45,257 nucleotides of DNA from Methanobacteriota archaeon. GTDB lineage: Archaea; Thermoplasmatota; Thermoplasmata; UBA10834; DTMW01. Both the position numbers and the translations under genes were made by a program. The notes under the pieces were generated by a model that saw nothing but the letters and a program-made list of their open reading frames with translations, was not told the origin of the DNA and did no database searches. Location: positions 1 to 45,257 of the forward strand of contig DSAX01000053.1 of the NCBI GenBank assembly GCA_011046235.1, in the 5' to 3' direction. This document shows, in pieces, positions 1-45,257 of the stretch (positions are counted from its first letter, which is position 1; every line of letters begins with the position of its first letter).

Positions 1-2163
1 ATCGTATGCGATTCCAGGGGGAATCTCCTGGTCGTTTGGCAGGATTTATATAGCGGACAGTGGGAAATCAAATATGACCGTTTGAATCTATTTGGAACCA
101 TCCTCGACTACGACGAGACGATCAGCTCGGAAATCCTCGGCAACTCTACGGGGCCCTTGGCCCTCATTGGAACACATAACGAGACCATCGTACTGTGGAT
201 CGGAGATATCGGAAATCCAGAGATCTACTTCACCAGAACGCTTCTGCCAGATCTGAGCGTCTCGTCCGGCGATGTATCCCTCAGCACATCCTCAGCGCTC
301 GAGAACACGACTCTTCTCGTCGATGCGATCATCAGAAATCTGGGAGATTCGGAAGCCCAAAATGTGGATGTAAAAGCCGTGGTGAACGGTGAAAGTCGAG
401 CAACGGATACGATCGACTCGCTGGCAGCCGGAGGGATATATGCGGCGACCTTCGAATTCACGGTCATCAAAGGGGACTCGGTCTGCGATATAATCGTGGA
501 CCAGGCTGATCTGATCTACGAATACGATGAGAGCAACAATGCGGCCAATATCGCTTTCTCGACCCTTTACTTCGATTACACGGCCATGGCCAGCGCCTCT
601 TTGCTTTCGATACCTCCCGGCGGTACGATGAACCTCACTCTCGATGTCGACAATGCCGGCAACTATCAGAACTCCGTCATGATCAATATATCCACCGATG
701 ACCTTCCTTCTGACTGGACATTCCAGGTCAGCGGGGGCAATGTCACGAATTTCACGCTCGAGGTCCCGGCTGGAGTTCAGTCATCGGTTCCGATCTCGAT
801 CTCGGTGCCCGACGGAGCGCCGGCCGGTACATGGAACATTCCGATATCCTCCGTCTCTCTGAGCGATCCGAGAATCGGATCGGACTGCGCTATCACGGTC
901 GAAGTGCCGTGGGTTGGAAGGATCGGGCTAATAGTACCGAATCCGGTTCAGCTCATACCCGGCAACTCTCACACCTTCCAGTTCACAGTATATAACCTGG
1001 GCAACCATATCGAATATTTCACTGCAGATGTCGCTGAGAGCAACAACTGGGAAGTATCAATAATCGGCGGGATGGACTTCTCCCTGTCCCCGCTTGAGAC
1101 CTATGTCATCCAGTGCAACGTAAATGTGCCCGAGTTCACGCTCCCGAACACGATGTCGGTCGTTGTAATGAACATCAGCTCGCTGAACCTGACGGGCAAC
1201 TTCATTTCCGGCGGACTGACATCAACAGTGACTGTGCACGAAGAGATATCGATGTATGTGACCTATCAGAACGTCACCCAGGACCAGTTCCAGCTGACCA
1301 GCGGCGCCTTCCAGTTGGAGATAACCAATACGGGCAACATCGGGGAGCAGATCAACGTCACCCTGATAGGTAATCAGACCTCGTTTCTGATAATCGACGA
1401 CAGCCTTTTCGTCCTGTCGCCAGCCAGCTCGAGGACGGTTACCGTCAATCTGACCGCCTCGGCTGATATTCCCGCGGGGAGCTATACCTTCGCTGTGAGG
1501 GCTCAGAGCACCTCAAACAGCCAAATTTTTGCAGAGACATCGCTTCAGTTCTCCATTGAGCCATTCTATGATCTGTACCTCGTTGTCGATCCGTCTCAGG
1601 TGGAAGGTCGTTCCGGATCCGTTTTGGAATCGACCGTCTCCGTATATAATTTCGGAAACGCCGATGACAGATGCACGCTATTCATCGATTACGCCGGTTT
1701 CAATGAGTCAACGGTCACGATCGACGGATTCGTCTACAAGATCGAAACCGACATTCTGCCAGATATAGAGCTTGATGTGGGAGGACATGTCCAGTTCTCA
1801 ATTTCGATCATCACCGAGGGGCGTCCGCCGGACAGGTACGCGGTATTCATCATGGTCGATTCAGCGAACGACCCGAGTGTGTCATCCGATGCTTCCCTTT
1901 TCGTCGTTATAACGCAGAAGCGCTCTCTGATAGATGTAATACTCTCTCCGATTGTGCTCATAGCCATTATCTCCGCGGCGGCGTTCGGGATTTACTTCTT
2001 GCTGATAATGCTCGGGGTCATGCCGGTCCCGAAGATAATAAGAAAGGAGCCGGCGGCTAGGACTTCCAAGGCGAGGGCTTCAGAGAGAACTAGCAGAGAG
2101 GCTCAGGCCCGTAGAGCCCAGCAACCAGGAAGGGCGGCGACCAGACCGGTGCAGAGAAGATAG
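1..2163 (+). CDS. Membrane-anchored cell-surface protein, 5'-truncated by the window edge. It has a CARDB-like domain, repeated all-beta NEW3/COG1470-like modules, a C-terminal TM helix and a basic cytoplasmic tail.
   Basis: Frame 1 is open from base 1 (IVCDSRGNLLVVWQDLYSGQWEIKYDRLNLF...) with no stop before the TTG listed at 82, so the gene continues upstream of the window. CARDB-type signature: NLGDSEAQNVDVKAVVNGE ... YEYDESNNAANIAF. Repeated segments of the type IPPGG..NLTL.V.N.GN and P.GAPAG.W. Hydrophobic stretch ILSPIVLIAIISAAAFGIYFLLIMLGV, followed by an Arg/Lys-rich tail. Confidence 0.8.
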   Translation: MVCDSRGNLLVVWQDLYSGQWEIKYDRLNLFGTILDYDETISSEILGNSTGPLALIGTHNETIVLWIGDIGNPEIYFTRTLLPDLSVSSGDVSLSTSSALENTTLLVDAIIRNLGDSEAQNVDVKAVVNGESRATDTIDSLAAGGIYAATFEFTVIKGDSVCDIIVDQADLIYEYDESNNAANIAFSTLYFDYTAMASASLLSIPPGGTMNLTLDVDNAGNYQNSVMINISTDDLPSDWTFQVSGGNVTNFTLEVPAGVQSSVPISISVPDGAPAGTWNIPISSVSLSDPRIGSDCAITVEVPWVGRIGLIVPNPVQLIPGNSHTFQFTVYNLGNHIEYFTADVAESNNWEVSIIGGMDFSLSPLETYVIQCNVNVPEFTLPNTMSVVVMNISSLNLTGNFISGGLTSTVTVHEEISMYVTYQNVTQDQFQLTSGAFQLEITNTGNIGEQINVTLIGNQTSFLIIDDSLFVLSPASSRTVTVNLTASADIPAGSYTFAVRAQSTSNSQIFAETSLQFSIEPFYDLYLVVDPSQVEGRSGSVLESTVSVYNFGNADDRCTLFIDYAGFNESTVTIDGFVYKIETDILPDIELDVGGHVQFSISIITEGRPPDRYAVFIMVDSANDPSVSSDASLFVVITQKRSLIDVILSPIVLIAIISAAAFGIYFLLIMLGVMPVPKIIRKEPAARTSKARASERTSREAQARRAQQPGRAATRPVQRR

Positions 2164-2220
2164 TCGAATACATGAGGTGAAGACAATTTCGAATGCGGTC
2201 TCCGGATATGGGTTAGAAGG

Positions 2221-2229
2221 ATTTAATTT
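2221..2229 (+). promoter_or_regulatory. Candidate TATA-like box (ATTTAATTT) upstream of the GTPase gene, followed by an SD-like GGTGAGGAGGT at 2250-2260
   Basis: AT-rich box about 50 nt upstream of the ATG at 2274, with a purine-rich SD-like element 14-24 nt upstream of that ATG. Confidence 0.35.
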
Positions 2230-2273
2230 GCTTCTATCTCATTATCCCCGGTGAGGAGGTCGATCTCCTGAGC

Positions 2274-3098
2274 ATGATCAACTCGAAACACCTGAGAAAG
2301 AAAGTGGTTCTCATCGGTGACAGCGCCGTGGGAAAGACCTCGCTCGTCAGAAGATATGTGATCGATCTTTTTGACGATAAATACATCGCGACGATAGGCA
2401 CCAAAGTGCTCAAGAAGGAGATCGAGTACAAGCTTCCGGCCAGATCGATCTATCTGACCATGATGATCTGGGATATCCTCGGCCAGAGAGATTATCGTAA
2501 TGTCAGAGACACGAGTCTCAAAGGTGCCAACGGGGCCATCATCGTTTCCGATCTTTCCAGACCCGAGACGATTTCCGGCATAGCCGAGTTTTGGGTTCCA
2601 CAGATACAGGATGTCATTGGGAACATATCTATGGTCGTTATCGGAAACAAATGCGACCTCGTGCCAGAAGGCGACAAATCGATCGAACTGCTATCCTCCC
2701 TCTCTTCCGAGCTGTCAAGTCCGTATTTCATATGCAGCGCCAAGAACGGCCAAAATGTCGAGAACGCTTTCAAATCGATCGGAGAACTCGTTCTGAGAGA
2801 CGGGATCGATTCTATTGGCATGGAGGAGACGCAACCCGCGTTTTCGCTCACAAACGCGGTGGATTTCATCATCAGTGACTTCTGTGAGCAGTACGGCGAC
2901 ATCCCGAAAGGGATGGAAATAATCGAGCAGAAATTCTCGAATGCGGGCGTCGATATCAACGCACCGGTAAAGGATGATATCCTCGAGGCATTGGAATTGC
3001 TGGCAGATGTCGAGAAAGACCGTCTCGGAAGAGAAATCTCGGAGATCAACAAGCTGAGAAGATGGAGGAAGCTTGAGGAGACCGAGAGCAGTCAGTGA
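2274..3098 (+). CDS. Ras/Rab-type small GTPase (Ras superfamily) with a roughly 100-aa helical C-terminal extension
   Basis: All five G motifs are present: G1 GDSAVGKT, switch I Thr in IATIGTK, G3 WDILGQ (DxxGQ), G4 GNKCDL (NKxD), G5 CSAKNG (SAK). The G domain ends near residue 170. Residues 170-274 have no motif I recognise. Confidence 0.85.
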   Translation: MINSKHLRKKVVLIGDSAVGKTSLVRRYVIDLFDDKYIATIGTKVLKKEIEYKLPARSIYLTMMIWDILGQRDYRNVRDTSLKGANGAIIVSDLSRPETISGIAEFWVPQIQDVIGNISMVVIGNKCDLVPEGDKSIELLSSLSSELSSPYFICSAKNGQNVENAFKSIGELVLRDGIDSIGMEETQPAFSLTNAVDFIISDFCEQYGDIPKGMEIIEQKFSNAGVDINAPVKDDILEALELLADVEKDRLGREISEINKLRRWRKLEETESSQ

Positions 3099-3112
3099 TT
3101 GTATTTCGAAGT

Positions 3113-6100
3113 CTACATCCTGATTGGCTTATTCTTGCCCTTGTCCTTCGAGTTATCTAGATAGAAGTTGTTGAACAGGATCTCTATGCCCGCCAGATCT
3201 GTCGCAGAATCCCCGGAGAAGTTCTGTATTCTCTTCCCGTAGATCTTCTGAATCTTGCCCTTGAGATTGTCCAGCTTCTGTTCAAGGTCGTTCGGTGCCG
3301 TTCCGGAGTAGGCGATGGCTAAGTACGAGAAATTGCCCCTGTGGAGGGCGACCGTATAATCCTTGAAATCGAAGTGCTTGATCCCCTTGCTTTTTTGCTC
3401 GAACGCATCGTCTACAAAATCGAGAACAGCGGTGAGCATGCCGCTGAAGATGTCGTCGTCCACCTTGACCGTGTCTCCTTTGGCGTACCGGGCCATCAGC
3501 ATGCCGGTATTGTGAATTAGCATTATGTCCTGAATACTGAACGGACCTTTCATTCGCCGGCTTATTATGACAAATGCCAGTAGCGCTCCCAGTGCGGCGA
3601 TCATTGTAATTATCCACAGGAAGAAGATCTCCTGGGGATTGTCGACTCTCTCCCTCTCAATGACCACGAGCAAAACACAGGAAGTCTCGCCGCCATCCAT
3701 ATCTCTCACGGTGATCGTTACATGTTCTGTGATCGAGTCCGCATCGCCCAAATATTCCTCCGGAAAGTCAAATATCAGATGACCCGAAAAGCCGATGATG
3801 TATTCCGGCATACTTGTACTTATGATGAGCATCTCTATTGGGGTCTCAACATCGTATACATCCTCGCCCAAGCTCAATATCGATTCGACCCCAGCAATCA
3901 CATGTACCTCTCCAATATCTCCGATGACCGGCAGATCGTTTTCGGACAAAACTGTGAGCAAGACGGTTCTCTCGGAGAACGCACCTTCAGAATCGGTAGC
4001 TCTTACGGTCAAGAAGAGCTCCCCGAACCAGTTATCTGTCTGTGTGAAATTGAGACGGGTTCCAGACTGATCCTGCTTGACGGCGATGCTGATGTTCTCT
4101 TCCCAGCAAAACGCAGAATATGCCAAGTCTGGGCCGTCCTCGACATCGTCGAAGAAAAATTCGAGATAGGCCGTTAACGGGTAATCCAGCTCCTCATCCT
4201 CAACGAAGGAATGGTCCGGAAGCCCGATGCAGTATGGCGGATAGTCGGTTCCGACGGTGATCGAGAAGGAGCAGGTCTCCGAGGACCTTCCATCGCTAAC
4301 GACGAGGTTTATCTGATATGAGTTTCCGACCATGTTCTGTGACATCAGAATGGTCATTATGCCATCGGAGAAGCTTATGTTGTCATCCATATTGGTCGAG
4401 AATTCCAGCTCTTCCAAAAGTGTATCCGGATCGAATACATATGGGAATAGGGACAGCGAATATGGTACATTGTACCGGACCACTATGTCCGGTATCTGCC
4501 TGACCTCAGGCGACTGCATCACTCTCAGGACCGTGACATAGATGGTATCTTCGACTCTTGCATTGCTAGGATCAATCGCCCTAAAGGTGATCCTCTCGAC
4601 GCCGTACCAATCCATCGGGGCGAAAAAATCGACCTGTCCCGAGTATTGATATACCACGATGTCGACCTCGACGTTCCCCACTACGAAAAACAGGGTATCG
4701 TCATCCAAATCATCGAAATACTGGAATAGGTTGAAGGCGTTAATCACAGATCCGCCCTGATATAACGTGATATCCGGCAGTTTTTCGAGAATTATCGGGG
4801 GAATGTCGTCCGAGACTAAGACATCAAAAGTCGTGGAACCCTGAAGCTCTCCGTCATCTACGCTTATTTCGAACTCTACCTCGGTTCCATTCAGGCTTTC
4901 AGGCAGAAGGAACGTTCCGATTAGACCATCGAATGTCACATACGCTGCGTTCTCGTTCGTGCAAGTCAAATTGAGCTGGTCTGACGGTGTCTCTACATCC
5001 TGGACATACGGCTCGAAATCGTATTCGTAAGCCATATCGAAGTGTACTGTGAAGTCAATGATCCGCTCGATTTGCGGAGCATCATTGACCGGGATTATTT
5101 CGATGATTAGATTTTGACTCGCCGTCAGTCCTGCCGAGTCCACAACAGTGAATGTGATTTCATCTGTTCCGTACACATTTTCGGGAGCTGTAATCCACAT
5201 ATACCTTGCATTTGTTCTGTTTTCTCCCTGCACGGATATCAGCGACTTGCCAGAAGTGTACCACTTCAGAAGCTCCAGACTATCCTCGCAGTCGTGAATA
5301 TATGGCTCAAGATCGATTATCAGCTCGCCGAAATCCTCTTGAACCGTTTGATCCGGTATCCGTGGAGATATATATGGGGGATCCTCGACCGGTAGTATGA
5401 AAACACTGATATTCTGGCTTACCTCCAGCAAAGTGGAATCTACCAGAGTGAAAGTGATCACATCCGTTCCAAACAGGTTCTCGCCAACGGAGATGTTCAT
5501 TTCCATATTTCCAGTGATGTTCTCCCCTTCTATCGAGATAATGGATTCTCCTGTGACATACCAGGTCAGGGAAGCCTGGATATCGTTCGGATCGTGGATA
5601 TATGGCGTGAGATCGACAGTCCAAGGCAAAGCGTCTTCGTACACGATTTGATCCGGAATTACGGGACTGATATATGGCGGAGCAGGAGTTTCCGAGGTTG
5701 TCTGGTACGATACGCTCATACTGTAGACTTCGGGGGAAGCTCCAGGATCTGCGGCTGTGAGATCGATCCTTATCTTTATCATGCCAGTTGACACATCCGC
5801 CGATCTTATATCTCCTGAGGGTGACGGAACCGGAAACCAGTTTCCCCCGCCGTCCGTCGAGTATCTCAGAACGACCCAGCCTCCATTTTCAACGAAGTCT
5901 GCCCAGCTCCTGTTCCACTCTCTCAAATTATCGGGTGCGACGGCGTCTTCCGTTTCTATGCTCCCTTCAAGAACATACTCGATGCCTCCAGATTTTAGAG
6001 AATGAAGAATCGGCGTACAGGAACCCGTTGCTGTTGTCAAGTTCGCTTTTATCTGGATATATCTGGATATCCTGTCGATTTGAGCAAAGGCCGTGGCATT

Positions 6101-8797
6101 TGAAAATGGGATCTCCATCCATATGGACCAACTCGGATCTTCGACATCGATCGAATTTCCGGTTCGTATGAAAACGGTGATATTTGAATCAGCGACAATT
6201 GTGGAGTTGAGATCAATGAAAGTCCAGTGAGTGCGAGAAAGGAATCCGATTGTTTCCGATACATACTCGCCGCTGCTGGGGTACCTTATCACGTCATACC
6301 CGATATAGAGAAATGGGCGCTGTGAGCTGTTCGAGATTTCGGATGAGAAATACTTTACAATTCCGTCTGAACCTATCCCCGGAATAAGAAATACCGATGG
6401 TGAGTCCAATTGTCCACTATATTGCCATTCTTCTATAGTTTCCGTGATGTCAAAGGTATTCCACCCATTGCCATTGAATGGATTTATAACATATGTTGCC
6501 GTCAGATTGAAGTCGCCTCCGGTCTGATTCCATTCCATGCCATCGGATGCGTGTGTCCAATTGGCCGCGTAAACCGGAAGGTCGTAGTACAACACTTCGC
6601 AGGCCAATTTCGCCGATCCGTCTGGAGAGTTCGATTCGGACAGAGCCTTGCTAAGGCTCGATTCCCTGAAATCCATCCGCCAATCCATCGAGAACCCCGC
6701 GGTATGATAGATCCTCATCGCATTGTCGGACATGGCCAGAATTTCCAGGTTGCAGTCCCCTTCGATGTCTGCGGAAATAATTGCCTTGTCAATCCTCGAG
6801 CCGGTTGAAAACGCCTGGATCTTCCCGATCATCGTTCCGTTTCTATCGATGATGTTGATGGCTCCCTCTCTGTCACCGATGAAGATCTCGAAGATTCCAT
6901 CGCCATCGTAATCCATGAATGATATCGAACCGCGTGATTCATTTGCCAAGTTGCATTCCCAGATAATCGTGGAATCGGTATTTATCGCCAATACCTTCCT
7001 CGGTTCTCTGGCAATGGCAACGATTTCGTTCTCACCGTCATCATCAATATCTGCAACGGCGAGGCCGTCGCCGTATCTTGCGTTAATGTCATCATAGGTC
7101 CACAGAAGCTCACCGTTGCTGCCATTGACAACATGAACCGCTCCCCCGCCCGCGTCTTCGCCAAGGGCTATATCCTCATACTCGTCTCCGAGCATACGTG
7201 CTGCAGCGAAAGAATTTTTGTAGCTAGAAGAGCTCACAGAGGTGTTCTCCCATGCAAGGGTGCCGTTTGAATACAGGAGAGCGATGGCTCCATTATCGCA
7301 TCCTACGGCGATCTCGAGTCCGGATGAATTTTTGAAATCGCCAATGACAATTTGAGCCGGTGTTGCGTCGATATAATTCTCCGGCGTTTGCCAAATTATC
7401 GACCCGTTCATTCCGGAGACTGCGAATATCTTCTTCTTGTCATTTGTGCCAATTATGATCTCCGGTACCCCGTCCTGATCGATATCGCCGACGGCCGGTT
7501 GAGTCATTCCATTGGCATCGATTCCAGCAACACTGCCATCAAAGAGCAACATCCCTTCTGAATCGATGACCTTGAACCCGACGTTTCCGGCTGAATAGAT
7601 TATCTCAGGATAACCATCGAGATTCACATCCGCGATGGTCAGTGAATCCCCGAGATCTTCATCCGTTGAAAAAGGAGCCGCCCAGAGCGGTGTGCCCATG
7701 CTCAATGGGTTTATCTCGGATCCATTATAGGCGATGATGTACCGCGATGCGCGGTCGAATATTATCACGTCCAGGTAACCGTCCATGTTTAAATCCGCAA
7801 TCGCTGGCACGCATTCGGGGTCCGAAACCAATCCTCCGCCCATTACAGATGGCATGTCATCCAAATCTCGATATTCCGGCACATCGGATCTTTCCGCATA
7901 ATATCTCAGCAGGAAAGCTTTCGATTCGAAGGGAGCGCAGGTGACGGGAAAGCCGATTGTGGCGGATTGCAGCGTGCCGTTCAGAGAGGTCTGTATTAGG
8001 AATCGGGAGGCGTGTTCAATGCCATCACTGTACAATATCAGCTGAACATCCGGATCCAATGTTTCGAGTTCCGGCGGAATCGATATATCGACCAGAACCG
8101 GCTCATTGATTCGTGGTGTCCCCTCCGTCTCATTTACAATTATGGTTGCAACCGTATAATCCCAGCCGCCATCTCCTTCGGTCCAATCGGATTCCGATCC
8201 CCGGACCTCGATGGTACCGTTGAGATCGCACACTTCTTTGAAGAAGGACAGGGTCGCGGTGATATTGAACGCATCGCTGGGGATGACCGAAGAAAGGAAG
8301 GCCGAGTCGAGGCGCAAAAGAGCATTGTAATCATATCCGTTCGAATCGCTCCCAATTAGGATGAAGTCGGAACCGCCGTAGTTGATTCCCGGTGTGGAGC
8401 TGGTAATGTATGTGTCCGATATGCGAGATCCGTCCAGAACGACATTGTCTGTCTGTCTTATCGGTTCAATGACAGGTAGAAGCAGGTCTCCCGGCTGAGA
8501 ATCCTTATCGAGACCTGTAAGGCTGCCATTCGAGAAGTCCTGGGATGACGTGATTGTCCGTTCCACTGTGCTGTAGCCGAGCCGCAGAGTGCCATTTTCT
8601 ATTACGGTGTTGTTCAGCGTATAATTTGAGGGATTGCTGAAATCCCATGTGAACGTCCGGTCCAGATCACTGGTCTCCTCCCATAACGGATCAGAAACAG
8701 CTAAAATCGCAAATTGAAATAGTAACTGGGTCATGACGACAACTGAGATGGAGATGATTCTCCAGATTTGTTTCCGATCCCTCCGAACGGCAATCAA
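3113..8797 (-). CDS. Giant (1894 aa) type-I membrane receptor-like surface protein. Order: signal/anchor, DNRLRE-like carbohydrate-binding-type modules, FG-GAP/VCBS beta-propeller, seven cadherin/Ig-like modules, one TM helix, and a 145-aa cytoplasmic alpha/beta domain.
   Basis: Single uninterrupted ORF. The N-terminus is RRDRKQ followed by the hydrophobic IWRIISISVVVMTQLLFQFAILAV. There are seven to eight DxDxDG-type blades. Tandem modules end in VxD/VND-P boundaries. The TM helix is IFFLWIITMIAALGALLAFVIIS followed by RRMK. The start codon is TTG at 8797; an internal ATG (M22) is an alternative. Confidence 0.9.
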   Translation of the reverse strand: MIAVRRDRKQIWRIISISVVVMTQLLFQFAILAVSDPLWEETSDLDRTFTWDFSNPSNYTLNNTVIENGTLRLGYSTVERTITSSQDFSNGSLTGLDKDSQPGDLLLPVIEPIRQTDNVVLDGSRISDTYITSSTPGINYGGSDFILIGSDSNGYDYNALLRLDSAFLSSVIPSDAFNITATLSFFKEVCDLNGTIEVRGSESDWTEGDGGWDYTVATIIVNETEGTPRINEPVLVDISIPPELETLDPDVQLILYSDGIEHASRFLIQTSLNGTLQSATIGFPVTCAPFESKAFLLRYYAERSDVPEYRDLDDMPSVMGGGLVSDPECVPAIADLNMDGYLDVIIFDRASRYIIAYNGSEINPLSMGTPLWAAPFSTDEDLGDSLTIADVNLDGYPEIIYSAGNVGFKVIDSEGMLLFDGSVAGIDANGMTQPAVGDIDQDGVPEIIIGTNDKKKIFAVSGMNGSIIWQTPENYIDATPAQIVIGDFKNSSGLEIAVGCDNGAIALLYSNGTLAWENTSVSSSSYKNSFAAARMLGDEYEDIALGEDAGGGAVHVVNGSNGELLWTYDDINARYGDGLAVADIDDDGENEIVAIAREPRKVLAINTDSTIIWECNLANESRGSISFMDYDGDGIFEIFIGDREGAINIIDRNGTMIGKIQAFSTGSRIDKAIISADIEGDCNLEILAMSDNAMRIYHTAGFSMDWRMDFRESSLSKALSESNSPDGSAKLACEVLYYDLPVYAANWTHASDGMEWNQTGGDFNLTATYVINPFNGNGWNTFDITETIEEWQYSGQLDSPSVFLIPGIGSDGIVKYFSSEISNSSQRPFLYIGYDVIRYPSSGEYVSETIGFLSRTHWTFIDLNSTIVADSNITVFIRTGNSIDVEDPSWSIWMEIPFSNATAFAQIDRISRYIQIKANLTTATGSCTPILHSLKSGGIEYVLEGSIETEDAVAPDNLREWNRSWADFVENGGWVVLRYSTDGGGNWFPVPSPSGDIRSADVSTGMIKIRIDLTAADPGASPEVYSMSVSYQTTSETPAPPYISPVIPDQIVYEDALPWTVDLTPYIHDPNDIQASLTWYVTGESIISIEGENITGNMEMNISVGENLFGTDVITFTLVDSTLLEVSQNISVFILPVEDPPYISPRIPDQTVQEDFGELIIDLEPYIHDCEDSLELLKWYTSGKSLISVQGENRTNARYMWITAPENVYGTDEITFTVVDSAGLTASQNLIIEIIPVNDAPQIERIIDFTVHFDMAYEYDFEPYVQDVETPSDQLNLTCTNENAAYVTFDGLIGTFLLPESLNGTEVEFEISVDDGELQGSTTFDVLVSDDIPPIILEKLPDITLYQGGSVINAFNLFQYFDDLDDDTLFFVVGNVEVDIVVYQYSGQVDFFAPMDWYGVERITFRAIDPSNARVEDTIYVTVLRVMQSPEVRQIPDIVVRYNVPYSLSLFPYVFDPDTLLEELEFSTNMDDNISFSDGIMTILMSQNMVGNSYQINLVVSDGRSSETCSFSITVGTDYPPYCIGLPDHSFVEDEELDYPLTAYLEFFFDDVEDGPDLAYSAFCWEENISIAVKQDQSGTRLNFTQTDNWFGELFLTVRATDSEGAFSERTVLLTVLSENDLPVIGDIGEVHVIAGVESILSLGEDVYDVETPIEMLIISTSMPEYIIGFSGHLIFDFPEEYLGDADSITEHVTITVRDMDGGETSCVLLVVIERERVDNPQEIFFLWIITMIAALGALLAFVIISRRMKGPFSIQDIMLIHNTGMLMARYAKGDTVKVDDDIFSGMLTAVLDFVDDAFEQKSKGIKHFDFKDYTVALHRGNFSYLAIAYSGTAPNDLEQKLDNLKGKIQKIYGKRIQNFSGDSATDLAGIEILFNNFYLDNSKDKGKNKPIRM
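3116..3550 (-). other. Cytoplasmic C-terminal domain of the giant protein, with a longin/roadblock-like alpha/beta pattern
   Basis: The domain follows the TM helix directly. Proposed elements from the residue pattern: IQDIMLIH (beta), MLMARYA (beta), DDDIFSGMLTAVLDFVDDAF (amphipathic helix), IKHFDFKDYTVALHRG (beta hairpin), SYLAIAYSG (beta), NDLEQKLDNLKGKIQKIYGKRI (helix). The fold assignment is inferred from this pattern only. Confidence 0.45.
3629..5680 (-). repeat. Seven tandem 90-102-aa cadherin/Ig-like modules (about aa 1040-1723) inside the giant CDS
   Basis: Modules begin PPYISPVIPDQ, PPYISPRIPDQ, APQIERIIDF, PPIILEKLPD, PEVRQIPDIV, PPYCIGLPDH and LPVIGDIGEV. Each has a (Y/F)(I/V)xD(P/V/C)(D/E) acidic loop about 25 residues in and ends with a V..V(x)D/ND boundary. 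Confidence 0.7.
6698..7825 (-). other. FG-GAP/VCBS (integrin-alpha-like) beta-propeller region of the giant protein (about aa 325-700)
   Basis: Repeated Ca-binding-type loops: ADLNMDGYLDVII, ADVNLDGYPEIIY, GDIDQDGVPEIIIG, GDFKNSSGLEIAV, ADIDDDGENEIVA, MDYDGDGIFEIFIG, ADIEGDCNLEILA. They are interleaved with G..(I/L)W strands (NGSIIWQ, NGTLAWEN, NGELLWTY, DSTIIWEC). Coordinates were verified by back-translating LNMDG at 7778-7792. Confidence 0.75.
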
Positions 8798-9017
8798 ATG
8801 AATCTCTCCAATTGGTCATAGGCCAATTGTGCCACTGAGCAAGCTATAAACATCCCAAATCATACCTATTAAAGGGAAGGATTTCGGTATCGAGATTGAT
8901 AATACCCCGCGTCTTCTTCGAGCGGGCATTGGCAACCTTATTATATCGATTGGAAAATTCATTTCAGTCAAATATGAGCCTTCCGCAATATTTGAAAGTC
9001 AGGAGGACCTATGGTCT

Positions 9018-9632
9018 TTGGCTACAACCATGAAAAAGCGGACGCTTGAAATAAAGCTGGCCAAGCTCGAGGTGCCGGAATCTCCCAAGGCAGATCTCGA
9101 GCAGTACACAACACCCGCGGACGTCGCATCCGATCTCCTCTGGACCGCCCTTTCATTCGGGGATATCCAGGGAAGGAAGATAGCCGACCTGGGCTGCGGG
9201 AACGGCATACTGGGCATCGGAGCGTATCTCCTGGGAGCCGAGGAGGTCACATGCTATGATGTCGACCCCGGCATGGTCGAGCTCGCGAAAAGGAATGCCG
9301 CCTCGATCTCGGCCAATATCATTGGGGTCTGCTCCGATGCGGAATCCATCAGTGAGAGATATCAAACGGTCGTCCAGAACCCGCCTTTCGGAGCGCAGAG
9401 AAGTGCCGCTGACAGGCCGTTCCTCCGGACGGCGATACGAATCTCAGAGGTGGCATACTCGCTTCACATGGCGGAAACGACCGGCTTCGTTGCAAAATTC
9501 TGCAACTCGATCGGAGCGGAAGTTCAGCACATCAAAAGTTATAAGTTCAAGATACCGTTCATGTTCGAATTTCACAGCAAGCCAGAGGATTTCGTGGATG
9601 TTGCATTGCTGAGAATAAAAACCAGAGGGTGA
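9018..9632 (+). CDS. COG2263/METTL5-like RNA (N6-adenine-type) methyltransferase
   Basis: SAM motif I DLGCGNGILGIGA, acidic motif II CYDVD, catalytic NPPFG. It lies directly upstream of csl4, a pairing known from archaeal exosome-linked neighbourhoods. The listed start is TTG at 9018; an ATG at 9030 is an alternative. Confidence 0.8.
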   Translation: MATTMKKRTLEIKLAKLEVPESPKADLEQYTTPADVASDLLWTALSFGDIQGRKIADLGCGNGILGIGAYLLGAEEVTCYDVDPGMVELAKRNAASISANIIGVCSDAESISERYQTVVQNPPFGAQRSAADRPFLRTAIRISEVAYSLHMAETTGFVAKFCNSIGAEVQHIKSYKFKIPFMFEFHSKPEDFVDVALLRIKTRG

Positions 9633-9638
9633 AACCTC

Positions 9639-10211
9639 TTGACAGAAAAAAAGGAATCAAAGAAGGTCCTCCCAGGTGAGCTTGTGGCTACCGCCGAGGA
9701 GTATATGCCAGGTTTCGGAACCTTCGAGGACGACGGGAACATCTACTCCACTGCCATTGGATCGCTTTACCTCGACGAAGGGAACAAGATCGCCAGACTC
9801 GATTTCAAGAATCCACCTCTCGTCGCGTTCGACGAGGATGTGGTATTCTGCGAGGTGACAGACGTTAAGCCATCCATGGTCGTCTGCAGGATCCAGGCGA
9901 TGGAGGGCACCAGCAGAGGCATCACCGGGGAAACGATGGGAACCCTTCATGTGAGCAAGATCTCAAACCGGTATGTCGAGGACGCCTCGGAAAAATTCAG
10001 AATCACAGATATAATTAGGGCGGAGGTTATCCAGAGCCGGCCTTCGATTCAGCTGACGACCGCGAAGCCGCACCTGGGGGTCATAATGGCCAGATGCAAT
10101 TCCTGCCGGGAACCGCTCGACAGGAAGGGCAACAAGCTGTACTGCGAGAGCTGCGAGAGGACCGAATATCGTAAACTCGCGAAAGATTACCGCGATGTCA
10201 AGCCCTGTTAG
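9639..10211 (+). CDS. csl4: Exosome complex RNA-binding subunit Csl4 (N-terminal domain, S1 domain, C-terminal zinc ribbon)
   Basis: N-terminal LPGELVATAEEYMPGFGTFEDDGNIYS, a central S1-like block (VVFCEVTDVKPSMVVCRI ... GTLHVSKISNRYV), and a C-terminal CNSC...CESC zinc ribbon. The size of about 190 aa is typical for archaeal Csl4. Confidence 0.85.
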   Translation: MTEKKESKKVLPGELVATAEEYMPGFGTFEDDGNIYSTAIGSLYLDEGNKIARLDFKNPPLVAFDEDVVFCEVTDVKPSMVVCRIQAMEGTSRGITGETMGTLHVSKISNRYVEDASEKFRITDIIRAEVIQSRPSIQLTTAKPHLGVIMARCNSCREPLDRKGNKLYCESCERTEYRKLAKDYRDVKPC

Positions 10212-10269
10212 GTGCAAAAGAGATAAATCACCGGTCCAAGATAAGCAAATACGGGAAAAGAGGCGTTTG

Positions 10270-10449
10270 ATGTATTCTGATGCAGAAGAGATGGTCAGGG
10301 AGATCAAAAAGCTTCGGGAGGAGCTCAACCAGATGCGAGAGATCGTGAACATGCTCCTCAATGTGGTTATGGAAGAATCGGAGGAGGATGAGTTCGAACA
10401 AGCTCTCCTTCAGGACGACTCGGCGAAGCGATTCAACCTGTACAACTGA
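10270..10449 (+). CDS. Hypothetical small acidic coiled-coil protein (59 aa if started at the internal ATG)
   Basis: Part of listed ORF 10195..10449. The ATG at 10270 gives MYSDAEEMVREIKKLREELNQMREIVNMLLNVVMEESEEDEFE..., which has heptad character. No family recognised. Confidence 0.35.
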   Translation: MYSDAEEMVREIKKLREELNQMREIVNMLLNVVMEESEEDEFEQALLQDDSAKRFNLYN

Positions 10450-10569
10450 AGCTGTCAAGCAAAGAACTACGGCGGGCGTCGCTAATTATTCAGTCTATTG
10501 CCGAATCAGATTCCTGGGAGACAGGTCTAAGTCCGAATTCAGCTATCACGCCACTGCGGAGGCACGAGC

Positions 10570-11226
10570 ATGGACCGTATGAAACTGGTGCTGCTTCTCT
10601 CAGGAGGCATTGATTCCCCTGTCGCGGGCTATTTGATGGGCAGACAGCGAGCTGAAATCATCGCTCTTTCCGGATTCGTGAGCTCCGGAAACGAGGAAGC
10701 CCATGTTCGTAAAATGACTGCCCTCGCAGGCAAGATCGCCGTGTCCATCGGGCATGAGGTGTCACTTCATGTATATGATCAGAGTCTCGCCCTCGACTGT
10801 TTCAGAGACGGAATGAGGCCGAACCTTACGTGCGTGCTGTGCAAGCGCGCAATGCTCAGGATGGCTGAGAAGCTTTGTAAGATGACCGACAGCTCTGCGA
10901 TTATAACCGGGGACTCCCTCGGGCAGGTCGCGTCGCAGACACTGCGGAATATCGCCGTTATCGAAAACGCAGTCGCGACGCCGATCCTGCGGCCGCTGAT
11001 CGGTTTAGATAAGATGGACATCGTTCGGATTGCGCGGAACATCGGCACATACGGCACATCGATTGCCTCCGGAGCGCCATCATGCGAATTCGTTCCAAAG
11101 CACCCAGCAACGAGGTCGCTGATCGAGGAAGTACTGGAGGAGGAGATGAGGGTCGGGATCGAAGGGATAATGGACGAAATGGCCAGCACACTGAGGGTGA
11201 TCGAGCATGAAAGATTCAACGAATGA
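10570..11226 (+). CDS. ThiI-like PP-loop ATP pyrophosphatase (tRNA 4-thiouridine/thiazole sulfurtransferase catalytic domain only, without THUMP or rhodanese domains)
   Basis: PP-loop LLLSGGIDSPVA, plus ThiI signatures GDSLGQVASQTL and ILRPLIGLDKMDIV. Three Cys residues are placed as in Fe-S-type archaeal ThiI (CVLC and SCEF). At 218 aa it is too short to hold the N-terminal ferredoxin-like and THUMP module. Confidence 0.75.
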   Translation: MDRMKLVLLLSGGIDSPVAGYLMGRQRAEIIALSGFVSSGNEEAHVRKMTALAGKIAVSIGHEVSLHVYDQSLALDCFRDGMRPNLTCVLCKRAMLRMAEKLCKMTDSSAIITGDSLGQVASQTLRNIAVIENAVATPILRPLIGLDKMDIVRIARNIGTYGTSIASGAPSCEFVPKHPATRSLIEEVLEEEMRVGIEGIMDEMASTLRVIEHERFNE

Positions 11227-11710
11227 GGCTAAAAAGACGCTTGTGGCCGATACTTCGGCCCTCTTCAACGCGTCCGATTTTCCGGCCCACTTCGATATAG
11301 TCGTCCCGCCAGGAGTAGTGGAAGAGCTTAGAAGATGGGGCATGGATCGGCGATTGGATATGCTTCTGGCCTCTAGAATCGAAGTCCGAATTCCGTTGAA
11401 CGGCTCGCTCGAAAAAGCCCGCAAAGCCTCCGAGGCGACAGGGGACATAGGCAGACTGTCAGATACCGACATCTCCGTCGTCGCCCTGGCGATCGAGCTC
11501 GAGGCGCCCGCCATCACGGATGACTACTCGATTCAGAACGTGATTAAATCGCTCGGTGGGAAGTTCCTCACGATGGAGAAGATCGGGATCAGGGATGTAT
11601 TTACTTGGGAGTTCCGATGCTCCGGCTGCGGCAAACTATTCAAAGAGAAAATCGATGAATGCGATGTCTGCGGGCACAGGCTGCGGTCCTGGCGCGCCAG
11701 GAAAAAATGA
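11207..11710 (+). CDS. nob1: Nob1-type endoribonuclease (PIN domain plus C-terminal zinc ribbon), 16S rRNA 3'-end maturation
   Basis: PIN acidic residues in LVADTSALF and LSDTDISVVALAIEL. C-terminal CSGC...CDVC ribbon. The size of about 167 aa and this architecture match archaeal Nob1. It overlaps the ThiI-like gene by 20 nt. Confidence 0.8.
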   Translation: MKDSTNEAKKTLVADTSALFNASDFPAHFDIVVPPGVVEELRRWGMDRRLDMLLASRIEVRIPLNGSLEKARKASEATGDIGRLSDTDISVVALAIELEAPAITDDYSIQNVIKSLGGKFLTMEKIGIRDVFTWEFRCSGCGKLFKEKIDECDVCGHRLRSWRARKK

Positions 11711-11718
11711 GCTTTAGC

Positions 11719-12804
11719 CTAGAAGAGGTAGAACAATCTCTTGCACAGGATCGCCCGCTCCAACCCCCTTGACCTCAACATTTTCATCGCGAGCTCGAGC
11801 CTCAGGTCGCCGCTGAGGAAACGGTCTGCGATCGCCTTGGTACGAGCCGCGTTCCTCAACGGGCGGTATACCTGCCGCCTCCACTCCGTCTCATAGGCGC
11901 CGAGGTCTGGTCCTCCCCTCAACGCGCTCGAAATGCAGCGACCCGCGATCCTGCCGCAGATCATCGCGATAGGGATTCCCCCGCCGTTAGTGGCCATCAC
12001 CTGACCGGCGGCGTCTCCGACGAGCAGGCCGTTCCCTCGGACCGTCTTTTTTATTGGTCCGGAGATCGGTACCTGGCCGTAAGTGGTCTCCCCGCATTCA
12101 ATGTCGTGCTTCTCCTGGAAAAGCCTGAGCAGCTCGGTCAGCGGAAGTGAAGACATGACTTTCTGCACCCCGAGGCCGACATTCGCGGTTTCCCTCTTTG
12201 GGATTATCCATGCATACCCTCCAGGTGCGACCGGGCCGAAGTACATGCTCACCCTGTCCCCCCAGTCACCCGCAGCCTGGGCGGTGATCGCCTGGCTTAT
12301 CGATTTCGGAGCATCCAGCGAAAGTGCCCGTCGCACCCTGGACAGCGGACCATCTGCGCCCACTATGACATCGAAGCCGATCTTGCCAGCGGAGGTATTT
12401 GCCGAGCCACTGTTTTCCAATCCCTGGAACTCAACCCCGGTCGAGAGCCTCGCGCCCTCCTTCTCCGCCCTCCTCCAGATCTCCTTGTCGAATCTGCGCC
12501 TGTCGACCGTCAGGCCGTTGAATTTGATGGAGAATGAGGACCCTCTCGGACCGTAAAGGTCGATGTACCTTGTTTCCCTTTCAACAATGCCAGGGGGGAT
12601 CTCGAACAGGTCACCATACGCCTCGCTCCCGGGCAGTATTCTCCTGAGCTCGTCCGCTATCGGAATGAATTCTCCGCACTGAACCGGGAATCCAATCTCC
12701 TCCCTGCGATCGATTGCGAGGACATCCAACCCGGCCCTGGCGATCTCTCTGGCGGTACAGCTGCCAGCCGGGCCCGCCCCGACGACCAGAACAGTCGTCT
12801 TCAT
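11719..12804 (-). CDS. Geranylgeranyl reductase family flavoprotein (lipid or quinone prenyl reductase)
   Basis: FAD dinucleotide fold MKTTVLVVGAGPAGSCTAREIARAG, then GFPVQCGEFI and GDAAGQVMATNGGGI. The start is set at the internal ATG (12804) because it forms an ATGA overlap with the stop of the upstream methyltransferase. The 32-codon extension in the listed ORF is probably not translated. Confidence 0.85.
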   Translation of the reverse strand: MKTTVLVVGAGPAGSCTAREIARAGLDVLAIDRREEIGFPVQCGEFIPIADELRRILPGSEAYGDLFEIPPGIVERETRYIDLYGPRGSSFSIKFNGLTVDRRRFDKEIWRRAEKEGARLSTGVEFQGLENSGSANTSAGKIGFDVIVGADGPLSRVRRALSLDAPKSISQAITAQAAGDWGDRVSMYFGPVAPGGYAWIIPKRETANVGLGVQKVMSSLPLTELLRLFQEKHDIECGETTYGQVPISGPIKKTVRGNGLLVGDAAGQVMATNGGGIPIAMICGRIAGRCISSALRGGPDLGAYETEWRRQVYRPLRNAARTKAIADRFLSGDLRLELAMKMLRSRGLERAILCKRLFYLF

Positions 12805-13517
12805 CTCTTCACGCCACTGAGCAGAAAAGCGCCGCCCATAGAAAGCAGCTTCCATTCGACATCTTTGAACCCCATTCCCCGCATGGATTCGGCATAGCAA
12901 CCGGGCGTTTCGAAGTGATCATATGTGACCCAGAGCGTGTCATAGGGATTGCCGTTCCACTCTTTCATCTCGCTTCTCGGTATGACGAACTTGGACAGGA
13001 AAGGGACCATGTTCTTCAGATAGGATTTGACCAACCAGCTCTTGAGCCGTCCCTCTCTTTTTGCGATATCGACTATCACGGCGACGCCGTCTTTCCTGAG
13101 CACCCTCAGCATCTCTCTGAGGCTCTTCTCCTTGTCCGAAAAATCTCTGAACGAGAACGAGCAGAAGATCCTGTCGAAGCTCTCGGTGGCAATGGGCAGC
13201 TCCTCCGCCACACCCGCTGCGAACTGAATGTTGCCGGCCGTTCTGCGCCTTGCGACTCCTATCAGCTTCTCGGACGGCTCGACGCAGACTACGCTCCTCC
13301 CCCTCAGAAGCATGGCGAAGCTACCCGGACCGGAGCCTATCTCGAGTATGTCGAGGCCCGGGCCAGAAAAATCGATCGCGCTCCTCCTCCATTTATCGGC
13401 CTGGAAGAGCGTGGAGAGTTCATTGACTCTGTCGTAGTAGTCCGATACCGCCTCGATCGACGATACGATTCGAAGCCATTCTTCTCGGTCGAGCCCGTCC
13501 CTGCTCAGGGCCAGCAC
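12801..13517 (-). CDS. ubiE: UbiE/MenG-family SAM-dependent (demethyl)menaquinone C-methyltransferase
   Basis: YDRVNELSTLFQADKWRR N-terminal signature of the UbiE/COQ5 family, SAM motif I LDILEIGSGPG, and the post-I acidic residue. Confidence 0.75.
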   Translation of the reverse strand: MLALSRDGLDREEWLRIVSSIEAVSDYYDRVNELSTLFQADKWRRSAIDFSGPGLDILEIGSGPGSFAMLLRGRSVVCVEPSEKLIGVARRRTAGNIQFAAGVAEELPIATESFDRIFCSFSFRDFSDKEKSLREMLRVLRKDGVAVIVDIAKREGRLKSWLVKSYLKNMVPFLSKFVIPRSEMKEWNGNPYDTLWVTYDHFETPGCYAESMRGMGFKDVEWKLLSMGGAFLLSGVKR

Positions 13518-13525
13518 CTCCCTGA

Positions 13526-14617
13526 TCAGATCGATCTGCCAATGATCAGTTTAGGCAGTTCCGCAAGTTTGTTCTTGAAAATGGAATCCTGAATTCCGTC
13601 CAGGTATTCGAGCCCGGCTTCCGCGTATCTGTGGGAGGCGTCGTAGGCGGCGTCCACGCCGCCGCTTTCCCTGATCATCGCGAGAAATTCTGCCGTCTGT
13701 CTTGCGCCGATGTCTCGGTTGCCCAGAACCCCGGGCAGCCTCCTGGCGACATCGGGGTCGTTCTCCGCGGCCAAGATGACAGGCAGGGTCATGTTCCCCT
13801 CCCTTATATCGGAGCCGGTGCGCTTCCCCAGACTCTTCTCATCTCCTACGATATCGAGTATGTCGTCCACGATCTGGAATGCGATCCCGATGTTCATCCC
13901 GTACCCGCCGAACGCCTTGATCTGATCACCGTTCCTCTCTGCCAGTCTGGCGCCCACCTGGGCAGAGGTCTTGATCGGATGGGCCGTCTTGCCCCTTATG
14001 ATCTTCATGTACTCTTCGACGGAGAGATCGGAGTTGTTCCTGTTCATGTACTGCATTATCTCCCCCTCGGCGAGCGATCTGCAGGACTCCGCGACGAGGT
14101 CCACGATGTCGGCTTCGTATTTCCCGCCCACGCAGAAGGCCATCGCGAACATGAAGTCTCCAGCCACAATCGCCTCGTGAAGCCCGAACTGTCGGTACGC
14201 TGCTCTCTTGCCCCGCCTCATCTCCGCACCGTCATTGATATCGTCGTGGATGAGCGTGGCCGAATGTATCAGTTCTATCGCGGCGGATATGTCGATTACG
14301 CTATCGATATCCTCTCCCATGAGCGATCTATGGGCCAATATCGCAAGGCTGGGACGAAGCCTCTTCCCCCCGGAATCCACCACGTGCAGCGCGACATCCG
14401 TGAGGATCTTCTGGGAAGAATTGATCAGTTCTCTCATGCGTCTTTCGACCGAGGCGAGCTCCTCCTCGAGACCGAGCTCCGAGGCCCATTGGCTCATGCA
14501 GGCCGACATATCAGGAAATCCGTACTTAACCCTGTCCTCTGGAACGGATTCGAGTTCTCTCGCTTCCGACTCTTCGGTCTCTCGCTGCAATTCGATCCTC
14601 TCAGACGGTAATGCCAT
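13526..14617 (-). CDS. trans-Polyprenyl diphosphate synthase (IspB/HepT-like, probably the quinone side-chain synthase)
   Basis: GGKRLRPSL, first Asp-rich motif LIHDDINDG, second motif FQIVDDILD. There are about 35-40 extra acidic residues at the N-terminus compared with what I expect, so the true start may be an internal Met (MSACMSQW...). Confidence 0.85.
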   Translation of the reverse strand: MALPSERIELQRETEESEARELESVPEDRVKYGFPDMSACMSQWASELGLEEELASVERRMRELINSSQKILTDVALHVVDSGGKRLRPSLAILAHRSLMGEDIDSVIDISAAIELIHSATLIHDDINDGAEMRRGKRAAYRQFGLHEAIVAGDFMFAMAFCVGGKYEADIVDLVAESCRSLAEGEIMQYMNRNNSDLSVEEYMKIIRGKTAHPIKTSAQVGARLAERNGDQIKAFGGYGMNIGIAFQIVDDILDIVGDEKSLGKRTGSDIREGNMTLPVILAAENDPDVARRLPGVLGNRDIGARQTAEFLAMIRESGGVDAAYDASHRYAEAGLEYLDGIQDSIFKNKLAELPKLIIGRSI

Positions 14618-14624
14618 CCTTTCA

Positions 14625-16169
14625 TCAGCCGATCGGGAGCAGCCCGTTCAGCGCCCTCGCAGCCTCCAGCGCCCCCTCGAGGAACGGCTCCGGATAGAGT
14701 CCAATGAACACGGTCACGATCATCGCGATGACGATGGCGGCCTGAATCAACGGTGGAACCTTTATCCTATCTTGGCTTTGAGGATTATGTATGTACATGC
14801 TCTTTATTATTCTGGCATAGTAGAACAGGCTCAGGGCGCTGTTCAGTATGCCCGCTATGGCAAGCCAAACCAGCCAGCTTGCGCCCCCCGGCTCGCTCGA
14901 GCCGAATATGGCAGCGGAGAACAGAACGAACTTGCTGTAGAAGCCCGCGAGAGGAGGTATCCCCGCAAGAGAGAGCACGAAGATTGCCATGGCCAATGCG
15001 AGGAACGGAGCCCTTTTGCTGAGGCCGTCGAAGTCCTTCAGGTTCTCCCCGAATCCCCTGACCGTCAGGGCCAAGATCACGAAGAACGCGCCGCTCTTCA
15101 TCGCCGCATGCGTGATGACGTGCAATATCCCACCGGCGACCGCATACTCGCTTATCCGAACGAGTTCAGGAGATGACGGATCGTACACCGCCCATACCGG
15201 GAGCGCGATGAGTATGTACCCGGCCTGCGCGATGCTCGAGTATGCCAGCATCCTCTTCACGCTGTTTTGCTGGATTGCGACGAGGTTGCCCACGGTCATC
15301 GTCAATATCGCGATGATCCCGATTGCCAGGTCCCACTGCGCCTTATAGGCGAGAAGGGCGACTATGAATATCTTGAATAGCGCCGCAATCCCCATCTTCT
15401 TGGATGCAGCTGCGAGAAGTGCGGTAATGGATGTCGGGGCGCCCTCGTATACGTCGGGAGCCCACATATGGAACGGCACGGCTGCGATCTTGAAGCCCAG
15501 CCCTATTATCAGCATGGCGATGCCGAGCAGTACGATCGGGCCGTACTCGGCCCCCATCGCTCCGAGCTCGGTCAGGTTGGTCGTTCCGCCTGCGCCGTAG
15601 AGCAACGACATGCCGAATAGAGATATGGCCGAGGAGAAGCCGCCCACGATGAAGTACTTCATCGCGGCCTCGGTCGATCTCTTGACCGACTTCTGGAACC
15701 CGGTCAGCGCGTAGCTGGAGATCCCGGCGATCTCGAGCCCGAGGAATATCACGATGAGATCCCCGGCGGTGGCCACGAAGCTCATGCCGGTGACCGCGAT
15801 CAGCAGCAGGGCGTAATACTCGCCGTGGTTCCTCTCGCGTTTAATGTAATCAGGGGATACGAAGGCGACCAGCGCCCCGACGAATACGAATACGACCGTG
15901 AAGACCATGGAGAACGCGTTGACGGCGAAGATCGAGGTCTCCGGCGGCTGTTCCCAGAACAGGAACGGCACCAGGTTCTGAGTCTCCGGTATGAGCGCGA
16001 GGATCTCCATGACGCCGACGATGGTGAGCCCGATGATCACCCAATAGGCTATGCCTCTCCGCATCTTCAGCCATAGATCCAGCGCCGGGCATAACAGCGC
16101 GAATATCAGCAGCAGTATCTGCGGCATGAGCACTCCGAAGTATTCCGCAGCCGTGGCCGTCTCAGCCAC
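14625..16169 (-). CDS. nuoN: NADH:quinone oxidoreductase (complex I-like) subunit N
   Basis: Polytopic antiporter-like protein with FHMWAPDVYEGAPTSITALLAA. It is the last nuo gene and its start overlaps the nuoM stop by 8 nt. Confidence 0.9.
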   Translation of the reverse strand: MAETATAAEYFGVLMPQILLLIFALLCPALDLWLKMRRGIAYWVIIGLTIVGVMEILALIPETQNLVPFLFWEQPPETSIFAVNAFSMVFTVVFVFVGALVAFVSPDYIKRERNHGEYYALLLIAVTGMSFVATAGDLIVIFLGLEIAGISSYALTGFQKSVKRSTEAAMKYFIVGGFSSAISLFGMSLLYGAGGTTNLTELGAMGAEYGPIVLLGIAMLIIGLGFKIAAVPFHMWAPDVYEGAPTSITALLAAASKKMGIAALFKIFIVALLAYKAQWDLAIGIIAILTMTVGNLVAIQQNSVKRMLAYSSIAQAGYILIALPVWAVYDPSSPELVRISEYAVAGGILHVITHAAMKSGAFFVILALTVRGFGENLKDFDGLSKRAPFLALAMAIFVLSLAGIPPLAGFYSKFVLFSAAIFGSSEPGGASWLVWLAIAGILNSALSLFYYARIIKSMYIHNPQSQDRIKVPPLIQAAIVIAMIVTVFIGLYPEPFLEGALEAARALNGLLPIG

Positions 16170-17697
16170 CCCCTATCGCTCTGAGTATGATCGTCACCGC
16201 ATCACCGATTCTGTCGATCATGATAGCGGGCAATATCCCGAACAATGCGATCAACGCGATCAGTATCGCCATCGGGGCGGACTCGTACCAGTTCGCGTCG
16301 TGGATGTTCTCCGTCTCGATCTTGTCCGTGAGCGGTCCGAACATGGACCTCTGCAGCGCCCATAGGTAGTATCCAGCAGTGATCGCGACGCTGAGGATCG
16401 GCACCAGCAGCCACAGCCCCCAGTTGTTGAAGATTGCCCAGAAGGTCATGAACTCGGCCGCGAACATGACGAGGCCTGGAAGTCCCAGAGATGCCAGGAA
16501 CCCCGCGGTCATGTAAGTCGCCAGCTTCGGCATCTTCTCCGAGATGCCCCCGAGCTTCGGTATCATTCTGGTACCGCAATGATGCTGGACGACGCCGCAG
16601 GTCATGAATAGGACCGCGGTGACCAGGCCGTGGGCGAACATAACGAAGACGCCGGCGACGATACCGACATAGCTCAGCGTGGCGAAGCCCACCATCACGA
16701 AGCCCATATGGCTCACCGAGGAGTAGGCCACCATCTTCTTGAGGTCCTTCTGGGCCAGGCAGACCACCGCTGCGTACAGGATGCTCACGATACCGATCAC
16801 CGCCATGAGGGGTGCGAGATACGAAGCGCCCTCAGGCAAGGTCGGGATCGCGACTCGAATGAGGCCATATCCGCCCATCTTCAGCAGCAGCCCTGCCAGC
16901 AGCACGCTGCCCGCGGTCGGAGCCTCCACATGCGCATCGGGTAGCCAAGTATGGAACGGCACCATGGGCATCTTGACTCCGAAGCCGAACAGCAGGGCGC
17001 CGAACGCTATGATCTGGAACCCCCTCGTGAACCCTGAGGCCGCATCTCCGAGCTCCATCATGTTGAATGTCGTCGCGCCGGCGTTGAAGTAGATGGCCAT
17101 TATCGCAAGCAGCATCACGAGGCTCGCGACATGGGTATAGATGAAGAACTTGATCGAGGCGTAGTCCTTGTTCGGTCCGCCCCAGATGCCTATCAAGAAG
17201 TACATCGGGATGAGGACGATCTCCCAGAATATGTAGAATACGAGGTAGTCCAGAAGTACGAAGACCCCAGTGACTCCCACCTGCATCAGCAGTATCAGGC
17301 CGAAGTATTCCCTCGGCCTGCGGTCCACATCCCAGGAGAACAGTATCGAAACGAATGTCAACAGCGGGGTTATGAACAGCAGTGGCAGGCTGATGCCGTC
17401 GATCCCAACTGCGAATGATACCCCCAGGCTGGGAATCCACTCGTACTCCTCATAGAACTGCGGGTCCGCGAAAGCCTCCCCGTCCGGAATGGCGCCCCAG
17501 CTGAACGCGAAGATCAGCAGCACCGCGAATATGAGCGGTATTCCCGAGAATATGAGGCTGATCACGCGTATGATCGACATCGACCTGCCCGCGAGGAATA
17601 CCAGGATCGCTCCGATCAGCGGCAGGAATATCATGATGCTAAGGACCGGCAGGCCGGAAAGCAGATCCTGTGCGAAGCTCTGAGCGCCCTCTAACAT
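16162..17697 (-). CDS. nuoM: Complex I-like subunit M
   Basis: FHTWLPDAHVEAPTAGSVLLAGLLLKMGGYG signature; polytopic membrane protein. Confidence 0.9.
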   Translation of the reverse strand: MLEGAQSFAQDLLSGLPVLSIMIFLPLIGAILVFLAGRSMSIIRVISLIFSGIPLIFAVLLIFAFSWGAIPDGEAFADPQFYEEYEWIPSLGVSFAVGIDGISLPLLFITPLLTFVSILFSWDVDRRPREYFGLILLMQVGVTGVFVLLDYLVFYIFWEIVLIPMYFLIGIWGGPNKDYASIKFFIYTHVASLVMLLAIMAIYFNAGATTFNMMELGDAASGFTRGFQIIAFGALLFGFGVKMPMVPFHTWLPDAHVEAPTAGSVLLAGLLLKMGGYGLIRVAIPTLPEGASYLAPLMAVIGIVSILYAAVVCLAQKDLKKMVAYSSVSHMGFVMVGFATLSYVGIVAGVFVMFAHGLVTAVLFMTCGVVQHHCGTRMIPKLGGISEKMPKLATYMTAGFLASLGLPGLVMFAAEFMTFWAIFNNWGLWLLVPILSVAITAGYYLWALQRSMFGPLTDKIETENIHDANWYESAPMAILIALIALFGILPAIMIDRIGDAVTIILRAIGGG

Positions 17698-17700
17698 CTG

Positions 17701-19713
17701 TTACCACTCCCCCCATTCGAAAACGATAAGGAACAGCAGGAGCAGGCACCCACCGATCACGATCGCTGCGACATAGTTCTGCACCTGGCCGGTCTGCGAC
17801 CTGCGTATGAACGCGCCCGATTTACTGCTCAGCCAAGCCATCCCGTTGATCGCGCCGTCTATGACGTATCTGTCGAATATGTCCGCGACGAGCGATATGC
17901 CGTATATGATGTTGTACGCGAAGGCGTCGTAGAACCAGCTGATATAGTACCTCTCGGCAAGCAGCTTCTGGAGCTTCCCGGTGACTCCCGAGGCGAGCCT
18001 CGAGACGGAGAACGCCCCTTTGTAATAGATCGAATACGCCGTGAACAGACCGACCGCCGAGACGATCAGCGAGGCATAGGTCAGCGGGCTCGTGAAGATC
18101 TCCCCGAGCGACTCAAGCGGGTGGATCGCCTCCACCGCGACCGAGGAGCCTATCGTCGAGGATATGGAATCCGACATGAAGGAGAAGAATCCTCTGCCGA
18201 TGAAGAAGGCGAAGCCGGATACCGCTGCCAGAGATGCGAGGATCATCAATGGGACCGTCATCGAAACGGGTGATTCATGCGCGTGCGCATCGGACCTCTG
18301 CTTCCCGGTGAAGGTCATGAACCACATCCTGAACATGTAGAAGGCGGTCATGAATGCGGTCGCGACCCCCATGATCCAGAGTATCAGGAAAACGGTGCTA
18401 TAGCTCCCCGCGTCCTCGAACGCGTGGAAGGTGCTGGCAAGCACCTCGTCCTTCGACCAGAAGCCGCTGAAGGGCGGAATGCCCGCGATCGATAGAGAGC
18501 CTATGAGCATCGTGATGGAGGTGATCTTCATGGTCTTACCCAGACCCCCCATCTTCAGCATGTCGTTGGTGCCGACCGCGTGGATGACGCTCCCCGCGGC
18601 AAGGAATAGAAGCGCCTTGAAAAAGGCGTGGTTCATCATGTGGAATATCCCTGACGAGTACCCTGCTCCGAGGCCGTCGTGCCCCCCGTCGTGCATGAGA
18701 CCGGTTATTATCAGGCCGCCCGCTCCGAGCGCGAGCATCATGTACCCGAGCTGGCTGATCGTGCTGTAGGCGAGGACTCTCTTGATGTCGACCGCGACGA
18801 GGGCGTTGGTCGCCGCTATCAGGGCGGTGATGCCTCCGATAATCGCTATGAATGCGAGCGCGTCCGGCGTCTGCACGAGCATCGGGTACGACCTCGCCAC
18901 GAGGTAGACCCCGGCCTTGACCATGGTCGCCGCATGGATGAGCGCGGATACCGTGGTCGGGCCCTCCATCGCGTCTGGCAGCCATTCGTGCAGCGGGAAC
19001 TGCGCGCTTTTTCCAATCGCGCCGCCGAACAACAGGATCATGCTCAGGGTCGCCATGCCTGAGGACATGCCGCTTCCCTCCAGACTTCCCTCTGCGAATA
19101 GTTCCGAGAAGTCAAGCGTGCCCACATATCTCAGCAGGATGATCAGTCCCGACAGCAGCATGATGTCGCCGACGCGGGTGACTATGAACGCCCTTTTGGC
19201 GGCGCTTGCGGCGCTCGGCTTGTGCTTCCAGAACCCGATGAGCAGGTACGAGCAGAGGCCGACGAGCTCCCAGAAGATGAACATTTCAACGAAATTGTCC
19301 GCGAGTACGAGGCCGAACATGACCCCGATGAACAGGGCGATTTCCGCGTAGTACCTGCGCTTCGTCTCTCCCTCCCCGTGCATGTACCCGACGGAATATA
19401 TCACGACCAGAGTGCCGACCAGGGACACGACGAGCAGCATGACCGCGGTCAGCTGGTCGATCCAGATCCCGAATGTGAGCTCGAAAGATCCCGCGCTTAA
19501 CCAGGTCATTCGAGGCGAATCAGGCCCGGTCAGCGTATGACCGTTCAAGACATCGATGATGACCAGAATGGACAGGACGAAGGAGGCGGTCGACATTCCG
19601 ATGATGTACGGTGCACCGCCTTCCCAGATCAGCCATTTCTTCGGGACGAGCGAGATGATAAGGAACCCGATGATCGGAAAGACCGGGATCAGCCATGCGT
19701 AGTCGATCATCAT
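17701..19713 (-). CDS. nuoL: Complex I-like subunit L
   Basis: HEWLPDAMEGPTTVSALIHAATMVKAGVYL signature. At 670 aa it includes the C-terminal lateral-helix region. Confidence 0.9.
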   Translation of the reverse strand: MMIDYAWLIPVFPIIGFLIISLVPKKWLIWEGGAPYIIGMSTASFVLSILVIIDVLNGHTLTGPDSPRMTWLSAGSFELTFGIWIDQLTAVMLLVVSLVGTLVVIYSVGYMHGEGETKRRYYAEIALFIGVMFGLVLADNFVEMFIFWELVGLCSYLLIGFWKHKPSAASAAKRAFIVTRVGDIMLLSGLIILLRYVGTLDFSELFAEGSLEGSGMSSGMATLSMILLFGGAIGKSAQFPLHEWLPDAMEGPTTVSALIHAATMVKAGVYLVARSYPMLVQTPDALAFIAIIGGITALIAATNALVAVDIKRVLAYSTISQLGYMMLALGAGGLIITGLMHDGGHDGLGAGYSSGIFHMMNHAFFKALLFLAAGSVIHAVGTNDMLKMGGLGKTMKITSITMLIGSLSIAGIPPFSGFWSKDEVLASTFHAFEDAGSYSTVFLILWIMGVATAFMTAFYMFRMWFMTFTGKQRSDAHAHESPVSMTVPLMILASLAAVSGFAFFIGRGFFSFMSDSISSTIGSSVAVEAIHPLESLGEIFTSPLTYASLIVSAVGLFTAYSIYYKGAFSVSRLASGVTGKLQKLLAERYYISWFYDAFAYNIIYGISLVADIFDRYVIDGAINGMAWLSSKSGAFIRRSQTGQVQNYVAAIVIGGCLLLLFLIVFEWGEW

Positions 19714-19717
19714 TCTC

Positions 19718-20038
19718 TTACCACCTCAGGATATTGATCTTCGTGACATCGATCGAGTCGTGCCTCTTGTATAAGACGAGGAATATCGCGAGCCCGATGG
19801 CCACCTCGGCAGCCGCCACGGTCATCGACGCGAGGGCGAATATCTGCCCCATGGCGTCCGGATATCCGTGAAGCTCCGTGCTGTACGCGGAGAAGGTGAC
19901 GAGGCTGACGTTGGCCGCGTTCAGCATGACCTCGATCGACATCAGCACCAGTATGCCGTTCCGCGCCGTCAGCACGCCGTATGCTCCCACGGCCATCAGG
20001 AGGGAGGAAAATATCAGCCAATCGATCATCGGGATCAT
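19718..20038 (-). CDS. nuoK: Complex I-like subunit K
   Basis: 106 aa with three TM helices and GILVLMSIEVMLNAANV. ATGA overlap with the preceding gene. Confidence 0.9.
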   Translation of the reverse strand: MIPMIDWLIFSSLLMAVGAYGVLTARNGILVLMSIEVMLNAANVSLVTFSAYSTELHGYPDAMGQIFALASMTVAAAEVAIGLAIFLVLYKRHDSIDVTKINILRW

Positions 20039-20280
20039 TCTCTATCCTCCTCCTTTGCGAGGAACACGGCTCCGAGCAACGCCACGATCAGAAGCATCGC
20101 GAGAAGTATCATGAGGGGGCTGTATGCGGGGTCATCTTCATCGCCGAAGAACTGTTGTCCGAGCTCCTCGCTCGACGTGTCGTCGGGATGGGACGCCTGC
20201 CAATCCACCTGAAGGAAGATGGCGATCATGATGGCCGCAAGAAATGCCACCAGCGCGATCATCACCCTGTCCGATTTCAT
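20035..20280 (-). CDS. nuoJ: Complex I-like subunit J, C-terminal half (split nuoJ)
   Basis: 81 aa with two TM segments flanking an acidic loop, corresponding to the C-terminal part of NuoJ. ATGA overlaps on both sides. Confidence 0.75.
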   Translation of the reverse strand: MKSDRVMIALVAFLAAIMIAIFLQVDWQASHPDDTSSEELGQQFFGDEDDPAYSPLMILLAMLLIVALLGAVFLAKEEDRE

Positions 20281-20540
20281 TTCTCGCTCCCTCCCGGCAG
20301 ATCCCTCTTGGTGAGCATGATGGCGAACAGTATGACCACGACGATCGCCCCCACATAGACGAGTATCTGGACCAGCATCATGAACTCCGCTCCCAGCAGC
20401 ACGAAAAGTGCGGCAATCGCAAGAAAGCCAGTCGCCAGGAATATCACCGAATGGGTGATCTCCTTCGACCTCAGCATGGCCATTATCGAGACCAGGGTGA
20501 GTATCGCGAGAAACCAGAAGACGATCTCCGTCAGGGTCAT
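20277..20540 (-). CDS. nuoJ: Complex I-like subunit J, N-terminal half (split nuoJ)
   Basis: 87 aa with three TM segments: IVFWFLAILTLVSIMAMLRSKEITHSVIFLATGFLAIAALFVLLGAEFMMLVQILVYVGAIVVVILFAIML, a NuoJ N-terminal pattern. Confidence 0.8.
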   Translation of the reverse strand: MTLTEIVFWFLAILTLVSIMAMLRSKEITHSVIFLATGFLAIAALFVLLGAEFMMLVQILVYVGAIVVVILFAIMLTKRDLPGGSEK

Positions 20541-21511
20541 TTCTTACCAGCCCCCTTCTTACCAGCGTCGCCTTTGCCGGCCGATGTGAGCTTGGATTCG
20601 GGCACCATACTCAGTGCGTCGAACCTGCACGCGTTAGCGCACCTGCTGCACCCGACGCATTTCTCGAGCGCGAAGACCGCCCGCTTCTTCGGCTTGCCCT
20701 TCTTGCCGCCCGCAAGCGTCTTCTCCGTGCCTGGCATCTCCGCCATGTAAATCACCTGGGAAGGGCATGCCCTGAAGCACGCACCGCACCCGGTGCATTT
20801 CTCCAGCTCTAATACCGGCAGAGGCCGCTCGAACATGACGACGAGCTTCTCCCTCATCTCGATCGCCTTCTCGGGGCACACCTCGGCGCATTTTCCGCAC
20901 TGGGTGCAGATGGTGAGGTCGATTACCGGCATCCTCTTCCCGGTCTTGTCCACATCGACCATTCTGATGCACTGCACCGGGCATACCTTGGCGCACTGCT
21001 CCTTGCCCGTGCACTTGTCAAAATCGACGGCCGGCACCTTGATCGACTGTTTCGGCTCGTGTACGACAATGTCGTCCTTCCTAAGGGATTCTGGCTCGAA
21101 TGCCATTCCCTCTCTGTCGTATGATGAGAGCTCGTACTCCGAGGTCATTATCAGCGCGTCCGTCGGACATATTTCGACGCAAAACCCGCAGAAGAGGCAG
21201 CGGGCGTAGTCCACCCCGGGCCGCTCGATCTTCCCCAGCTCCGGATCGACGATCTTCTTCATCCACATGCAGTCATTCGGGCATATGTCCACGCACTGGC
21301 CGCAGCCGATGCATTTCGTGAAGCTCAGAAGGTGCTTCCCGCGGTATCTGGGGGGCAGCACCTGCCGCTCCCTCGGGTACAGGATCGTGTTCGGCCGCCC
21401 GCGGAGCGAGCATCTGACGAACTGGGTCAATGTGGTCAACATGGGCTTGAGGACCATGCCTGTGAAGGAGACCTTCTCCCTCCTTGGCCGGTCGCATATC
21501 TTATCGGCCAA
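20537..21511 (-). CDS. nuoI: Complex I-like subunit I with a C-terminal polyferredoxin-type extension and Lys-rich tail
   Basis: The NuoI core has T.LYPRER and two CxxCxxCxxxCP motifs (CIGCGQCVDICP, CLFCGFCVEICP). About 170 further residues carry CTGKEQCAKVCP (degenerate), CTQCGKCAEVCP, CTGCGACFRACP and CVGCSRCANAC. The protein ends in KGDAGKKGAGKK. The listed start is TTG immediately after the nuoH stop. Confidence 0.85.
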   Translation of the reverse strand: MADKICDRPRREKVSFTGMVLKPMLTTLTQFVRCSLRGRPNTILYPRERQVLPPRYRGKHLLSFTKCIGCGQCVDICPNDCMWMKKIVDPELGKIERPGVDYARCLFCGFCVEICPTDALIMTSEYELSSYDREGMAFEPESLRKDDIVVHEPKQSIKVPAVDFDKCTGKEQCAKVCPVQCIRMVDVDKTGKRMPVIDLTICTQCGKCAEVCPEKAIEMREKLVVMFERPLPVLELEKCTGCGACFRACPSQVIYMAEMPGTEKTLAGGKKGKPKKRAVFALEKCVGCSRCANACRFDALSMVPESKLTSAGKGDAGKKGAGKK

Positions 21512-22627
21512 TCAGAACACCCCCAGCGTCTTCAACACGACGGCGATCACGAGGTTGAGCATCGCCAGCGGCAGCAGCCGCTTCCATCCGAGGTCGAGTA
21601 TCTGGTCGGTCCTGATCCTCGGGAGCGAGGCGCGTATCCAGACGAATATCACGAAGACCATGTAGGCCTTGATCAGGAACCAGAACTCGTCCGGGATTAT
21701 CGCCGGGCCGTTCCATCCGCCGAGGAAAAGGGCGGCTGCGATCGCGCAGCCCGCGTACCCGCGGACATATTCGGTCATCATGAAGAACCCGAACCTCATG
21801 CCGCTGTACTCGGTAGTCCAGCCCTCGACCAGCTCCGCCTCGGCCTCCGGAAGATCGAACGGTATCCGCTCGACCTCGGCCACAATGCAGACCAAGAATA
21901 CCAGGAATCCGATGAACAGAGGCACCGCGTACCACATGTCCGCCTGAGCTTCCACTACGTCCACGAAGCTGAAGCTTCCCGCGAGGACGATGACGGAGGC
22001 GACGCTGAGCAGCAGCGGGATCTCGTAGCTCATCATCTGAGCCGCGGACCGCATTCCTCCGATGAGCGTGAACTTGTTGTTCTCCGCCCAGCCAGCGACC
22101 AGGATGGAGAACGGCGCAACGGCGAAAATCGCGAACGCGAGTATCACGCTTCCCGGGACGGGAGTCCCCTCGTCGGTTATTCCGAACTCGGGGCCGATCG
22201 GTATCGTCCCGAGTATCAGGATCGAGGAGCCGATGAATATGACCGGGGCGATGAAGTAGCTGAACTTGTCCGCCTTAATAGGCGTGATGATCTGCTTCAG
22301 GAAGAACTTGAGCCCGTCCGCGAAATTCTGGAAGTAGCCGAGAGGGCCGACATAGAACGGTCCTCGGAAGTCCCAGAACCTGGCGAGTAGCTTCCTCTCT
22401 ATCCAGATCAAAGTCACGACATTCAGAAGCGCCACTACTATGAGGAGTATGATCTCCATGAGGATCGTGAATATGCGCATGACGCCGGGAGAGGCGAGCC
22501 AATCCCCGAGCGAGTCGAAGGCTTCCCCTATGGAGCCCGGGATCAGCCATCCAAGGCCGTAGATGAAGAAGTTGACGATGTCAACCAGCAAATTTGTCAG
22601 GTCGTAAGATACGCTCCACAGGTCCAT
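21512..22627 (-). CDS. nuoH: Complex I-like subunit H
   Basis: Polytopic membrane protein with GWAENNKFTLIGGMRSAAQMMSYEIPL and ER.PFDL.EAE..LV.G motifs. Confidence 0.9.
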   Translation of the reverse strand: MDLWSVSYDLTNLLVDIVNFFIYGLGWLIPGSIGEAFDSLGDWLASPGVMRIFTILMEIILLIVVALLNVVTLIWIERKLLARFWDFRGPFYVGPLGYFQNFADGLKFFLKQIITPIKADKFSYFIAPVIFIGSSILILGTIPIGPEFGITDEGTPVPGSVILAFAIFAVAPFSILVAGWAENNKFTLIGGMRSAAQMMSYEIPLLLSVASVIVLAGSFSFVDVVEAQADMWYAVPLFIGFLVFLVCIVAEVERIPFDLPEAEAELVEGWTTEYSGMRFGFFMMTEYVRGYAGCAIAAALFLGGWNGPAIIPDEFWFLIKAYMVFVIFVWIRASLPRIRTDQILDLGWKRLLPLAMLNLVIAVVLKTLGVF

Positions 22628-22633
22628 GTCAAA

Positions 22634-23716
22634 TCACTTGTCCGTCTCCCCCATGCAGACGTCGATGCTGCCCATGATCGATACGACATCCGCGACCTTG
22701 TATCCGACGAGCATCTTCTTTGCCGCGGAAAGCGTCACGAAGAGCGGGCTTCGAACCTTCAGCCGATATGGCTTGTCGGTCCCGTCTCCGATCACATACA
22801 TGATTCCCTCCCCGCGCGGGTCCTCGACCCTGCCGATCGCGTCCCCCTCCGGGGCGTACATCGGGGTCTTGACTCTGACCGGTCCCTTTGGCATCTTTTT
22901 CAGCGCTTGCCTAACGATGTTGCAGCTCTCCCTCATCTCGTTCATTCTCACGACGTACCGGCCGTATACATCGCAGTCCGAGTGGCACTGAACCTCGAAG
23001 TCCATCTCGTCGTAGACCTCGTACGAGTTGTGCTTCCTGACATCGTACTTTACATTGCTCGCCCTGAGGGTCGGTCCTGTGACTCCGAGATTTATCGCGT
23101 CCTCGCGGCTGAGAATGCCCAGCCCCTCGCTCCTCATCAGGAAAATTTTCGAGTCGCGGTAGAGGGTCTCGTGCTCCTCGATGCGCTTCTCGAAGAAGTC
23201 TATCGCGCGTAGGCAGTCCCTCTCGAACTCGGGGGGCAGGTCTGCTGCTACACCGCCTATTCTAGAATAATTATAGGTCAGCCGGGAGCCGCTGAGCATC
23301 TGAAGCAGGTCCACCATTATCTCCCGGTCCCTCATCGCGAGGACGAACCCGGCGAGAAGGCCGATATCGGCCGCATATGCCGCGAGCCACATCATGTGCG
23401 AGGCGATCCTCTGGATCTCGATGGCCATGACCCTGATGTACTTGGCCCTCTCGGGGACTTCGACGCCGATCAGGTTCTCGACCGTCATGCAGTAAAGATG
23501 GTTCCAGGTTATCGATGAGCCGTAGCACAGCCTGTCGGTTATCGGGCCGATCTGGGTGTAGTTCTTGTTCTCGAATATCTTCTCCATGCCGCGGTGCAGG
23601 TAGCCGATCTCGGGCATGGCGTCGACTATGACCTCTCCGTCAACCTTGACCCTCAGGTTCCAGAGCCCGTGGGTCATCGGATGCTGGGGTCCCATGTTGA
23701 TCCACATTTCTGCCAT
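22634..23716 (-). CDS. nuoD: Complex I-like subunit D
   Basis: NMGPQHPMTHGLWNLRVKVDGE at the N-terminus and ...DVCMGETDK at the C-terminus. Confidence 0.9.
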   Translation of the reverse strand: MAEMWINMGPQHPMTHGLWNLRVKVDGEVIVDAMPEIGYLHRGMEKIFENKNYTQIGPITDRLCYGSSITWNHLYCMTVENLIGVEVPERAKYIRVMAIEIQRIASHMMWLAAYAADIGLLAGFVLAMRDREIMVDLLQMLSGSRLTYNYSRIGGVAADLPPEFERDCLRAIDFFEKRIEEHETLYRDSKIFLMRSEGLGILSREDAINLGVTGPTLRASNVKYDVRKHNSYEVYDEMDFEVQCHSDCDVYGRYVVRMNEMRESCNIVRQALKKMPKGPVRVKTPMYAPEGDAIGRVEDPRGEGIMYVIGDGTDKPYRLKVRSPLFVTLSAAKKMLVGYKVADVVSIMGSIDVCMGETDK

Positions 23717-23722
23717 TTGCCC

Positions 23723-24241
23723 TCACTCCAGATCCATCTTGAAGTCCTTCCTGAGCGGGAAGTACTCGTATTCCTGCGGCAGCAGTATCCTCCTCGGGTC
23801 GGGGTGGTTCGTGAACACGATGCCCATCATGTCGTACGCCTCGCGCTCGTGCCAGTTCGCGCCCTCCCAGAGAGGGGTGACGCTGTCGATCCTGGGATCA
23901 TCCTTCGGCACGCTCACCTTGACCTCCATGGTGCAGCAGTTGGTGTACGAGAAGATGTGATAGACCACTTCGAACCGGTCATCCCAATCCACGGCGCTCA
24001 GCAGGGAGAGGTGGTCGAACTCCATCGCGTCCCTGAGCAGCCTGCAGAGCTTCAGCAGCGACGGTCTTTCGGTCCTCAGGCGGACCATGCCCCTGCCTAT
24101 CTTCAAGTCAGAGATATCGCCGCCCATCTTTGCAGAGAGCTCCCTGCCTATCCTGCTCTCGATGCCGGCGACGACCCTCCTCGTGACCGTCACCTCGGTC
24201 TCCTCCCCCCTCAGATCGGATTTGCCCTGCAATCGATTCAC
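23723..24241 (-). CDS. nuoC: Complex I-like subunit C
   Basis: [19 protein letters not shown] and PLRKDF motifs; 172 aa. Confidence 0.9.
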
Positions 24242-24810
24242 TTCCTGATCCAGTCTTCAGTCAGGACCCCCTTCCTCTCCGCCCTGATCTTATCCTGAAG
24301 CTTGACGATCCCCTCGATCATCGCCTCGGGGCGCACAGGGCAGCCGGGTATGTAGACATCGACCGGAATGAACTTGTCAACCCCCTCTATGATGCTGTAG
24401 CTCTGCCAGAACGGTCCTCCGCTGATCGAGCACTCGCCCATCGCGACGACCCACTTCGGGTCCGCCATCTGGTCGTACAGCCTCTTCAGGTCGGGCTTGA
24501 GCTTCTTGGAAACAGGTCCGTTCACCAGCAGAATATCGCACTGCCTCGGCGTCGATCGGTATATGACGCCGAACCTCTGGGCGTCGAAACGCGGCGCAGA
24601 CGCCGCGCCCATCTCAAGGGCGCAGCACATTATGCCAAAATGCAGCGGGAAAAGCGAGTTGATCCTCGCCCATTGGAAGAAGTCGGTGAAAACGCGGTCG
24701 ACCGCCCTGCCAATTGTCGATCTCTTGAGCATGCGCCCGAACCAGTCATCGGCCCACTCAAGGAAGTCCTTTGAGCGCATGAGCATGACAGAGCCGATCT
24801 TCCCGCTCAT
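24238..24810 (-). CDS. nuoB: Complex I-like subunit B (N2 cluster subunit)
   Basis: [20 protein letters not shown] and [10 protein letters not shown] cluster-binding motifs. Confidence 0.9.
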
Positions 24811-25166
24811 ATCCAGATTATCTCTTCCTTCTTCAGCGCGTATGTTACCCCCACCATGAGAATCCCCAGGAACGATAACAGCATGATCTTAGCGATATCG
24901 CCCATGTCCGAGAACACGAGCGCCCACAGAATAACGAATATGCTGACCAGGTCGAACGCCACGAATATTATCGCGAACATGTAATATTGAAAGTGGAACT
25001 GGATTTTCGCCTCGCCGATTGGTACCTCACCGCACTCGTAGGTCTCCTGCTGTTTCGGGATTACCTTGAGCGGTCTGAAATATCTAGACAACCAGAACAC
25101 GATTACTGGAAGTGCCAAGGATACTACGGCAAATATCGCAAACGGGAGATACGTGTCCGAAAGCAT
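24807..25166 (-). CDS. nuoA: Complex I-like subunit A
   Basis: [32 protein letters not shown] signature. The start is set at the internal ATG (25166, [12 protein letters not shown]...) because a palindromic TATA-like box sits about 27 nt upstream. The 34-codon extension in the listed ORF is not NuoA-like. Confidence 0.85.
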
Positions 25167-25188
25167 CTGGGGGGACGAATACTCTAGT

Positions 25189-25198
25189 CCTATATAGG
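25189..25198 (-). promoter_or_regulatory. Candidate TATA box (CCTATATAGG) for the nuo operon, with leaderless-type spacing
   Basis: Palindromic TATA-like element centred about 27 nt upstream of the proposed nuoA ATG at 25166. Confidence 0.5.
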
Positions 25199-25359
25199 CA
25201 TTTTCGGCGACCGCCCGACGAGAAGACGAATAGAGAGGCAGGCAAATCGACACTGGCTTATGATCCAACAGTCACCTTTTCCGGGGATGATGACCGTTCA
25301 TCCTGGACGACGGTTCCGCGAGCTCCTCGGGATCTGCAGCGGTCGCGGTAGACCCACGA

Positions 25360-25369
25360 TTTTTAATAG
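25360..25369 (+). promoter_or_regulatory. Candidate TATA box (TTTTTAATAG) for the radical SAM gene, with leaderless-type spacing
   Basis: AT-rich box centred about 29 nt upstream of the ATG at 25394, inside the divergent intergenic region shared with nuoA. Confidence 0.5.
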
Positions 25370-25393
25370 TTCGTCGCGGCATTTTGCCTCAGA

Positions 25394-27103
25394 ATGCCGC
25401 TTTACGACCTCGTGCTCGTCCACGCGCCCAGCGTATACGACTTCAGACGCAGGGGCGGTCTGTACGGCCCCGTTGCCGACCTCATACCTTCGACACCAGT
25501 ATTTGAGATGTACCCGATCGGGTTCACGACAATCGCATCGCTTCTCAATGGGGAAGGATACCGCGTAAGGATCCTGAACCTGGCTTCGCACATGCTCGCG
25601 GACGGTCGCTTCGACGCGGAAAGGGCGCTCCGGAAAATCAGGGCCCGCGTCTTCGGGATCGACCTTCACTGGCTGCCGCACGCCCACGGCAGCCTCGAGA
25701 TCGCCAAGCTTATCCGGAGGACGCATCCCGGATCGCGCATCGTCATGGGCGGTTTCAGCGCCACTTATTATCACGATCAAATATTGAGAGGGCACGGACA
25801 GGTAGATGCGGTATTCCTGGGAGACTCCGCCGAGCTGCCCATGCTGGAGTACATGAAGGCCATGGACTCCGGAAGGCCAATGGATCATGTCCCCAACCTC
25901 GCGTTCAGAGACGACCACGGCGCAGTCAAAAGCAACGGGATCACGCACATCGTCAGTGATTTGGACGAGGTCGGTTTCGACTACGGCTTCATGGTAAGGA
26001 GCGCCATCAGGAGCCTTGACCTGACTGGTCATCTTCCATACCTGGACTGGAAGCGAAATCCGATGCTCCTCGTCAGCACCGTGAGGGGGTGCTCCCACGG
26101 ATGCCTTACGTGCATGGGCTCCTGCGGGTCGTTCCAGAGGAACTTCGGAAGGGCGAAGCCGGCGTTCAGAAGCCCCGAGAAGGTGATCGAGGACATCGCG
26201 CAGATCGAGAGCTATTTCACGGGAGCGATCTTCATACTCGGAGACATCCAGCAGCCGGGGAGCGGCTATGCGGAAAGGCTTCTGTCGCTTCTGCGCGAAC
26301 AAAGGCCCAGGAGCGAGATCGCATTCGAGTTCTTCAGCCCGCCGGCCGGGGGTCTCATCGACATGATCTCCGGATCGGTCGAAAGGTACAATGTCCAAAT
26401 ATCCCCGGACAGCCACGACCCAGGAGTCAGGGGAGCGATAGGGAGGGGGTATTCCAACATGTCGCTGGAAAGCTCGATATCCAGGTTTTTAAAATCGGGG
26501 GCGAATAGGGTGGACCTTTTCTTCATGATCGGTCTCCCAGGTCAGGATGCTGAGTCCGTCTTGCAGACGGTCGAATACAGCTCAAGGCTCATGAAGGAAA
26601 TGGGGGTCAGGGAGCGGCTCATGCCGTTCATCTCTCCGCTGGCTCCGTTCATAGACCCCGGTAGCTGCGCCTTCGAGGAGCCCGATAAGCACGGATACCG
26701 CCTCTTCGCGAGGACGCTTGAGGAGCACAGGAAGCTGCTGACGATGCCCAGCTGGAAGCATGTACTGAACTACGAGACCAGTTGGCTCACCCGGGAGCAG
26801 ATCGTCGATTCGACCTACTCAGCGGGTCTGAAGCTGAACGACGCCAAGGAGGCGGTCGGCGCGATCAGCGGCGAATCCGCGTCGGCTGTTCGAGGAAGGA
26901 CGAAACTCGCCTGGGAGGCGGTCAGGAAGATCGACCTGGCGATGCAATCCGCCGATCCTGAGGAGGCGCTCGGATCAATTGGAGAGGAGATCGGGGACCT
27001 GAGCGAGTCCACAGTGTGCAACAAGAGGGAACTGGACTGGACGAAGAGGAGCATATATTGGAGCATGCCGCGCGCACTGATCGCTGCCATACAGGGAAAG
27101 TGA
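25394..27103 (+). CDS. B12-binding-domain radical SAM enzyme (class B-like architecture), substrate unknown
   Basis: The N-terminal Rossmann-like region (YDLVLVHAPSVYDF ... GYRVRILNLA ... RIVMGGFSATYY) is typical of the cobalamin-binding domain of this family. It is followed by the CxxxCxxC motif RGCSHGCLTCMG. Confidence 0.8.
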   Translation: MPLYDLVLVHAPSVYDFRRRGGLYGPVADLIPSTPVFEMYPIGFTTIASLLNGEGYRVRILNLASHMLADGRFDAERALRKIRARVFGIDLHWLPHAHGSLEIAKLIRRTHPGSRIVMGGFSATYYHDQILRGHGQVDAVFLGDSAELPMLEYMKAMDSGRPMDHVPNLAFRDDHGAVKSNGITHIVSDLDEVGFDYGFMVRSAIRSLDLTGHLPYLDWKRNPMLLVSTVRGCSHGCLTCMGSCGSFQRNFGRAKPAFRSPEKVIEDIAQIESYFTGAIFILGDIQQPGSGYAERLLSLLREQRPRSEIAFEFFSPPAGGLIDMISGSVERYNVQISPDSHDPGVRGAIGRGYSNMSLESSISRFLKSGANRVDLFFMIGLPGQDAESVLQTVEYSSRLMKEMGVRERLMPFISPLAPFIDPGSCAFEEPDKHGYRLFARTLEEHRKLLTMPSWKHVLNYETSWLTREQIVDSTYSAGLKLNDAKEAVGAISGESASAVRGRTKLAWEAVRKIDLAMQSADPEEALGSIGEEIGDLSESTVCNKRELDWTKRSIYWSMPRALIAAIQGK

Positions 27104-27172
27104 AAAGTGCGATTCACTGGAAAATTTCTTGAATCGTGAGGGGTATAACCTGTAATATACGGAGCTAACAGC

Positions 27173-27664
27173 ATGATTCTGGGCATCTACGGATACCACA
27201 AGAGCGGAAAGACGCTGCTTCTAGAGAATCTTATGGACGAGCTCAGAATGCGCGGATACCGTGCCGCTGCCATCAAGCATCTTGGCCCGGATTTCCGAGA
27301 GGATTTCTCCGGCGATACCGGCCGCCTTGCAAGAGCGGGATACGACCCCATCGTGGCGATTTCCGATAACATGTTCACCTTCAGGATGTCCGGATACCAC
27401 GACCTTTCAAAGGTCATATCACTGGTGGAATTTCTGTCCGAAGTCGATGTCATATTTGTCGAGGGGTTCAAACACGCCCAGATCAAAAAGATCGCGGTTG
27501 GTGATATCAAGGAGCTTCCGGGAACGGTCATGCGAATCAGCTCGGTGCTATCGGCCGAATTTGACCGCGTGGTCAAATTCATAATCGATCAGATCAAGGA
27601 GGAGAAGAGCGATAGCGCACGAAACCCCCTCGGGGACAACGTGTTCGAAAAACCAGGAGCTTAG
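27173..27664 (+). CDS. mobB: Molybdopterin-guanine dinucleotide biosynthesis adapter protein MobB
   Basis: P-loop ILGIYGYHKSGKTLLLENL, then AAIKH and VIFVEGFK motifs; 163 aa. Confidence 0.8.
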   Translation: MILGIYGYHKSGKTLLLENLMDELRMRGYRAAAIKHLGPDFREDFSGDTGRLARAGYDPIVAISDNMFTFRMSGYHDLSKVISLVEFLSEVDVIFVEGFKHAQIKKIAVGDIKELPGTVMRISSVLSAEFDRVVKFIIDQIKEEKSDSARNPLGDNVFEKPGA

Positions 27665-27681
27665 AAAAAGGGAGTGATGTC

Positions 27682-27846
27682 GTGTCTAATGTGGAGGTCG
27701 AAGTCAAAGTCAACGGGAAGGAGCTGCCGACAAACGAGTTCGTATCTACGATCCTATGGGAGATACTCAGCGGTGTGATGAAATCTCTCAAAGGCGCCGA
27801 TTCCGAGATAAGAAAGATCGAGATTTCCGCCGCATCGAAAGAGTGA
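27682..27846 (+). CDS. Unlisted small ORF (54 codons, GTG start) between mobB and mobA; hypothetical protein
   Basis: GTG at 27682 is preceded by GGGAGTG (27670-27676). Translation: VSNVEVEVKVNGKELPTNEFVSTILWEILSGVMKSLKGADSEIRKIEISAASKE, with the stop at 27844-27846, 8 nt before the mobA start. It is below the 60-aa cut-off of the ORF track and fills an otherwise empty 190-nt gap in a same-strand gene row. Confidence 0.45.
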   Translation: MSNVEVEVKVNGKELPTNEFVSTILWEILSGVMKSLKGADSEIRKIEISAASKE

Positions 27847-27853
27847 TTTCGGT

Positions 27854-28456
27854 TTGCAGGCGGATACCGTTGCACTCGTGATTCTTGCAGGCGGCGAGAG
27901 CTCACGCTTCGGCTGCCCAAAGGCCCTCTTTCAATTCAATGGCCGCCCAATGATCGGTATTGTAATTGAAGCGCTCGGGAGCCTATCTAAAAAGGTCGTC
28001 GTGGCAGTCGCTCCCGGAGAATCAGGCGGCTTCTCCGATCTGCTGGGCAACGGCGTTACAGTATCGGAGGACAGCGAGAAATTCAGGGGGCCGATCTTCG
28101 GGCTGAGCAATGCTATGAAGGCTGTTGCCGAGGACATCACGATCGTCGTCCCATGCGATATGCCTCACATCTCACCGGCGCTTTTCGAGCTGCTCCTGGA
28201 GTGCATGGGAGAACATCAGGCATCAGTCCCGATCCTGAACGGCTACCCGGAACCGATGATATCCGTATACCGATCCGAACCATTGAAATACGCGATATCC
28301 GAGGCTCTGAGATCGGGAGAAACGAGGTTCTCCTCCATCCTTGATCATCTGGATTATATCGAGGTGTCGGAGGAATTTATATTATCTAAATCCATTGATA
28401 AAACAACTTTCACCAACCTCAACCGCCCGAGATCAGAACGAGATCAAACCAGGTAA
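27854..28456 (+). CDS. mobA: Molybdenum cofactor guanylyltransferase MobA
   Basis: LVILAGGESSRFG nucleotide-binding motif and VVPCDMPHI motif. 200 aa, TTG start. Confidence 0.8.
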   Translation: MQADTVALVILAGGESSRFGCPKALFQFNGRPMIGIVIEALGSLSKKVVVAVAPGESGGFSDLLGNGVTVSEDSEKFRGPIFGLSNAMKAVAEDITIVVPCDMPHISPALFELLLECMGEHQASVPILNGYPEPMISVYRSEPLKYAISEALRSGETRFSSILDHLDYIEVSEEFILSKSIDKTTFTNLNRPRSERDQTR

Positions 28457-28608
28457 CAGCGACGATTTGGCCCCTTTTCGCAGGGTCGTATGGACGATAT
28501 TGATTGAATTCGTCAACGAACGGATGATTAGGAGCACTAATCTTTTTATTACCTTATCAGAATCACCGCTCTGTCGCACGAGAAATATTCCTCTAATGGG
28601 GTGTAGGA

Positions 28609-29820
28609 TTGAACGTCTCAAGAATTGATTCTCAAACGGTTTCTGTATCTAGCCCACACGAAATCCACGGATTGCTCTCGGGATGCGTGGCAAATAGACA
28701 ATCCGCAGTGACCGTGAACGCGGATATTTTGCAGACATACGACTACCGGAGCATTCCGACTGCCGCAAGGATCGACCTTTCGAGAATGGCACCAGTATAT
28801 GTCAGCCAAGCGGAAAAGATCGCCAGGTTGGGGCCGGGCGCGAGGTATTCATCGCTCTTGGCGGAAGCGGAGAAGGTCGGAATGACGCCGGAGTTCGAGC
28901 CCGTGCTCGGAATCGATTTCACCATGTCCGATTGGGCGCATGAGTCGCTTCGCATGATATCAACATCCAGATCCGGACTTGACGGGGTAATACGAAACGT
29001 AAAGGCAATCGCGCCCAGAAGCTCCTTTCAGACGGGGTTCGATACGACTCCCGCGAACGGAGGAGGATACGACCTCACAAAGCTCTTCATGACGAGCTCC
29101 GTCCTGCTGGGGGTTCCCTACGAGTTCTCGGTACCGCTGAGACCGATCCCGGAGAGCCGATCATCGGCCGAGTACAGCTTCGACGATCTCGAAAAAGCAA
29201 TAAATGCGGGGGTCGAGATACACAGGAGCGGACTTGCGGCAGCAATCGATCTCTCGGATAACGGGCTTTTACAGATCATCCGAGGAGCAGAGGGAAAAAC
29301 ATCAAAGGGATATCTTATCAGGGTGCGCATAGAATGTTCCCAGATGGCGGTCGATAGCTCTGAAAAAATGGTCTCGGAGATCGCCAATAAACACGGGGGA
29401 AAAAGTGACAGCTCAGACCTATCCGAAACCAAGCTTATTTCGCCGGAAGAGGTGAGCGATAACGCCGTGATCCTCGGGATCTTCGTCTGCGATACCCCAG
29501 GCGTCGTTGGGCTTGTAAAAAGACTTTCTAAAGGTCTTTCAAAATCGAAAACATCCCTTAAATTCTCAATACCTGACCTATCGCCGAATACATGTACGAT
29601 GATCCCAGTCGCGGTCGGCAAGGACGCGGCAAGTCTGACGGGGCAGATAGGGCAGCTCCTATCAAACACGAGGATACCTTTGAGGGGCAACAGGAGTTGG
29701 AATCCGCTGCTCGGAGATTCAGACGCCTTCCAAAGAAGGGAGCTGATTACCAGCATTAAAAGATATCTGGATCCCTCAATGATCTTAAACCCTCAGGTCC
29801 TAATGGAGGCGGTACAGTGA
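28609..29820 (+). CDS. GlcE-like FAD-binding (PCMH-type) subunit with a degenerate flavin-binding N-terminus
   Basis: GLDGVIRNVKAIAP...GGGYDLTKLFMTSSVLLGVPYEFSVPLRPIPE matches the G.V....V....G.......GYDL..L..GS.G.LG...E..L.L.P pattern of GlcD/GlcE. The C-terminal IKRYLDPSMILNP is typical of the family. The Gly-rich GGG(H/T)S-type loop of the catalytic subunits is absent. Confidence 0.65.
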   Translation: MNVSRIDSQTVSVSSPHEIHGLLSGCVANRQSAVTVNADILQTYDYRSIPTAARIDLSRMAPVYVSQAEKIARLGPGARYSSLLAEAEKVGMTPEFEPVLGIDFTMSDWAHESLRMISTSRSGLDGVIRNVKAIAPRSSFQTGFDTTPANGGGYDLTKLFMTSSVLLGVPYEFSVPLRPIPESRSSAEYSFDDLEKAINAGVEIHRSGLAAAIDLSDNGLLQIIRGAEGKTSKGYLIRVRIECSQMAVDSSEKMVSEIANKHGGKSDSSDLSETKLISPEEVSDNAVILGIFVCDTPGVVGLVKRLSKGLSKSKTSLKFSIPDLSPNTCTMIPVAVGKDAASLTGQIGQLLSNTRIPLRGNRSWNPLLGDSDAFQRRELITSIKRYLDPSMILNPQVLMEAVQ

Positions 29821-29894
29821 GGATCCAATTCGTCCGGAGAAGAAATGAAAGATGCGGTTGGAACGGACATCCGGCCTCCTTGGGAGGTGACTGA

Positions 29895-31418
29895 ATGGTC
29901 GAGTCATCTCAGGCGAGAAACAGACTGCTGGAGATATTGGGTCCCGATAGATACAGCGAGCAATATCTCGAGAGAATGGTCACATCTCATGATCTGGCAC
30001 CTCTCCCGAAGCTGGGAGCGGTCGCCTTTAAGATGATGCCCGAGGCGGTGCTCCATCCGAAGGAGACCGAGGAGGTGGCGGATATCGTCAGGGCAGCGGA
30101 GAGCTGGAACTTGCCGATCACTCCGAGGGGCGGCGCCAGCTGGGGATTTGGTGGCGCGGTACCGAACAAGGGCGGACTCGTACTCGACATGGCCTCCATG
30201 AACAGGATCATCGGTCTTGATGTCGACAGAGGAATTATCCGGGTGCAGCCCGGAGTAGTCTGGAAGAACCTCGACGATTGGCTCCAGAGAAGGGGCTATT
30301 TCCTGCCTTACTATCCATCATCAGCCCCCGGCGCGACGATCGGCGGCTGGATAAGCACGGGCGGTGTCGGAGTTGGGAACTACAAGTACGGCTCCGCGAG
30401 GAACAATGTGAGGAACCTCACAGTAGTGCTCCCATCCGGAAATATGATCGACACCGCGCACAGGGCGGCTAGCAAGCAGCCTTCCCAGTTCGATCTGACA
30501 AGCCTATTCATAGGGGCCGAGGGATCGCTCGGCATAGTGACCTCGATCGACCTTCAGGTCTACCCGAAACCCGAGGAGCTCACGCTCAGGTCCTACTCGT
30601 TCCAGAACATGGATGCCGTGTACGATGCGATGATCAGAATAGGCGAAACCAAGGAGAAGCCCTACCACATAGGATTTCTGGATGACAACTACTTCCGGTT
30701 CCTGAGAGCGATGGGAAGGCACGCTCCCGAGGTTGGGGGGATGCTGAACATCGCCTTCGATGGTCTCAAGTTCAGGGTCGACGAGGAGGTTAAGATATTC
30801 GATGACCTCATTGCATCGGCAGGCGGCCAAAGGGAGAGCGACGAGACGGCTAGGCACGAGTGGGACGAGCGGTCGTACGAGCTGAGAAGCAAGAAACTGG
30901 GAACGGGTGCTGTCATCGGGGAGGCGCTTATACCGGTTGGCCAGGCAGCGGCTGTTGCAAGGGAAGCCAACGAACTCGTCCGGAGAATGAAGATGTCTAT
31001 CGCGGTGAACGGGTTCCTTATCGACAGGGACACGGTCGCGTTCCTACCGTTCTATTTGACCGATGAACGGAGATGGCTGAAGAGCATATCCTCGCTATCG
31101 TTCGTGAAGAAGTTCCTGGACATTTCGGACAGGCACGGCGGGAGGCCGGTGGGGCTGGGGCTTTTCATGGCGAACAACGTGCTCAGGATGCGTGATCGTA
31201 ACACTGTTGAGTTGCTCAAAAATATTAAAGATACCTTGGATCCAACTGGAAGAGTGAACGGTGGTAAAACGGTAAGATTAGAAACTCGTTTCGGGATCGG
31301 CGTCGGGCCGAGGCTTTTCGGTTTCGGCATGGAGGCGCTGGCCTTTCTAAAGAAGTTATATCCGCGGGACAGGTACGACAGGCCCGTTCCAGGGGGCTTT
31401 TCGGGGGGCGAGCACTGA
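29895..31418 (+). CDS. FAD-linked oxidase/dehydrogenase, GlcD/D-lactate dehydrogenase-like catalytic subunit
   Basis: PITPRGGASWGFGGAVP flavin loop, LDMASMNRIIGLDVDRGIIRVQPGV, GGWISTGGVGVGNYKYG, and C-terminal IKDTLDPTGRVNGGK. Confidence 0.8.
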   Translation: MVESSQARNRLLEILGPDRYSEQYLERMVTSHDLAPLPKLGAVAFKMMPEAVLHPKETEEVADIVRAAESWNLPITPRGGASWGFGGAVPNKGGLVLDMASMNRIIGLDVDRGIIRVQPGVVWKNLDDWLQRRGYFLPYYPSSAPGATIGGWISTGGVGVGNYKYGSARNNVRNLTVVLPSGNMIDTAHRAASKQPSQFDLTSLFIGAEGSLGIVTSIDLQVYPKPEELTLRSYSFQNMDAVYDAMIRIGETKEKPYHIGFLDDNYFRFLRAMGRHAPEVGGMLNIAFDGLKFRVDEEVKIFDDLIASAGGQRESDETARHEWDERSYELRSKKLGTGAVIGEALIPVGQAAAVAREANELVRRMKMSIAVNGFLIDRDTVAFLPFYLTDERRWLKSISSLSFVKKFLDISDRHGGRPVGLGLFMANNVLRMRDRNTVELLKNIKDTLDPTGRVNGGKTVRLETRFGIGVGPRLFGFGMEALAFLKKLYPRDRYDRPVPGGFSGGEH

Positions 31419-32572
31419 TGATAACCATACCCGAGGAGCGGGAACTCTACGCCTGCCTCCAGTGCGGCTACTGCAGGGCGGTCTGTCCGATTTACGCGGA
31501 GACTGGCTGGGAATCGAACAACCCACGCGGCAAGCTATTCGCGCTGAAACAGCTCGCGAACAGGGGGCCGATGGACATCCTGCTCAGGCGGAAAGTGAAG
31601 CCGGGAGAGGATTTCAAGAAAACGCTGTACCAGTGCACTTCGTGCGGAGCCTGCGATGAGGTCTGCCATGTGGACATCAAACTGTCTCATCTATGGGAGG
31701 AGCTGAAGGAGTGGATGCTGTCCCAGGGGTTCGAGCCCATGGAGGTTCACAAGAATATCCGAGACCGAGTCGCTAGTGTGAGGAACCCATACGGAGAACC
31801 GATCGAGAAGCGCGGGGACTGGGTCGAGGACAAGGATAACCTATCTGATAATCCAGAGGTGATTTTCTTTGCCGGCTGCACGGCCAGCTACCGGGTCGCC
31901 TTCCTCGGAAAGGCGGTAGAGAATGTCCTTAAGGCCGCCGGGGTCAAATACAACATCCTCGGCTCGGATGAATGGTGCTGCGGATCCCCACTTCTCAGGA
32001 CCGGACAGGCCGACATCGTCCGAAGGGAACTGGCTCCGCACAATGCGGAGCAGATGGAAAAGCACGGGTACGACCAAATGATAACGGCTTGCGCCGGATG
32101 CTTCAACACGATCAAGAACGACTATCCCAAGATCGTCGGAAAGCCGACCTACAATTTGTTCCACATGACGGAGTACTTCGAGAAGCTGATCAAAGACAAG
32201 CGGCTCAAGTTCACAAAGGAGTTCAAGAAGCGGGTGACATACCACGACCCATGCCACCTTGGAAGGCATGCAGGCGTCTATGATGCGCCGAGGAACATCC
32301 TCAAGGCCATCCCCGGACTCGAACTCGTCGAGATGGCCCATACACGAGAGCTAGCCCTATGTTGCGGAGCCGGGGGCGGGTACAAATCAGCGTACAATTA
32401 TTCTGCGGAGAGCATCGCGGCAAAGAGGGTTGAGGAGGCCGAGGAGGTCGGTGCGGAACTGATCATCACTTCATGCCCGTTCTGTCAAGTCAACCTCAAT
32501 GCCGGTGCCAAGAAAATCGGCAGCAAGATCAAAACGATCGATATCGCAGAGGTCATACAACAGATCATCTGA
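31418..32572 (+). CDS. GlcF/HdrD-like iron-sulfur oxidoreductase (two 4Fe-4S motifs plus two CCG domains)
   Basis: CLQCGYCRAVCP and CTSCGACDEVCH motifs. CCG motifs are EWCCGSPL and LCCGAGGG, with SCPFCQ following. The start overlaps the upstream stop (TGATG). Confidence 0.8.
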   Translation: MITIPEERELYACLQCGYCRAVCPIYAETGWESNNPRGKLFALKQLANRGPMDILLRRKVKPGEDFKKTLYQCTSCGACDEVCHVDIKLSHLWEELKEWMLSQGFEPMEVHKNIRDRVASVRNPYGEPIEKRGDWVEDKDNLSDNPEVIFFAGCTASYRVAFLGKAVENVLKAAGVKYNILGSDEWCCGSPLLRTGQADIVRRELAPHNAEQMEKHGYDQMITACAGCFNTIKNDYPKIVGKPTYNLFHMTEYFEKLIKDKRLKFTKEFKKRVTYHDPCHLGRHAGVYDAPRNILKAIPGLELVEMAHTRELALCCGAGGGYKSAYNYSAESIAAKRVEEAEEVGAELIITSCPFCQVNLNAGAKKIGSKIKTIDIAEVIQQII

Positions 32573-32598
32573 GGTGGATCATCGGCAAGACCGCTTTC

Positions 32599-33117
32599 TC
32601 AGATGCCCGTCCAAGGCACTCCCTTCAGGGCGCTCATGACGATCTGGGTCTGGGTTTCCTTCACGCCCTCGATCTTGAGATATCCGTCGATGAACTCCTG
32701 TAGCTCGGTCATTCCGACGAAAAGTGTTACGACGAGCAGGTCGTATTCTCCCGTCACCCGGTAGACCGCAATTACCCGGTTGTGATCCACGATCTTGGCC
32801 ACCACCTCGTCCAGCTTCTCAGTTACGGCCTTTACCTGAATGTAGGCCTTGACCGTGTTTTCGACGAGCTTGTAGTTGATGTGGATCGAGAACTTCATTA
32901 TGATTCCTTTCTCGACCAGGTTCTTTATTCTCCTCCGGACGGTCGCCTCCGTTATGTTCAGTTTCTGGGCTATCTCGCTGTTGCTCATCCTGGCGTTGTC
33001 GAGGAGCTCGCAGAGTATCCTGATGTCCGTGGAATCAATTGGTAGCAGTTTAAGGTCCAGACCTTTCCATCTCTCGAAAATATCGCACGGGAACGGATCG
33101 GCCATTTCTCCTTTCAT
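32599..33117 (-). CDS. Lrp/AsnC family transcriptional regulator
   Basis: HTH region DSTDIRILCELLDNARMSNSEIAQKLNITEATVRRRIKNLVEKGII, followed by a RAM/ACT-like effector domain (AVYRVTGEYDLLVV). Confidence 0.85.
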   Translation of the reverse strand: MKGEMADPFPCDIFERWKGLDLKLLPIDSTDIRILCELLDNARMSNSEIAQKLNITEATVRRRIKNLVEKGIIMKFSIHINYKLVENTVKAYIQVKAVTEKLDEVVAKIVDHNRVIAVYRVTGEYDLLVVTLFVGMTELQEFIDGYLKIEGVKETQTQIVMSALKGVPWTGI

Positions 33118-33254
33118 TTCAGGTACCGGACCATATGTAACAACAATAAGATACTAAAAATTAACGGAATTCGGACCCAATCGAGAAAATTATTCCAAAA
33201 TTCGACTATAATTTATCGTATTCATGCAGACAAAGGACGAAATCGCCTTTCCTA

Positions 33255-34013
33255 CTATTTGCCGAACCGCCTGATCCTCCTCTGGTAGTCCCTTATTGCC
33301 CTCAGGAAGTCGATCTTGCGGAAACCGGGCCAATACACATCGGAAAAATAGAGCTCGGAATAGGCGAGCTGCCAGAGAAGGAAGTTGGATATCCTCTCCT
33401 CCCCGCTCGTCCTCAGTATCAGGTCCGGGTCTGGGTGATCCCCGGTGTACAGGAACCTGGAGAAGCTCTCCTCGGTTATATCTTCTAGCCTCATCTTCTC
33501 CGACTTGACCTCTTCCGCGATCCTCCTTATCCCCTGGAGGATGTCCTCCCTGCCCCCGTAGGCTATCGCCAGATTGAAGAAGTAGCCGTCGTAATCCCTC
33601 GTCCTCTCCTCGGCCTTCGAGATCGCCTCGGTAACCCTTTCCGGAAGCAGGTCTCTCTGGCCAATGACTGATACCCTTATCCTGTGCTTGTGCACGCGGG
33701 GGTCATCTGCCAGGCGGGTGAAATTCGCGACGAACATGTCCATGAGATAGTCTATCTCCCCGGTTCCCCGCCTCAGGTTCTCGGTCGAGAAGGCGAAAAC
33801 GGTCATGATCTTCACCCCGACTGACATACTCCAGTCGAGCATCTCTTCCAGCTTGTCCCTCCCCTTCTCGTGGCCCTGGGCATAGCTAAGGCCCGCATCC
33901 TCGGCATATCTCCGGTTGCCGTCCATGATGATGGCTAGATGCTGGGGTATGGGTCCCTGCTTGACCTCCCTGAGCAGCCTCTTCTCGTACCAGCGGTATA
34001 TCCCGCTGGCCAT
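33255..34013 (-). CDS. uppS: cis-Prenyltransferase, undecaprenyl/dolichyl-type diphosphate synthase
   Basis: HLAIIMDGNRRYA, TVFAFSTENLRR and RTSGEERISNFLLWQLAYSELYF signatures. Confidence 0.9.
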   Translation of the reverse strand: MASGIYRWYEKRLLREVKQGPIPQHLAIIMDGNRRYAEDAGLSYAQGHEKGRDKLEEMLDWSMSVGVKIMTVFAFSTENLRRGTGEIDYLMDMFVANFTRLADDPRVHKHRIRVSVIGQRDLLPERVTEAISKAEERTRDYDGYFFNLAIAYGGREDILQGIRRIAEEVKSEKMRLEDITEESFSRFLYTGDHPDPDLILRTSGEERISNFLLWQLAYSELYFSDVYWPGFRKIDFLRAIRDYQRRIRRFGK

Positions 34014-34149
34014 CCTCCTGGTTACCGTGTTTAGCGTGGGCGTCCACCCGGCCTTTGATATACAACGTGGAAAAAAAGTTATCGCAACATACTAAGGTCG
34101 ACCGGTTCGGGAGCCATAATTGCGGGGCGGATGACCCCTCTGCCCTCCT

Positions 34150-35130
34150 CTACCGGAAGCCGATATTGCCGCTCTGGAACCGGTCGTAATCCTCCGGAAG
34201 GCCTGCGCTCTTCATCCCGAGGTCGAAACAGCCGATGGCCGCGAGCGCCCCGATCTTTCCCCGCGGACCCGAGATCTCTATCAGCTGAATATCCGCATCC
34301 TCTGCGACGCGCGTAGCCTCCTCCACGGTCAGTATCTTCTCCTTGGCCTTGATCCCGAACTCCACAGCGGTCTTTGGGACATCTAGACCTGCAAATATCG
34401 CCATTGCGGTCTGATCCGAATAGCTGCCGTCAAGGAAGAACTTCCGGGAGAACTCGACTGCGTCCGCGATCTTATCGGGGGGGACCGCGAAAGAAACACC
34501 GGTCGATGTACAGTTCGTCGTCTTGTGGGGCGCGCGGTGGTTAAGCTGGATGATCTTATGCTGGATATAGGTGCCGAATGGCATCTCGTTTGCCAGTTTC
34601 AGCCCCAGAGCCCATGTAGCCCCCTTCTCGTCAGAGTCGGTGTCGTCCAACCCGATGATCAGATGCCTCATCTCAGGGGTCTTTATCCGGACTTTCACCT
34701 CGGCAGTACCACCCAGCTCGGATAGTCTTTCATATTCCGTCTCGATCACGCCGCTCGCCTGGGGCAGACATGCTCCTACGCCGATTGAGGCGCCGGCCAG
34801 TCCGACCCAGGAAGTGGTCACGATGCCGTCCTCGACGCTCACCGCCTTCAATGCCTGTCCCCCGGTATCCGCCGATACTGGCCCGAAGTGGACCTCTCCC
34901 TCCCCTATTTCCGCATCCATGACGAGGGAGCAGCCTCTGATCTCGATTCTTCGGATGGCTCCGCCGGCTCTGAGCCGGTTCACCGCATCCCACTCGACCG
35001 GCCCTCGCGCGCTGCATTTCTCAATAATCCTGGCCCTGGTTCCAGCCTCATCGACCATCGTGATAAGGCCTTCTGCGAACATCTTCCCGAATCTTCTTCT
35101 CACCTGTTCAGGAGTCAGGACCTCAGACAT
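34150..35130 (-). CDS. Conserved hypothetical protein: an unknown N-terminal domain of about 150 aa fused to a TiaS-N-terminal (TCKD/DUF1743-like) domain
   Basis: IIGLDDTDSDEKGATWAL, QLNHRAPHKTTNCTSTG and GPRGKIGALAAIGC parallel the GIDDTDS..G.CTTY, RLNP.IP.KTRGNGA and GRGLIGALAAVG blocks I remember from agmatidine synthetase TiaS. There is no OB-fold or zinc-ribbon tail. Confidence 0.5.
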   Translation of the reverse strand: MSEVLTPEQVRRRFGKMFAEGLITMVDEAGTRARIIEKCSARGPVEWDAVNRLRAGGAIRRIEIRGCSLVMDAEIGEGEVHFGPVSADTGGQALKAVSVEDGIVTTSWVGLAGASIGVGACLPQASGVIETEYERLSELGGTAEVKVRIKTPEMRHLIIGLDDTDSDEKGATWALGLKLANEMPFGTYIQHKIIQLNHRAPHKTTNCTSTGVSFAVPPDKIADAVEFSRKFFLDGSYSDQTAMAIFAGLDVPKTAVEFGIKAKEKILTVEEATRVAEDADIQLIEISGPRGKIGALAAIGCFDLGMKSAGLPEDYDRFQSGNIGFR

Positions 35131-35148
35131 GTGTCACTCTCGCTTCAA

Positions 35149-35859
35149 TCAGAATATCGTCGCTTCCCCAGGCTTTAGGATTCTTACCTCCGTCTCGACC
35201 AGCTTCGAAACCTCGGACTTGAACCTTTCGGGATCCGTCTCTATCGGCGGCCAGGTATTGTAATGCATCGGTATCGCCACCCTCGGCCTGAGCATCTCTA
35301 CGGCCATTGCCGCCTGAACCGCATCCATGGTGTAGAAGCCTCCGATGGGCAGCATTGCGGCATCGAGGGCGAACAGCTTGCCGATCAGCCTCATGTCTCC
35401 GAAGAGGGCCGTATCACCGGCATGGTAGACGGTCTTGCCGCTCTCTATGACCAGGCCGGTGGCTACGCCTGCGGCTCCCGCGAGCCCTTCGACATCGGCG
35501 CCAGCGGAGTGGTCTGCCCGGGTCATGAATATATTCGAACCGCCGATGCGCGCCGTGCCCCCGATATTCGGGCCGATTGCCTCACAGCCCTGGCTCTCAA
35601 AATAGTTGGCGAGCTCGAAAACGGCCAGTATCTTGGCGCCGTTCCTCTTGGCGATACTTACCGCATCCCCCAGGTGATCGCCGTGTCCATGGGTGACGCA
35701 GACTATGTCACAGGATAGGTCTTCCGGCGAAACCGGCGATACAGGGTTTTCCCCGATGAACGGATCTATCAAGATCCTGTCATTTCCCTCTACAAGGAAT
35801 GCGGAGTGCCCGAGCCAGGTGATCTTCAATGGATTACCTCCTGGTTTTTGTCCCACCAT
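35149..35859 (-). CDS. UPF0173-family metallo-beta-lactamase-fold hydrolase
   Basis: KITWLGHSAFLVEGNDRILIDPF and VCVTHGHGDHLGDA (HxHxDH) motifs; size about 230 aa. Confidence 0.8.
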   Translation of the reverse strand: MVGQKPGGNPLKITWLGHSAFLVEGNDRILIDPFIGENPVSPVSPEDLSCDIVCVTHGHGDHLGDAVSIAKRNGAKILAVFELANYFESQGCEAIGPNIGGTARIGGSNIFMTRADHSAGADVEGLAGAAGVATGLVIESGKTVYHAGDTALFGDMRLIGKLFALDAAMLPIGGFYTMDAVQAAMAVEMLRPRVAIPMHYNTWPPIETDPERFKSEVSKLVETEVRILKPGEATIF

Positions 35860-36159
35860 ATTCTTCCTATTTACCCTTTATGGCGATCCCCAATTCCTGC
35901 ACAGAATTCCGTTCTCCGCTCAATCGCGGTCCGACACTGCGACGCCCGGGAAACGATTCGGTCGCCTAATTGTCAAAAAATTGAAGATTCTAAGCAACAA
36001 TGTGCGGAACCACACCGCTTAATTATGGTCAAATGACCACAATTTCGGCGAAATGATATTCCATTTTTGCTCTCCGGCCAAAAAGGTTTATCTGGGAGAA
36101 TTTAATGGTCACTCGGATTGCTCCGGACCGATGTCCGGCATCCTCTGTGGTGATGCTTC

Positions 36160-37416
36160 ATGGGAATGACGATTTCTGAGAAGATACTCGGTGCGCACTC
36201 GGGCATTGAAGCAAATGCGGGCGATATCGTGGTTGCGGACATCGATTATGCCATGGGACAGGATGGGACGACCCCGCTCTCCATCAGGGCGTTTCAGAAA
36301 ATGAAAGGCGGTTCTTTGAAGAACTCGGATAGGCTATCGATAGTCATCGACCACAGCTCCCCCAGCCCGAATGAGGGCGTTTCCGCACTTCACAAGATGA
36401 TGCGCGAGTTCGCGGAGGAGAAGGGATGCAACATCTACGACATAGGCGAGGGCGTGTGTCATCAGCTCATTCCCGAAAGAGGGCATGTTGTACCCGGAGA
36501 CCTCGTCGTCGGGGCGGACAGCCATACCTGCACCTACGGTGCGCTCAACGCCTTTTCCACAGGCATCGGATCGACCGATCTCGCTGCCGTCTGGCTAACG
36601 GGAAAGCTATGGTTCAGGGTACCATCCACAATTAACATCGTTTACAGGGGGAGGCTCCCGAAGGGCGTGTTCTCAAAGGATATCATGCTTCATACGGTCG
36701 GTAAAATGACCGCCGACGGGGCATCGTACGAGGCGGTGGAGTTCAGGGGGTCGACCATATCGAGGATGAGCGTGGACGCAAGGATGACGATGTCCAACAT
36801 GGCGGTCGAGATGGGCGCTAAGGCGGGCATATTCGAATGCGACCAGAAGGTAATGGATTACGTCTCGGCGAAGACCAACCGGCAGCCAAAGCCCACCGGC
36901 TCCGACGACGATGCCGTCTTCTCCAGAGAGCTCGAAATACGCGTTTCCGACCTGATCCCGATGGTGGCGAGACCGCATTCGGTTGACAATGTGGCTCCGG
37001 TGGAAGCCCTACTGGAAACGCCGATCCAGCAGGCGTTCATCGGTACCTGCACGAACGGCAGGCTCGAGGATCTGAGGATAGCGGCGAGGATCCTGAAGGG
37101 GAGACGGATCAAGCACGGGGTGAGGCTTATCGTCGCGCCGGCATCCAAGAACATATTCCTCGACGCGATGCGAGTCGGGATCATCCACACCATCGTCAAG
37201 GCGGGAGGTGTCTTCGTCACACCCGGATGCGGATGTTGCGTCGGGACTCACAACGGTATCCCCTCCGACGGTGAGAATGTCATATCGACGGCGAACAGGA
37301 ATTTCAAGGGTAGGATGGGCAACAGCAACGCGTTCATTTACCTGGCCAGCCCGGCGACCGTCGCTGCATCGGCCTTGAAGGGATGTATTGCAGATCCCAG
37401 GGAGGTGGTCTGGTGA
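36160..37416 (+). CDS. leuC: 3-Isopropylmalate dehydratase (or homoaconitase) large subunit
   Basis: MTISEKIL start, GVCHQ, GADSHTCTYGALNAF, GTCTNGRLEDL and PGCGCCVG cluster ligands. Confidence 0.85.
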   Translation: MGMTISEKILGAHSGIEANAGDIVVADIDYAMGQDGTTPLSIRAFQKMKGGSLKNSDRLSIVIDHSSPSPNEGVSALHKMMREFAEEKGCNIYDIGEGVCHQLIPERGHVVPGDLVVGADSHTCTYGALNAFSTGIGSTDLAAVWLTGKLWFRVPSTINIVYRGRLPKGVFSKDIMLHTVGKMTADGASYEAVEFRGSTISRMSVDARMTMSNMAVEMGAKAGIFECDQKVMDYVSAKTNRQPKPTGSDDDAVFSRELEIRVSDLIPMVARPHSVDNVAPVEALLETPIQQAFIGTCTNGRLEDLRIAARILKGRRIKHGVRLIVAPASKNIFLDAMRVGIIHTIVKAGGVFVTPGCGCCVGTHNGIPSDGENVISTANRNFKGRMGNSNAFIYLASPATVAASALKGCIADPREVVW

Positions 37417-37913
37417 ACCTGAAGGGGAAGGCGCACAAGTTCGGGGACTCGATCAACACGGACTACATCATCTCGGGCAAGTACAAGTTCAAGACCCTCG
37501 ACATGGACGAACTGGCCACGCACGTCATGGAGGATCTCGACCCCGACTTCTGCTCGAAGGTCACGGCAGGGGATTTCATCGTGGCGGGGAAGAACTTCGG
37601 CCTCGGGAGCAGCCGCGAGCAGGCGCCGTTGGCGATCAAGCACGCGAAGATATCGGCCGTTATCGCCCGGTCTTTCGCGAGGATATTCTTCAGGAACGCG
37701 ATCAATACCGGCCTGCCAATTCTGATTTGCAGAGACGCGGACAGGATCGACGAGGGAGACGAGCTGGAGGTCGACCTCTCATCCGGCCTGATCATCAATC
37801 GCACCAAAGAGGAGGAGCTGAAGGCGGAAAAGCTTCCCCCGATCATGATCAGGATTTTGGAGGAAGGCGGGTTGGCCGAACATCTCATAAGGCATGGCGG
37901 ATTTGAGGTATAG
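37413..37913 (+). CDS. leuD: 3-Isopropylmalate dehydratase (or homoaconitase) small subunit
   Basis: GDSINTDYIISGKY and GKNFGLGSSREQAPLAIK motifs. The start is set at the GTG that overlaps the leuC stop (GTGA). The upstream part of the listed ORF overlaps leuC and is unlikely to be coding. Confidence 0.85.
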   Translation: MNLKGKAHKFGDSINTDYIISGKYKFKTLDMDELATHVMEDLDPDFCSKVTAGDFIVAGKNFGLGSSREQAPLAIKHAKISAVIARSFARIFFRNAINTGLPILICRDADRIDEGDELEVDLSSGLIINRTKEEELKAEKLPPIMIRILEEGGLAEHLIRHGGFEV

Positions 37914-37931
37914 CTATTTGGAGGTCTTTTA

Positions 37932-38978
37932 TTGGCGAAGCACAAAATCACGCTCATACCCGGTGACGGAATCGGCCCTGAGGTGACCGATGCGGCCGTC
38001 ACGGTTCTCGAGGCGACCGGTGTCAAGTTCGAGTGGGAGAAGATGGATGCCGGCGAAGCGGCGATCAAGCAGTACGGGACGCCCCTTCCGGAGATGGTAC
38101 TCGACAGCCTGAGGAAGAATAAGGTCGGGCTGAAGGGCCCTGTGACCACGCCCATAGGCTCCGGCTTCAGGAGCGTCAATGTGGCGATGAGGCAGACTCT
38201 GGACCTCTATGCCTGTGTAAGGCCGGCCCGCTCGATAGCCGGCGTCGGCACTCTCTACAGGGATATCGACCTGGTTATTGTCAGGGAGGCGACAGAAGGC
38301 CTGTATTCGGGCGTCGAGCACTGGGTGGATAGAGAGCATTCAGCAGCAGAGACCGTTAACATCATAACGAGAAAAAACTCCGAGCGGATCGTTCGTTACG
38401 CCTTCGAATACGCGCGAAGAGAGGGCCGTAAAAAGATCACCGCGGTTCACAAGGCGAACATCATGAAGTGCACCGGCAGCCTATTCCAGGATATATCGAG
38501 AGAGGTGGCGGCCGAATATCCGGACATCGAGTTCGAGGAGCGGCTGGTCGACAACATGTGCATGCAGCTCGTTAAGAAGCCGAATCTGTACGACGTCATC
38601 GTGACCACTAATCTATTCGGAGACATTATATCGGACCTCACGGCAGGGCTGTCAGGCGGTCTTGGCGTAGCCCCGGGAGGGAACATCGGAGATGAGGTAG
38701 CGCTTTTCGAACCCGTACATGGATCCGCGCCTAAGTATGCGGGCCAGAACAAGGTCAACCCGGTCGCAGAGATACTTTCGGGCGAGATGCTGCTGAGACA
38801 TATTGGAGAGAAAAGGGCGGCGGACCGCGTATGGAAAGCCGTATGCGCGGTCATCGAGGAGAAGAAGGTGCTCACCTATGATCTGGCACTCGCGATCGAC
38901 CCAACTGGAAAATCGGTGAAAATCTCCTCTCTTTCGGAAATGGCCGAAGAAATCGCTGGCAAAGTCGAGAATATGTGA
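37932..38978 (+). CDS. Beta-decarboxylating dehydrogenase (3-isopropylmalate/homoisocitrate/isocitrate dehydrogenase family); its context favours LeuB
   Basis: [45 protein letters not shown] and [10 protein letters not shown] motifs. TTG start 19 nt after leuD. The sequence resembles the HICDH/IDH3-like branch, so substrate assignment needs phylogeny. Confidence 0.8.
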
Positions 38979-38981
38979 ATT

Positions 38982-39833
38982 CTAGATCGAGTCTTTCGAT
39001 AGGAATCTCGCTGGGACATCAAAAAGGTTGAGTGCTTGTATTCTGTCCGATTCGTATACGAGAAATTTCCCCTTGATGCCGATAAGCCTGCCTGAGTGCA
39101 TCCCCCAGCTCTCGGCCAATCTCGGAACTGACCCGAGCGGTTCCTCTAACGGATAGTCGTCCAGGAAGTTCAGTTTATCAGTCTTCAACCCCATCCTGCC
39201 CTCGATGCTGTCGCTCAGACCGGACCAGATCTCCTCAATGTTCCTCCTCTTGCTCGGGATCTGAAGCGATTTCAGGACGGTGATGCTGCTCGGTCGTTCG
39301 GTGATCCTCATACGCTTCGATATCTCCTGCTCTGCCTTTCTGGCACAGATTCGGTTCGGAAAAACGTCGGCCACGAAATATGCATCTGCCCCCTGCTCTA
39401 TCAGCCTTCTCCGTACCCGAGATTTGAGCGTCATACCCACCTTCGGCTTTGCCCCGAAGAAGGCGATGTATACGCAATGCTCCTTCCGGCAGATCGGTGA
39501 ATCGCAGAGGGTTCCATCGCATTTCGGCTCGAATAGGCATTCCTGTACGGCGATAAACTCCTCGGCGCATTCCGGGCACTGTGAGAACCTCTTAACACTT
39601 GCACCAGTTCTGCAAGGTACATACTTGCCATCTATGAACGATCCTATGCATCTCCTTTTTCTGCTGATGGAAAAACCGAAATGTCGTTCGAAAATGAAAG
39701 GTATAAGCTGCCCCTCATCGAGATCATTGATTAGAAGCTCGGGCTCGAAATCATCCCAGCCATAGCTGATCGCGTGCAGCCGAAAATCATTTTCCAGCTG
39801 CATGACCCTCAGCTGATCCGCCCTGGAAAACAT
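38982..39833 (-). CDS. Cys-rich hypothetical protein (reminiscent of DUF2797): zinc-ribbon-like cluster followed by a possible GIY-YIG/T5orf172-like core
   Basis: Cysteine cluster: C..(9)..C.....QCPEC........C....KCDGTLCDSPIC...HC. It is followed by VYIAFFGAKPKVGMTLKSRVRRRLIEQGA. The family name is from memory only. Confidence 0.6.
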   Translation of the reverse strand: MFSRADQLRVMQLENDFRLHAISYGWDDFEPELLINDLDEGQLIPFIFERHFGFSISRKRRCIGSFIDGKYVPCRTGASVKRFSQCPECAEEFIAVQECLFEPKCDGTLCDSPICRKEHCVYIAFFGAKPKVGMTLKSRVRRRLIEQGADAYFVADVFPNRICARKAEQEISKRMRITERPSSITVLKSLQIPSKRRNIEEIWSGLSDSIEGRMGLKTDKLNFLDDYPLEEPLGSVPRLAESWGMHSGRLIGIKGKFLVYESDRIQALNLFDVPARFLSKDSI

Positions 39834-39854
39834 CCGGAGTAACTCCGCATGCGA

Positions 39855-39870
39855 TTATTAAATTATTTTT
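39855..39870 (-). promoter_or_regulatory. Candidate TATA-like element (minus strand AAAAATAATTTAATAAT) for the Cys-rich protein gene
   Basis: AT-rich box centred about 29 nt upstream of the ATG at 39833. Confidence 0.4.
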
Positions 39871-40439
39871 CGAAAGGATAGCCGAGAGTGTTTCGTCTCC
39901 GACAGGTACTTTCAGTTAAAATACGCTGGTAACAGAGCTTTCGGGATGTTTTGCTATGGGGGGCCAGTTGATTTAGTCGGACACCTTGATATTCATATCA
40001 AAACTGTGGGTGGTTCGAATTCTGGAGGAAATGGCGTGTCCTCGGACCTCAAATGGTCCCCCGCAACCACTGTTTCCGCTCTGTCATTCGCATGATTCAT
40101 CTTTGCCCACAGTCCTTATTCGCGTTCGTTCTCCAGATTCGATTGCGGCATAGTCTGATTTTTTTTCATAGGATATAAGCTATTTGAATTTGACAAATGG
40201 CTATCTCCCAATTCTATTTATTATAAATATGACGGTCAATTTCGATTTTCATCGTCATTTTGCTAAGCCAATTGATAAAATCGCTTCGATATCGCCACTT
40301 TTGTCAGAATTAATCTGAGAAGCCAATTGATTTTCAAATCAGTAAAATCGGTACCATGATGTGCAGTTATGAACCGTTATTTGGGTCGTTATCGTCGCCA
40401 TATTGCAGAAGCTATTTATTGATTTCCAGTTTAATCAGT

Positions 40440-41117
40440 CTATTCCTGCGGCAAATTAGTTTCGTCATCTGCAATATTGTCAGGCGGTTCCGCCTTATGA
40501 ATGAACGCAGGGGGCACCTCATCGGTGAGATAGACCGTTTTTCCGGCCCTCTGAATGACTATGCCATCTGACTGCGCCCCTTTGGTATCGATCTCCAGTA
40601 TAACGGGGTCTTGCGTCCTTACCCTGCCGGCATTCATTGCGTCGTTGTATGTCTTGCTCAAATGCACCTTTTTACGGTCTGAAGGTCTCAGTCCAGTCTC
40701 GATTACGATATCGACTTCCTCAGGTGTTGTAGGGTAGTACAGAATGTCTGGGATGCCCTTCGTGGGCAGATCCAGATCTATGTCGATCGAATGTCCGTAT
40801 GTTGCCCTTATCTTGCCGTCCCTGTACTCGTACCGGCCCTTCGGATCGGTCTCGATTATCGCGATTATGTGATGCGGTCTCAGCCATTTCAGCCTGTAAT
40901 ACTTGTTCTGCATCGAGCTTATGAAATCCCTGAGGTCTACAAAGCCATGATCGTCCATTTCGAGGTCAAACTTATCCGGAAAGTGCCTGAGGGTTCCGGC
41001 CATCGTCCTCCCCATTCTGTCAAGCTCCTCAGAACTCATGAGGAATTTGCCCTCCTGCCCACACAGCGGGCAGATCTCGTCCCTGAAATATCCGTGGTCC
41101 CTGCACTCTCTAAGCAA
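40440..41117 (-). CDS. kptA: RNA 2'-phosphotransferase Tpt1/KptA with an N-terminal zinc-ribbon-like extension
   Basis: GTLRHFPDKFDLEMDDHGFVDL, RYEYRDGKIRATYGHS and KVHLSKTYNDA match Tpt1 blocks (LRH.P, R/GHS, VHLS). The N-terminal CRDHGYFRDEICPLCG is additional. TTG start. Confidence 0.8.
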   Translation of the reverse strand: MLRECRDHGYFRDEICPLCGQEGKFLMSSEELDRMGRTMAGTLRHFPDKFDLEMDDHGFVDLRDFISSMQNKYYRLKWLRPHHIIAIIETDPKGRYEYRDGKIRATYGHSIDIDLDLPTKGIPDILYYPTTPEEVDIVIETGLRPSDRKKVHLSKTYNDAMNAGRVRTQDPVILEIDTKGAQSDGIVIQRAGKTVYLTDEVPPAFIHKAEPPDNIADDETNLPQE

Positions 41118-41242
41118 GCTATTTTCCCCTGAACATTCCTGATGAATGCTTGCAAATGATATATCTCTTTTCTAAGGTGGCGAAGGTTTGAAAATAAGGA
41201 AAACTGGGCGCCGAGAAAAAACGGACGCCACAAGATTTCGTT

Positions 41243-42568
41243 TCAGCCTTCGGTCGGACTTGCGGCTATGGATTTGCTCTCGGTGGGTCTTCTAGTCAAG
41301 AAAGCCAGGCCAGCGGCGACTAGAGACGCAAAGCCGATTGCCACGAACACGAAGACGAATCCTCCCTCAGTTCCAGCGAGTAGTCCGGGGATGAGCGCGC
41401 CTAAGATGCCCGCGGCACCGTATCCCGTGAATACGAGTCCGTAATTGATGCCGAGGTTCTTCGTGCCGAAATAGTCGGCAGTCATCGATGGAAAGAGCGC
41501 GAAGTTACCGCCGAATGTGAATCCCACGAGCGAAGCCAGCGAAGTAAGGCCGAAGAACTGCAGCATCTCTCCCTCTGGCTTTACCAACAGGAATCCAGCA
41601 GCACCGAATAGCACCGCACTCTGCACGATGAACATGAGCTTCAGAGTATTCGTCCTCCCAAGCCTATCAGATACAGCTCCCCAGCCGATTCTGCCGGCAC
41701 CATTGAACAGAGCGAGTATCCCCGCGATTAGCGAGAACTGCGCGACCACCATCAGATTCTCGGACGGGTCGAGGTAGAGCGCCAGATTCTTCACATTGCC
41801 GATCATCATCAGCCCCGCAGTTGCGGAAAGCGCGAACATCGCCCATAGAAGGAAGTATGTCCGTGTATGGACCATTTTCGACCATTCGTAATCTCTGAGC
41901 GCGATAACCTTTCCGTTCTCCTTCGATTGAGGTATGTATCCCCTAGGTCTCCAACCAGCTGGCGGATTCCGGAGAAGCTGCGCTCCCGCCACTATGGTCA
42001 CGAGGAAAATCATGCCGAGGTAGAGGAACGCTCCGTCCAGGCCTATGTCTGGGTTCTTGATCATCCAGTCGCCGATTTGCGCAAAGATGAACGCGCCAGC
42101 GCCGAACCCTGCCACCACGATTCCGCTGACCAGTCCTTTCTTGTCCGGGAACCATTTGACTCCAGCCGCCAGCGGGCATACATAGCCGAGTCCCAGACCT
42201 ATGCCGCCTATTACCCCATACGACAGGTACATCAGGAGCAAGTTGTCATTCACGAATGACGCGAGTATGTACCCGAGGGCGTACACTACACCGGACACAG
42301 ACGCAACCACCCGCGGCCCTCTCTTGTCCTGGAACCGGCCTGCGAAAATCATCGTGACCGCGAATACCGCGATTGCGACGGCGAAAATGCCCAGTATCGC
42401 AAAAGACTTCGAATCATGATCGAGCGTCTGGGAAAGGGACGAGGTGAATATCGAAAAAGCGTACACCGATCCCAGGGCGAGCTGAATCATGACGGCTCCG
42501 AGGATTACGGGCCATCTGCTTCTTATCGTTTTTTCATCTGACAGATTTTCATCTCCACATTCATACAA
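41243..42568 (-). CDS. MFS transporter, oxalate/formate antiporter (OFA)-like family
   Basis: About 12 predicted TM segments. The N-terminal RWPVILGAVMIQLALGSVYAFSIF is typical of OFA members. Confidence 0.8.
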   Translation of the reverse strand: MYECGDENLSDEKTIRSRWPVILGAVMIQLALGSVYAFSIFTSSLSQTLDHDSKSFAILGIFAVAIAVFAVTMIFAGRFQDKRGPRVVASVSGVVYALGYILASFVNDNLLLMYLSYGVIGGIGLGLGYVCPLAAGVKWFPDKKGLVSGIVVAGFGAGAFIFAQIGDWMIKNPDIGLDGAFLYLGMIFLVTIVAGAQLLRNPPAGWRPRGYIPQSKENGKVIALRDYEWSKMVHTRTYFLLWAMFALSATAGLMMIGNVKNLALYLDPSENLMVVAQFSLIAGILALFNGAGRIGWGAVSDRLGRTNTLKLMFIVQSAVLFGAAGFLLVKPEGEMLQFFGLTSLASLVGFTFGGNFALFPSMTADYFGTKNLGINYGLVFTGYGAAGILGALIPGLLAGTEGGFVFVFVAIGFASLVAAGLAFLTRRPTESKSIAASPTEG

Positions 42569-42868
42569 TCAAACAAATTCTACCGAGACGGTCGGGAGGC
42601 CCGATATGGCGCCTATCAGATTGAGCCTGTCAGCCTCTGCTGCTTCTCCTATCACACTGCTTCGTTCTACAAGGCTCTCGACCTGATATCCGACATTCGC
42701 TTCCGCGATCTCAAACGGATCGCTCTCGCGCCCTTCGGGCAGCTTATTGATCACTTCAGTAATAGCTGTTAAAAGAGGGCGTCCCTCCAATTTGTCGGCC
42801 TGCTTGGCCGGTTCTGCGCATGCTCTGAACCTTCCGTTTCCATCAGTCATTCTTTCGAGAGGGATCAT
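42569..42868 (-). CDS. Hypothetical 99-aa protein, translationally adjacent to the MFS transporter gene
   Basis: Its stop codon abuts the transporter start (42569/42568). The composition looks soluble and acidic. No family recognised. Confidence 0.5.
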   Translation of the reverse strand: MIPLERMTDGNGRFRACAEPAKQADKLEGRPLLTAITEVINKLPEGRESDPFEIAEANVGYQVESLVERSSVIGEAAEADRLNLIGAISGLPTVSVEFV

Positions 42869-42891
42869 CTTTCAATTCACCTGAGATTCAG

Positions 42892-42921
42892 AATAAAACA
42901 CGCTGGGGGAGGAACTCCCCC
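42892..42921 (-). terminator. Stem-loop (GGGGGAG-TTC-CTCCCCC on the transcript) followed by TTTTATT, downstream of the acyl-CoA synthetase gene. The T-rich tract could also be the TATA box of the next gene.
   Basis: Perfect 7-bp GC stem at 42905-42921, about 20 nt after the stop at 42941. The oligo-T/A tract is at 42892-42898, about 27 nt upstream of the ATG at 42868. Confidence 0.45.
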
Positions 42922-42940
42922 CTCCGCGTTTTTCGAATAT

Positions 42941-44695
42941 TCAATCGTTCTCAAGAGTCGATGTGTCGCCGATCGGAAGGCCCAGCTCCTTTGCCTTCAG
43001 TAGCCTTCTCATGATCTTACCGCTTCGAGTCTTCGGGAGCGAGTCGACAAAATCGATCTCTCTCGGGTAAGCGTGGCCCGCAAGCTTCCCCTTTATGAAT
43101 TGCTGGATCTCCTTCTTTAGGTCGTCCGAAGCGGTGAATCCTGGCTTAAGCATGACGAATGCCTTGATGATGTTTCCCCGGAGCTCGTCCGGTTTCCCTA
43201 TAACTCCCGCCTCGGCGACGGCGTCGTGCTCCACCAGAGCGCTCTCGACCTCGAAAGGACCAACCCTCTCGCCCGAAGTCTTGATGACGTCATCCGCACG
43301 CCCAACATACCAGAAGTAGCCGTCCTTGTCTATCATAGCGGTGTCTCCGGTGACATACCAATTCCCGCGGAAATATTCCTTGAAGCGCGCCTCGTTCTTC
43401 CAGATAGTCCGCATCATTGATGGCCAACCTGGCTTTATCGCCAGGTCTCCCTCAGCGCCCTGCGGAAGTGGGTTACCCGCCTCATCGATTATCGCCGCCT
43501 CTATTCCCGGGAACAGCTTACCCATCGATCCGAACTTTATCGGCATGCACGGGTAATTCGTGATCAGAATGCTTCCGGTCTCCGTCTGCCACCAAGTATC
43601 ATGGAACGGCTGGCCGAACACCTCGACGCTCCATTTCACGCCCTCGGGGTTGAGCGGCTCGCCCACAGAGCACAGGTGCCGCAGCGAACTCAAGTCGAAA
43701 TTCTTGGGTAGATCGTCGCTCGCTGCCATTAACATCCTGATGGCTGTGGGAGCGGTATACCAGACAGTGATCTTGTATCTCTGGATAAGCTCGTACCACT
43801 TCTCTGGCTTGAACCTTCCGCCGTAACCGACCTGAGTCGTGCCACAGGCCCATGGCCCGAGAAGCCCGTATACGATTCCGGTGACCCATCCCAAGTCCGC
43901 GGTGCACCAAAATATGTCATCGTCCTGAAGGTCGAGCACCCACTTCGCAGATAGGTATTGCTGGACGATTCCAGCATGTGCGTGAACTACCCCCTTCGGT
44001 TTACCGGTGGTCCCGGATGTGTACAGCATGAACGAATAATCCTCAGGATTCATTTTCTCTATTTCGAAATATGATGATGCGGCCGCCATCTCAGTGTTGT
44101 AGCAGAACTCCCCCTTGGAGGTGTCAGCTCCGTTCTTGACGACTATGATGTGCTTGAGATCAGGCAGTGAATCTCTTATCTTATACAACCTCTCCTTGAG
44201 CGGCCCTTCAGTCACTATGACCTTTGCGCCGCTATCCAGAAGCCTGTCCCGAAGGGCGTCGTCGCCGAATGCGGGGAACAGCGTGCCAGCAATTGCCCCG
44301 GCCTTCAAGGTTCCGAGGAATGACACATAGAGTTCGGGACTTCTTGAAAGAAAATAGAATACCCTATCCTGCCTCTGAATCCCGAGCTTCTTGAGAACAT
44401 TGGCGAACCGGTTGGATAGCTCTGACATCTCCCCGAAAGTGAACTTCTCGATGATCCCATCGTCCCCCTCATAGTAGAGGGCGATCTTGTTCTTCCTCTC
44501 GCCATTGGCATGGACGTCGATCACATTCCAGGCAGCATTCATCTTGCCGTCCTCGAAGCACTCGATCTCCTTCTTGGCATCCTCCCATTTGAAGTCCCTG
44601 CTCGCCTCCTCTAGATCTGGCATTGTTGGCGTCTTCTTCAGGTTTTTATTCTTGAATACCGATATCTCTTGCATTTTATGAACCTTCTCCGACAT
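42941..44695 (-). CDS. acsA: AMP-forming acetyl-CoA synthetase-like acyl-CoA ligase
   Basis: YTSGTTGKPKGV, DTWWQTETG, GDTAMIDKDGYFWYVGRADDVIKTSGERVGPFEVESAL and PKTRSGKIMRRLL motifs. The start may be the internal ATG at 44674 (MQEIS...), which would put the AATATATGG box at a leaderless distance. Confidence 0.85.
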   Translation of the reverse strand: MSEKVHKMQEISVFKNKNLKKTPTMPDLEEASRDFKWEDAKKEIECFEDGKMNAAWNVIDVHANGERKNKIALYYEGDDGIIEKFTFGEMSELSNRFANVLKKLGIQRQDRVFYFLSRSPELYVSFLGTLKAGAIAGTLFPAFGDDALRDRLLDSGAKVIVTEGPLKERLYKIRDSLPDLKHIIVVKNGADTSKGEFCYNTEMAAASSYFEIEKMNPEDYSFMLYTSGTTGKPKGVVHAHAGIVQQYLSAKWVLDLQDDDIFWCTADLGWVTGIVYGLLGPWACGTTQVGYGGRFKPEKWYELIQRYKITVWYTAPTAIRMLMAASDDLPKNFDLSSLRHLCSVGEPLNPEGVKWSVEVFGQPFHDTWWQTETGSILITNYPCMPIKFGSMGKLFPGIEAAIIDEAGNPLPQGAEGDLAIKPGWPSMMRTIWKNEARFKEYFRGNWYVTGDTAMIDKDGYFWYVGRADDVIKTSGERVGPFEVESALVEHDAVAEAGVIGKPDELRGNIIKAFVMLKPGFTASDDLKKEIQQFIKGKLAGHAYPREIDFVDSLPKTRSGKIMRRLLKAKELGLPIGDTSTLEND

Positions 44696-45257
44696 TTATC
44701 CATATATTCTCCAAGCTAGCTACCAATCGAACCCTTAACGAGATTACGCATACTAGTCCCCTCGAACGGTGTCATAAACCCTCCCATGGGACAACCGTAC
44801 TGCGTTTTTGAACAACCGAAAAAACCGCTTGGAACGCTCCGAAAAGCATGTGGCGACTTCCTCATTCGGATGCAATAGGATCTTATCAGTCTCCCCTTGT
44901 TGCACACCTTATTGGTCTTTCCTTCCATGATATCAGGATTCCATGACGATGCCAGTCCATGCTTTTCGTTTCGCATTATAGATAACCCTATTAAATAACT
45001 TTCGTCGCTTACATGATGTTAAACGCCGATTTCATATTGAAAAAACACCACATCGTATCGATTAATTAACGAAAATCGTTGATTTTAAGTCGATTACGCT
45101 CGAATCGTCTATTGACGAATGCAGCAAACAATCGACAATTGCAGAAGGAACAGCCGAATTCTGAGAATTGCAATGGAATTGGGCCTATTAAATGGTATCA
45201 AAAATATAAAATTAAAATATAATAAAAGATTTTTTTGTTCTTACGATTCTTCCTAGA

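Follow-up and report, generated by a model that had tools for sequence, protein, structure and literature searches.

To our knowledge, the Ras/Rab-like small GTPases found outside eukaryotes and Asgard archaea are mostly orphans, without known partners and without a known route to the membrane. By analogy, the closest parallel to the locus presented here is the bacterial Group 1 Rup neighbourhood (Wuichet and Sogaard-Andersen 2014), in which the GTPase gene is accompanied by genes for a cytoplasmic coiled-coil protein without known function, for a membrane protein that combines an unnamed, conserved cytoplasmic domain with OmpA, and for a signalling output (PMC4316618). A second reference group is formed by the archaeal Rab-like GTPases (Surkont and Pereira-Leal 2016, PMC4915359), which occur outside Asgard as well, including genomes of the Thermoplasmatales type, lack prenylatable cysteines and have a shorter C-terminus than the Rabs.

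The locus analysed here lies in a 45,257-nt stretch of DNA (the window) from an uncultured Thermoplasmata archaeon and encodes a genuine and intact Ras/Rab-like switch, GTPase1, which carries a conserved C-terminal domain (CTD); a coiled-coil protein (X) and a cytoplasmic domain of membrane proteins (Y) recur beside it, its orthologues or its relatives. As in the Group 1 Rup systems, a Ras-like, non-MglA GTPase is encoded here alongside a coiled-coil protein and a membrane protein whose cytoplasmic domain is conserved, and at the level of predicted structures only the look-alikes of Y include large bacterial OmpA-family proteins. In contrast to Group 1 Rup, which lacks the G3 glutamine, GTPase1 keeps Gln71 and carries the CTD; the membrane partner, a giant extracellular protein, has its Y at the C-terminus instead of being a Y-TM-OmpA protein; and neither a histidine kinase nor a GGDEF/EAL output gene was found among the called genes of the window and five related loci. 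By description X and Y are analogous to the Rup components, to which any homology in sequence would be putative. With the archaeal Rab-like GTPases and with the Thorarchaeota Rab (PDB 7ezb) GTPase1 shares a Rab-like G domain, and with the former also the absence of prenylatable cysteines and the occurrence outside Asgard, but its family differs from those of PMC4915359 in having a folded C-terminal domain of about 90 aa. The recurrent gene pairing with X and with Y-tailed giant proteins suggests a membrane signalling set that has not been described before, and the reading to which we lean, with confidence a little above even, is that GTPase1 acts as the Ras-superfamily GTP/GDP switch of a membrane-proximal set that also comprises Y-domain membrane proteins and X.

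The features of the locus are collected in Table 1. The GTPase1 reading frame opens with ATG and its translation gives 274 aa; TTTAATTT and GGTGAGGAGG precede this ATG, and the gene therefore probably possesses expression signals of its own. The spacing reported in the first-pass annotation was reproduced on both sides, with the start 110 nt downstream of a surface protein gene that ends at 2163, and with 14 nt between the stop codons of GTPase1 and of the convergent 1894-aa reading frame. The start of the upstream CARDB gene is found at the end of contig C22 of the same assembly, downstream of an archaellum operon.

Table 1. Features of the window around GTPase1 (positions counted from the first nucleotide of the window).
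Feature	Position	Strand	Basis
CARDB/NPCBM_assoc surface protein gene, 3' part	1..2163	+	Pfam
TATA-like A/T-rich TTTAATTT	2222-2229	+	sequence inspection
Shine-Dalgarno-like GGTGAGGAGG, 14 nt ahead of the ATG	2250-2259	+	sequence inspection
GTPase1 gene (P0001), Ras/Rab-like small GTPase with CTD	2274..3098	+	ORF, translation, Pfam Ras
G domain, residues 10-173, G1-G5 complete including Asp67 and Gln71	2301..2792	+	
CTD, four-helix C-terminal domain, residues 186-274	2829..3095	+	alignments, AlphaFold2 helices
Convergent 1894-aa surface protein with FG-GAP, Big_9 and cadherin-like modules	3113..8797	-	Pfam
Cytoplasmic tail of the 1894-aa giant with Y domain	3116..3559	-	Y match, alignment
Single transmembrane helix of the 1894-aa giant, IFFLWIITMIAALGALLAFVIIS	3560..3628	-	translation; hydrophobicity judged by eye
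MTS-type methyltransferase	9018-9632	+	Pfam
Csl4	9639-10211	+	Pfam

The complete set of G motifs that had been read from the sequence stands: GDSAVGKT (residues 15-22), ATIGT with T40, DILGQ (67-71), NKCD (125-128) and SAK (155-157), with Gln71 invariant in the alignment of 45 homologues. GTPase1 matches Pfam Ras (PF00071) over residues 10-173 with E 3.7e-35 and 121.3 bits (cut-off 21.6), TIGR00231 with 61.4 bits (cut-off 42.5) and Pfam Roc with E 2e-25 and 89.8 bits, and its top PDB sequence matches are all Rab/Ypt proteins plus the Thorarchaeota Rab. The five motifs, the scores above the curated cut-offs and the G-domain fold all agree on the Ras superfamily, and GTPase1 therefore falls outside the Era/Obg-type and translation-factor families that the first-pass annotation had named as the alternative; Era-, Obg- and RsgA-type models stayed far below their cut-offs and no translation-factor placement was obtained. 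The G3 motif, with Asp67, likewise bears out the statement that this is not the MglA pattern. Membership of the MglA family was considered and rejected on the presence of Asp67 and on the lack of an adjoining Roadblock gene, both Robl_LC7 genes of the genome being on other contigs. The designation "canonical Ras/Rab-type" was correct as to the Ras/Rab likeness but overstated as to "canonical", for the RabF motifs are kept only in part: by comparison with Rab1A, GTPase1 has IGTKV for IGVDF, MMIWDILGQR for KLQIWDTAGQE, YRNV for RFRxIT, KGANG for YRGAHG and IVSDLS for VVYDVT. GTPase1 is Rab-like by its best matches and Rup-like in the prokaryotic classification. The C-terminus (...RKLEETESSQ) has no prenylation CaaX box, as had been observed earlier, and no Cys occurs in the last 70 residues. 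Of the six Ras-family genes in the window's genome, three encode a CTD.

In Haloferax, extracellular vesicles form through the action of small GTPases (PMC10927574), which raises the possibility of a vesicle-forming or membrane-deforming GTPase in the ArvA/Arf manner. ArvA itself is Arf-like, with an N-terminal amphipathic helix and the neighbours ArvB (DUF2073) and ArvC (DUF2072) (PMC10927574). GTPase1, however, matches Pfam Arf with merely E 2.8e-07 and 30.6 bits against the 121.3 bits for Ras, its N-terminus is short, and what follows downstream is not arvB/arvC but either the giant gene or a methyltransferase-Csl4 row, and we regard such a role as extremely improbable. Membership of the ArvA family itself was rejected on the Arf score and the downstream genes.

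The C-terminal extension had been described as helical and as matching no known motif, and both observations were confirmed: the AlphaFold2 model places helices at residues 192-207, 210-224, 233-251 and 253-273, and no Pfam family was found for residues 180-274 even at E values up to 10. What did not survive is its portrayal as an unexplained oddity of one locus, since the extension is a conserved domain, possessed by 48 of 49 species genomes in the order to which the window belongs and found in further lineages of the phylum as well. The model has a mean pLDDT of 81.5, with 85-93 in the CTD helices, while the linker (residues 179-189) is disordered (pLDDT below 50); at a pTM of 0.63 the orientation of the CTD relative to the G domain is uncertain. 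More than 750 homologues of GTPase1 were collected, which places it far from a chance reading frame; alignments of the best 120 cover 88-100% of the length with 48-87% identity, and where labels exist they read "Rab family GTPase" or "GTP-binding protein" from metagenome-assembled genomes of Thermoplasmata/Thermoplasmatota. Across 45 homologues aligned along their full length, the final 90 residues show the same degree of conservation as the G domain, and 14 CTD residues are invariant (D197, D202, F203, Q206, P231, E241, E247, D249, G252, E257, N259, K260, R263 and W264).

A CTD profile searched against 1.84 billion cluster representatives gave 110 clusters. All matches longer than about 255 aa but one (P0221, 426 aa) have a G domain ahead of the CTD, and the short matches are mostly fragments that start within the G domain, although a few, 69-110 aa long, could represent the CTD on its own. 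According to these alignments the CTD is an unnamed conserved domain that defines a Thermoplasmatota GTPase subfamily. In nearly all genomes of the order a single orthologue, matched at E about 1e-46, is accompanied by a second paralogue at about 1e-21, and those of the window's family have 3-4 CTD copies each. In an even sample of the whole phylum the CTD was detected in only 9 of 401 genomes, seven of which are large (2.8-5.5 Mb), belong to other families and carry 2-7 copies each. In an internal tree, obtained by a quick, unfinished search, the three CTD paralogues of the window's genome and the orthologues cluster (SH-aLRT 96) and little else is resolved.

In having a G domain directly followed by a folded domain GTPase1 resembles Rag/Gtr (roadblock CRD) and Roco (Roc-COR) proteins, from which it differs in that the CTD is all-helical, about 90 aa long and devoid of any Pfam COR or roadblock signal. 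Both families were tried as assignments and rejected, Roco on the lack of a COR signal after the G domain and of any Roco chain among the PDB profile matches, and Rag/Gtr on the four helices of the CTD, which has no strands and hence no roadblock domain. The CTD profile found no match among PDB sequences, and when the GTPase1 model was compared with PDB structures no match reached past residue 188. Look-alikes of the CTD in the ESM Atlas are generic (TM 0.57-0.79) and comprise its own family, short stand-alone proteins, DUF8082 and helical parts of PAS/histidine-kinase proteins; a relationship to the N-terminal domain of Rup-associated output proteins is conceivable from these models as a lead only.

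The neighbours pointed out in the first-pass annotation, the CARDB gene and the giant gene, are kept beside the orthologue only within the window's own family; the sister family, to which most of the order belongs, has other neighbours. A relative with 87% identity shares the order CARDB, GTPase, convergent giant, methyltransferase and Csl4, and directly upstream it has an archaellum operon (flagellins, FlaH, two FlaI-type ATPases and FlaJ); the same operon is present at the end of contig C22 of the window's assembly, which evidently joins the window start. A relative with 59% identity keeps the GTPase, a convergent 2002-aa giant and the methyltransferase row, and has only a FlaC/D/E gene upstream. 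At three loci with 49-52% identity (L009, L010 and L011) neither a giant gene nor archaellum genes are found; there the methyltransferase-Csl4 row begins 15-60 nt after the GTPase on the same strand and continues after Csl4 with a 59-aa ORF, SHMT, ThiF, ThiI and a PIN_6 gene, while the divergent upstream gene encodes X, a protein of 380-393 aa without a Pfam family, called at one of the three as two pieces of 174 and 223 aa. As a side observation, a conserved ORF of 58-60 aa without a Pfam family directly follows Csl4 in the relatives, and the gap between Csl4 and ThiI in the window (10212-10569) has a size that fits it.

The tight spacing in the sister family, with the methyltransferase gene 15-60 nt downstream on the same strand, together with the presence of the same row in the window (9018-11710), would agree with a housekeeping GTPase that serves RNA processing or the maturation of ribosomes and shares its transcript with the methyltransferase-Csl4-...-ThiI-Nob1 row. 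In the window's family, however, a 5.7-kb gene on the opposite strand separates the GTPase from the row, the protein is Ras/Rab-like with Era-, Obg- and RsgA-like models far below cut-off, and its paralogues and distant relatives pair with membrane proteins, all of which makes the housekeeping role improbable.

The association with membrane proteins was traced through domain Y, a longin/roadblock-like domain of about 125-130 aa. The tail of the 1894-aa giant matches Y at 3191-3535 on the minus strand (E 5e-11), directly after the transmembrane helix, and a Y tail is also present in the equivalent giant neighbour of the 59%-identical relative. The longin/roadblock-like assignment is a sub-threshold one: the window tail matches PF19036 (Fuz_longin_1) with E 0.0054 and 17.4 bits, below the cut-off of 26.1, and matches below threshold to the first longin domain of Fuz/Mon1/HPS1 were obtained for 11 of 28 Y members (best E 1.9e-4), this being the sole recurring Pfam signal, with Robl_LC7 matches in 2 of the 28. 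The Y profile gave only noise against the PDB, and among its look-alikes in the Atlas are surface proteins of Thermoplasmatota, bacterial proteins of the OmpA family and a response-regulator fusion. Like the longin Rab platforms (Mon1-Ccz1, Fuzzy-Inturned, HPS1-HPS4) and the Roadblock regulators (MglB, Ragulator), Y is a small alpha/beta domain encoded with a Ras-like GTPase, for which it is a presumed dock; unlike them it forms the tail of a surface protein, which holds it at the membrane, and with a match below threshold any GEF or GAP role is putative.

Several Ras-like GTPases of these genomes are encoded beside a Y protein. GTPase2 (contig C4; L006:1201-2103, minus strand) is preceded by a 195-aa ORF (L006:2103-2690, minus strand), whose stop overlaps its start and which encodes two transmembrane helices and a cytoplasmic Y; this pair is adjacent in at least 43 of the 49 genomes of the order. 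Y-tailed giants of 1400-1800 aa number 2-4 per genome of the order. In all six genomes checked, GTPase3, a CTD-less Ras-family protein of about 190 aa, is encoded directly upstream and on the same strand of a Y-tailed giant of about 1415 aa; in the window's genome this pair is located on contig C83 (GTPase at 4932-5432, tail of the 1424-aa giant at 671-1021, both on the minus strand). GTPase3 shows the tightest pairing with a Y receptor and has no CTD, and therefore a pairing with Y cannot account for the CTD. Five distant genomes of the phylum are rich in Y-tailed giants (5-16 each), and among 14 assessable loci five have a CTD-GTPase within about 2.5 kb of such a giant (G190:C25, G190:C159, G094:C180, G150 at 2.639-2.641 Mb and G156:C7), where by a rough estimate chance would give well under one. 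The convergent giant is a meaningful neighbour of GTPase1 because the Y domain of its tail recurrently accompanies these GTPases. The earlier proposal that GTPase1, having no lipid anchor site, would be recruited to the membrane by a protein partner is accordingly plausible as regards the presence of a candidate, while the interaction itself is one that we infer. In the sister family the orthologue is not beside any Y-tailed giant, and therefore the link between GTPase1 and its giant rests on its own family and on the analogy with paralogues and distant relatives.

Protein X is a coiled-coil protein of 350-400 aa (384 aa here, encoded on C22) that belongs to no known family. Each of the 49 genomes of the order has it, and its copies fall into two or three paralogous types; all its database relatives are "hypothetical" Thermoplasmata proteins. 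Among the 43 sister-family genomes with the orthologue, 40 have the best copy, X1, in divergent orientation about 1 kb from the CTD match of the GTPase; of the other three, two are cases at contig ends and one (G427) is a true exception. In this closed genome the orthologue, not beside X1, occupies a 182-codon frame (G427:C1:851416-851664) and may be a decaying copy. The model of X (pLDDT 77) predicts an N-terminal alpha-beta-beta-beta-alpha-beta domain followed by long helices, for which fold searches returned nothing decisive, and a complex prediction for GTPase1 with X gave ipSAE 0.00, an outcome that gives no answer on binding in either direction. A search of the five distant CTD-bearing genomes for X found none, and therefore the CTD is not an obligate X-binding module. 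Among minor features of X, its N-terminal domain (L018:1081-2235, minus strand) has weak Atlas matches to SduA_C/Eco57I-type, restriction-endonuclease-like proteins; the acidic E73 (FERADK) conserved in the sister family is Gln in the window's family; and an in-frame TGA in an archaellum-linked X or TAG in a GTPase-linked X occurs at G403:C21:52424-53492 and G410:C58:128008-128796, copies that may be pseudogenes or sequencing errors.

A specific output, which overlaps with the signalling set preferred here, would be control of the archaellum or of cell-pole and surface organization through X-type coiled-coil proteins, in likeness to MglA with SgmX/RomR for type IV pili or to FlhF for the flagella of bacteria. 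A paralogue, X2, is divergent to the flagellin cluster and lies about 1.6 kb upstream of it in 16 of the 18 flagellin-bearing genomes of the order. The window's family has a single X gene, which forms one cluster with the neighbouring archaellum operon (or a FlaC/D/E remnant) and the GTPase. Against this, only 18 of the 49 genomes contain flagellins, the GTPase and archaellum loci of flagellated sister-family genomes are hundreds of kb apart, and in one genus the X1-GTPase pair is kept in 19 of 19 genomes, 18 of which have no flagellin match and the 19th only a flagellin fragment at a contig end. Because non-flagellated members keep the X1-GTPase pair, an archaellum output is possible but unproven, and we rate it as unlikely.

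Returning to the membrane-proximal signalling set, the proposed mechanism can be outlined as follows. The CTD would occupy the place where eukaryotic Rabs have their lipidated tail, and may bind a partner or effector or else dimerize the switch. The Y tail of the giant would dock GTPase1 at the membrane and, serving as an exchange factor or GAP platform, would probably determine whether it carries GTP or GDP, and X, the order-wide divergent neighbour of the orthologue, would be a second kind of partner. What the analysis shows is the gene with its motifs and its fold, how well the CTD is conserved, and which genes are associated; the physical interactions, the direction of signalling and the output of this scheme we infer. 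The same associations might instead be historical accidents around a free-standing switch whose CTD serves only self-association, and such a reading would agree with the generic four-helix character of the CTD look-alikes and with a locus that is an insertion hot spot, where archaellum genes, the CARDB gene and the giant gene landed around the GTPase. The three independent order-wide pairings of Ras-like GTPases with X or Y proteins, and the recurrence of pairings in distant genomes, argue against accident, which we consider decidedly improbable.

A broader and more speculative view, doubtful as a whole, joins the CTD-GTPases, the Y-tailed giants with their FG-GAP propeller and cadherin-like repeats, and X into archaeal outside-in signalling, in which an adhesion receptor would dock and switch a Rab-like GTPase via a longin-like tail, and the GTPase would in turn affect the archaellum or cell-surface organization by way of its CTD and of X-type scaffolds; it would be a prokaryotic counterpart of integrin-to-small-GTPase signalling and would connect, in evolution and outside Asgard, bacterial Group 1 Rup with eukaryotic longin-Rab systems. 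If the proposed interactions hold, receptor-coupled small-GTPase signalling is present in Euryarchaeota-type archaea, and the Group 1 Rup systems of bacteria, themselves uncharacterized, acquire a sister system among archaea for work on mechanism. The GTPase1 family offers three candidate partners conserved across the order, namely a fused four-helix domain, the coiled-coil X and the membrane-tethered, longin-like Y of giant, adhesin-like receptors. The new elements are the CTD as a defined conserved domain, protein X with its archaellum-linked paralogue, the operon of Y followed by GTPase2, and the adjacency of CTD-GTPases and Y-tailed giants that recurs in distant lineages; a literature search found no publication on the CTD, on protein X or on GTPase-archaellum links in Thermoplasmata.

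Some minor observations were made on the same genomes. The Robl_LC7 genes (C55:3663-3917 and C19:2298-2555) are away from any Ras-family gene, and one Roadblock/LC7 gene lies in a 262-codon open frame, where fusion to another domain is possible. The orthologues at L037 (2219-2230) and L044, from one sister-family genus, read CTG AGC ATA ATC where the window has CTG AGC ATG ATC; no ATG, GTG or TTG stands ahead of the P-loop in their otherwise open frame, and therefore translation may start at a non-canonical codon (CTG or ATA). The archaellum cluster of C22 (L018:3980-19147) includes tandem FlaI-type ATPases (545 and 542 aa), two KaiC/FlaH-like proteins (261 and 235 aa), a 630-aa protein with a flagellin N-terminus and a 399-aa ORF without a Pfam family.

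Follow-up and report, generated by a model that had tools for sequence, protein, structure and literature searches.

In structural modelling, the tail of a giant surface protein from an archaeon, predicted to be cytoplasmic, adopts a longin fold; it belongs to a large prokaryotic family, whose genes lie beside those of Ras-like GTPases in bacteria and in the archaeal clade considered here. On balance, we think it probable that the tail is a membrane-tethered longin domain of this family which docks the GTPase encoded next to it and relays a signal from the ectodomain. Because the tail family adjoins Ras-like GTPase genes across many bacteria, a functional pairing of the two proteins is plausible in the window (the whole stretch of DNA analysed, which is an entire contig of about 45,258 bp).

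The features of the locus are collected in Table 1. The preliminary description had placed both genes correctly, in coordinates as well as in sequence, and its reading of them as convergent was borne out; their stop codons are 14 nt apart and the two genes are therefore not co-transcribed. No second Rab-like GTPase gene was found in the window. The gene upstream of the GTPase gene, on the same strand, is cut by the contig start according to the gene caller; what remains of it encodes a CARDB/Ig-like surface protein that ends in a membrane helix and a basic tail. The contig ends 2.2 kb upstream of the GTPase gene. Positions 2222-2259 may possibly contain the GTPase gene's own promoter and ribosome-binding region.

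Table 1. Features of the locus, with positions numbered along the window.
Feature	Position	Strand	Basis
CARDB/Ig-like surface protein, partial gene	1-2163	+	Pfam CARDB 5.2e-19
Candidate promoter of the GTPase gene, TTTAAT	2222-2227	+	Sequence pattern only
Candidate ribosome-binding region of the GTPase gene, GGTGAGGAGG, 14 nt before the ATG	2250-2259	+	Sequence pattern
Rab/Ras-like small GTPase, Rup type, 274 aa	2274-3098	+	Pfam Ras 3.7e-35, Roc 2e-25
G domain of the GTPase, aa 10-173	2301-2792	+	Pfam Ras envelope
C-terminal extension of the GTPase, about 100 aa, invariant NKLRRW motif	2796-3095	+	Two alignments
Spacer between the two convergent stop codons, 14 nt	3099-3112		Read from sequence
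Giant type-I surface protein, 1,873 aa	3113-8734	-	Gene caller; ORF reaches upstream TTG at 8797
Predicted cytoplasmic longin-fold domain, β1 β2 α1 β3 β4 β5 α2 α3 α4	3152-3550	-	AlphaFold2, Foldseek, family HMM
Membrane helix IFFLWIITMIAALGALLAFVIIS, then RRMKG	3560-3628	-	Translation
Ectodomain: DNRLRE/CBM96 module, FG-GAP β-propeller, Big_9, cadherin-like and tandem-95 repeats	3629-8695	-	Domain matches

The surface protein is deposited as a hypothetical protein (HDP96622.1). Its ectodomain contains FG-GAP repeats (E 1e-10 to 2e-11) and 34 N-glycosylation sequons, and differs from the tail in GC3 (0.56 vs 0.72). As the basic stretch RRMKG directly follows the membrane helix, the tail would lie on the cytoplasmic side by the positive-inside rule. 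Within the window's clade the ectodomain can be as short as about 20 aa or as long as about 1,800 aa, and some orthologues are two-helix proteins of 217-231 aa from which it is nearly absent. The FG-GAP propeller is therefore no core part of the system, and the adhesion-receptor ectodomain, which had been taken to belong to it, is inessential.

All the GTPase motifs are present in the window protein: G1 GDSAVGKT, G2 TIGTK, G3 WDILGQ (with Gln71), G4 NKCD and G5 SAK. It is not of the MglA type, its G3 motif being the canonical DxxGQ and its best Pfam matches Ras and Roc; by definition, MglA-type G3 motifs are without the canonical aspartate (PMC4316618). Identity to the partner GTPases of bacterial Group 1 Rup type is 30-40%. 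The C-terminal extension is shared by the two archaeal clades, whether or not the GTPase has a longin neighbour. It gave no Pfam match and no PDB sequence match, and when used alone as the query of a word-indexed search it found just 2 fragments.

An initial AlphaFold2 model of the 145-aa tail, made from 6 close homologues, was unusable (pLDDT 45.7) and the prediction was redone with an alignment of 70 diverse sequences, giving pLDDT 88.7 and pTM 0.81. The strands (E) and helices (H) of this model are E6-14, E19-24, H33-50, E58-63, E66-72, E76-83, H90-110, H116-119 and H123-134, and each element that had been guessed from the sequence in the preliminary description has its counterpart among them. 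The five strands, which in longins form an antiparallel sheet, and the helices follow the longin order, with no helix before β1; the roadblock order (N-terminal helix, α-β-β-α-β-β-β) is not that of the model. When the predicted model, rather than a solved structure, was searched against the PDB with Foldseek, all 50 of the 50 matches listed were longin or roadblock proteins, including AP sigma subunits, COPZ1, LAMTOR2, VAMP7, Sec22b, sedlin, Asgard Roadblock2 and MglB. Matches included Sec22b (1ifq_A, TM 0.66/0.75, rmsd 3.0 Å), VAMP7 (4afi_A, TM 0.65/0.62), AP2 sigma (6uri_S, TM 0.64/0.65) and the SYBL1 longin (2dmw, TM 0.65/0.71), each with a Foldseek probability of 1.00. Roadblock structures scored below the longins (TM 0.33-0.50 by query length). 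The modelling thus confirms a predicted fold of the longin/roadblock superfamily, specifically with the longin order of strands and helices.

At the sequence level, similarity to longin and roadblock families fell short of significance. The tail matched Pfam Fuz_longin_1 (PF19036) at 17.5 bits, below the cut-off of 26.1 (E = 0.005). Over the 70 family members the commonest weak Pfam match was to Robl_LC7 (PF03259; 5/70, best E = 0.024), with Fuz_longin_1 in 2/70, and family profiles against PDB sequences returned only noise. Alignment of the family profile by hhalign to single, hand-entered sequences of Sec22b, AP2 sigma and LAMTOR2 was in register at probabilities of no more than 5% (1% for Sec22b; 5% with E = 0.0077 for LAMTOR2). 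Homology to longin or roadblock proteins at the sequence level is therefore not established. The earlier proposal of a longin/roadblock-like tail is upheld by the structure search, whilst the profile search yielded no significant match. Conservation within the family is highest in DxDIxSGMLTAVxxF, which corresponds to helix α1 of the model. The helix in the same position in MglA-MglB makes up the face that binds the GTPase.

The tail family comprises 3,846 representative proteins at E <= 0.001 and 1,102 at E <= 1e-10, and has no Pfam or NCBIfam model. Its main architecture is an ectodomain, a membrane helix and then the longin-fold domain. The window tail matches the family profile at 3e-44 over nt 3158-3550 and, given this match and the 1,102 proteins, the resemblance is beyond chance. 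Related loci were sought with a 23-sequence subset of the 70-sequence family alignment. A metagenome scan with short degenerate patterns recovered, among the matches listed, only an already known contig.

The bacterial version of the domain makes up the cytoplasmic portion of a membrane protein anchored through OmpA; a profile built around the window tail reached these OmpA proteins at 1e-17 to 1e-21, and a second family HMM matched the bacterial loci at 1e-24 to 1e-41. That the first 150 aa of the bacterial proteins might be a second copy of the domain was considered and rejected, since they are helical and their HMM scores are about zero. Among the 44 bacterial loci with enough flanking sequence, drawn from at least 8 phyla, 39 have a gene for a Ras-like GTPase that follows directly in the same direction, with no more than a few bases to its start. 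The operon consists of a coiled-coil protein, the domain-TM-OmpA protein, the GTPase and then a GGDEF-EAL protein or histidine kinase; all four genes are reproduced in Alteromonas halophila and in an Anaerolineales genome. This agrees with the Group 1 Rup neighbourhood described by Wuichet & Søgaard-Andersen in 2014, who left the domain of the membrane protein as of "unknown function" with its fold unassigned, and in whose survey not one Rup GTPase was coupled to an MglB-type partner (PMC4316618). The preliminary description was aware of no described system of this kind; it is not wholly undescribed, as the tail's bacterial relatives are this published membrane component. No later characterisation of Rup systems, nor a bacterial membrane-anchored longin, was found in the literature searched.

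The window and Group 1 Rup have in common a domain that is (in the window, by prediction) cytoplasmic, beside a membrane helix and encoded next to a Ras/Rab-like GTPase. They differ in order, Group 1 Rup proteins running from an N-terminal helical region through the domain and membrane helix to BON/OmpA, whereas the window protein runs from ectodomain to membrane helix to domain and has no OmpA or BON domain. The GTPase gene of Group 1 Rup is co-directional and often overlapping, whilst the window genes are convergent. Moreover, Group 1 Rup GTPases mostly lack the G3 glutamine, having WDL/IAG followed by S, G, E or similar (locus L073, with WDLAGQ, is an exception), unlike the window GTPase, which keeps Gln71 and carries its 100-aa extension. 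Lastly, Group 1 Rup has an output gene for a GGDEF-EAL protein or histidine kinase, but none of c-di-GMP or kinase type was seen near the window GTPase, with part of the window's genes Pfam-scanned for coiled-coil or output genes.

Within the window's archaeal clade, a convergent GTPase gene lies beside the tail gene in all seven loci (the window, L001, L002, L004, L005, L006 and L096), the two genes overlapping by up to 13 nt or lying no more than 46 nt apart. This adjacency has been kept despite the range of ectodomain sizes and a flipped orientation of the neighbouring ArlD/E-like gene, and at GTPase identities of 49-65% (83% for the close pair L001/L005). In a sister clade, the orthologous GTPase with its extension is found in matching housekeeping synteny (GTPase, MTS methyltransferase, Csl4 onward), and a longin gene within 10 kb of it was absent from 4 distinct loci. 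A neighbour-joining tree separates the clades with and without a longin neighbour; the adjacency could therefore reflect a single insertion or a single loss, afterwards inherited just as the unrelated flanking genes were. Among archaeal genome loci with the domain, 21 of 23 have no adjacent GTPase, and in 20 of the 23 a P-loop motif search of the 7-kb flanks was negative for every kind of small GTPase; at L041 a Ras-like GTPase gene is 3.5 kb from the domain gene and not adjacent. Archaeal orphan paralogues showed no conserved partners, their neighbours being surface proteins, M3 peptidase and Lhr helicase, and the contigs of P0013 and P0026 were too short for informative gene context. The expected recurrence of tail-like domains with GTPase genes is thus seen in the bacterial loci and the window's clade, and fails in 21 of the 23 archaeal genome loci; the converse prospect, that homologous tails are never near small GTPase genes, is contradicted by the same 39/44 and 7/7 loci.

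Several known systems resemble the pair in part. MglA-MglB of Myxococcus and Thermus likewise pairs a Ras-like GTPase with a protein from the roadblock/longin superfamily that serves as a platform of GAP and/or GEF type. MglB (1j3w) was among the Foldseek matches at a TM of only 0.33-0.36; this soluble protein follows the roadblock order, in which a helix precedes β1, whereas the window tail is predicted to be membrane-tethered with the longin order. G3 motifs of the MglA type also differ from the canonical DxxGQ of Ras and Rab. The actinobacterial conservons (CvnA-D, Mfp) link a sensor in the membrane with a roadblock-type protein and a small GTPase to make a transmembrane G-protein-like signalling unit (PMC4316618, PMC13015309). 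Their histidine-kinase-like sensor, Roadblock protein and DUF742 protein are separate polypeptides and their GTPase is MglA-type, whereas in the window the platform and the membrane protein are one polypeptide, and there is no kinase or DUF742 protein.

The best structural matches are eukaryotic longins (Sec22b, VAMP7, AP2 sigma), which share the ββαβββαα order. Many eukaryotic longin platforms (Mon1-Ccz1, TRAPP, DENN, SRα-SRβ; the sigma and zeta subunits of AP and COPI) partner Rab, Arf or SRβ GTPases. Longin SNAREs (Sec22b, VAMP7, Ykt6) are, like the window tail, anchored in a membrane, but the tail has no significant sequence similarity to them and no SNARE motif, and its membrane helix precedes the domain. 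Unlike the eukaryotic longins, it occurs in a prokaryote that does not belong to the Asgard group. Integrin outside-in signalling offers an analogy only: an FG-GAP β-propeller, a single membrane helix and a short tail near a small-GTPase pathway are shared, but the tail is not homologous and there is neither a β-subunit nor an adaptor of talin or kindlin type.

Three other explanations were weighed. That the tail is no real folded domain, with a secondary-structure pattern that is a chance resemblance, is extremely improbable: the poor model from only 6 sequences spoke for it, and it is refuted by the confident 70-sequence model, the thousands of homologues and the uniform Foldseek matches. 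Unlikely, but to be taken seriously, is the explanation that the tail acts independently of the GTPase as a dimerisation, cytoskeleton-anchoring or sorting module, the adjacency being synteny inherited from a single insertion. The 21 archaeal loci without an adjacent GTPase and the surface-protein, peptidase and helicase genes around them are in its favour, as are the convergence of the two genes and the sister-clade GTPases, which have no longin neighbour although MTS, Csl4, ThiI, PIN, GGR and UbiE are still syntenic; the best structural matches moreover include eukaryotic longins that also have roles unconnected with GTPases (SNAREs and adaptor sigma subunits). Against this independence, the homologous bacterial domains nearly always precede a Ras-like GTPase gene, and the adjacency has outlived both ectodomain loss or gain and local inversions. 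It also seems improbable that a paralogue should land by chance beside the single GTPase gene seen in each locus, itself from the only GTPase family to which the domain is linked elsewhere.

The remaining explanation, which we consider distinctly unlikely, makes an adjacent coiled-coil protein the main partner of the GTPase in MglA-like control of polarity or motility, with the longin protein as just one among several optional membrane anchors or inputs. FlaC_arch/Arch_fla_DE proteins and an HTH_20 gene flank the GTPase in L001, L004, L005, L006 and L096, an uncharacterised coiled-coil protein of 354-407 aa is encoded divergently beside it in the sister clade (L089-L094), and a coiled-coil protein is also fixed in the bacterial Rup operons. 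However, no homology could be detected between the two archaeal coiled-coil proteins, and tblastn with the sister-locus proteins found no ArlD/E-like or HTH_20 gene in the window, whose contig ends 2.2 kb upstream of the GTPase gene. Such a partnership is, moreover, compatible with the docking of the GTPase by the longin tail and not exclusive of it.

Under the preferred explanation, that of a GTPase-docking tail, a Thermoplasmatota lineage would have placed the domain behind a membrane helix, together with either a giant FG-GAP/Ig ectodomain or almost nothing. The tail, probably dimeric like other longin/roadblock platforms, would dock the GTPase at the membrane and would recruit it or alter its nucleotide state, as an exchange factor or as a GTPase activator. 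If the ectodomain clusters or changes conformation, this may then be passed on to cytoplasmic partners, for which the ArlC/D/E-like coiled-coil protein and the HTH regulator of sister loci are candidates. More tentatively, it is possible that a membrane-tethered longin and a Rab-like (Rup) GTPase form an ancient, prokaryote-wide transmembrane module (at least 8 bacterial phyla and Thermoplasmatota), here with a giant integrin-like adhesin outside and a homologue of ArlD/E-type archaellum adaptors inside, and serving the control of motility or polarity by surface contact by way of a G protein.

Longin and roadblock platforms regulating Rab, Arf and Rag GTPases are viewed as hallmarks of eukaryotic membrane traffic. 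Prokaryotic longin domains have been discussed mostly for Asgard archaea (PMC10933270, PMC4917890). If the two proteins are indeed coupled, an uncharacterised component of bacterial Rup operons would gain a fold and a function, that of a GTPase platform, which can be tested; the pairing of longins with Ras-like GTPases would be common across Bacteria and in an archaeal phylum other than Asgard; and thousands of "hypothetical" and "OmpA family" proteins would acquire a domain annotation. It would also provide a simple prokaryotic model of receptor-to-G-protein coupling, with variants from a bare membrane anchor to an FG-GAP adhesin of about 1,700 aa. Should the reading as an ancient module hold as well, the partnership of longins and small GTPases, commonly regarded as a trait of Asgard archaea and eukaryotes, would predate the Asgard/eukaryote lineage and reach well beyond it.

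The preliminary description had set a Ras/Rab-type GTPase gene beside that of a giant adhesion-type receptor, and re-reading of the ORFs gave the same coordinates and the same convergent arrangement, with 14 nt separating the opposed stop codons. This type-I surface protein begins with a hydrophobic leader. Behind it comes an ectodomain that combines a DNRLRE/CBM96 module with FG-GAP and Big_9/cadherin-like/tandem-95 repeats and bears 34 N-glycosylation sequons. A single membrane helix and the residues RRMKG then lead into the 145-aa cytoplasmic tail. The window is a complete metagenomic contig of 45,258 bp, and identical contigs are present in ENA, JGI and Logan samples. Its first gene, encoding a CARDB surface protein, is truncated by the left contig end 2.2 kb upstream of the GTPase; genes farther upstream, including the ArlD/E-like and HTH_20 genes of sister loci, are therefore out of sight. 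GC at the third position of the surface-protein gene (read as 3113-8734) was 0.56 in the ectodomain part and 0.72 in the tail part, with neighbouring genes at 0.65-0.82. This contrast, together with the giant or nearly absent ectodomains of orthologues in the window's clade, suggests that ectodomain cassettes have been exchanged on a conserved core of membrane helix and longin domain.

Coordinates of the gene pair and of associated genes in the window and in other loci (L-numbers)
Locus	Feature	Coordinates	Strand	Remarks
Window	CARDB surface-protein gene	1-2163		first gene, truncated
Window	Ras/Rab-type GTPase ORF	2274-3098	+	274 aa; Pfam Ras 3.7e-35, Roc 2e-25
Window	GTPase C-terminal extension	2796-3095		~100 aa; invariant E-x-NKLRRW motif
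Window	Type-I surface protein ORF	3113-8734/8797	-	1,873-1,894 aa
Window	Housekeeping synteny across Thermoplasmatota	9030-19713		adjoins GTPase; also in L001, L002, L089-L094, L096
L001; L004; L005; L006; L096	ArlC/D/E-like and HTH_20 genes	11592-13267; 1678-3568; 1981-3610; 6512-8100; 13327-14911		orientation varies
L089; L090; L092; L094	Sister-clade coiled-coil gene	8769-9917; 8772-9836; 2967-4148; 8564-9787
L023	Two Rup-type GTPase genes	2-556; 6524-7057		6 kb apart, one Anaerolineales contig
L031	Giant soluble family protein	1940-8482
L041	Longin-tail gene; Ras-like GTPase gene	1-798; 4354-4977		Euryarchaeota MAG RBG_16_67_27

An AlphaFold2 model of the tail built from six close homologues was of low confidence (pLDDT 45.7), and one built from a 70-sequence alignment taken from an exhaustive profile search reached pLDDT 88.7 and pTM 0.81. 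Each secondary-structure segment previously picked by eye coincides with an element of this model. The longin/roadblock-like fold proposed there was likewise borne out, as all 50 listed Foldseek matches belong to the longin/roadblock superfamily (38 at E ≤ 0.001 against the PDB). These include AP1/AP2 sigma subunits, COPZ1, sedlin and Tca17 and, on the roadblock side, LAMTOR2/3, Asgard Roadblock2 and Thermus MglB; VAMP7 (TM 0.65) and Sec22b (TM 0.66/0.75, rmsd 3.0 Å) are also among them. No helix precedes β1 in the model, which is the longin and not the roadblock order. At the sequence level, the relationship to longin/roadblock families was not significant with either Pfam or hhalign: Fuz_longin_1 scored 17.5 bits against the tail, below its cut-off of 26.1, the commonest weak Pfam matches in the family were Robl_LC7 (5/70 members) and Fuz_longin_1 (2/70), and hhalign placed the family in register with single longin/roadblock sequences at a probability of ≤5%. 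A longin fold is thus supported by uniform matches of the predicted structure and not by demonstrable sequence homology. The most conserved stretch of the family, D-x-D-I-x-S-G-M-L-T-A-V-x-x-F, forms helix α1, the element that faces the GTPase in MglA-MglB and longin-Rab complexes and may do so here.

The tail profile retrieved 3,846 proteins, each representing a 50% identity cluster, at E ≤ 0.001; at E ≤ 1e-10 the count was 1,102. No model in Pfam or NCBIfam covers the domain, and deposited names are "hypothetical protein" or "OmpA family protein". The commonest architecture is a leader, large ectodomain, membrane helix and C-terminal domain; a variant of 217-231 aa has two helices and almost no ectodomain. 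Bacterial members of ~530-600 aa run from a helical N-terminus through the domain and a membrane helix to BON and OmpA. Multi-pass proteins P0049, P0050 and P0062 (~560-577 aa) carry two tandem domain copies, which, by analogy with longin/roadblock dimers, could make an intramolecular pseudo-dimer platform. Giant soluble proteins of about 2,100-2,400 aa, for which no membrane helix is predicted, combine two or three copies spaced ~500 aa apart with CARDB and DUF5915 (P0006, P0020, P0035-P0042; L031). A genome scan confirmed 593 loci. Neighbourhoods were surveyed for the 79 that scored best, which come from Thermoplasmatota and from bacterial groups (Acidobacteriota, Chloroflexota, Bacteroidota, KSB1, Calditrichota, Gemmatimonadota, Desulfobacterota, Verrucomicrobiota and Proteobacteria).

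Bacterial loci with ≥700 bp downstream (n=44) were searched with a G-domain HMM, and in 39 of them a Ras-like GTPase ORF directly follows the domain gene on the same strand. These ORFs encode 165-190 aa and start within a few bases of the end of the domain gene, with which they often overlap. The order in Alteromonas halophila, whose domain protein is WP_189404636, and in an Anaerolineales genome is coiled-coil protein, domain-TM-OmpA protein, Ras-like GTPase and an output gene for a PAS-GGDEF-EAL protein or histidine kinase. This operon is an exact match to the "Group 1 Rup" neighbourhood of Wuichet and Søgaard-Andersen (PMC4316618), whose GTPases were described as lacking the G3 glutamine; in the same survey, MglB-type partners were not reported for any Rup GTPase. 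In our alignment the glutamine is absent from all bacterial partner GTPases but one. We found no later characterisation or fold assignment of the Group 1 Rup system in the literature searched. One Anaerolineales contig (L023) carries two Rup-type GTPase genes, and the second copy, at the contig edge, suggests duplicated modules.

The earlier remark that no such system was known to have been described is not fully supported, since the tail is homologous to the membrane component of Group 1 Rup, the closest system in working. It nevertheless lacks several hallmarks by which Group 1 Rup was defined in print, namely the OmpA architecture, operonic order, glutamine-less GTPase and c-di-GMP or kinase output. 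MglA-MglB and the actinobacterial conservons are more distant likenesses, and an MglA/MglB pair is excluded by the canonical G3 motif of the window GTPase and the longin order of the tail. What appears to be new is the assignment of a predicted longin fold to a very large unannotated family, its spread into Thermoplasmatota on giant adhesin-like proteins, and a topology reversed relative to the Rup membrane component.

All five G motifs of the window GTPase take the Ras/Rab form (GDSAVGKT, TIGTK, WDILGQ with Gln71, NKCD, SAK), and the protein shares 30-40% identity with the bacterial Rup partners. Its probably helical C-terminal extension recurs in conserved form across both archaeal clades, with or without an adjacent longin gene (L089, L090, L092, L094 and L096 included), and contained no known domain in Pfam and PDB sequence searches. 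More than 100 protein clusters, mostly from Thermoplasmatota, cover the full-length protein; an earlier survey recorded single Rab-like proteins in a Thermoplasmatales archaeon and in Aciduliprofundum (PMC4915359).

The convergent pair is kept in 7/7 loci of the window's clade (window, L001, L002, L004 (= L007 = L095), L005, L006 and L096), with the two genes overlapping by up to 13 nt or spaced by ≤46 nt. The closest relatives share 47-58% tail identity, and a further one, known from protein only, 70%. Across these loci the ectodomain can be as short as a ~20-aa loop or as long as ~1,800 aa, the neighbouring FlaC/ArlD/E-like gene changes orientation, and GTPase identity falls to 49-65% (83% for L001/L005). 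Persistence of the pair through such change argues for selection. Against this, the housekeeping block beside the GTPase (MTS methyltransferase, Csl4 (ECR1_N), ThiI, PIN protein, geranylgeranyl reductase, UbiE methyltransferase, polyprenyl synthase and Nuo genes for NuoL/M/N-like antiporter subunits) is as conserved as the pair itself. Moreover, in the sister clade (L089, L090/91, L092/93, L094) the same GTPase, extension included, directly adjoins the methyltransferase gene, and no longin gene lies closer than 10 kb. The two clades separate in a neighbour-joining tree, so a single insertion or loss could explain the pattern. Furthermore, 21/23 archaeal genome loci with the domain have no adjacent GTPase, which also counts against selection; a motif scan of 7-kb flanks found a small GTPase in only one of the 21 (L041, 3.5 kb off). 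The data establish gene linkage in bacteria and the window's clade, along with the predicted fold and the tail's membership of the family. A tail acting independently, its adjacency being inherited synteny, is a reading to which we give an appreciable chance, though a smaller one than to functional coupling.

Other neighbours are candidates for the GTPase's primary partner. In L001, L004, L005, L006 and L096 of the window's clade it is flanked by a small HTH_20 regulator and by a protein of 380-400 aa that bears FlaC_arch and Arch_fla_DE domains (ArlC/D/E-like), which hints at a link to archaellum switching or polarity. In the sister clade the divergent gene next to it encodes an uncharacterised protein of 354-407 aa, in which an α/β region at the N-terminus is combined with a long coiled coil; blastp detected no homology between this protein and the ArlD/E-like one. 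That either is the main partner seems improbable, and would be compatible with functional coupling of tail and GTPase in the window's organism, which we cautiously favour. On that model the tail would serve as a longin platform tethered to the membrane, docking the adjacent Rab-like GTPase and regulating it. We infer that it would bind the GTPase, may dimerise, and may act as exchange factor or GTPase activator upstream of a putative output, so that the state of the membrane protein would be coupled to cytoplasmic partners.

Follow-up and report, generated by a model that had tools for sequence, protein, structure and literature searches.

The stretch of DNA analysed here (hereafter, the window) comprises 45,257 nt from a Methanobacteriota archaeon (GCA_011046235.1, contig DSAX01000053.1, positions 1-45,257 of the forward strand) and contains an operon for a complex-I-like enzyme, in which subunit I carries additional Fe-S cluster motifs. 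The genes of interest are:

14625..25268, minus strand: nuo operon, in the order A, B, C, D, H, I, J, K, L, M, N (Pfam, each ORF)
24807-25268, minus strand: nuoA
20537..21511, minus strand: nuoI/fpoI-like gene, 324 aa, TTG start, six Fe-S cluster motifs (ORF list, TIGR01971, Pfam)
20277-20540 and 20035-20280, minus strand: nuoJ, split into two ORFs
14625-16169, minus strand: nuoN
31418-32572, about 4-6 kb upstream of nuoA: HdrD/TfrB/GlcF-like gene with two CCG domains and a Fer4 dicluster

The 11-subunit "headless" set (A, B, C, D, H-N) is complete, and E, F, G, FpoF and FpoO are absent from the locus, in agreement with the sequence-only reading, which had described an 11-subunit complex with no nuoE, nuoF, nuoG or fpoF in the window. 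No NuoE, NuoF, NuoG or FrhB/FpoF domain was detected by Pfam in any window ORF of at least 150 aa, tblastn with NuoE, NuoF, NuoG and FqoF queries gave no match in the window, and tblastn of related loci found nuoEFG/fpoF within 10 kb of nuoI in none of 44. The position of nuoI between nuoH and nuoJ, and the gene order around it, are the same in 44 Thermoplasmata loci. NuoB retains Cys at the CC...C...CP positions, which we take to be the ligands of cluster N2; NuoD has the shared GPQHPxxHG motif and a DRLCY tyrosine that aligns with the Tyr of NdhH SRWDY, this His and Tyr presumably being quinone-site residues. A UbiE/MenG-like methyltransferase and a polyprenyl synthase come after nuoN. On the other side of the operon, two unrelated genes lie between nuoA and the HdrD-like gene, which belongs to a glcD/E/F-like set; about 30 of the 44 related loci have an HdrD/TfrB/GlcF-like gene, those without it being mainly ones with a short upstream flank.

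The nuoI gene is a single unbroken ORF, translationally coupled on both sides: the nuoH stop runs straight into its start (TGATTG), and its own stop overlaps the nuoJ ATG (AAATGA). Plus-strand shadow ORFs at 20244-20750 and 20793-21209 were set aside, because the minus-strand frame is overwhelmingly backed by homologues. One alternative was an artefact, namely a separate ferredoxin gene fused to nuoI via a missed stop or frameshift near 21061, which the sequence-only reading had itself named as fatal to its proposal. Nothing was found in favour of such an error, and we regard it as refuted. About 93 protein clusters of 300-330 aa, drawn from independent assemblies (JGI, ENA, NCBI and Logan), align with NuoI end to end at 53-75% identity, and uncultured Thermoplasmata (Ca. 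Gimiplasmatales/UBA10834 and relatives) show this fusion in the same operon in 44 species-level genomes, closed chromosomes included. The closed Gimiplasmatales chromosomes with the six-cluster gene are CP070732.1, CP070736.1, CP070748.1 and OY970070.1. The residues at the junction of core and extension (P140, R144, D146, E152, P160) are invariant in 43 homologues, and nuoI fills the space from nuoH to nuoJ exactly, its start adjoining the one and its stop overlapping the other. The extension is genuine; it is conserved and resembles a polyferredoxin.

The protein divides as follows:

21068..21406, minus strand: canonical NuoI core, residues 36-148 (phmmer against PDB, Foldseek, Cys census)
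20834..21049, minus strand: extra ferredoxin domain A, residues 155-226, with motifs 1 and 2 (Pfam Fer4, AF2 model, hhalign)
20978-21013: motif 1, CTGKEQCAKVCP, residues 167-178
20873-20908: motif 2, CTQCGKCAEVCP, residues 202-213
20597..20833, minus strand: extra ferredoxin domain B, residues 227-305, with motifs 3 and 4 (alignments, Cys census, PDB matches)
20762-20797: motif 3, CTGCGACFRACP, residues 239-250
20669..20743, minus strand: basic β-hairpin insertion in domain B, residues 257-281, AEMPGTEKTLAGGKKGKPKKRAVFA (charge and sequence census, AF2)
20624-20659: motif 4, CVGCSRCANACR, residues 285-296
20540..20596, minus strand: C-terminal helix and Lys-rich tail, residues 306-324, ending in ...KGDAGKKGAGKK (AF2, alignment)

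The core has two CxxCxxCxxxCP motifs, C67/C70/C73/C77 and C105/C108/C111/C115, corresponding to clusters N6a and N6b, and all eight Cys are invariant among the 43 homologues. Residues 36-144 align with NdhI, Nqo9, NuoI and NDUFS8 chains in phmmer comparison with PDB, and Foldseek superimposes the core on E. coli NuoI with rmsd of 2.9-4 Å. The NuoI model TIGR01971 (NCBIfam) covers only residues 38-143, with 171.9 bits against a cut-off of 113.05, and the FpoI model NF040612 misses its curated threshold (110.1 bits, cut-off 180); by context this is an Fpo-like I subunit, outside the Methanosarcina-type FpoI equivalog. Pfam finds six Fer4 stretches (PF00037, E 8e-37), as well as matches to Fer4_7 and Fer4_9, and the whole protein consists of three 2x[4Fe-4S] ferredoxin-type domains in a row. 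Three ferredoxin-like domains are likewise seen in the AF2 model (pTM 0.68), where pLDDT is mostly 80-95.

The extension, residues 151-324 (20540-21061), thus holds two 2x[4Fe-4S] ferredoxin-like domains, and the four extra motifs over about 170 aa stand where the initial inspection had placed them. Domain A shows β-α-β elements at residues 156-223 in the AF2 model (pLDDT 81-91) and is missing, by alignment, from the four-cluster forms of FpoI and FqoI. In hhalign comparisons it scores E 5e-21 against the core and E 9e-23 against domain B; these scores are alike, and therefore fit either one as the source from which domain A was duplicated. Domain B, with all eight Cys invariant in the 43 homologues, aligns as a homolog of the lone extra domain in Methanomassiliicoccales FpoI and Archaeoglobus FqoI. 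Since two ferredoxin domains have been added in frame, subunit I is predicted to bind six clusters, five of them at full four-Cys sites.

The remaining site is the first cluster of domain A. The protein has Cys at 23 of its 24 ligand positions: as had been noticed at the outset, the second Cys of motif 1 is missing, its place taken by K170. Of 43 homologues, 27 have Cys at this position and the others K, R, H, I or S. In ferredoxins, a motif without its second Cys classically marks a functional cluster, [3Fe-4S] or Asp/His-ligated, and not decay. A [3Fe-4S] or three-Cys cluster is therefore possible in motif 1, and judging by the ligand pattern this site may hold [3Fe-4S], or else [4Fe-4S] with a non-Cys ligand. 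Across the 43 homologues (49-69% identity) ligand Cys are invariant at 22 of 24 positions, and variation is limited to the second Cys of motif 1, lost in the subclade of the window, and the second Cys of motif 2, lost in some members of the sister subclade. These losses are what could be said for a purely structural role, in which the extra domains would be ferredoxin-fold remnants that brace the peripheral arm in place of NuoG/E/F and transfer no electrons. Such a role is very unlikely, given that the other 22 ligands persist through this much divergence, that motifs 3 and 4 are complete, and that the substitution seen is the one typical of a [3Fe-4S] or Asp/His-ligated site.

Two basic elements follow the cluster motifs. 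The hairpin (EMPGTEK..GKKGKPKKRAVF), with strands at residues 254-259 and 275-280 in the AF2 model, carries a net charge of +3 to +5 in 43 of 43 homologues, and M259, P260, G261, G269, K273, K275 and K276 are invariant; the GGKKGKPKKR segment, initially taken for a linker, is part of it (residues 267-277). The tail, KGDAGKKGAGKK (residues 313-324), is predicted to be disordered (pLDDT <50 in the AF2 model) and is confined to the subclade of the window: homologues P0001-P0019 have it and P0021-P0090 do not, the larger sister subclade terminating at ...EMPGVRK. The initial proposal of a Lys-rich extension as a docking site thus survives in part. A basic surface element is indeed conserved, and it is the hairpin, a candidate docking surface on the evidence of charge and sequence; the C-terminal tail was downgraded in this capacity because it is limited to one subclade, and the hairpin was put in its place.

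Database comparisons of the entire protein lead to polyferredoxins and related electron carriers. MvhB, FwdF and RnfB are known as electron-wire or ferredoxin-interacting modules. The best full-length structural match of NuoI is the FwdF polyferredoxin (Foldseek, E 5e-10), phmmer search of PDB has MvhB and FwdF on top and also retrieves RnfB, and an EhaQ-annotated protein is found among the sequence matches. More specifically, residues 185-305 match FwdF, RnfB and PsaC chains, and residues 202-302 match RnfB chains (9eri_B, E 2e-13). The FwdF equivalog model NF042909 scores 81.8 bits, far below its cut-off of 375, and the protein is polyferredoxin-like by architecture alone, outside that equivalog. 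The polyferredoxins of the energy-converting hydrogenases Eha and Ehb (EhaP/EhaQ, EhbK), MvhB and FwdF similarly provide tandem 2x[4Fe-4S] electron wires on complex-I-related or methanogenic enzymes, but each of them, with 6-14 clusters, is a polypeptide in its own right and is not fused to a NuoI homolog. RnfB is comparable in being a subunit of a membrane complex with C-terminal polyferredoxin domains as the ferredoxin-facing entry or exit of electrons; it belongs, however, to another complex and has another N-terminal domain, so that the likeness is at the level of Fer4 domains only. By functional analogy, electron delivery to N6a of subunit I is also the task of the canonical N-module (NuoE/F/G) and of the NdhS/NdhV/NdhO ferredoxin site of photosynthetic NDH-1, although there is no homology to NuoE, NuoF or NuoG here, and the NDH-1 components are small accessory proteins without clusters.

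Other organisms, too, have extra clusters on subunit I. A close parallel is in Methanomassiliicoccales, where the one-domain, four-cluster form of FpoI is universal. The operon order and flanks are alike (B12-rSAM, fpoABCDHI, split J, KLMN, polyprenyl synthase, GGR, PIN, ThiI), FpoF is likewise lacking, and at its C-terminus FpoI bears a homolog of domain B, likewise 2x[4Fe-4S]; yet it has only this one extra domain (242-254 aa, four clusters), with a shorter basic loop and with neither domain A nor the Lys tail. Methanothrix (Methanosaeta) also has a complex without FpoF, and its FpoI ends in a basic Lys/Ala-rich tail, KKKAAAAKAKKAKA..., which differs in that it lacks Cys motifs and adds no clusters (181-193 aa). 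Welte and Deppenmeier are said to have proposed, in 2011, that this lysine tail is a docking site. The clusters of Methanothrix FpoI and FpoB have been proposed as acceptors from reduced ferredoxin (PMC10470525), and oxidation of reduced ferredoxin has been reported for Methanothrix membranes. In our full-text literature search no paper described additional clusters on subunit I, those of Methanomassiliicoccales FpoI included, though they may be mentioned in Lang et al. 2015, Hu et al. 2021 or Welte & Deppenmeier 2011.

The extension is probably the entry point of low-potential electrons, to judge from its ligands and its surface. We favour, with a probability of roughly one half, an arm integral to the subunit that both conducts electrons through its Fe-S clusters and docks reduced ferredoxin or a partner of the ferredoxin type. 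The mechanism that we infer, down to which clusters are occupied, which way electrons flow and what the donor and acceptor are, would run as follows. Subunit I of an 11-subunit Fpo/Nuo-like proton pump has been lengthened in frame by two 2x[4Fe-4S] domains, whose four clusters would prolong the N2 <- N6b <- N6a chain outward, on the cytoplasmic side, acting as a covalent polyferredoxin wire. The protruding Lys/Arg-rich hairpin of the terminal domain would draw in an acidic donor of low potential, reduced ferredoxin being the most likely one, and in the subclade of the window so would the flexible Lys-rich tail. From there electrons would reach N2 through the chain and go on to an acceptor in the membrane, probably quinone, driving proton translocation.

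The matching synteny and one-domain extension of Methanomassiliicoccales count for this reading; their "headless" Fpo-like complex has been reported to oxidise reduced ferredoxin (PMC7374477). Genomes of Ca. Gimiplasmatales, moreover, encode producers of ferredoxin, namely HdrABC/MvhADG and the Wood-Ljungdahl pathway (PMC11264602). On the other side, the Lys-rich tail is not kept across the clade. Photosynthetic NDH-1 receives ferredoxin electrons through a two-cluster I subunit, and the same is proposed for Methanothrix Fpo; four extra clusters are therefore unnecessary for ferredoxin oxidation as such.

Archaeoglobus offers a different precedent. In the MAG of Archaeoglobus sp. JdFR-37, the 225-aa FqoI of the F420H2:quinone oxidoreductase consists of the NuoI core and one 2x[4Fe-4S] domain that aligns with domain B, and it is followed directly downstream by the gene for the 350-aa, F420H2-oxidising FqoF, which has no counterpart in the window. 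The sequence-only reading had asked whether extended subunit I anticorrelates with nuoEFG/fpoF; because extended FqoI adjoins FqoF in Archaeoglobus, the anticorrelation with FpoF was rejected as a rule. It follows that the homologous domain can be an adapter to a dehydrogenase subunit and not a ferredoxin port, and the extension in the window could just as well serve a partner protein as its adapter. In its specific form, where the extra domains would be a permanent link by which a particular soluble dehydrogenase or complex is attached to the membrane complex, bypassing free ferredoxin, we consider this explanation the less likely one, about half as probable as the ferredoxin arm. Its candidates, encoded elsewhere in the genome, would be an FrhB/FpoF-like flavoprotein, HdrABC-MvhADG, 2-oxoacid:ferredoxin oxidoreductase, or CODH/ACS; HdrA-D and MvhAGD are encoded by Gimiplasmatales (PMC11264602), the PorD/KorD delta-subunit model TIGR02179 scores on the extension with E 6e-30, and a chain of four clusters exceeds the length that simple docking of ferredoxin needs. 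Yet no conserved partner gene stands beside the operon in the 44 loci, and what is conserved on the surface is a basic hairpin of a generic kind, which fits acidic ferredoxins.

The HdrD/TfrB/GlcF-like gene raises the further question of whether the extra domains serve as an output or branch and link the Fe-S chain not to a donor but to a peripheral thiol-disulfide or 2-hydroxyacid oxidoreductase of this type. The gene lies near nuoA here (31418-32572), as it does in about 30 of 44 related loci, and in the published model for Methanomassiliicoccus, an organism that bears the one-domain extension, there is direct interaction between the Fpo-like complex and HdrD (PMC7374477). However, the entire 20-kb neighbourhood is syntenic across the clade, so the proximity of the gene is weak evidence; the gene is divergent and separated from nuoA by the two unrelated genes, is absent from the Methanomassiliicoccus fpo locus, and, with the glcD/E/F-like set around it, looks like part of a separate 2-hydroxyacid dehydrogenase. 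The quinone-site residues of NuoD are, furthermore, intact, and genes of quinone-type biosynthesis follow nuoN. An output of this kind therefore seems improbable, and the covalent arm that receives electrons from ferredoxin is still the reading that we prefer.

The electron input of 11-subunit complex-I-like enzymes, in archaea and in many bacteria, is a long-standing question, and ferredoxin has been assumed mostly by analogy. A conserved covalent four-cluster arm with a basic hairpin is a concrete handle on this question. A bolder idea, which we hold to be speculative and rather unlikely, is that the "headless" complexes are not headless, and that from Methanomassiliicoccales to Gimiplasmatales subunit I has grown an N-module of its own, with a single ferredoxin domain in the methanogens and a pair of them here, that docks a large ferredoxin-type partner in a supercomplex. 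The six-cluster wire would be about as long as the NuoG/NuoF chain. Were this so, the arm would directly dock, for example, HdrABC-MvhADG, CODH/ACS or an HdrD-like protein, giving a new respiratory supercomplex, and the basic hairpin, together with how many domains have been added, would determine donor specificity.

The progression from two clusters in subunit I (Methanothrix, Methanosarcina) to four (Methanomassiliicoccales, Archaeoglobus) and six (Gimiplasmatales) is a natural experiment in the evolution of the complex I input module. Since the FpoI of Methanomassiliicoccales is of the four-cluster form, models of energy conservation in these gut methanogens should add two FpoI clusters.

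The NuoI protein of the window has a normal two-cluster core and, behind it, about 175 residues that contain a further four cluster motifs, in agreement with the four-motif extension of about 170 aa proposed in the sequence-only reading; as described there, nuoI encodes all four Cys motifs together with the GGKKGKPKKR stretch and a KGDAGKKGAGKK tail. The surrounding operon, with genes assigned by Pfam family, is as follows:

24807-25268, minus strand, nuoA
24238-24810, minus strand, nuoB
23723-24241, minus strand, nuoC
22634-23716, minus strand, nuoD
21512-22627, minus strand, nuoH
20537-21511, minus strand, nuoI, 324 aa
20277-20540 (87 aa) and 20035-20280 (81 aa), minus strand, nuoJ in two ORFs, the N- and C-terminal halves of PF00499
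19718-20038, minus strand, nuoK
17701-19713, minus strand, nuoL
16162-17697, minus strand, nuoM
14625-16169, minus strand, nuoN

The equivalent split of nuoJ in Methanomassiliicoccales has been named fpoJ-N and fpoJ-C (PMC4153887). The TTG start of nuoI directly follows the TGA of nuoH, and its own TGA overlaps the ATG of nuoJ (AAATGA); positions 20540-21061 are exactly residues 151-324 of NuoI, i.e., the extension.

Pfam detects six Fer4 stretches in NuoI (E 8e-37). The TIGR01971 NuoI model is confined to residues 38-143 (171.9 bits, cut-off 113), PDB chains of NdhI, Nqo9, NuoI and NDUFS8 cover only residues 36-145, and the extension resembles MvhB, FwdF, RnfB and PsaC in sequence; EhaQ is likewise among the sequence matches. 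The AlphaFold2 model (mean pLDDT 77.8, pTM 0.68) ends in a short helix and a disordered tail (pLDDT under 50 from residue 313 on), preceded by three successive ferredoxin-like β-α-β domains:

residues ~60-122, core ferredoxin-like domain
residues ~156-223, domain A (motifs 1 and 2 of the extension)
residues ~230-304, domain B (motifs 3 and 4)

The polyferredoxin FwdF is the best full-length Foldseek match (E 5e-10); NuoI chains match at the core.

About 93 clusters of 300-330 aa, 53-75% identical over the whole length of NuoI, were recovered from 5.8 billion proteins; they derive from independent JGI, ENA, NCBI and Logan assemblies, and the named ones are uncultured Thermoplasmata. The long form was found in 44 Thermoplasmata genomes, closed chromosomes among them, when one genome per GTDB species was scanned, and the residues across the core/extension junction are invariant in an alignment of 43 sequences. 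A fusion or assembly artefact is thereby ruled out with near certainty. Ligand Cys are invariant at 22 of the 24 positions in the 43 homologues, and such conservation makes it highly improbable that the extension is a structural remnant. Variation is limited to the second Cys of motif 1 and of motif 2: at position 170, which is Cys in 27 of the 43, the window's subclade (alignment members P0001-P0019) has K, R, H or I throughout, and one member of the larger sister subclade (P0021-P0090) has S; at position 205 (Cys in 31 of 43), some members of the latter have H, E, Q or A. Loss of the second Cys is the classical ferredoxin signature of a [3Fe-4S] cluster, or of a [4Fe-4S] cluster with a non-Cys ligand. 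Since exactly that Cys is lost, the remark that the motif 1 site may be 3Fe-4S or degenerate was reasonable, with a 3Fe-4S or three-Cys cluster likelier than degeneration.

Outside the Cys ligands, conservation is highest in a hairpin that is inserted between motifs 3 and 4 (EMPGTEK-x3-DG-x3-KPKKRAVF, residues 257-281); all members have a net charge of +3 to +5 there. The Lys-rich tail at the C terminus is confined to the window's subclade; the larger subclade stops at ...EMPGVRK. We put at about one in two the probability that the extension is a covalent polyferredoxin wire, with its basic terminal hairpin (and tail) facing an acidic low-potential donor. Its four predicted clusters would prolong the N2-N6b-N6a chain of complex I, and domain B would show the hairpin, in the window also the tail, to this donor; we infer that it is most likely ferredoxin, as we infer cluster occupancy, cluster distances in the assembled complex and the direction of electron flow. 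Such a wire would fit the likeness to RnfB, FwdF and MvhB, a locus without any input-module gene, and the reports that 'headless' Fpo-like complexes oxidise ferredoxin in Methanomassiliicoccus (PMC7374477) and Methanothrix (PMC10470525). NuoE, NuoF and NuoG queries from Nitrospirota and an FqoF query from Archaeoglobus gave no tblastn match in the window or within 10 kb of nuoI at the 44 loci, and none of the window's ORFs of 150 aa or more has an EFG or FrhB domain by Pfam, so that the statement that the window has no nuoE, nuoF, nuoG or fpoF is upheld. The extension offers a way to address by experiment which donor 11-subunit complexes use.

Four-motif NuoI homologues (about 245-300 aa), which have one extra 2x[4Fe-4S] domain, are numerous among 1.84 billion representatives searched; one such cluster is Methanomassiliicoccus, with a locus syntenic to the window and an fpoI of 251 aa. 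A profile search gave 519 protein clusters at E <=1e-20, and among the 120 listed most are 242-254 aa, the named ones being Methanomassiliicoccaceae and Methanomethylophilaceae. FpoI of Methanomassiliicoccales (P0098, P0095, P0323-P0433; 10001-10756 in the Methanomassiliicoccus-type locus L081) has about 245-254 aa and four motifs in total, so that the 'headless' complex of these gut methanogens is predicted to hold two more clusters than usually drawn; no mention of them was found in the searchable literature. By alignment, the single extra domain of the four-motif forms is homologous to domain B, shorter basic loop included, and domain A sits as an insertion between it and the core.

FqoI of Archaeoglobus sp. 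JdFR-37 (L045, 9989-10666; 225 aa) also carries the single extra domain, and directly after it comes the gene for FqoF (10681-11733; 350 aa), an FrhB-like protein that has Cys motifs of its own at the N terminus; the F subunit gene there adjoins the position taken by the extension in the window. Methanotrichaceae FpoI, in contrast, has a Lys/Ala-rich tail only. An unrelated archaeal operon (L084, JGI metagenome 3300009513, 4736-20665) encodes a 514-aa NuoI with six motifs, and also a 478-aa NuoA and four antiporter-like (Proton_antipo_M) subunits. As the Methanomassiliicoccales, Archaeoglobus and L084 cases indicate, I subunits with extra predicted clusters recur among archaeal complexes, and the anticorrelation with fpoF that the sequence-only reading wished to see checked does not hold, because JdFR-37 has an extended FqoI beside FqoF. 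The same gene pair supports a rival reading of the extension, an adapter for a dedicated partner enzyme, which we regard as possible, if rather unlikely.

Polyferredoxins are known as electron wires of complex-I-type enzymes from Eha/Ehb and Rnf, and the one-domain form of the extension is present in cultured methanogens; the six-cluster NuoI is therefore a variant of a known theme. This elaboration of a widespread theme, with a predicted function, is real and conserved, and apparently undescribed: no description of extra Fe-S domains on NuoI, FpoI or FqoI was found in the full-text literature searched, and a 2024 survey of archaeal fusion proteins includes nuoBC(D) fusions and lacks a NuoI-polyferredoxin fusion.

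Gene order at the 44 loci, which include isolate UBA10834 and RBG_19FT_COMBO_56_21, is UPPS, Lrp, an HdrD/GlcF-like CCG gene (most loci), mobB and a B12-radical-SAM gene, then nuoABCDHIJJKLMN, then, in almost all loci, polyprenyl synthase, ubiE/menG-like methyltransferase and geranylgeranyl reductase, with PIN and thiI behind them. UBA10834 is now named Ca. Gimiplasmatales (PMC9239135); its genus COMBO-56-21, sister to Methanomassiliicoccales, has been described as anaerobic, with genes for HdrA-D, MvhAGD and the Wood-Ljungdahl pathway (PMC11264602). The window and its nearest relatives L001 and L002 (~70% identity) form a separate subclade. The flanking genes in the window are:

31418-32572, plus strand, HdrD/TfrB/GlcF-like protein with two CCG domains and a Fer4 dicluster
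25394-27103, plus strand, B12-binding radical SAM protein, TIGR04190 equivalog (Ta0216 family), 624 bits
11719-14617, minus strand, polyprenyl synthase, UbiE/MenG-like methyltransferase and geranylgeranyl reductase, after nuoN on the same strand

In most loci the HdrD-like homologue is found a few kb upstream of nuoA, encoded on the other strand, and it may bear on the Fpo-like/HdrD model of Methanomassiliicoccales. By analogy with that model the extension might be a branch to this protein; we consider this improbable, as synteny extends over the entire neighbourhood, and the gene, which is divergent, does not adjoin nuoA and is part of a glcD/E/F-like set in the window. The glcE- and glcD-like FAD genes (28609-29820 and 29895-31418) adjoin it only in the window, L001 and L002. 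The TIGR04190 gene adjoins nuoA in Gimiplasmatales and Methanomassiliicoccus loci alike.

NuoD shares the 'GPQHPxxHG' motif, and the Tyr of its 'DRLCY' aligns with that of NdhH 'SRWDY'; we take this His and Tyr to be those of the quinone site. These residues, taken with the ubiE-like gene and the polyprenyl synthase gene, suggest a quinone-type acceptor. The methyltransferase gene, which follows nuoN in almost all loci, is missing from the Methanomassiliicoccus locus L081, which hints that the Gimiplasmatales-type clade, in contrast to the methanogens, produces a methylated quinone for use as acceptor.

Other genes of the window include:

82-2163, plus strand, 693-aa CARDB-domain protein
2274-3098, plus strand, Ras/Roc-family small GTPase, 274 aa (Pfam Ras, E 3.7e-35)
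3113-8797, minus strand, 1894-aa protein with FG-GAP, Big_9 and CBM96 domains

The first and the last are probably cell-surface proteins; the second is a Ras/Roc-family GTPase gene in an archaeal genome.
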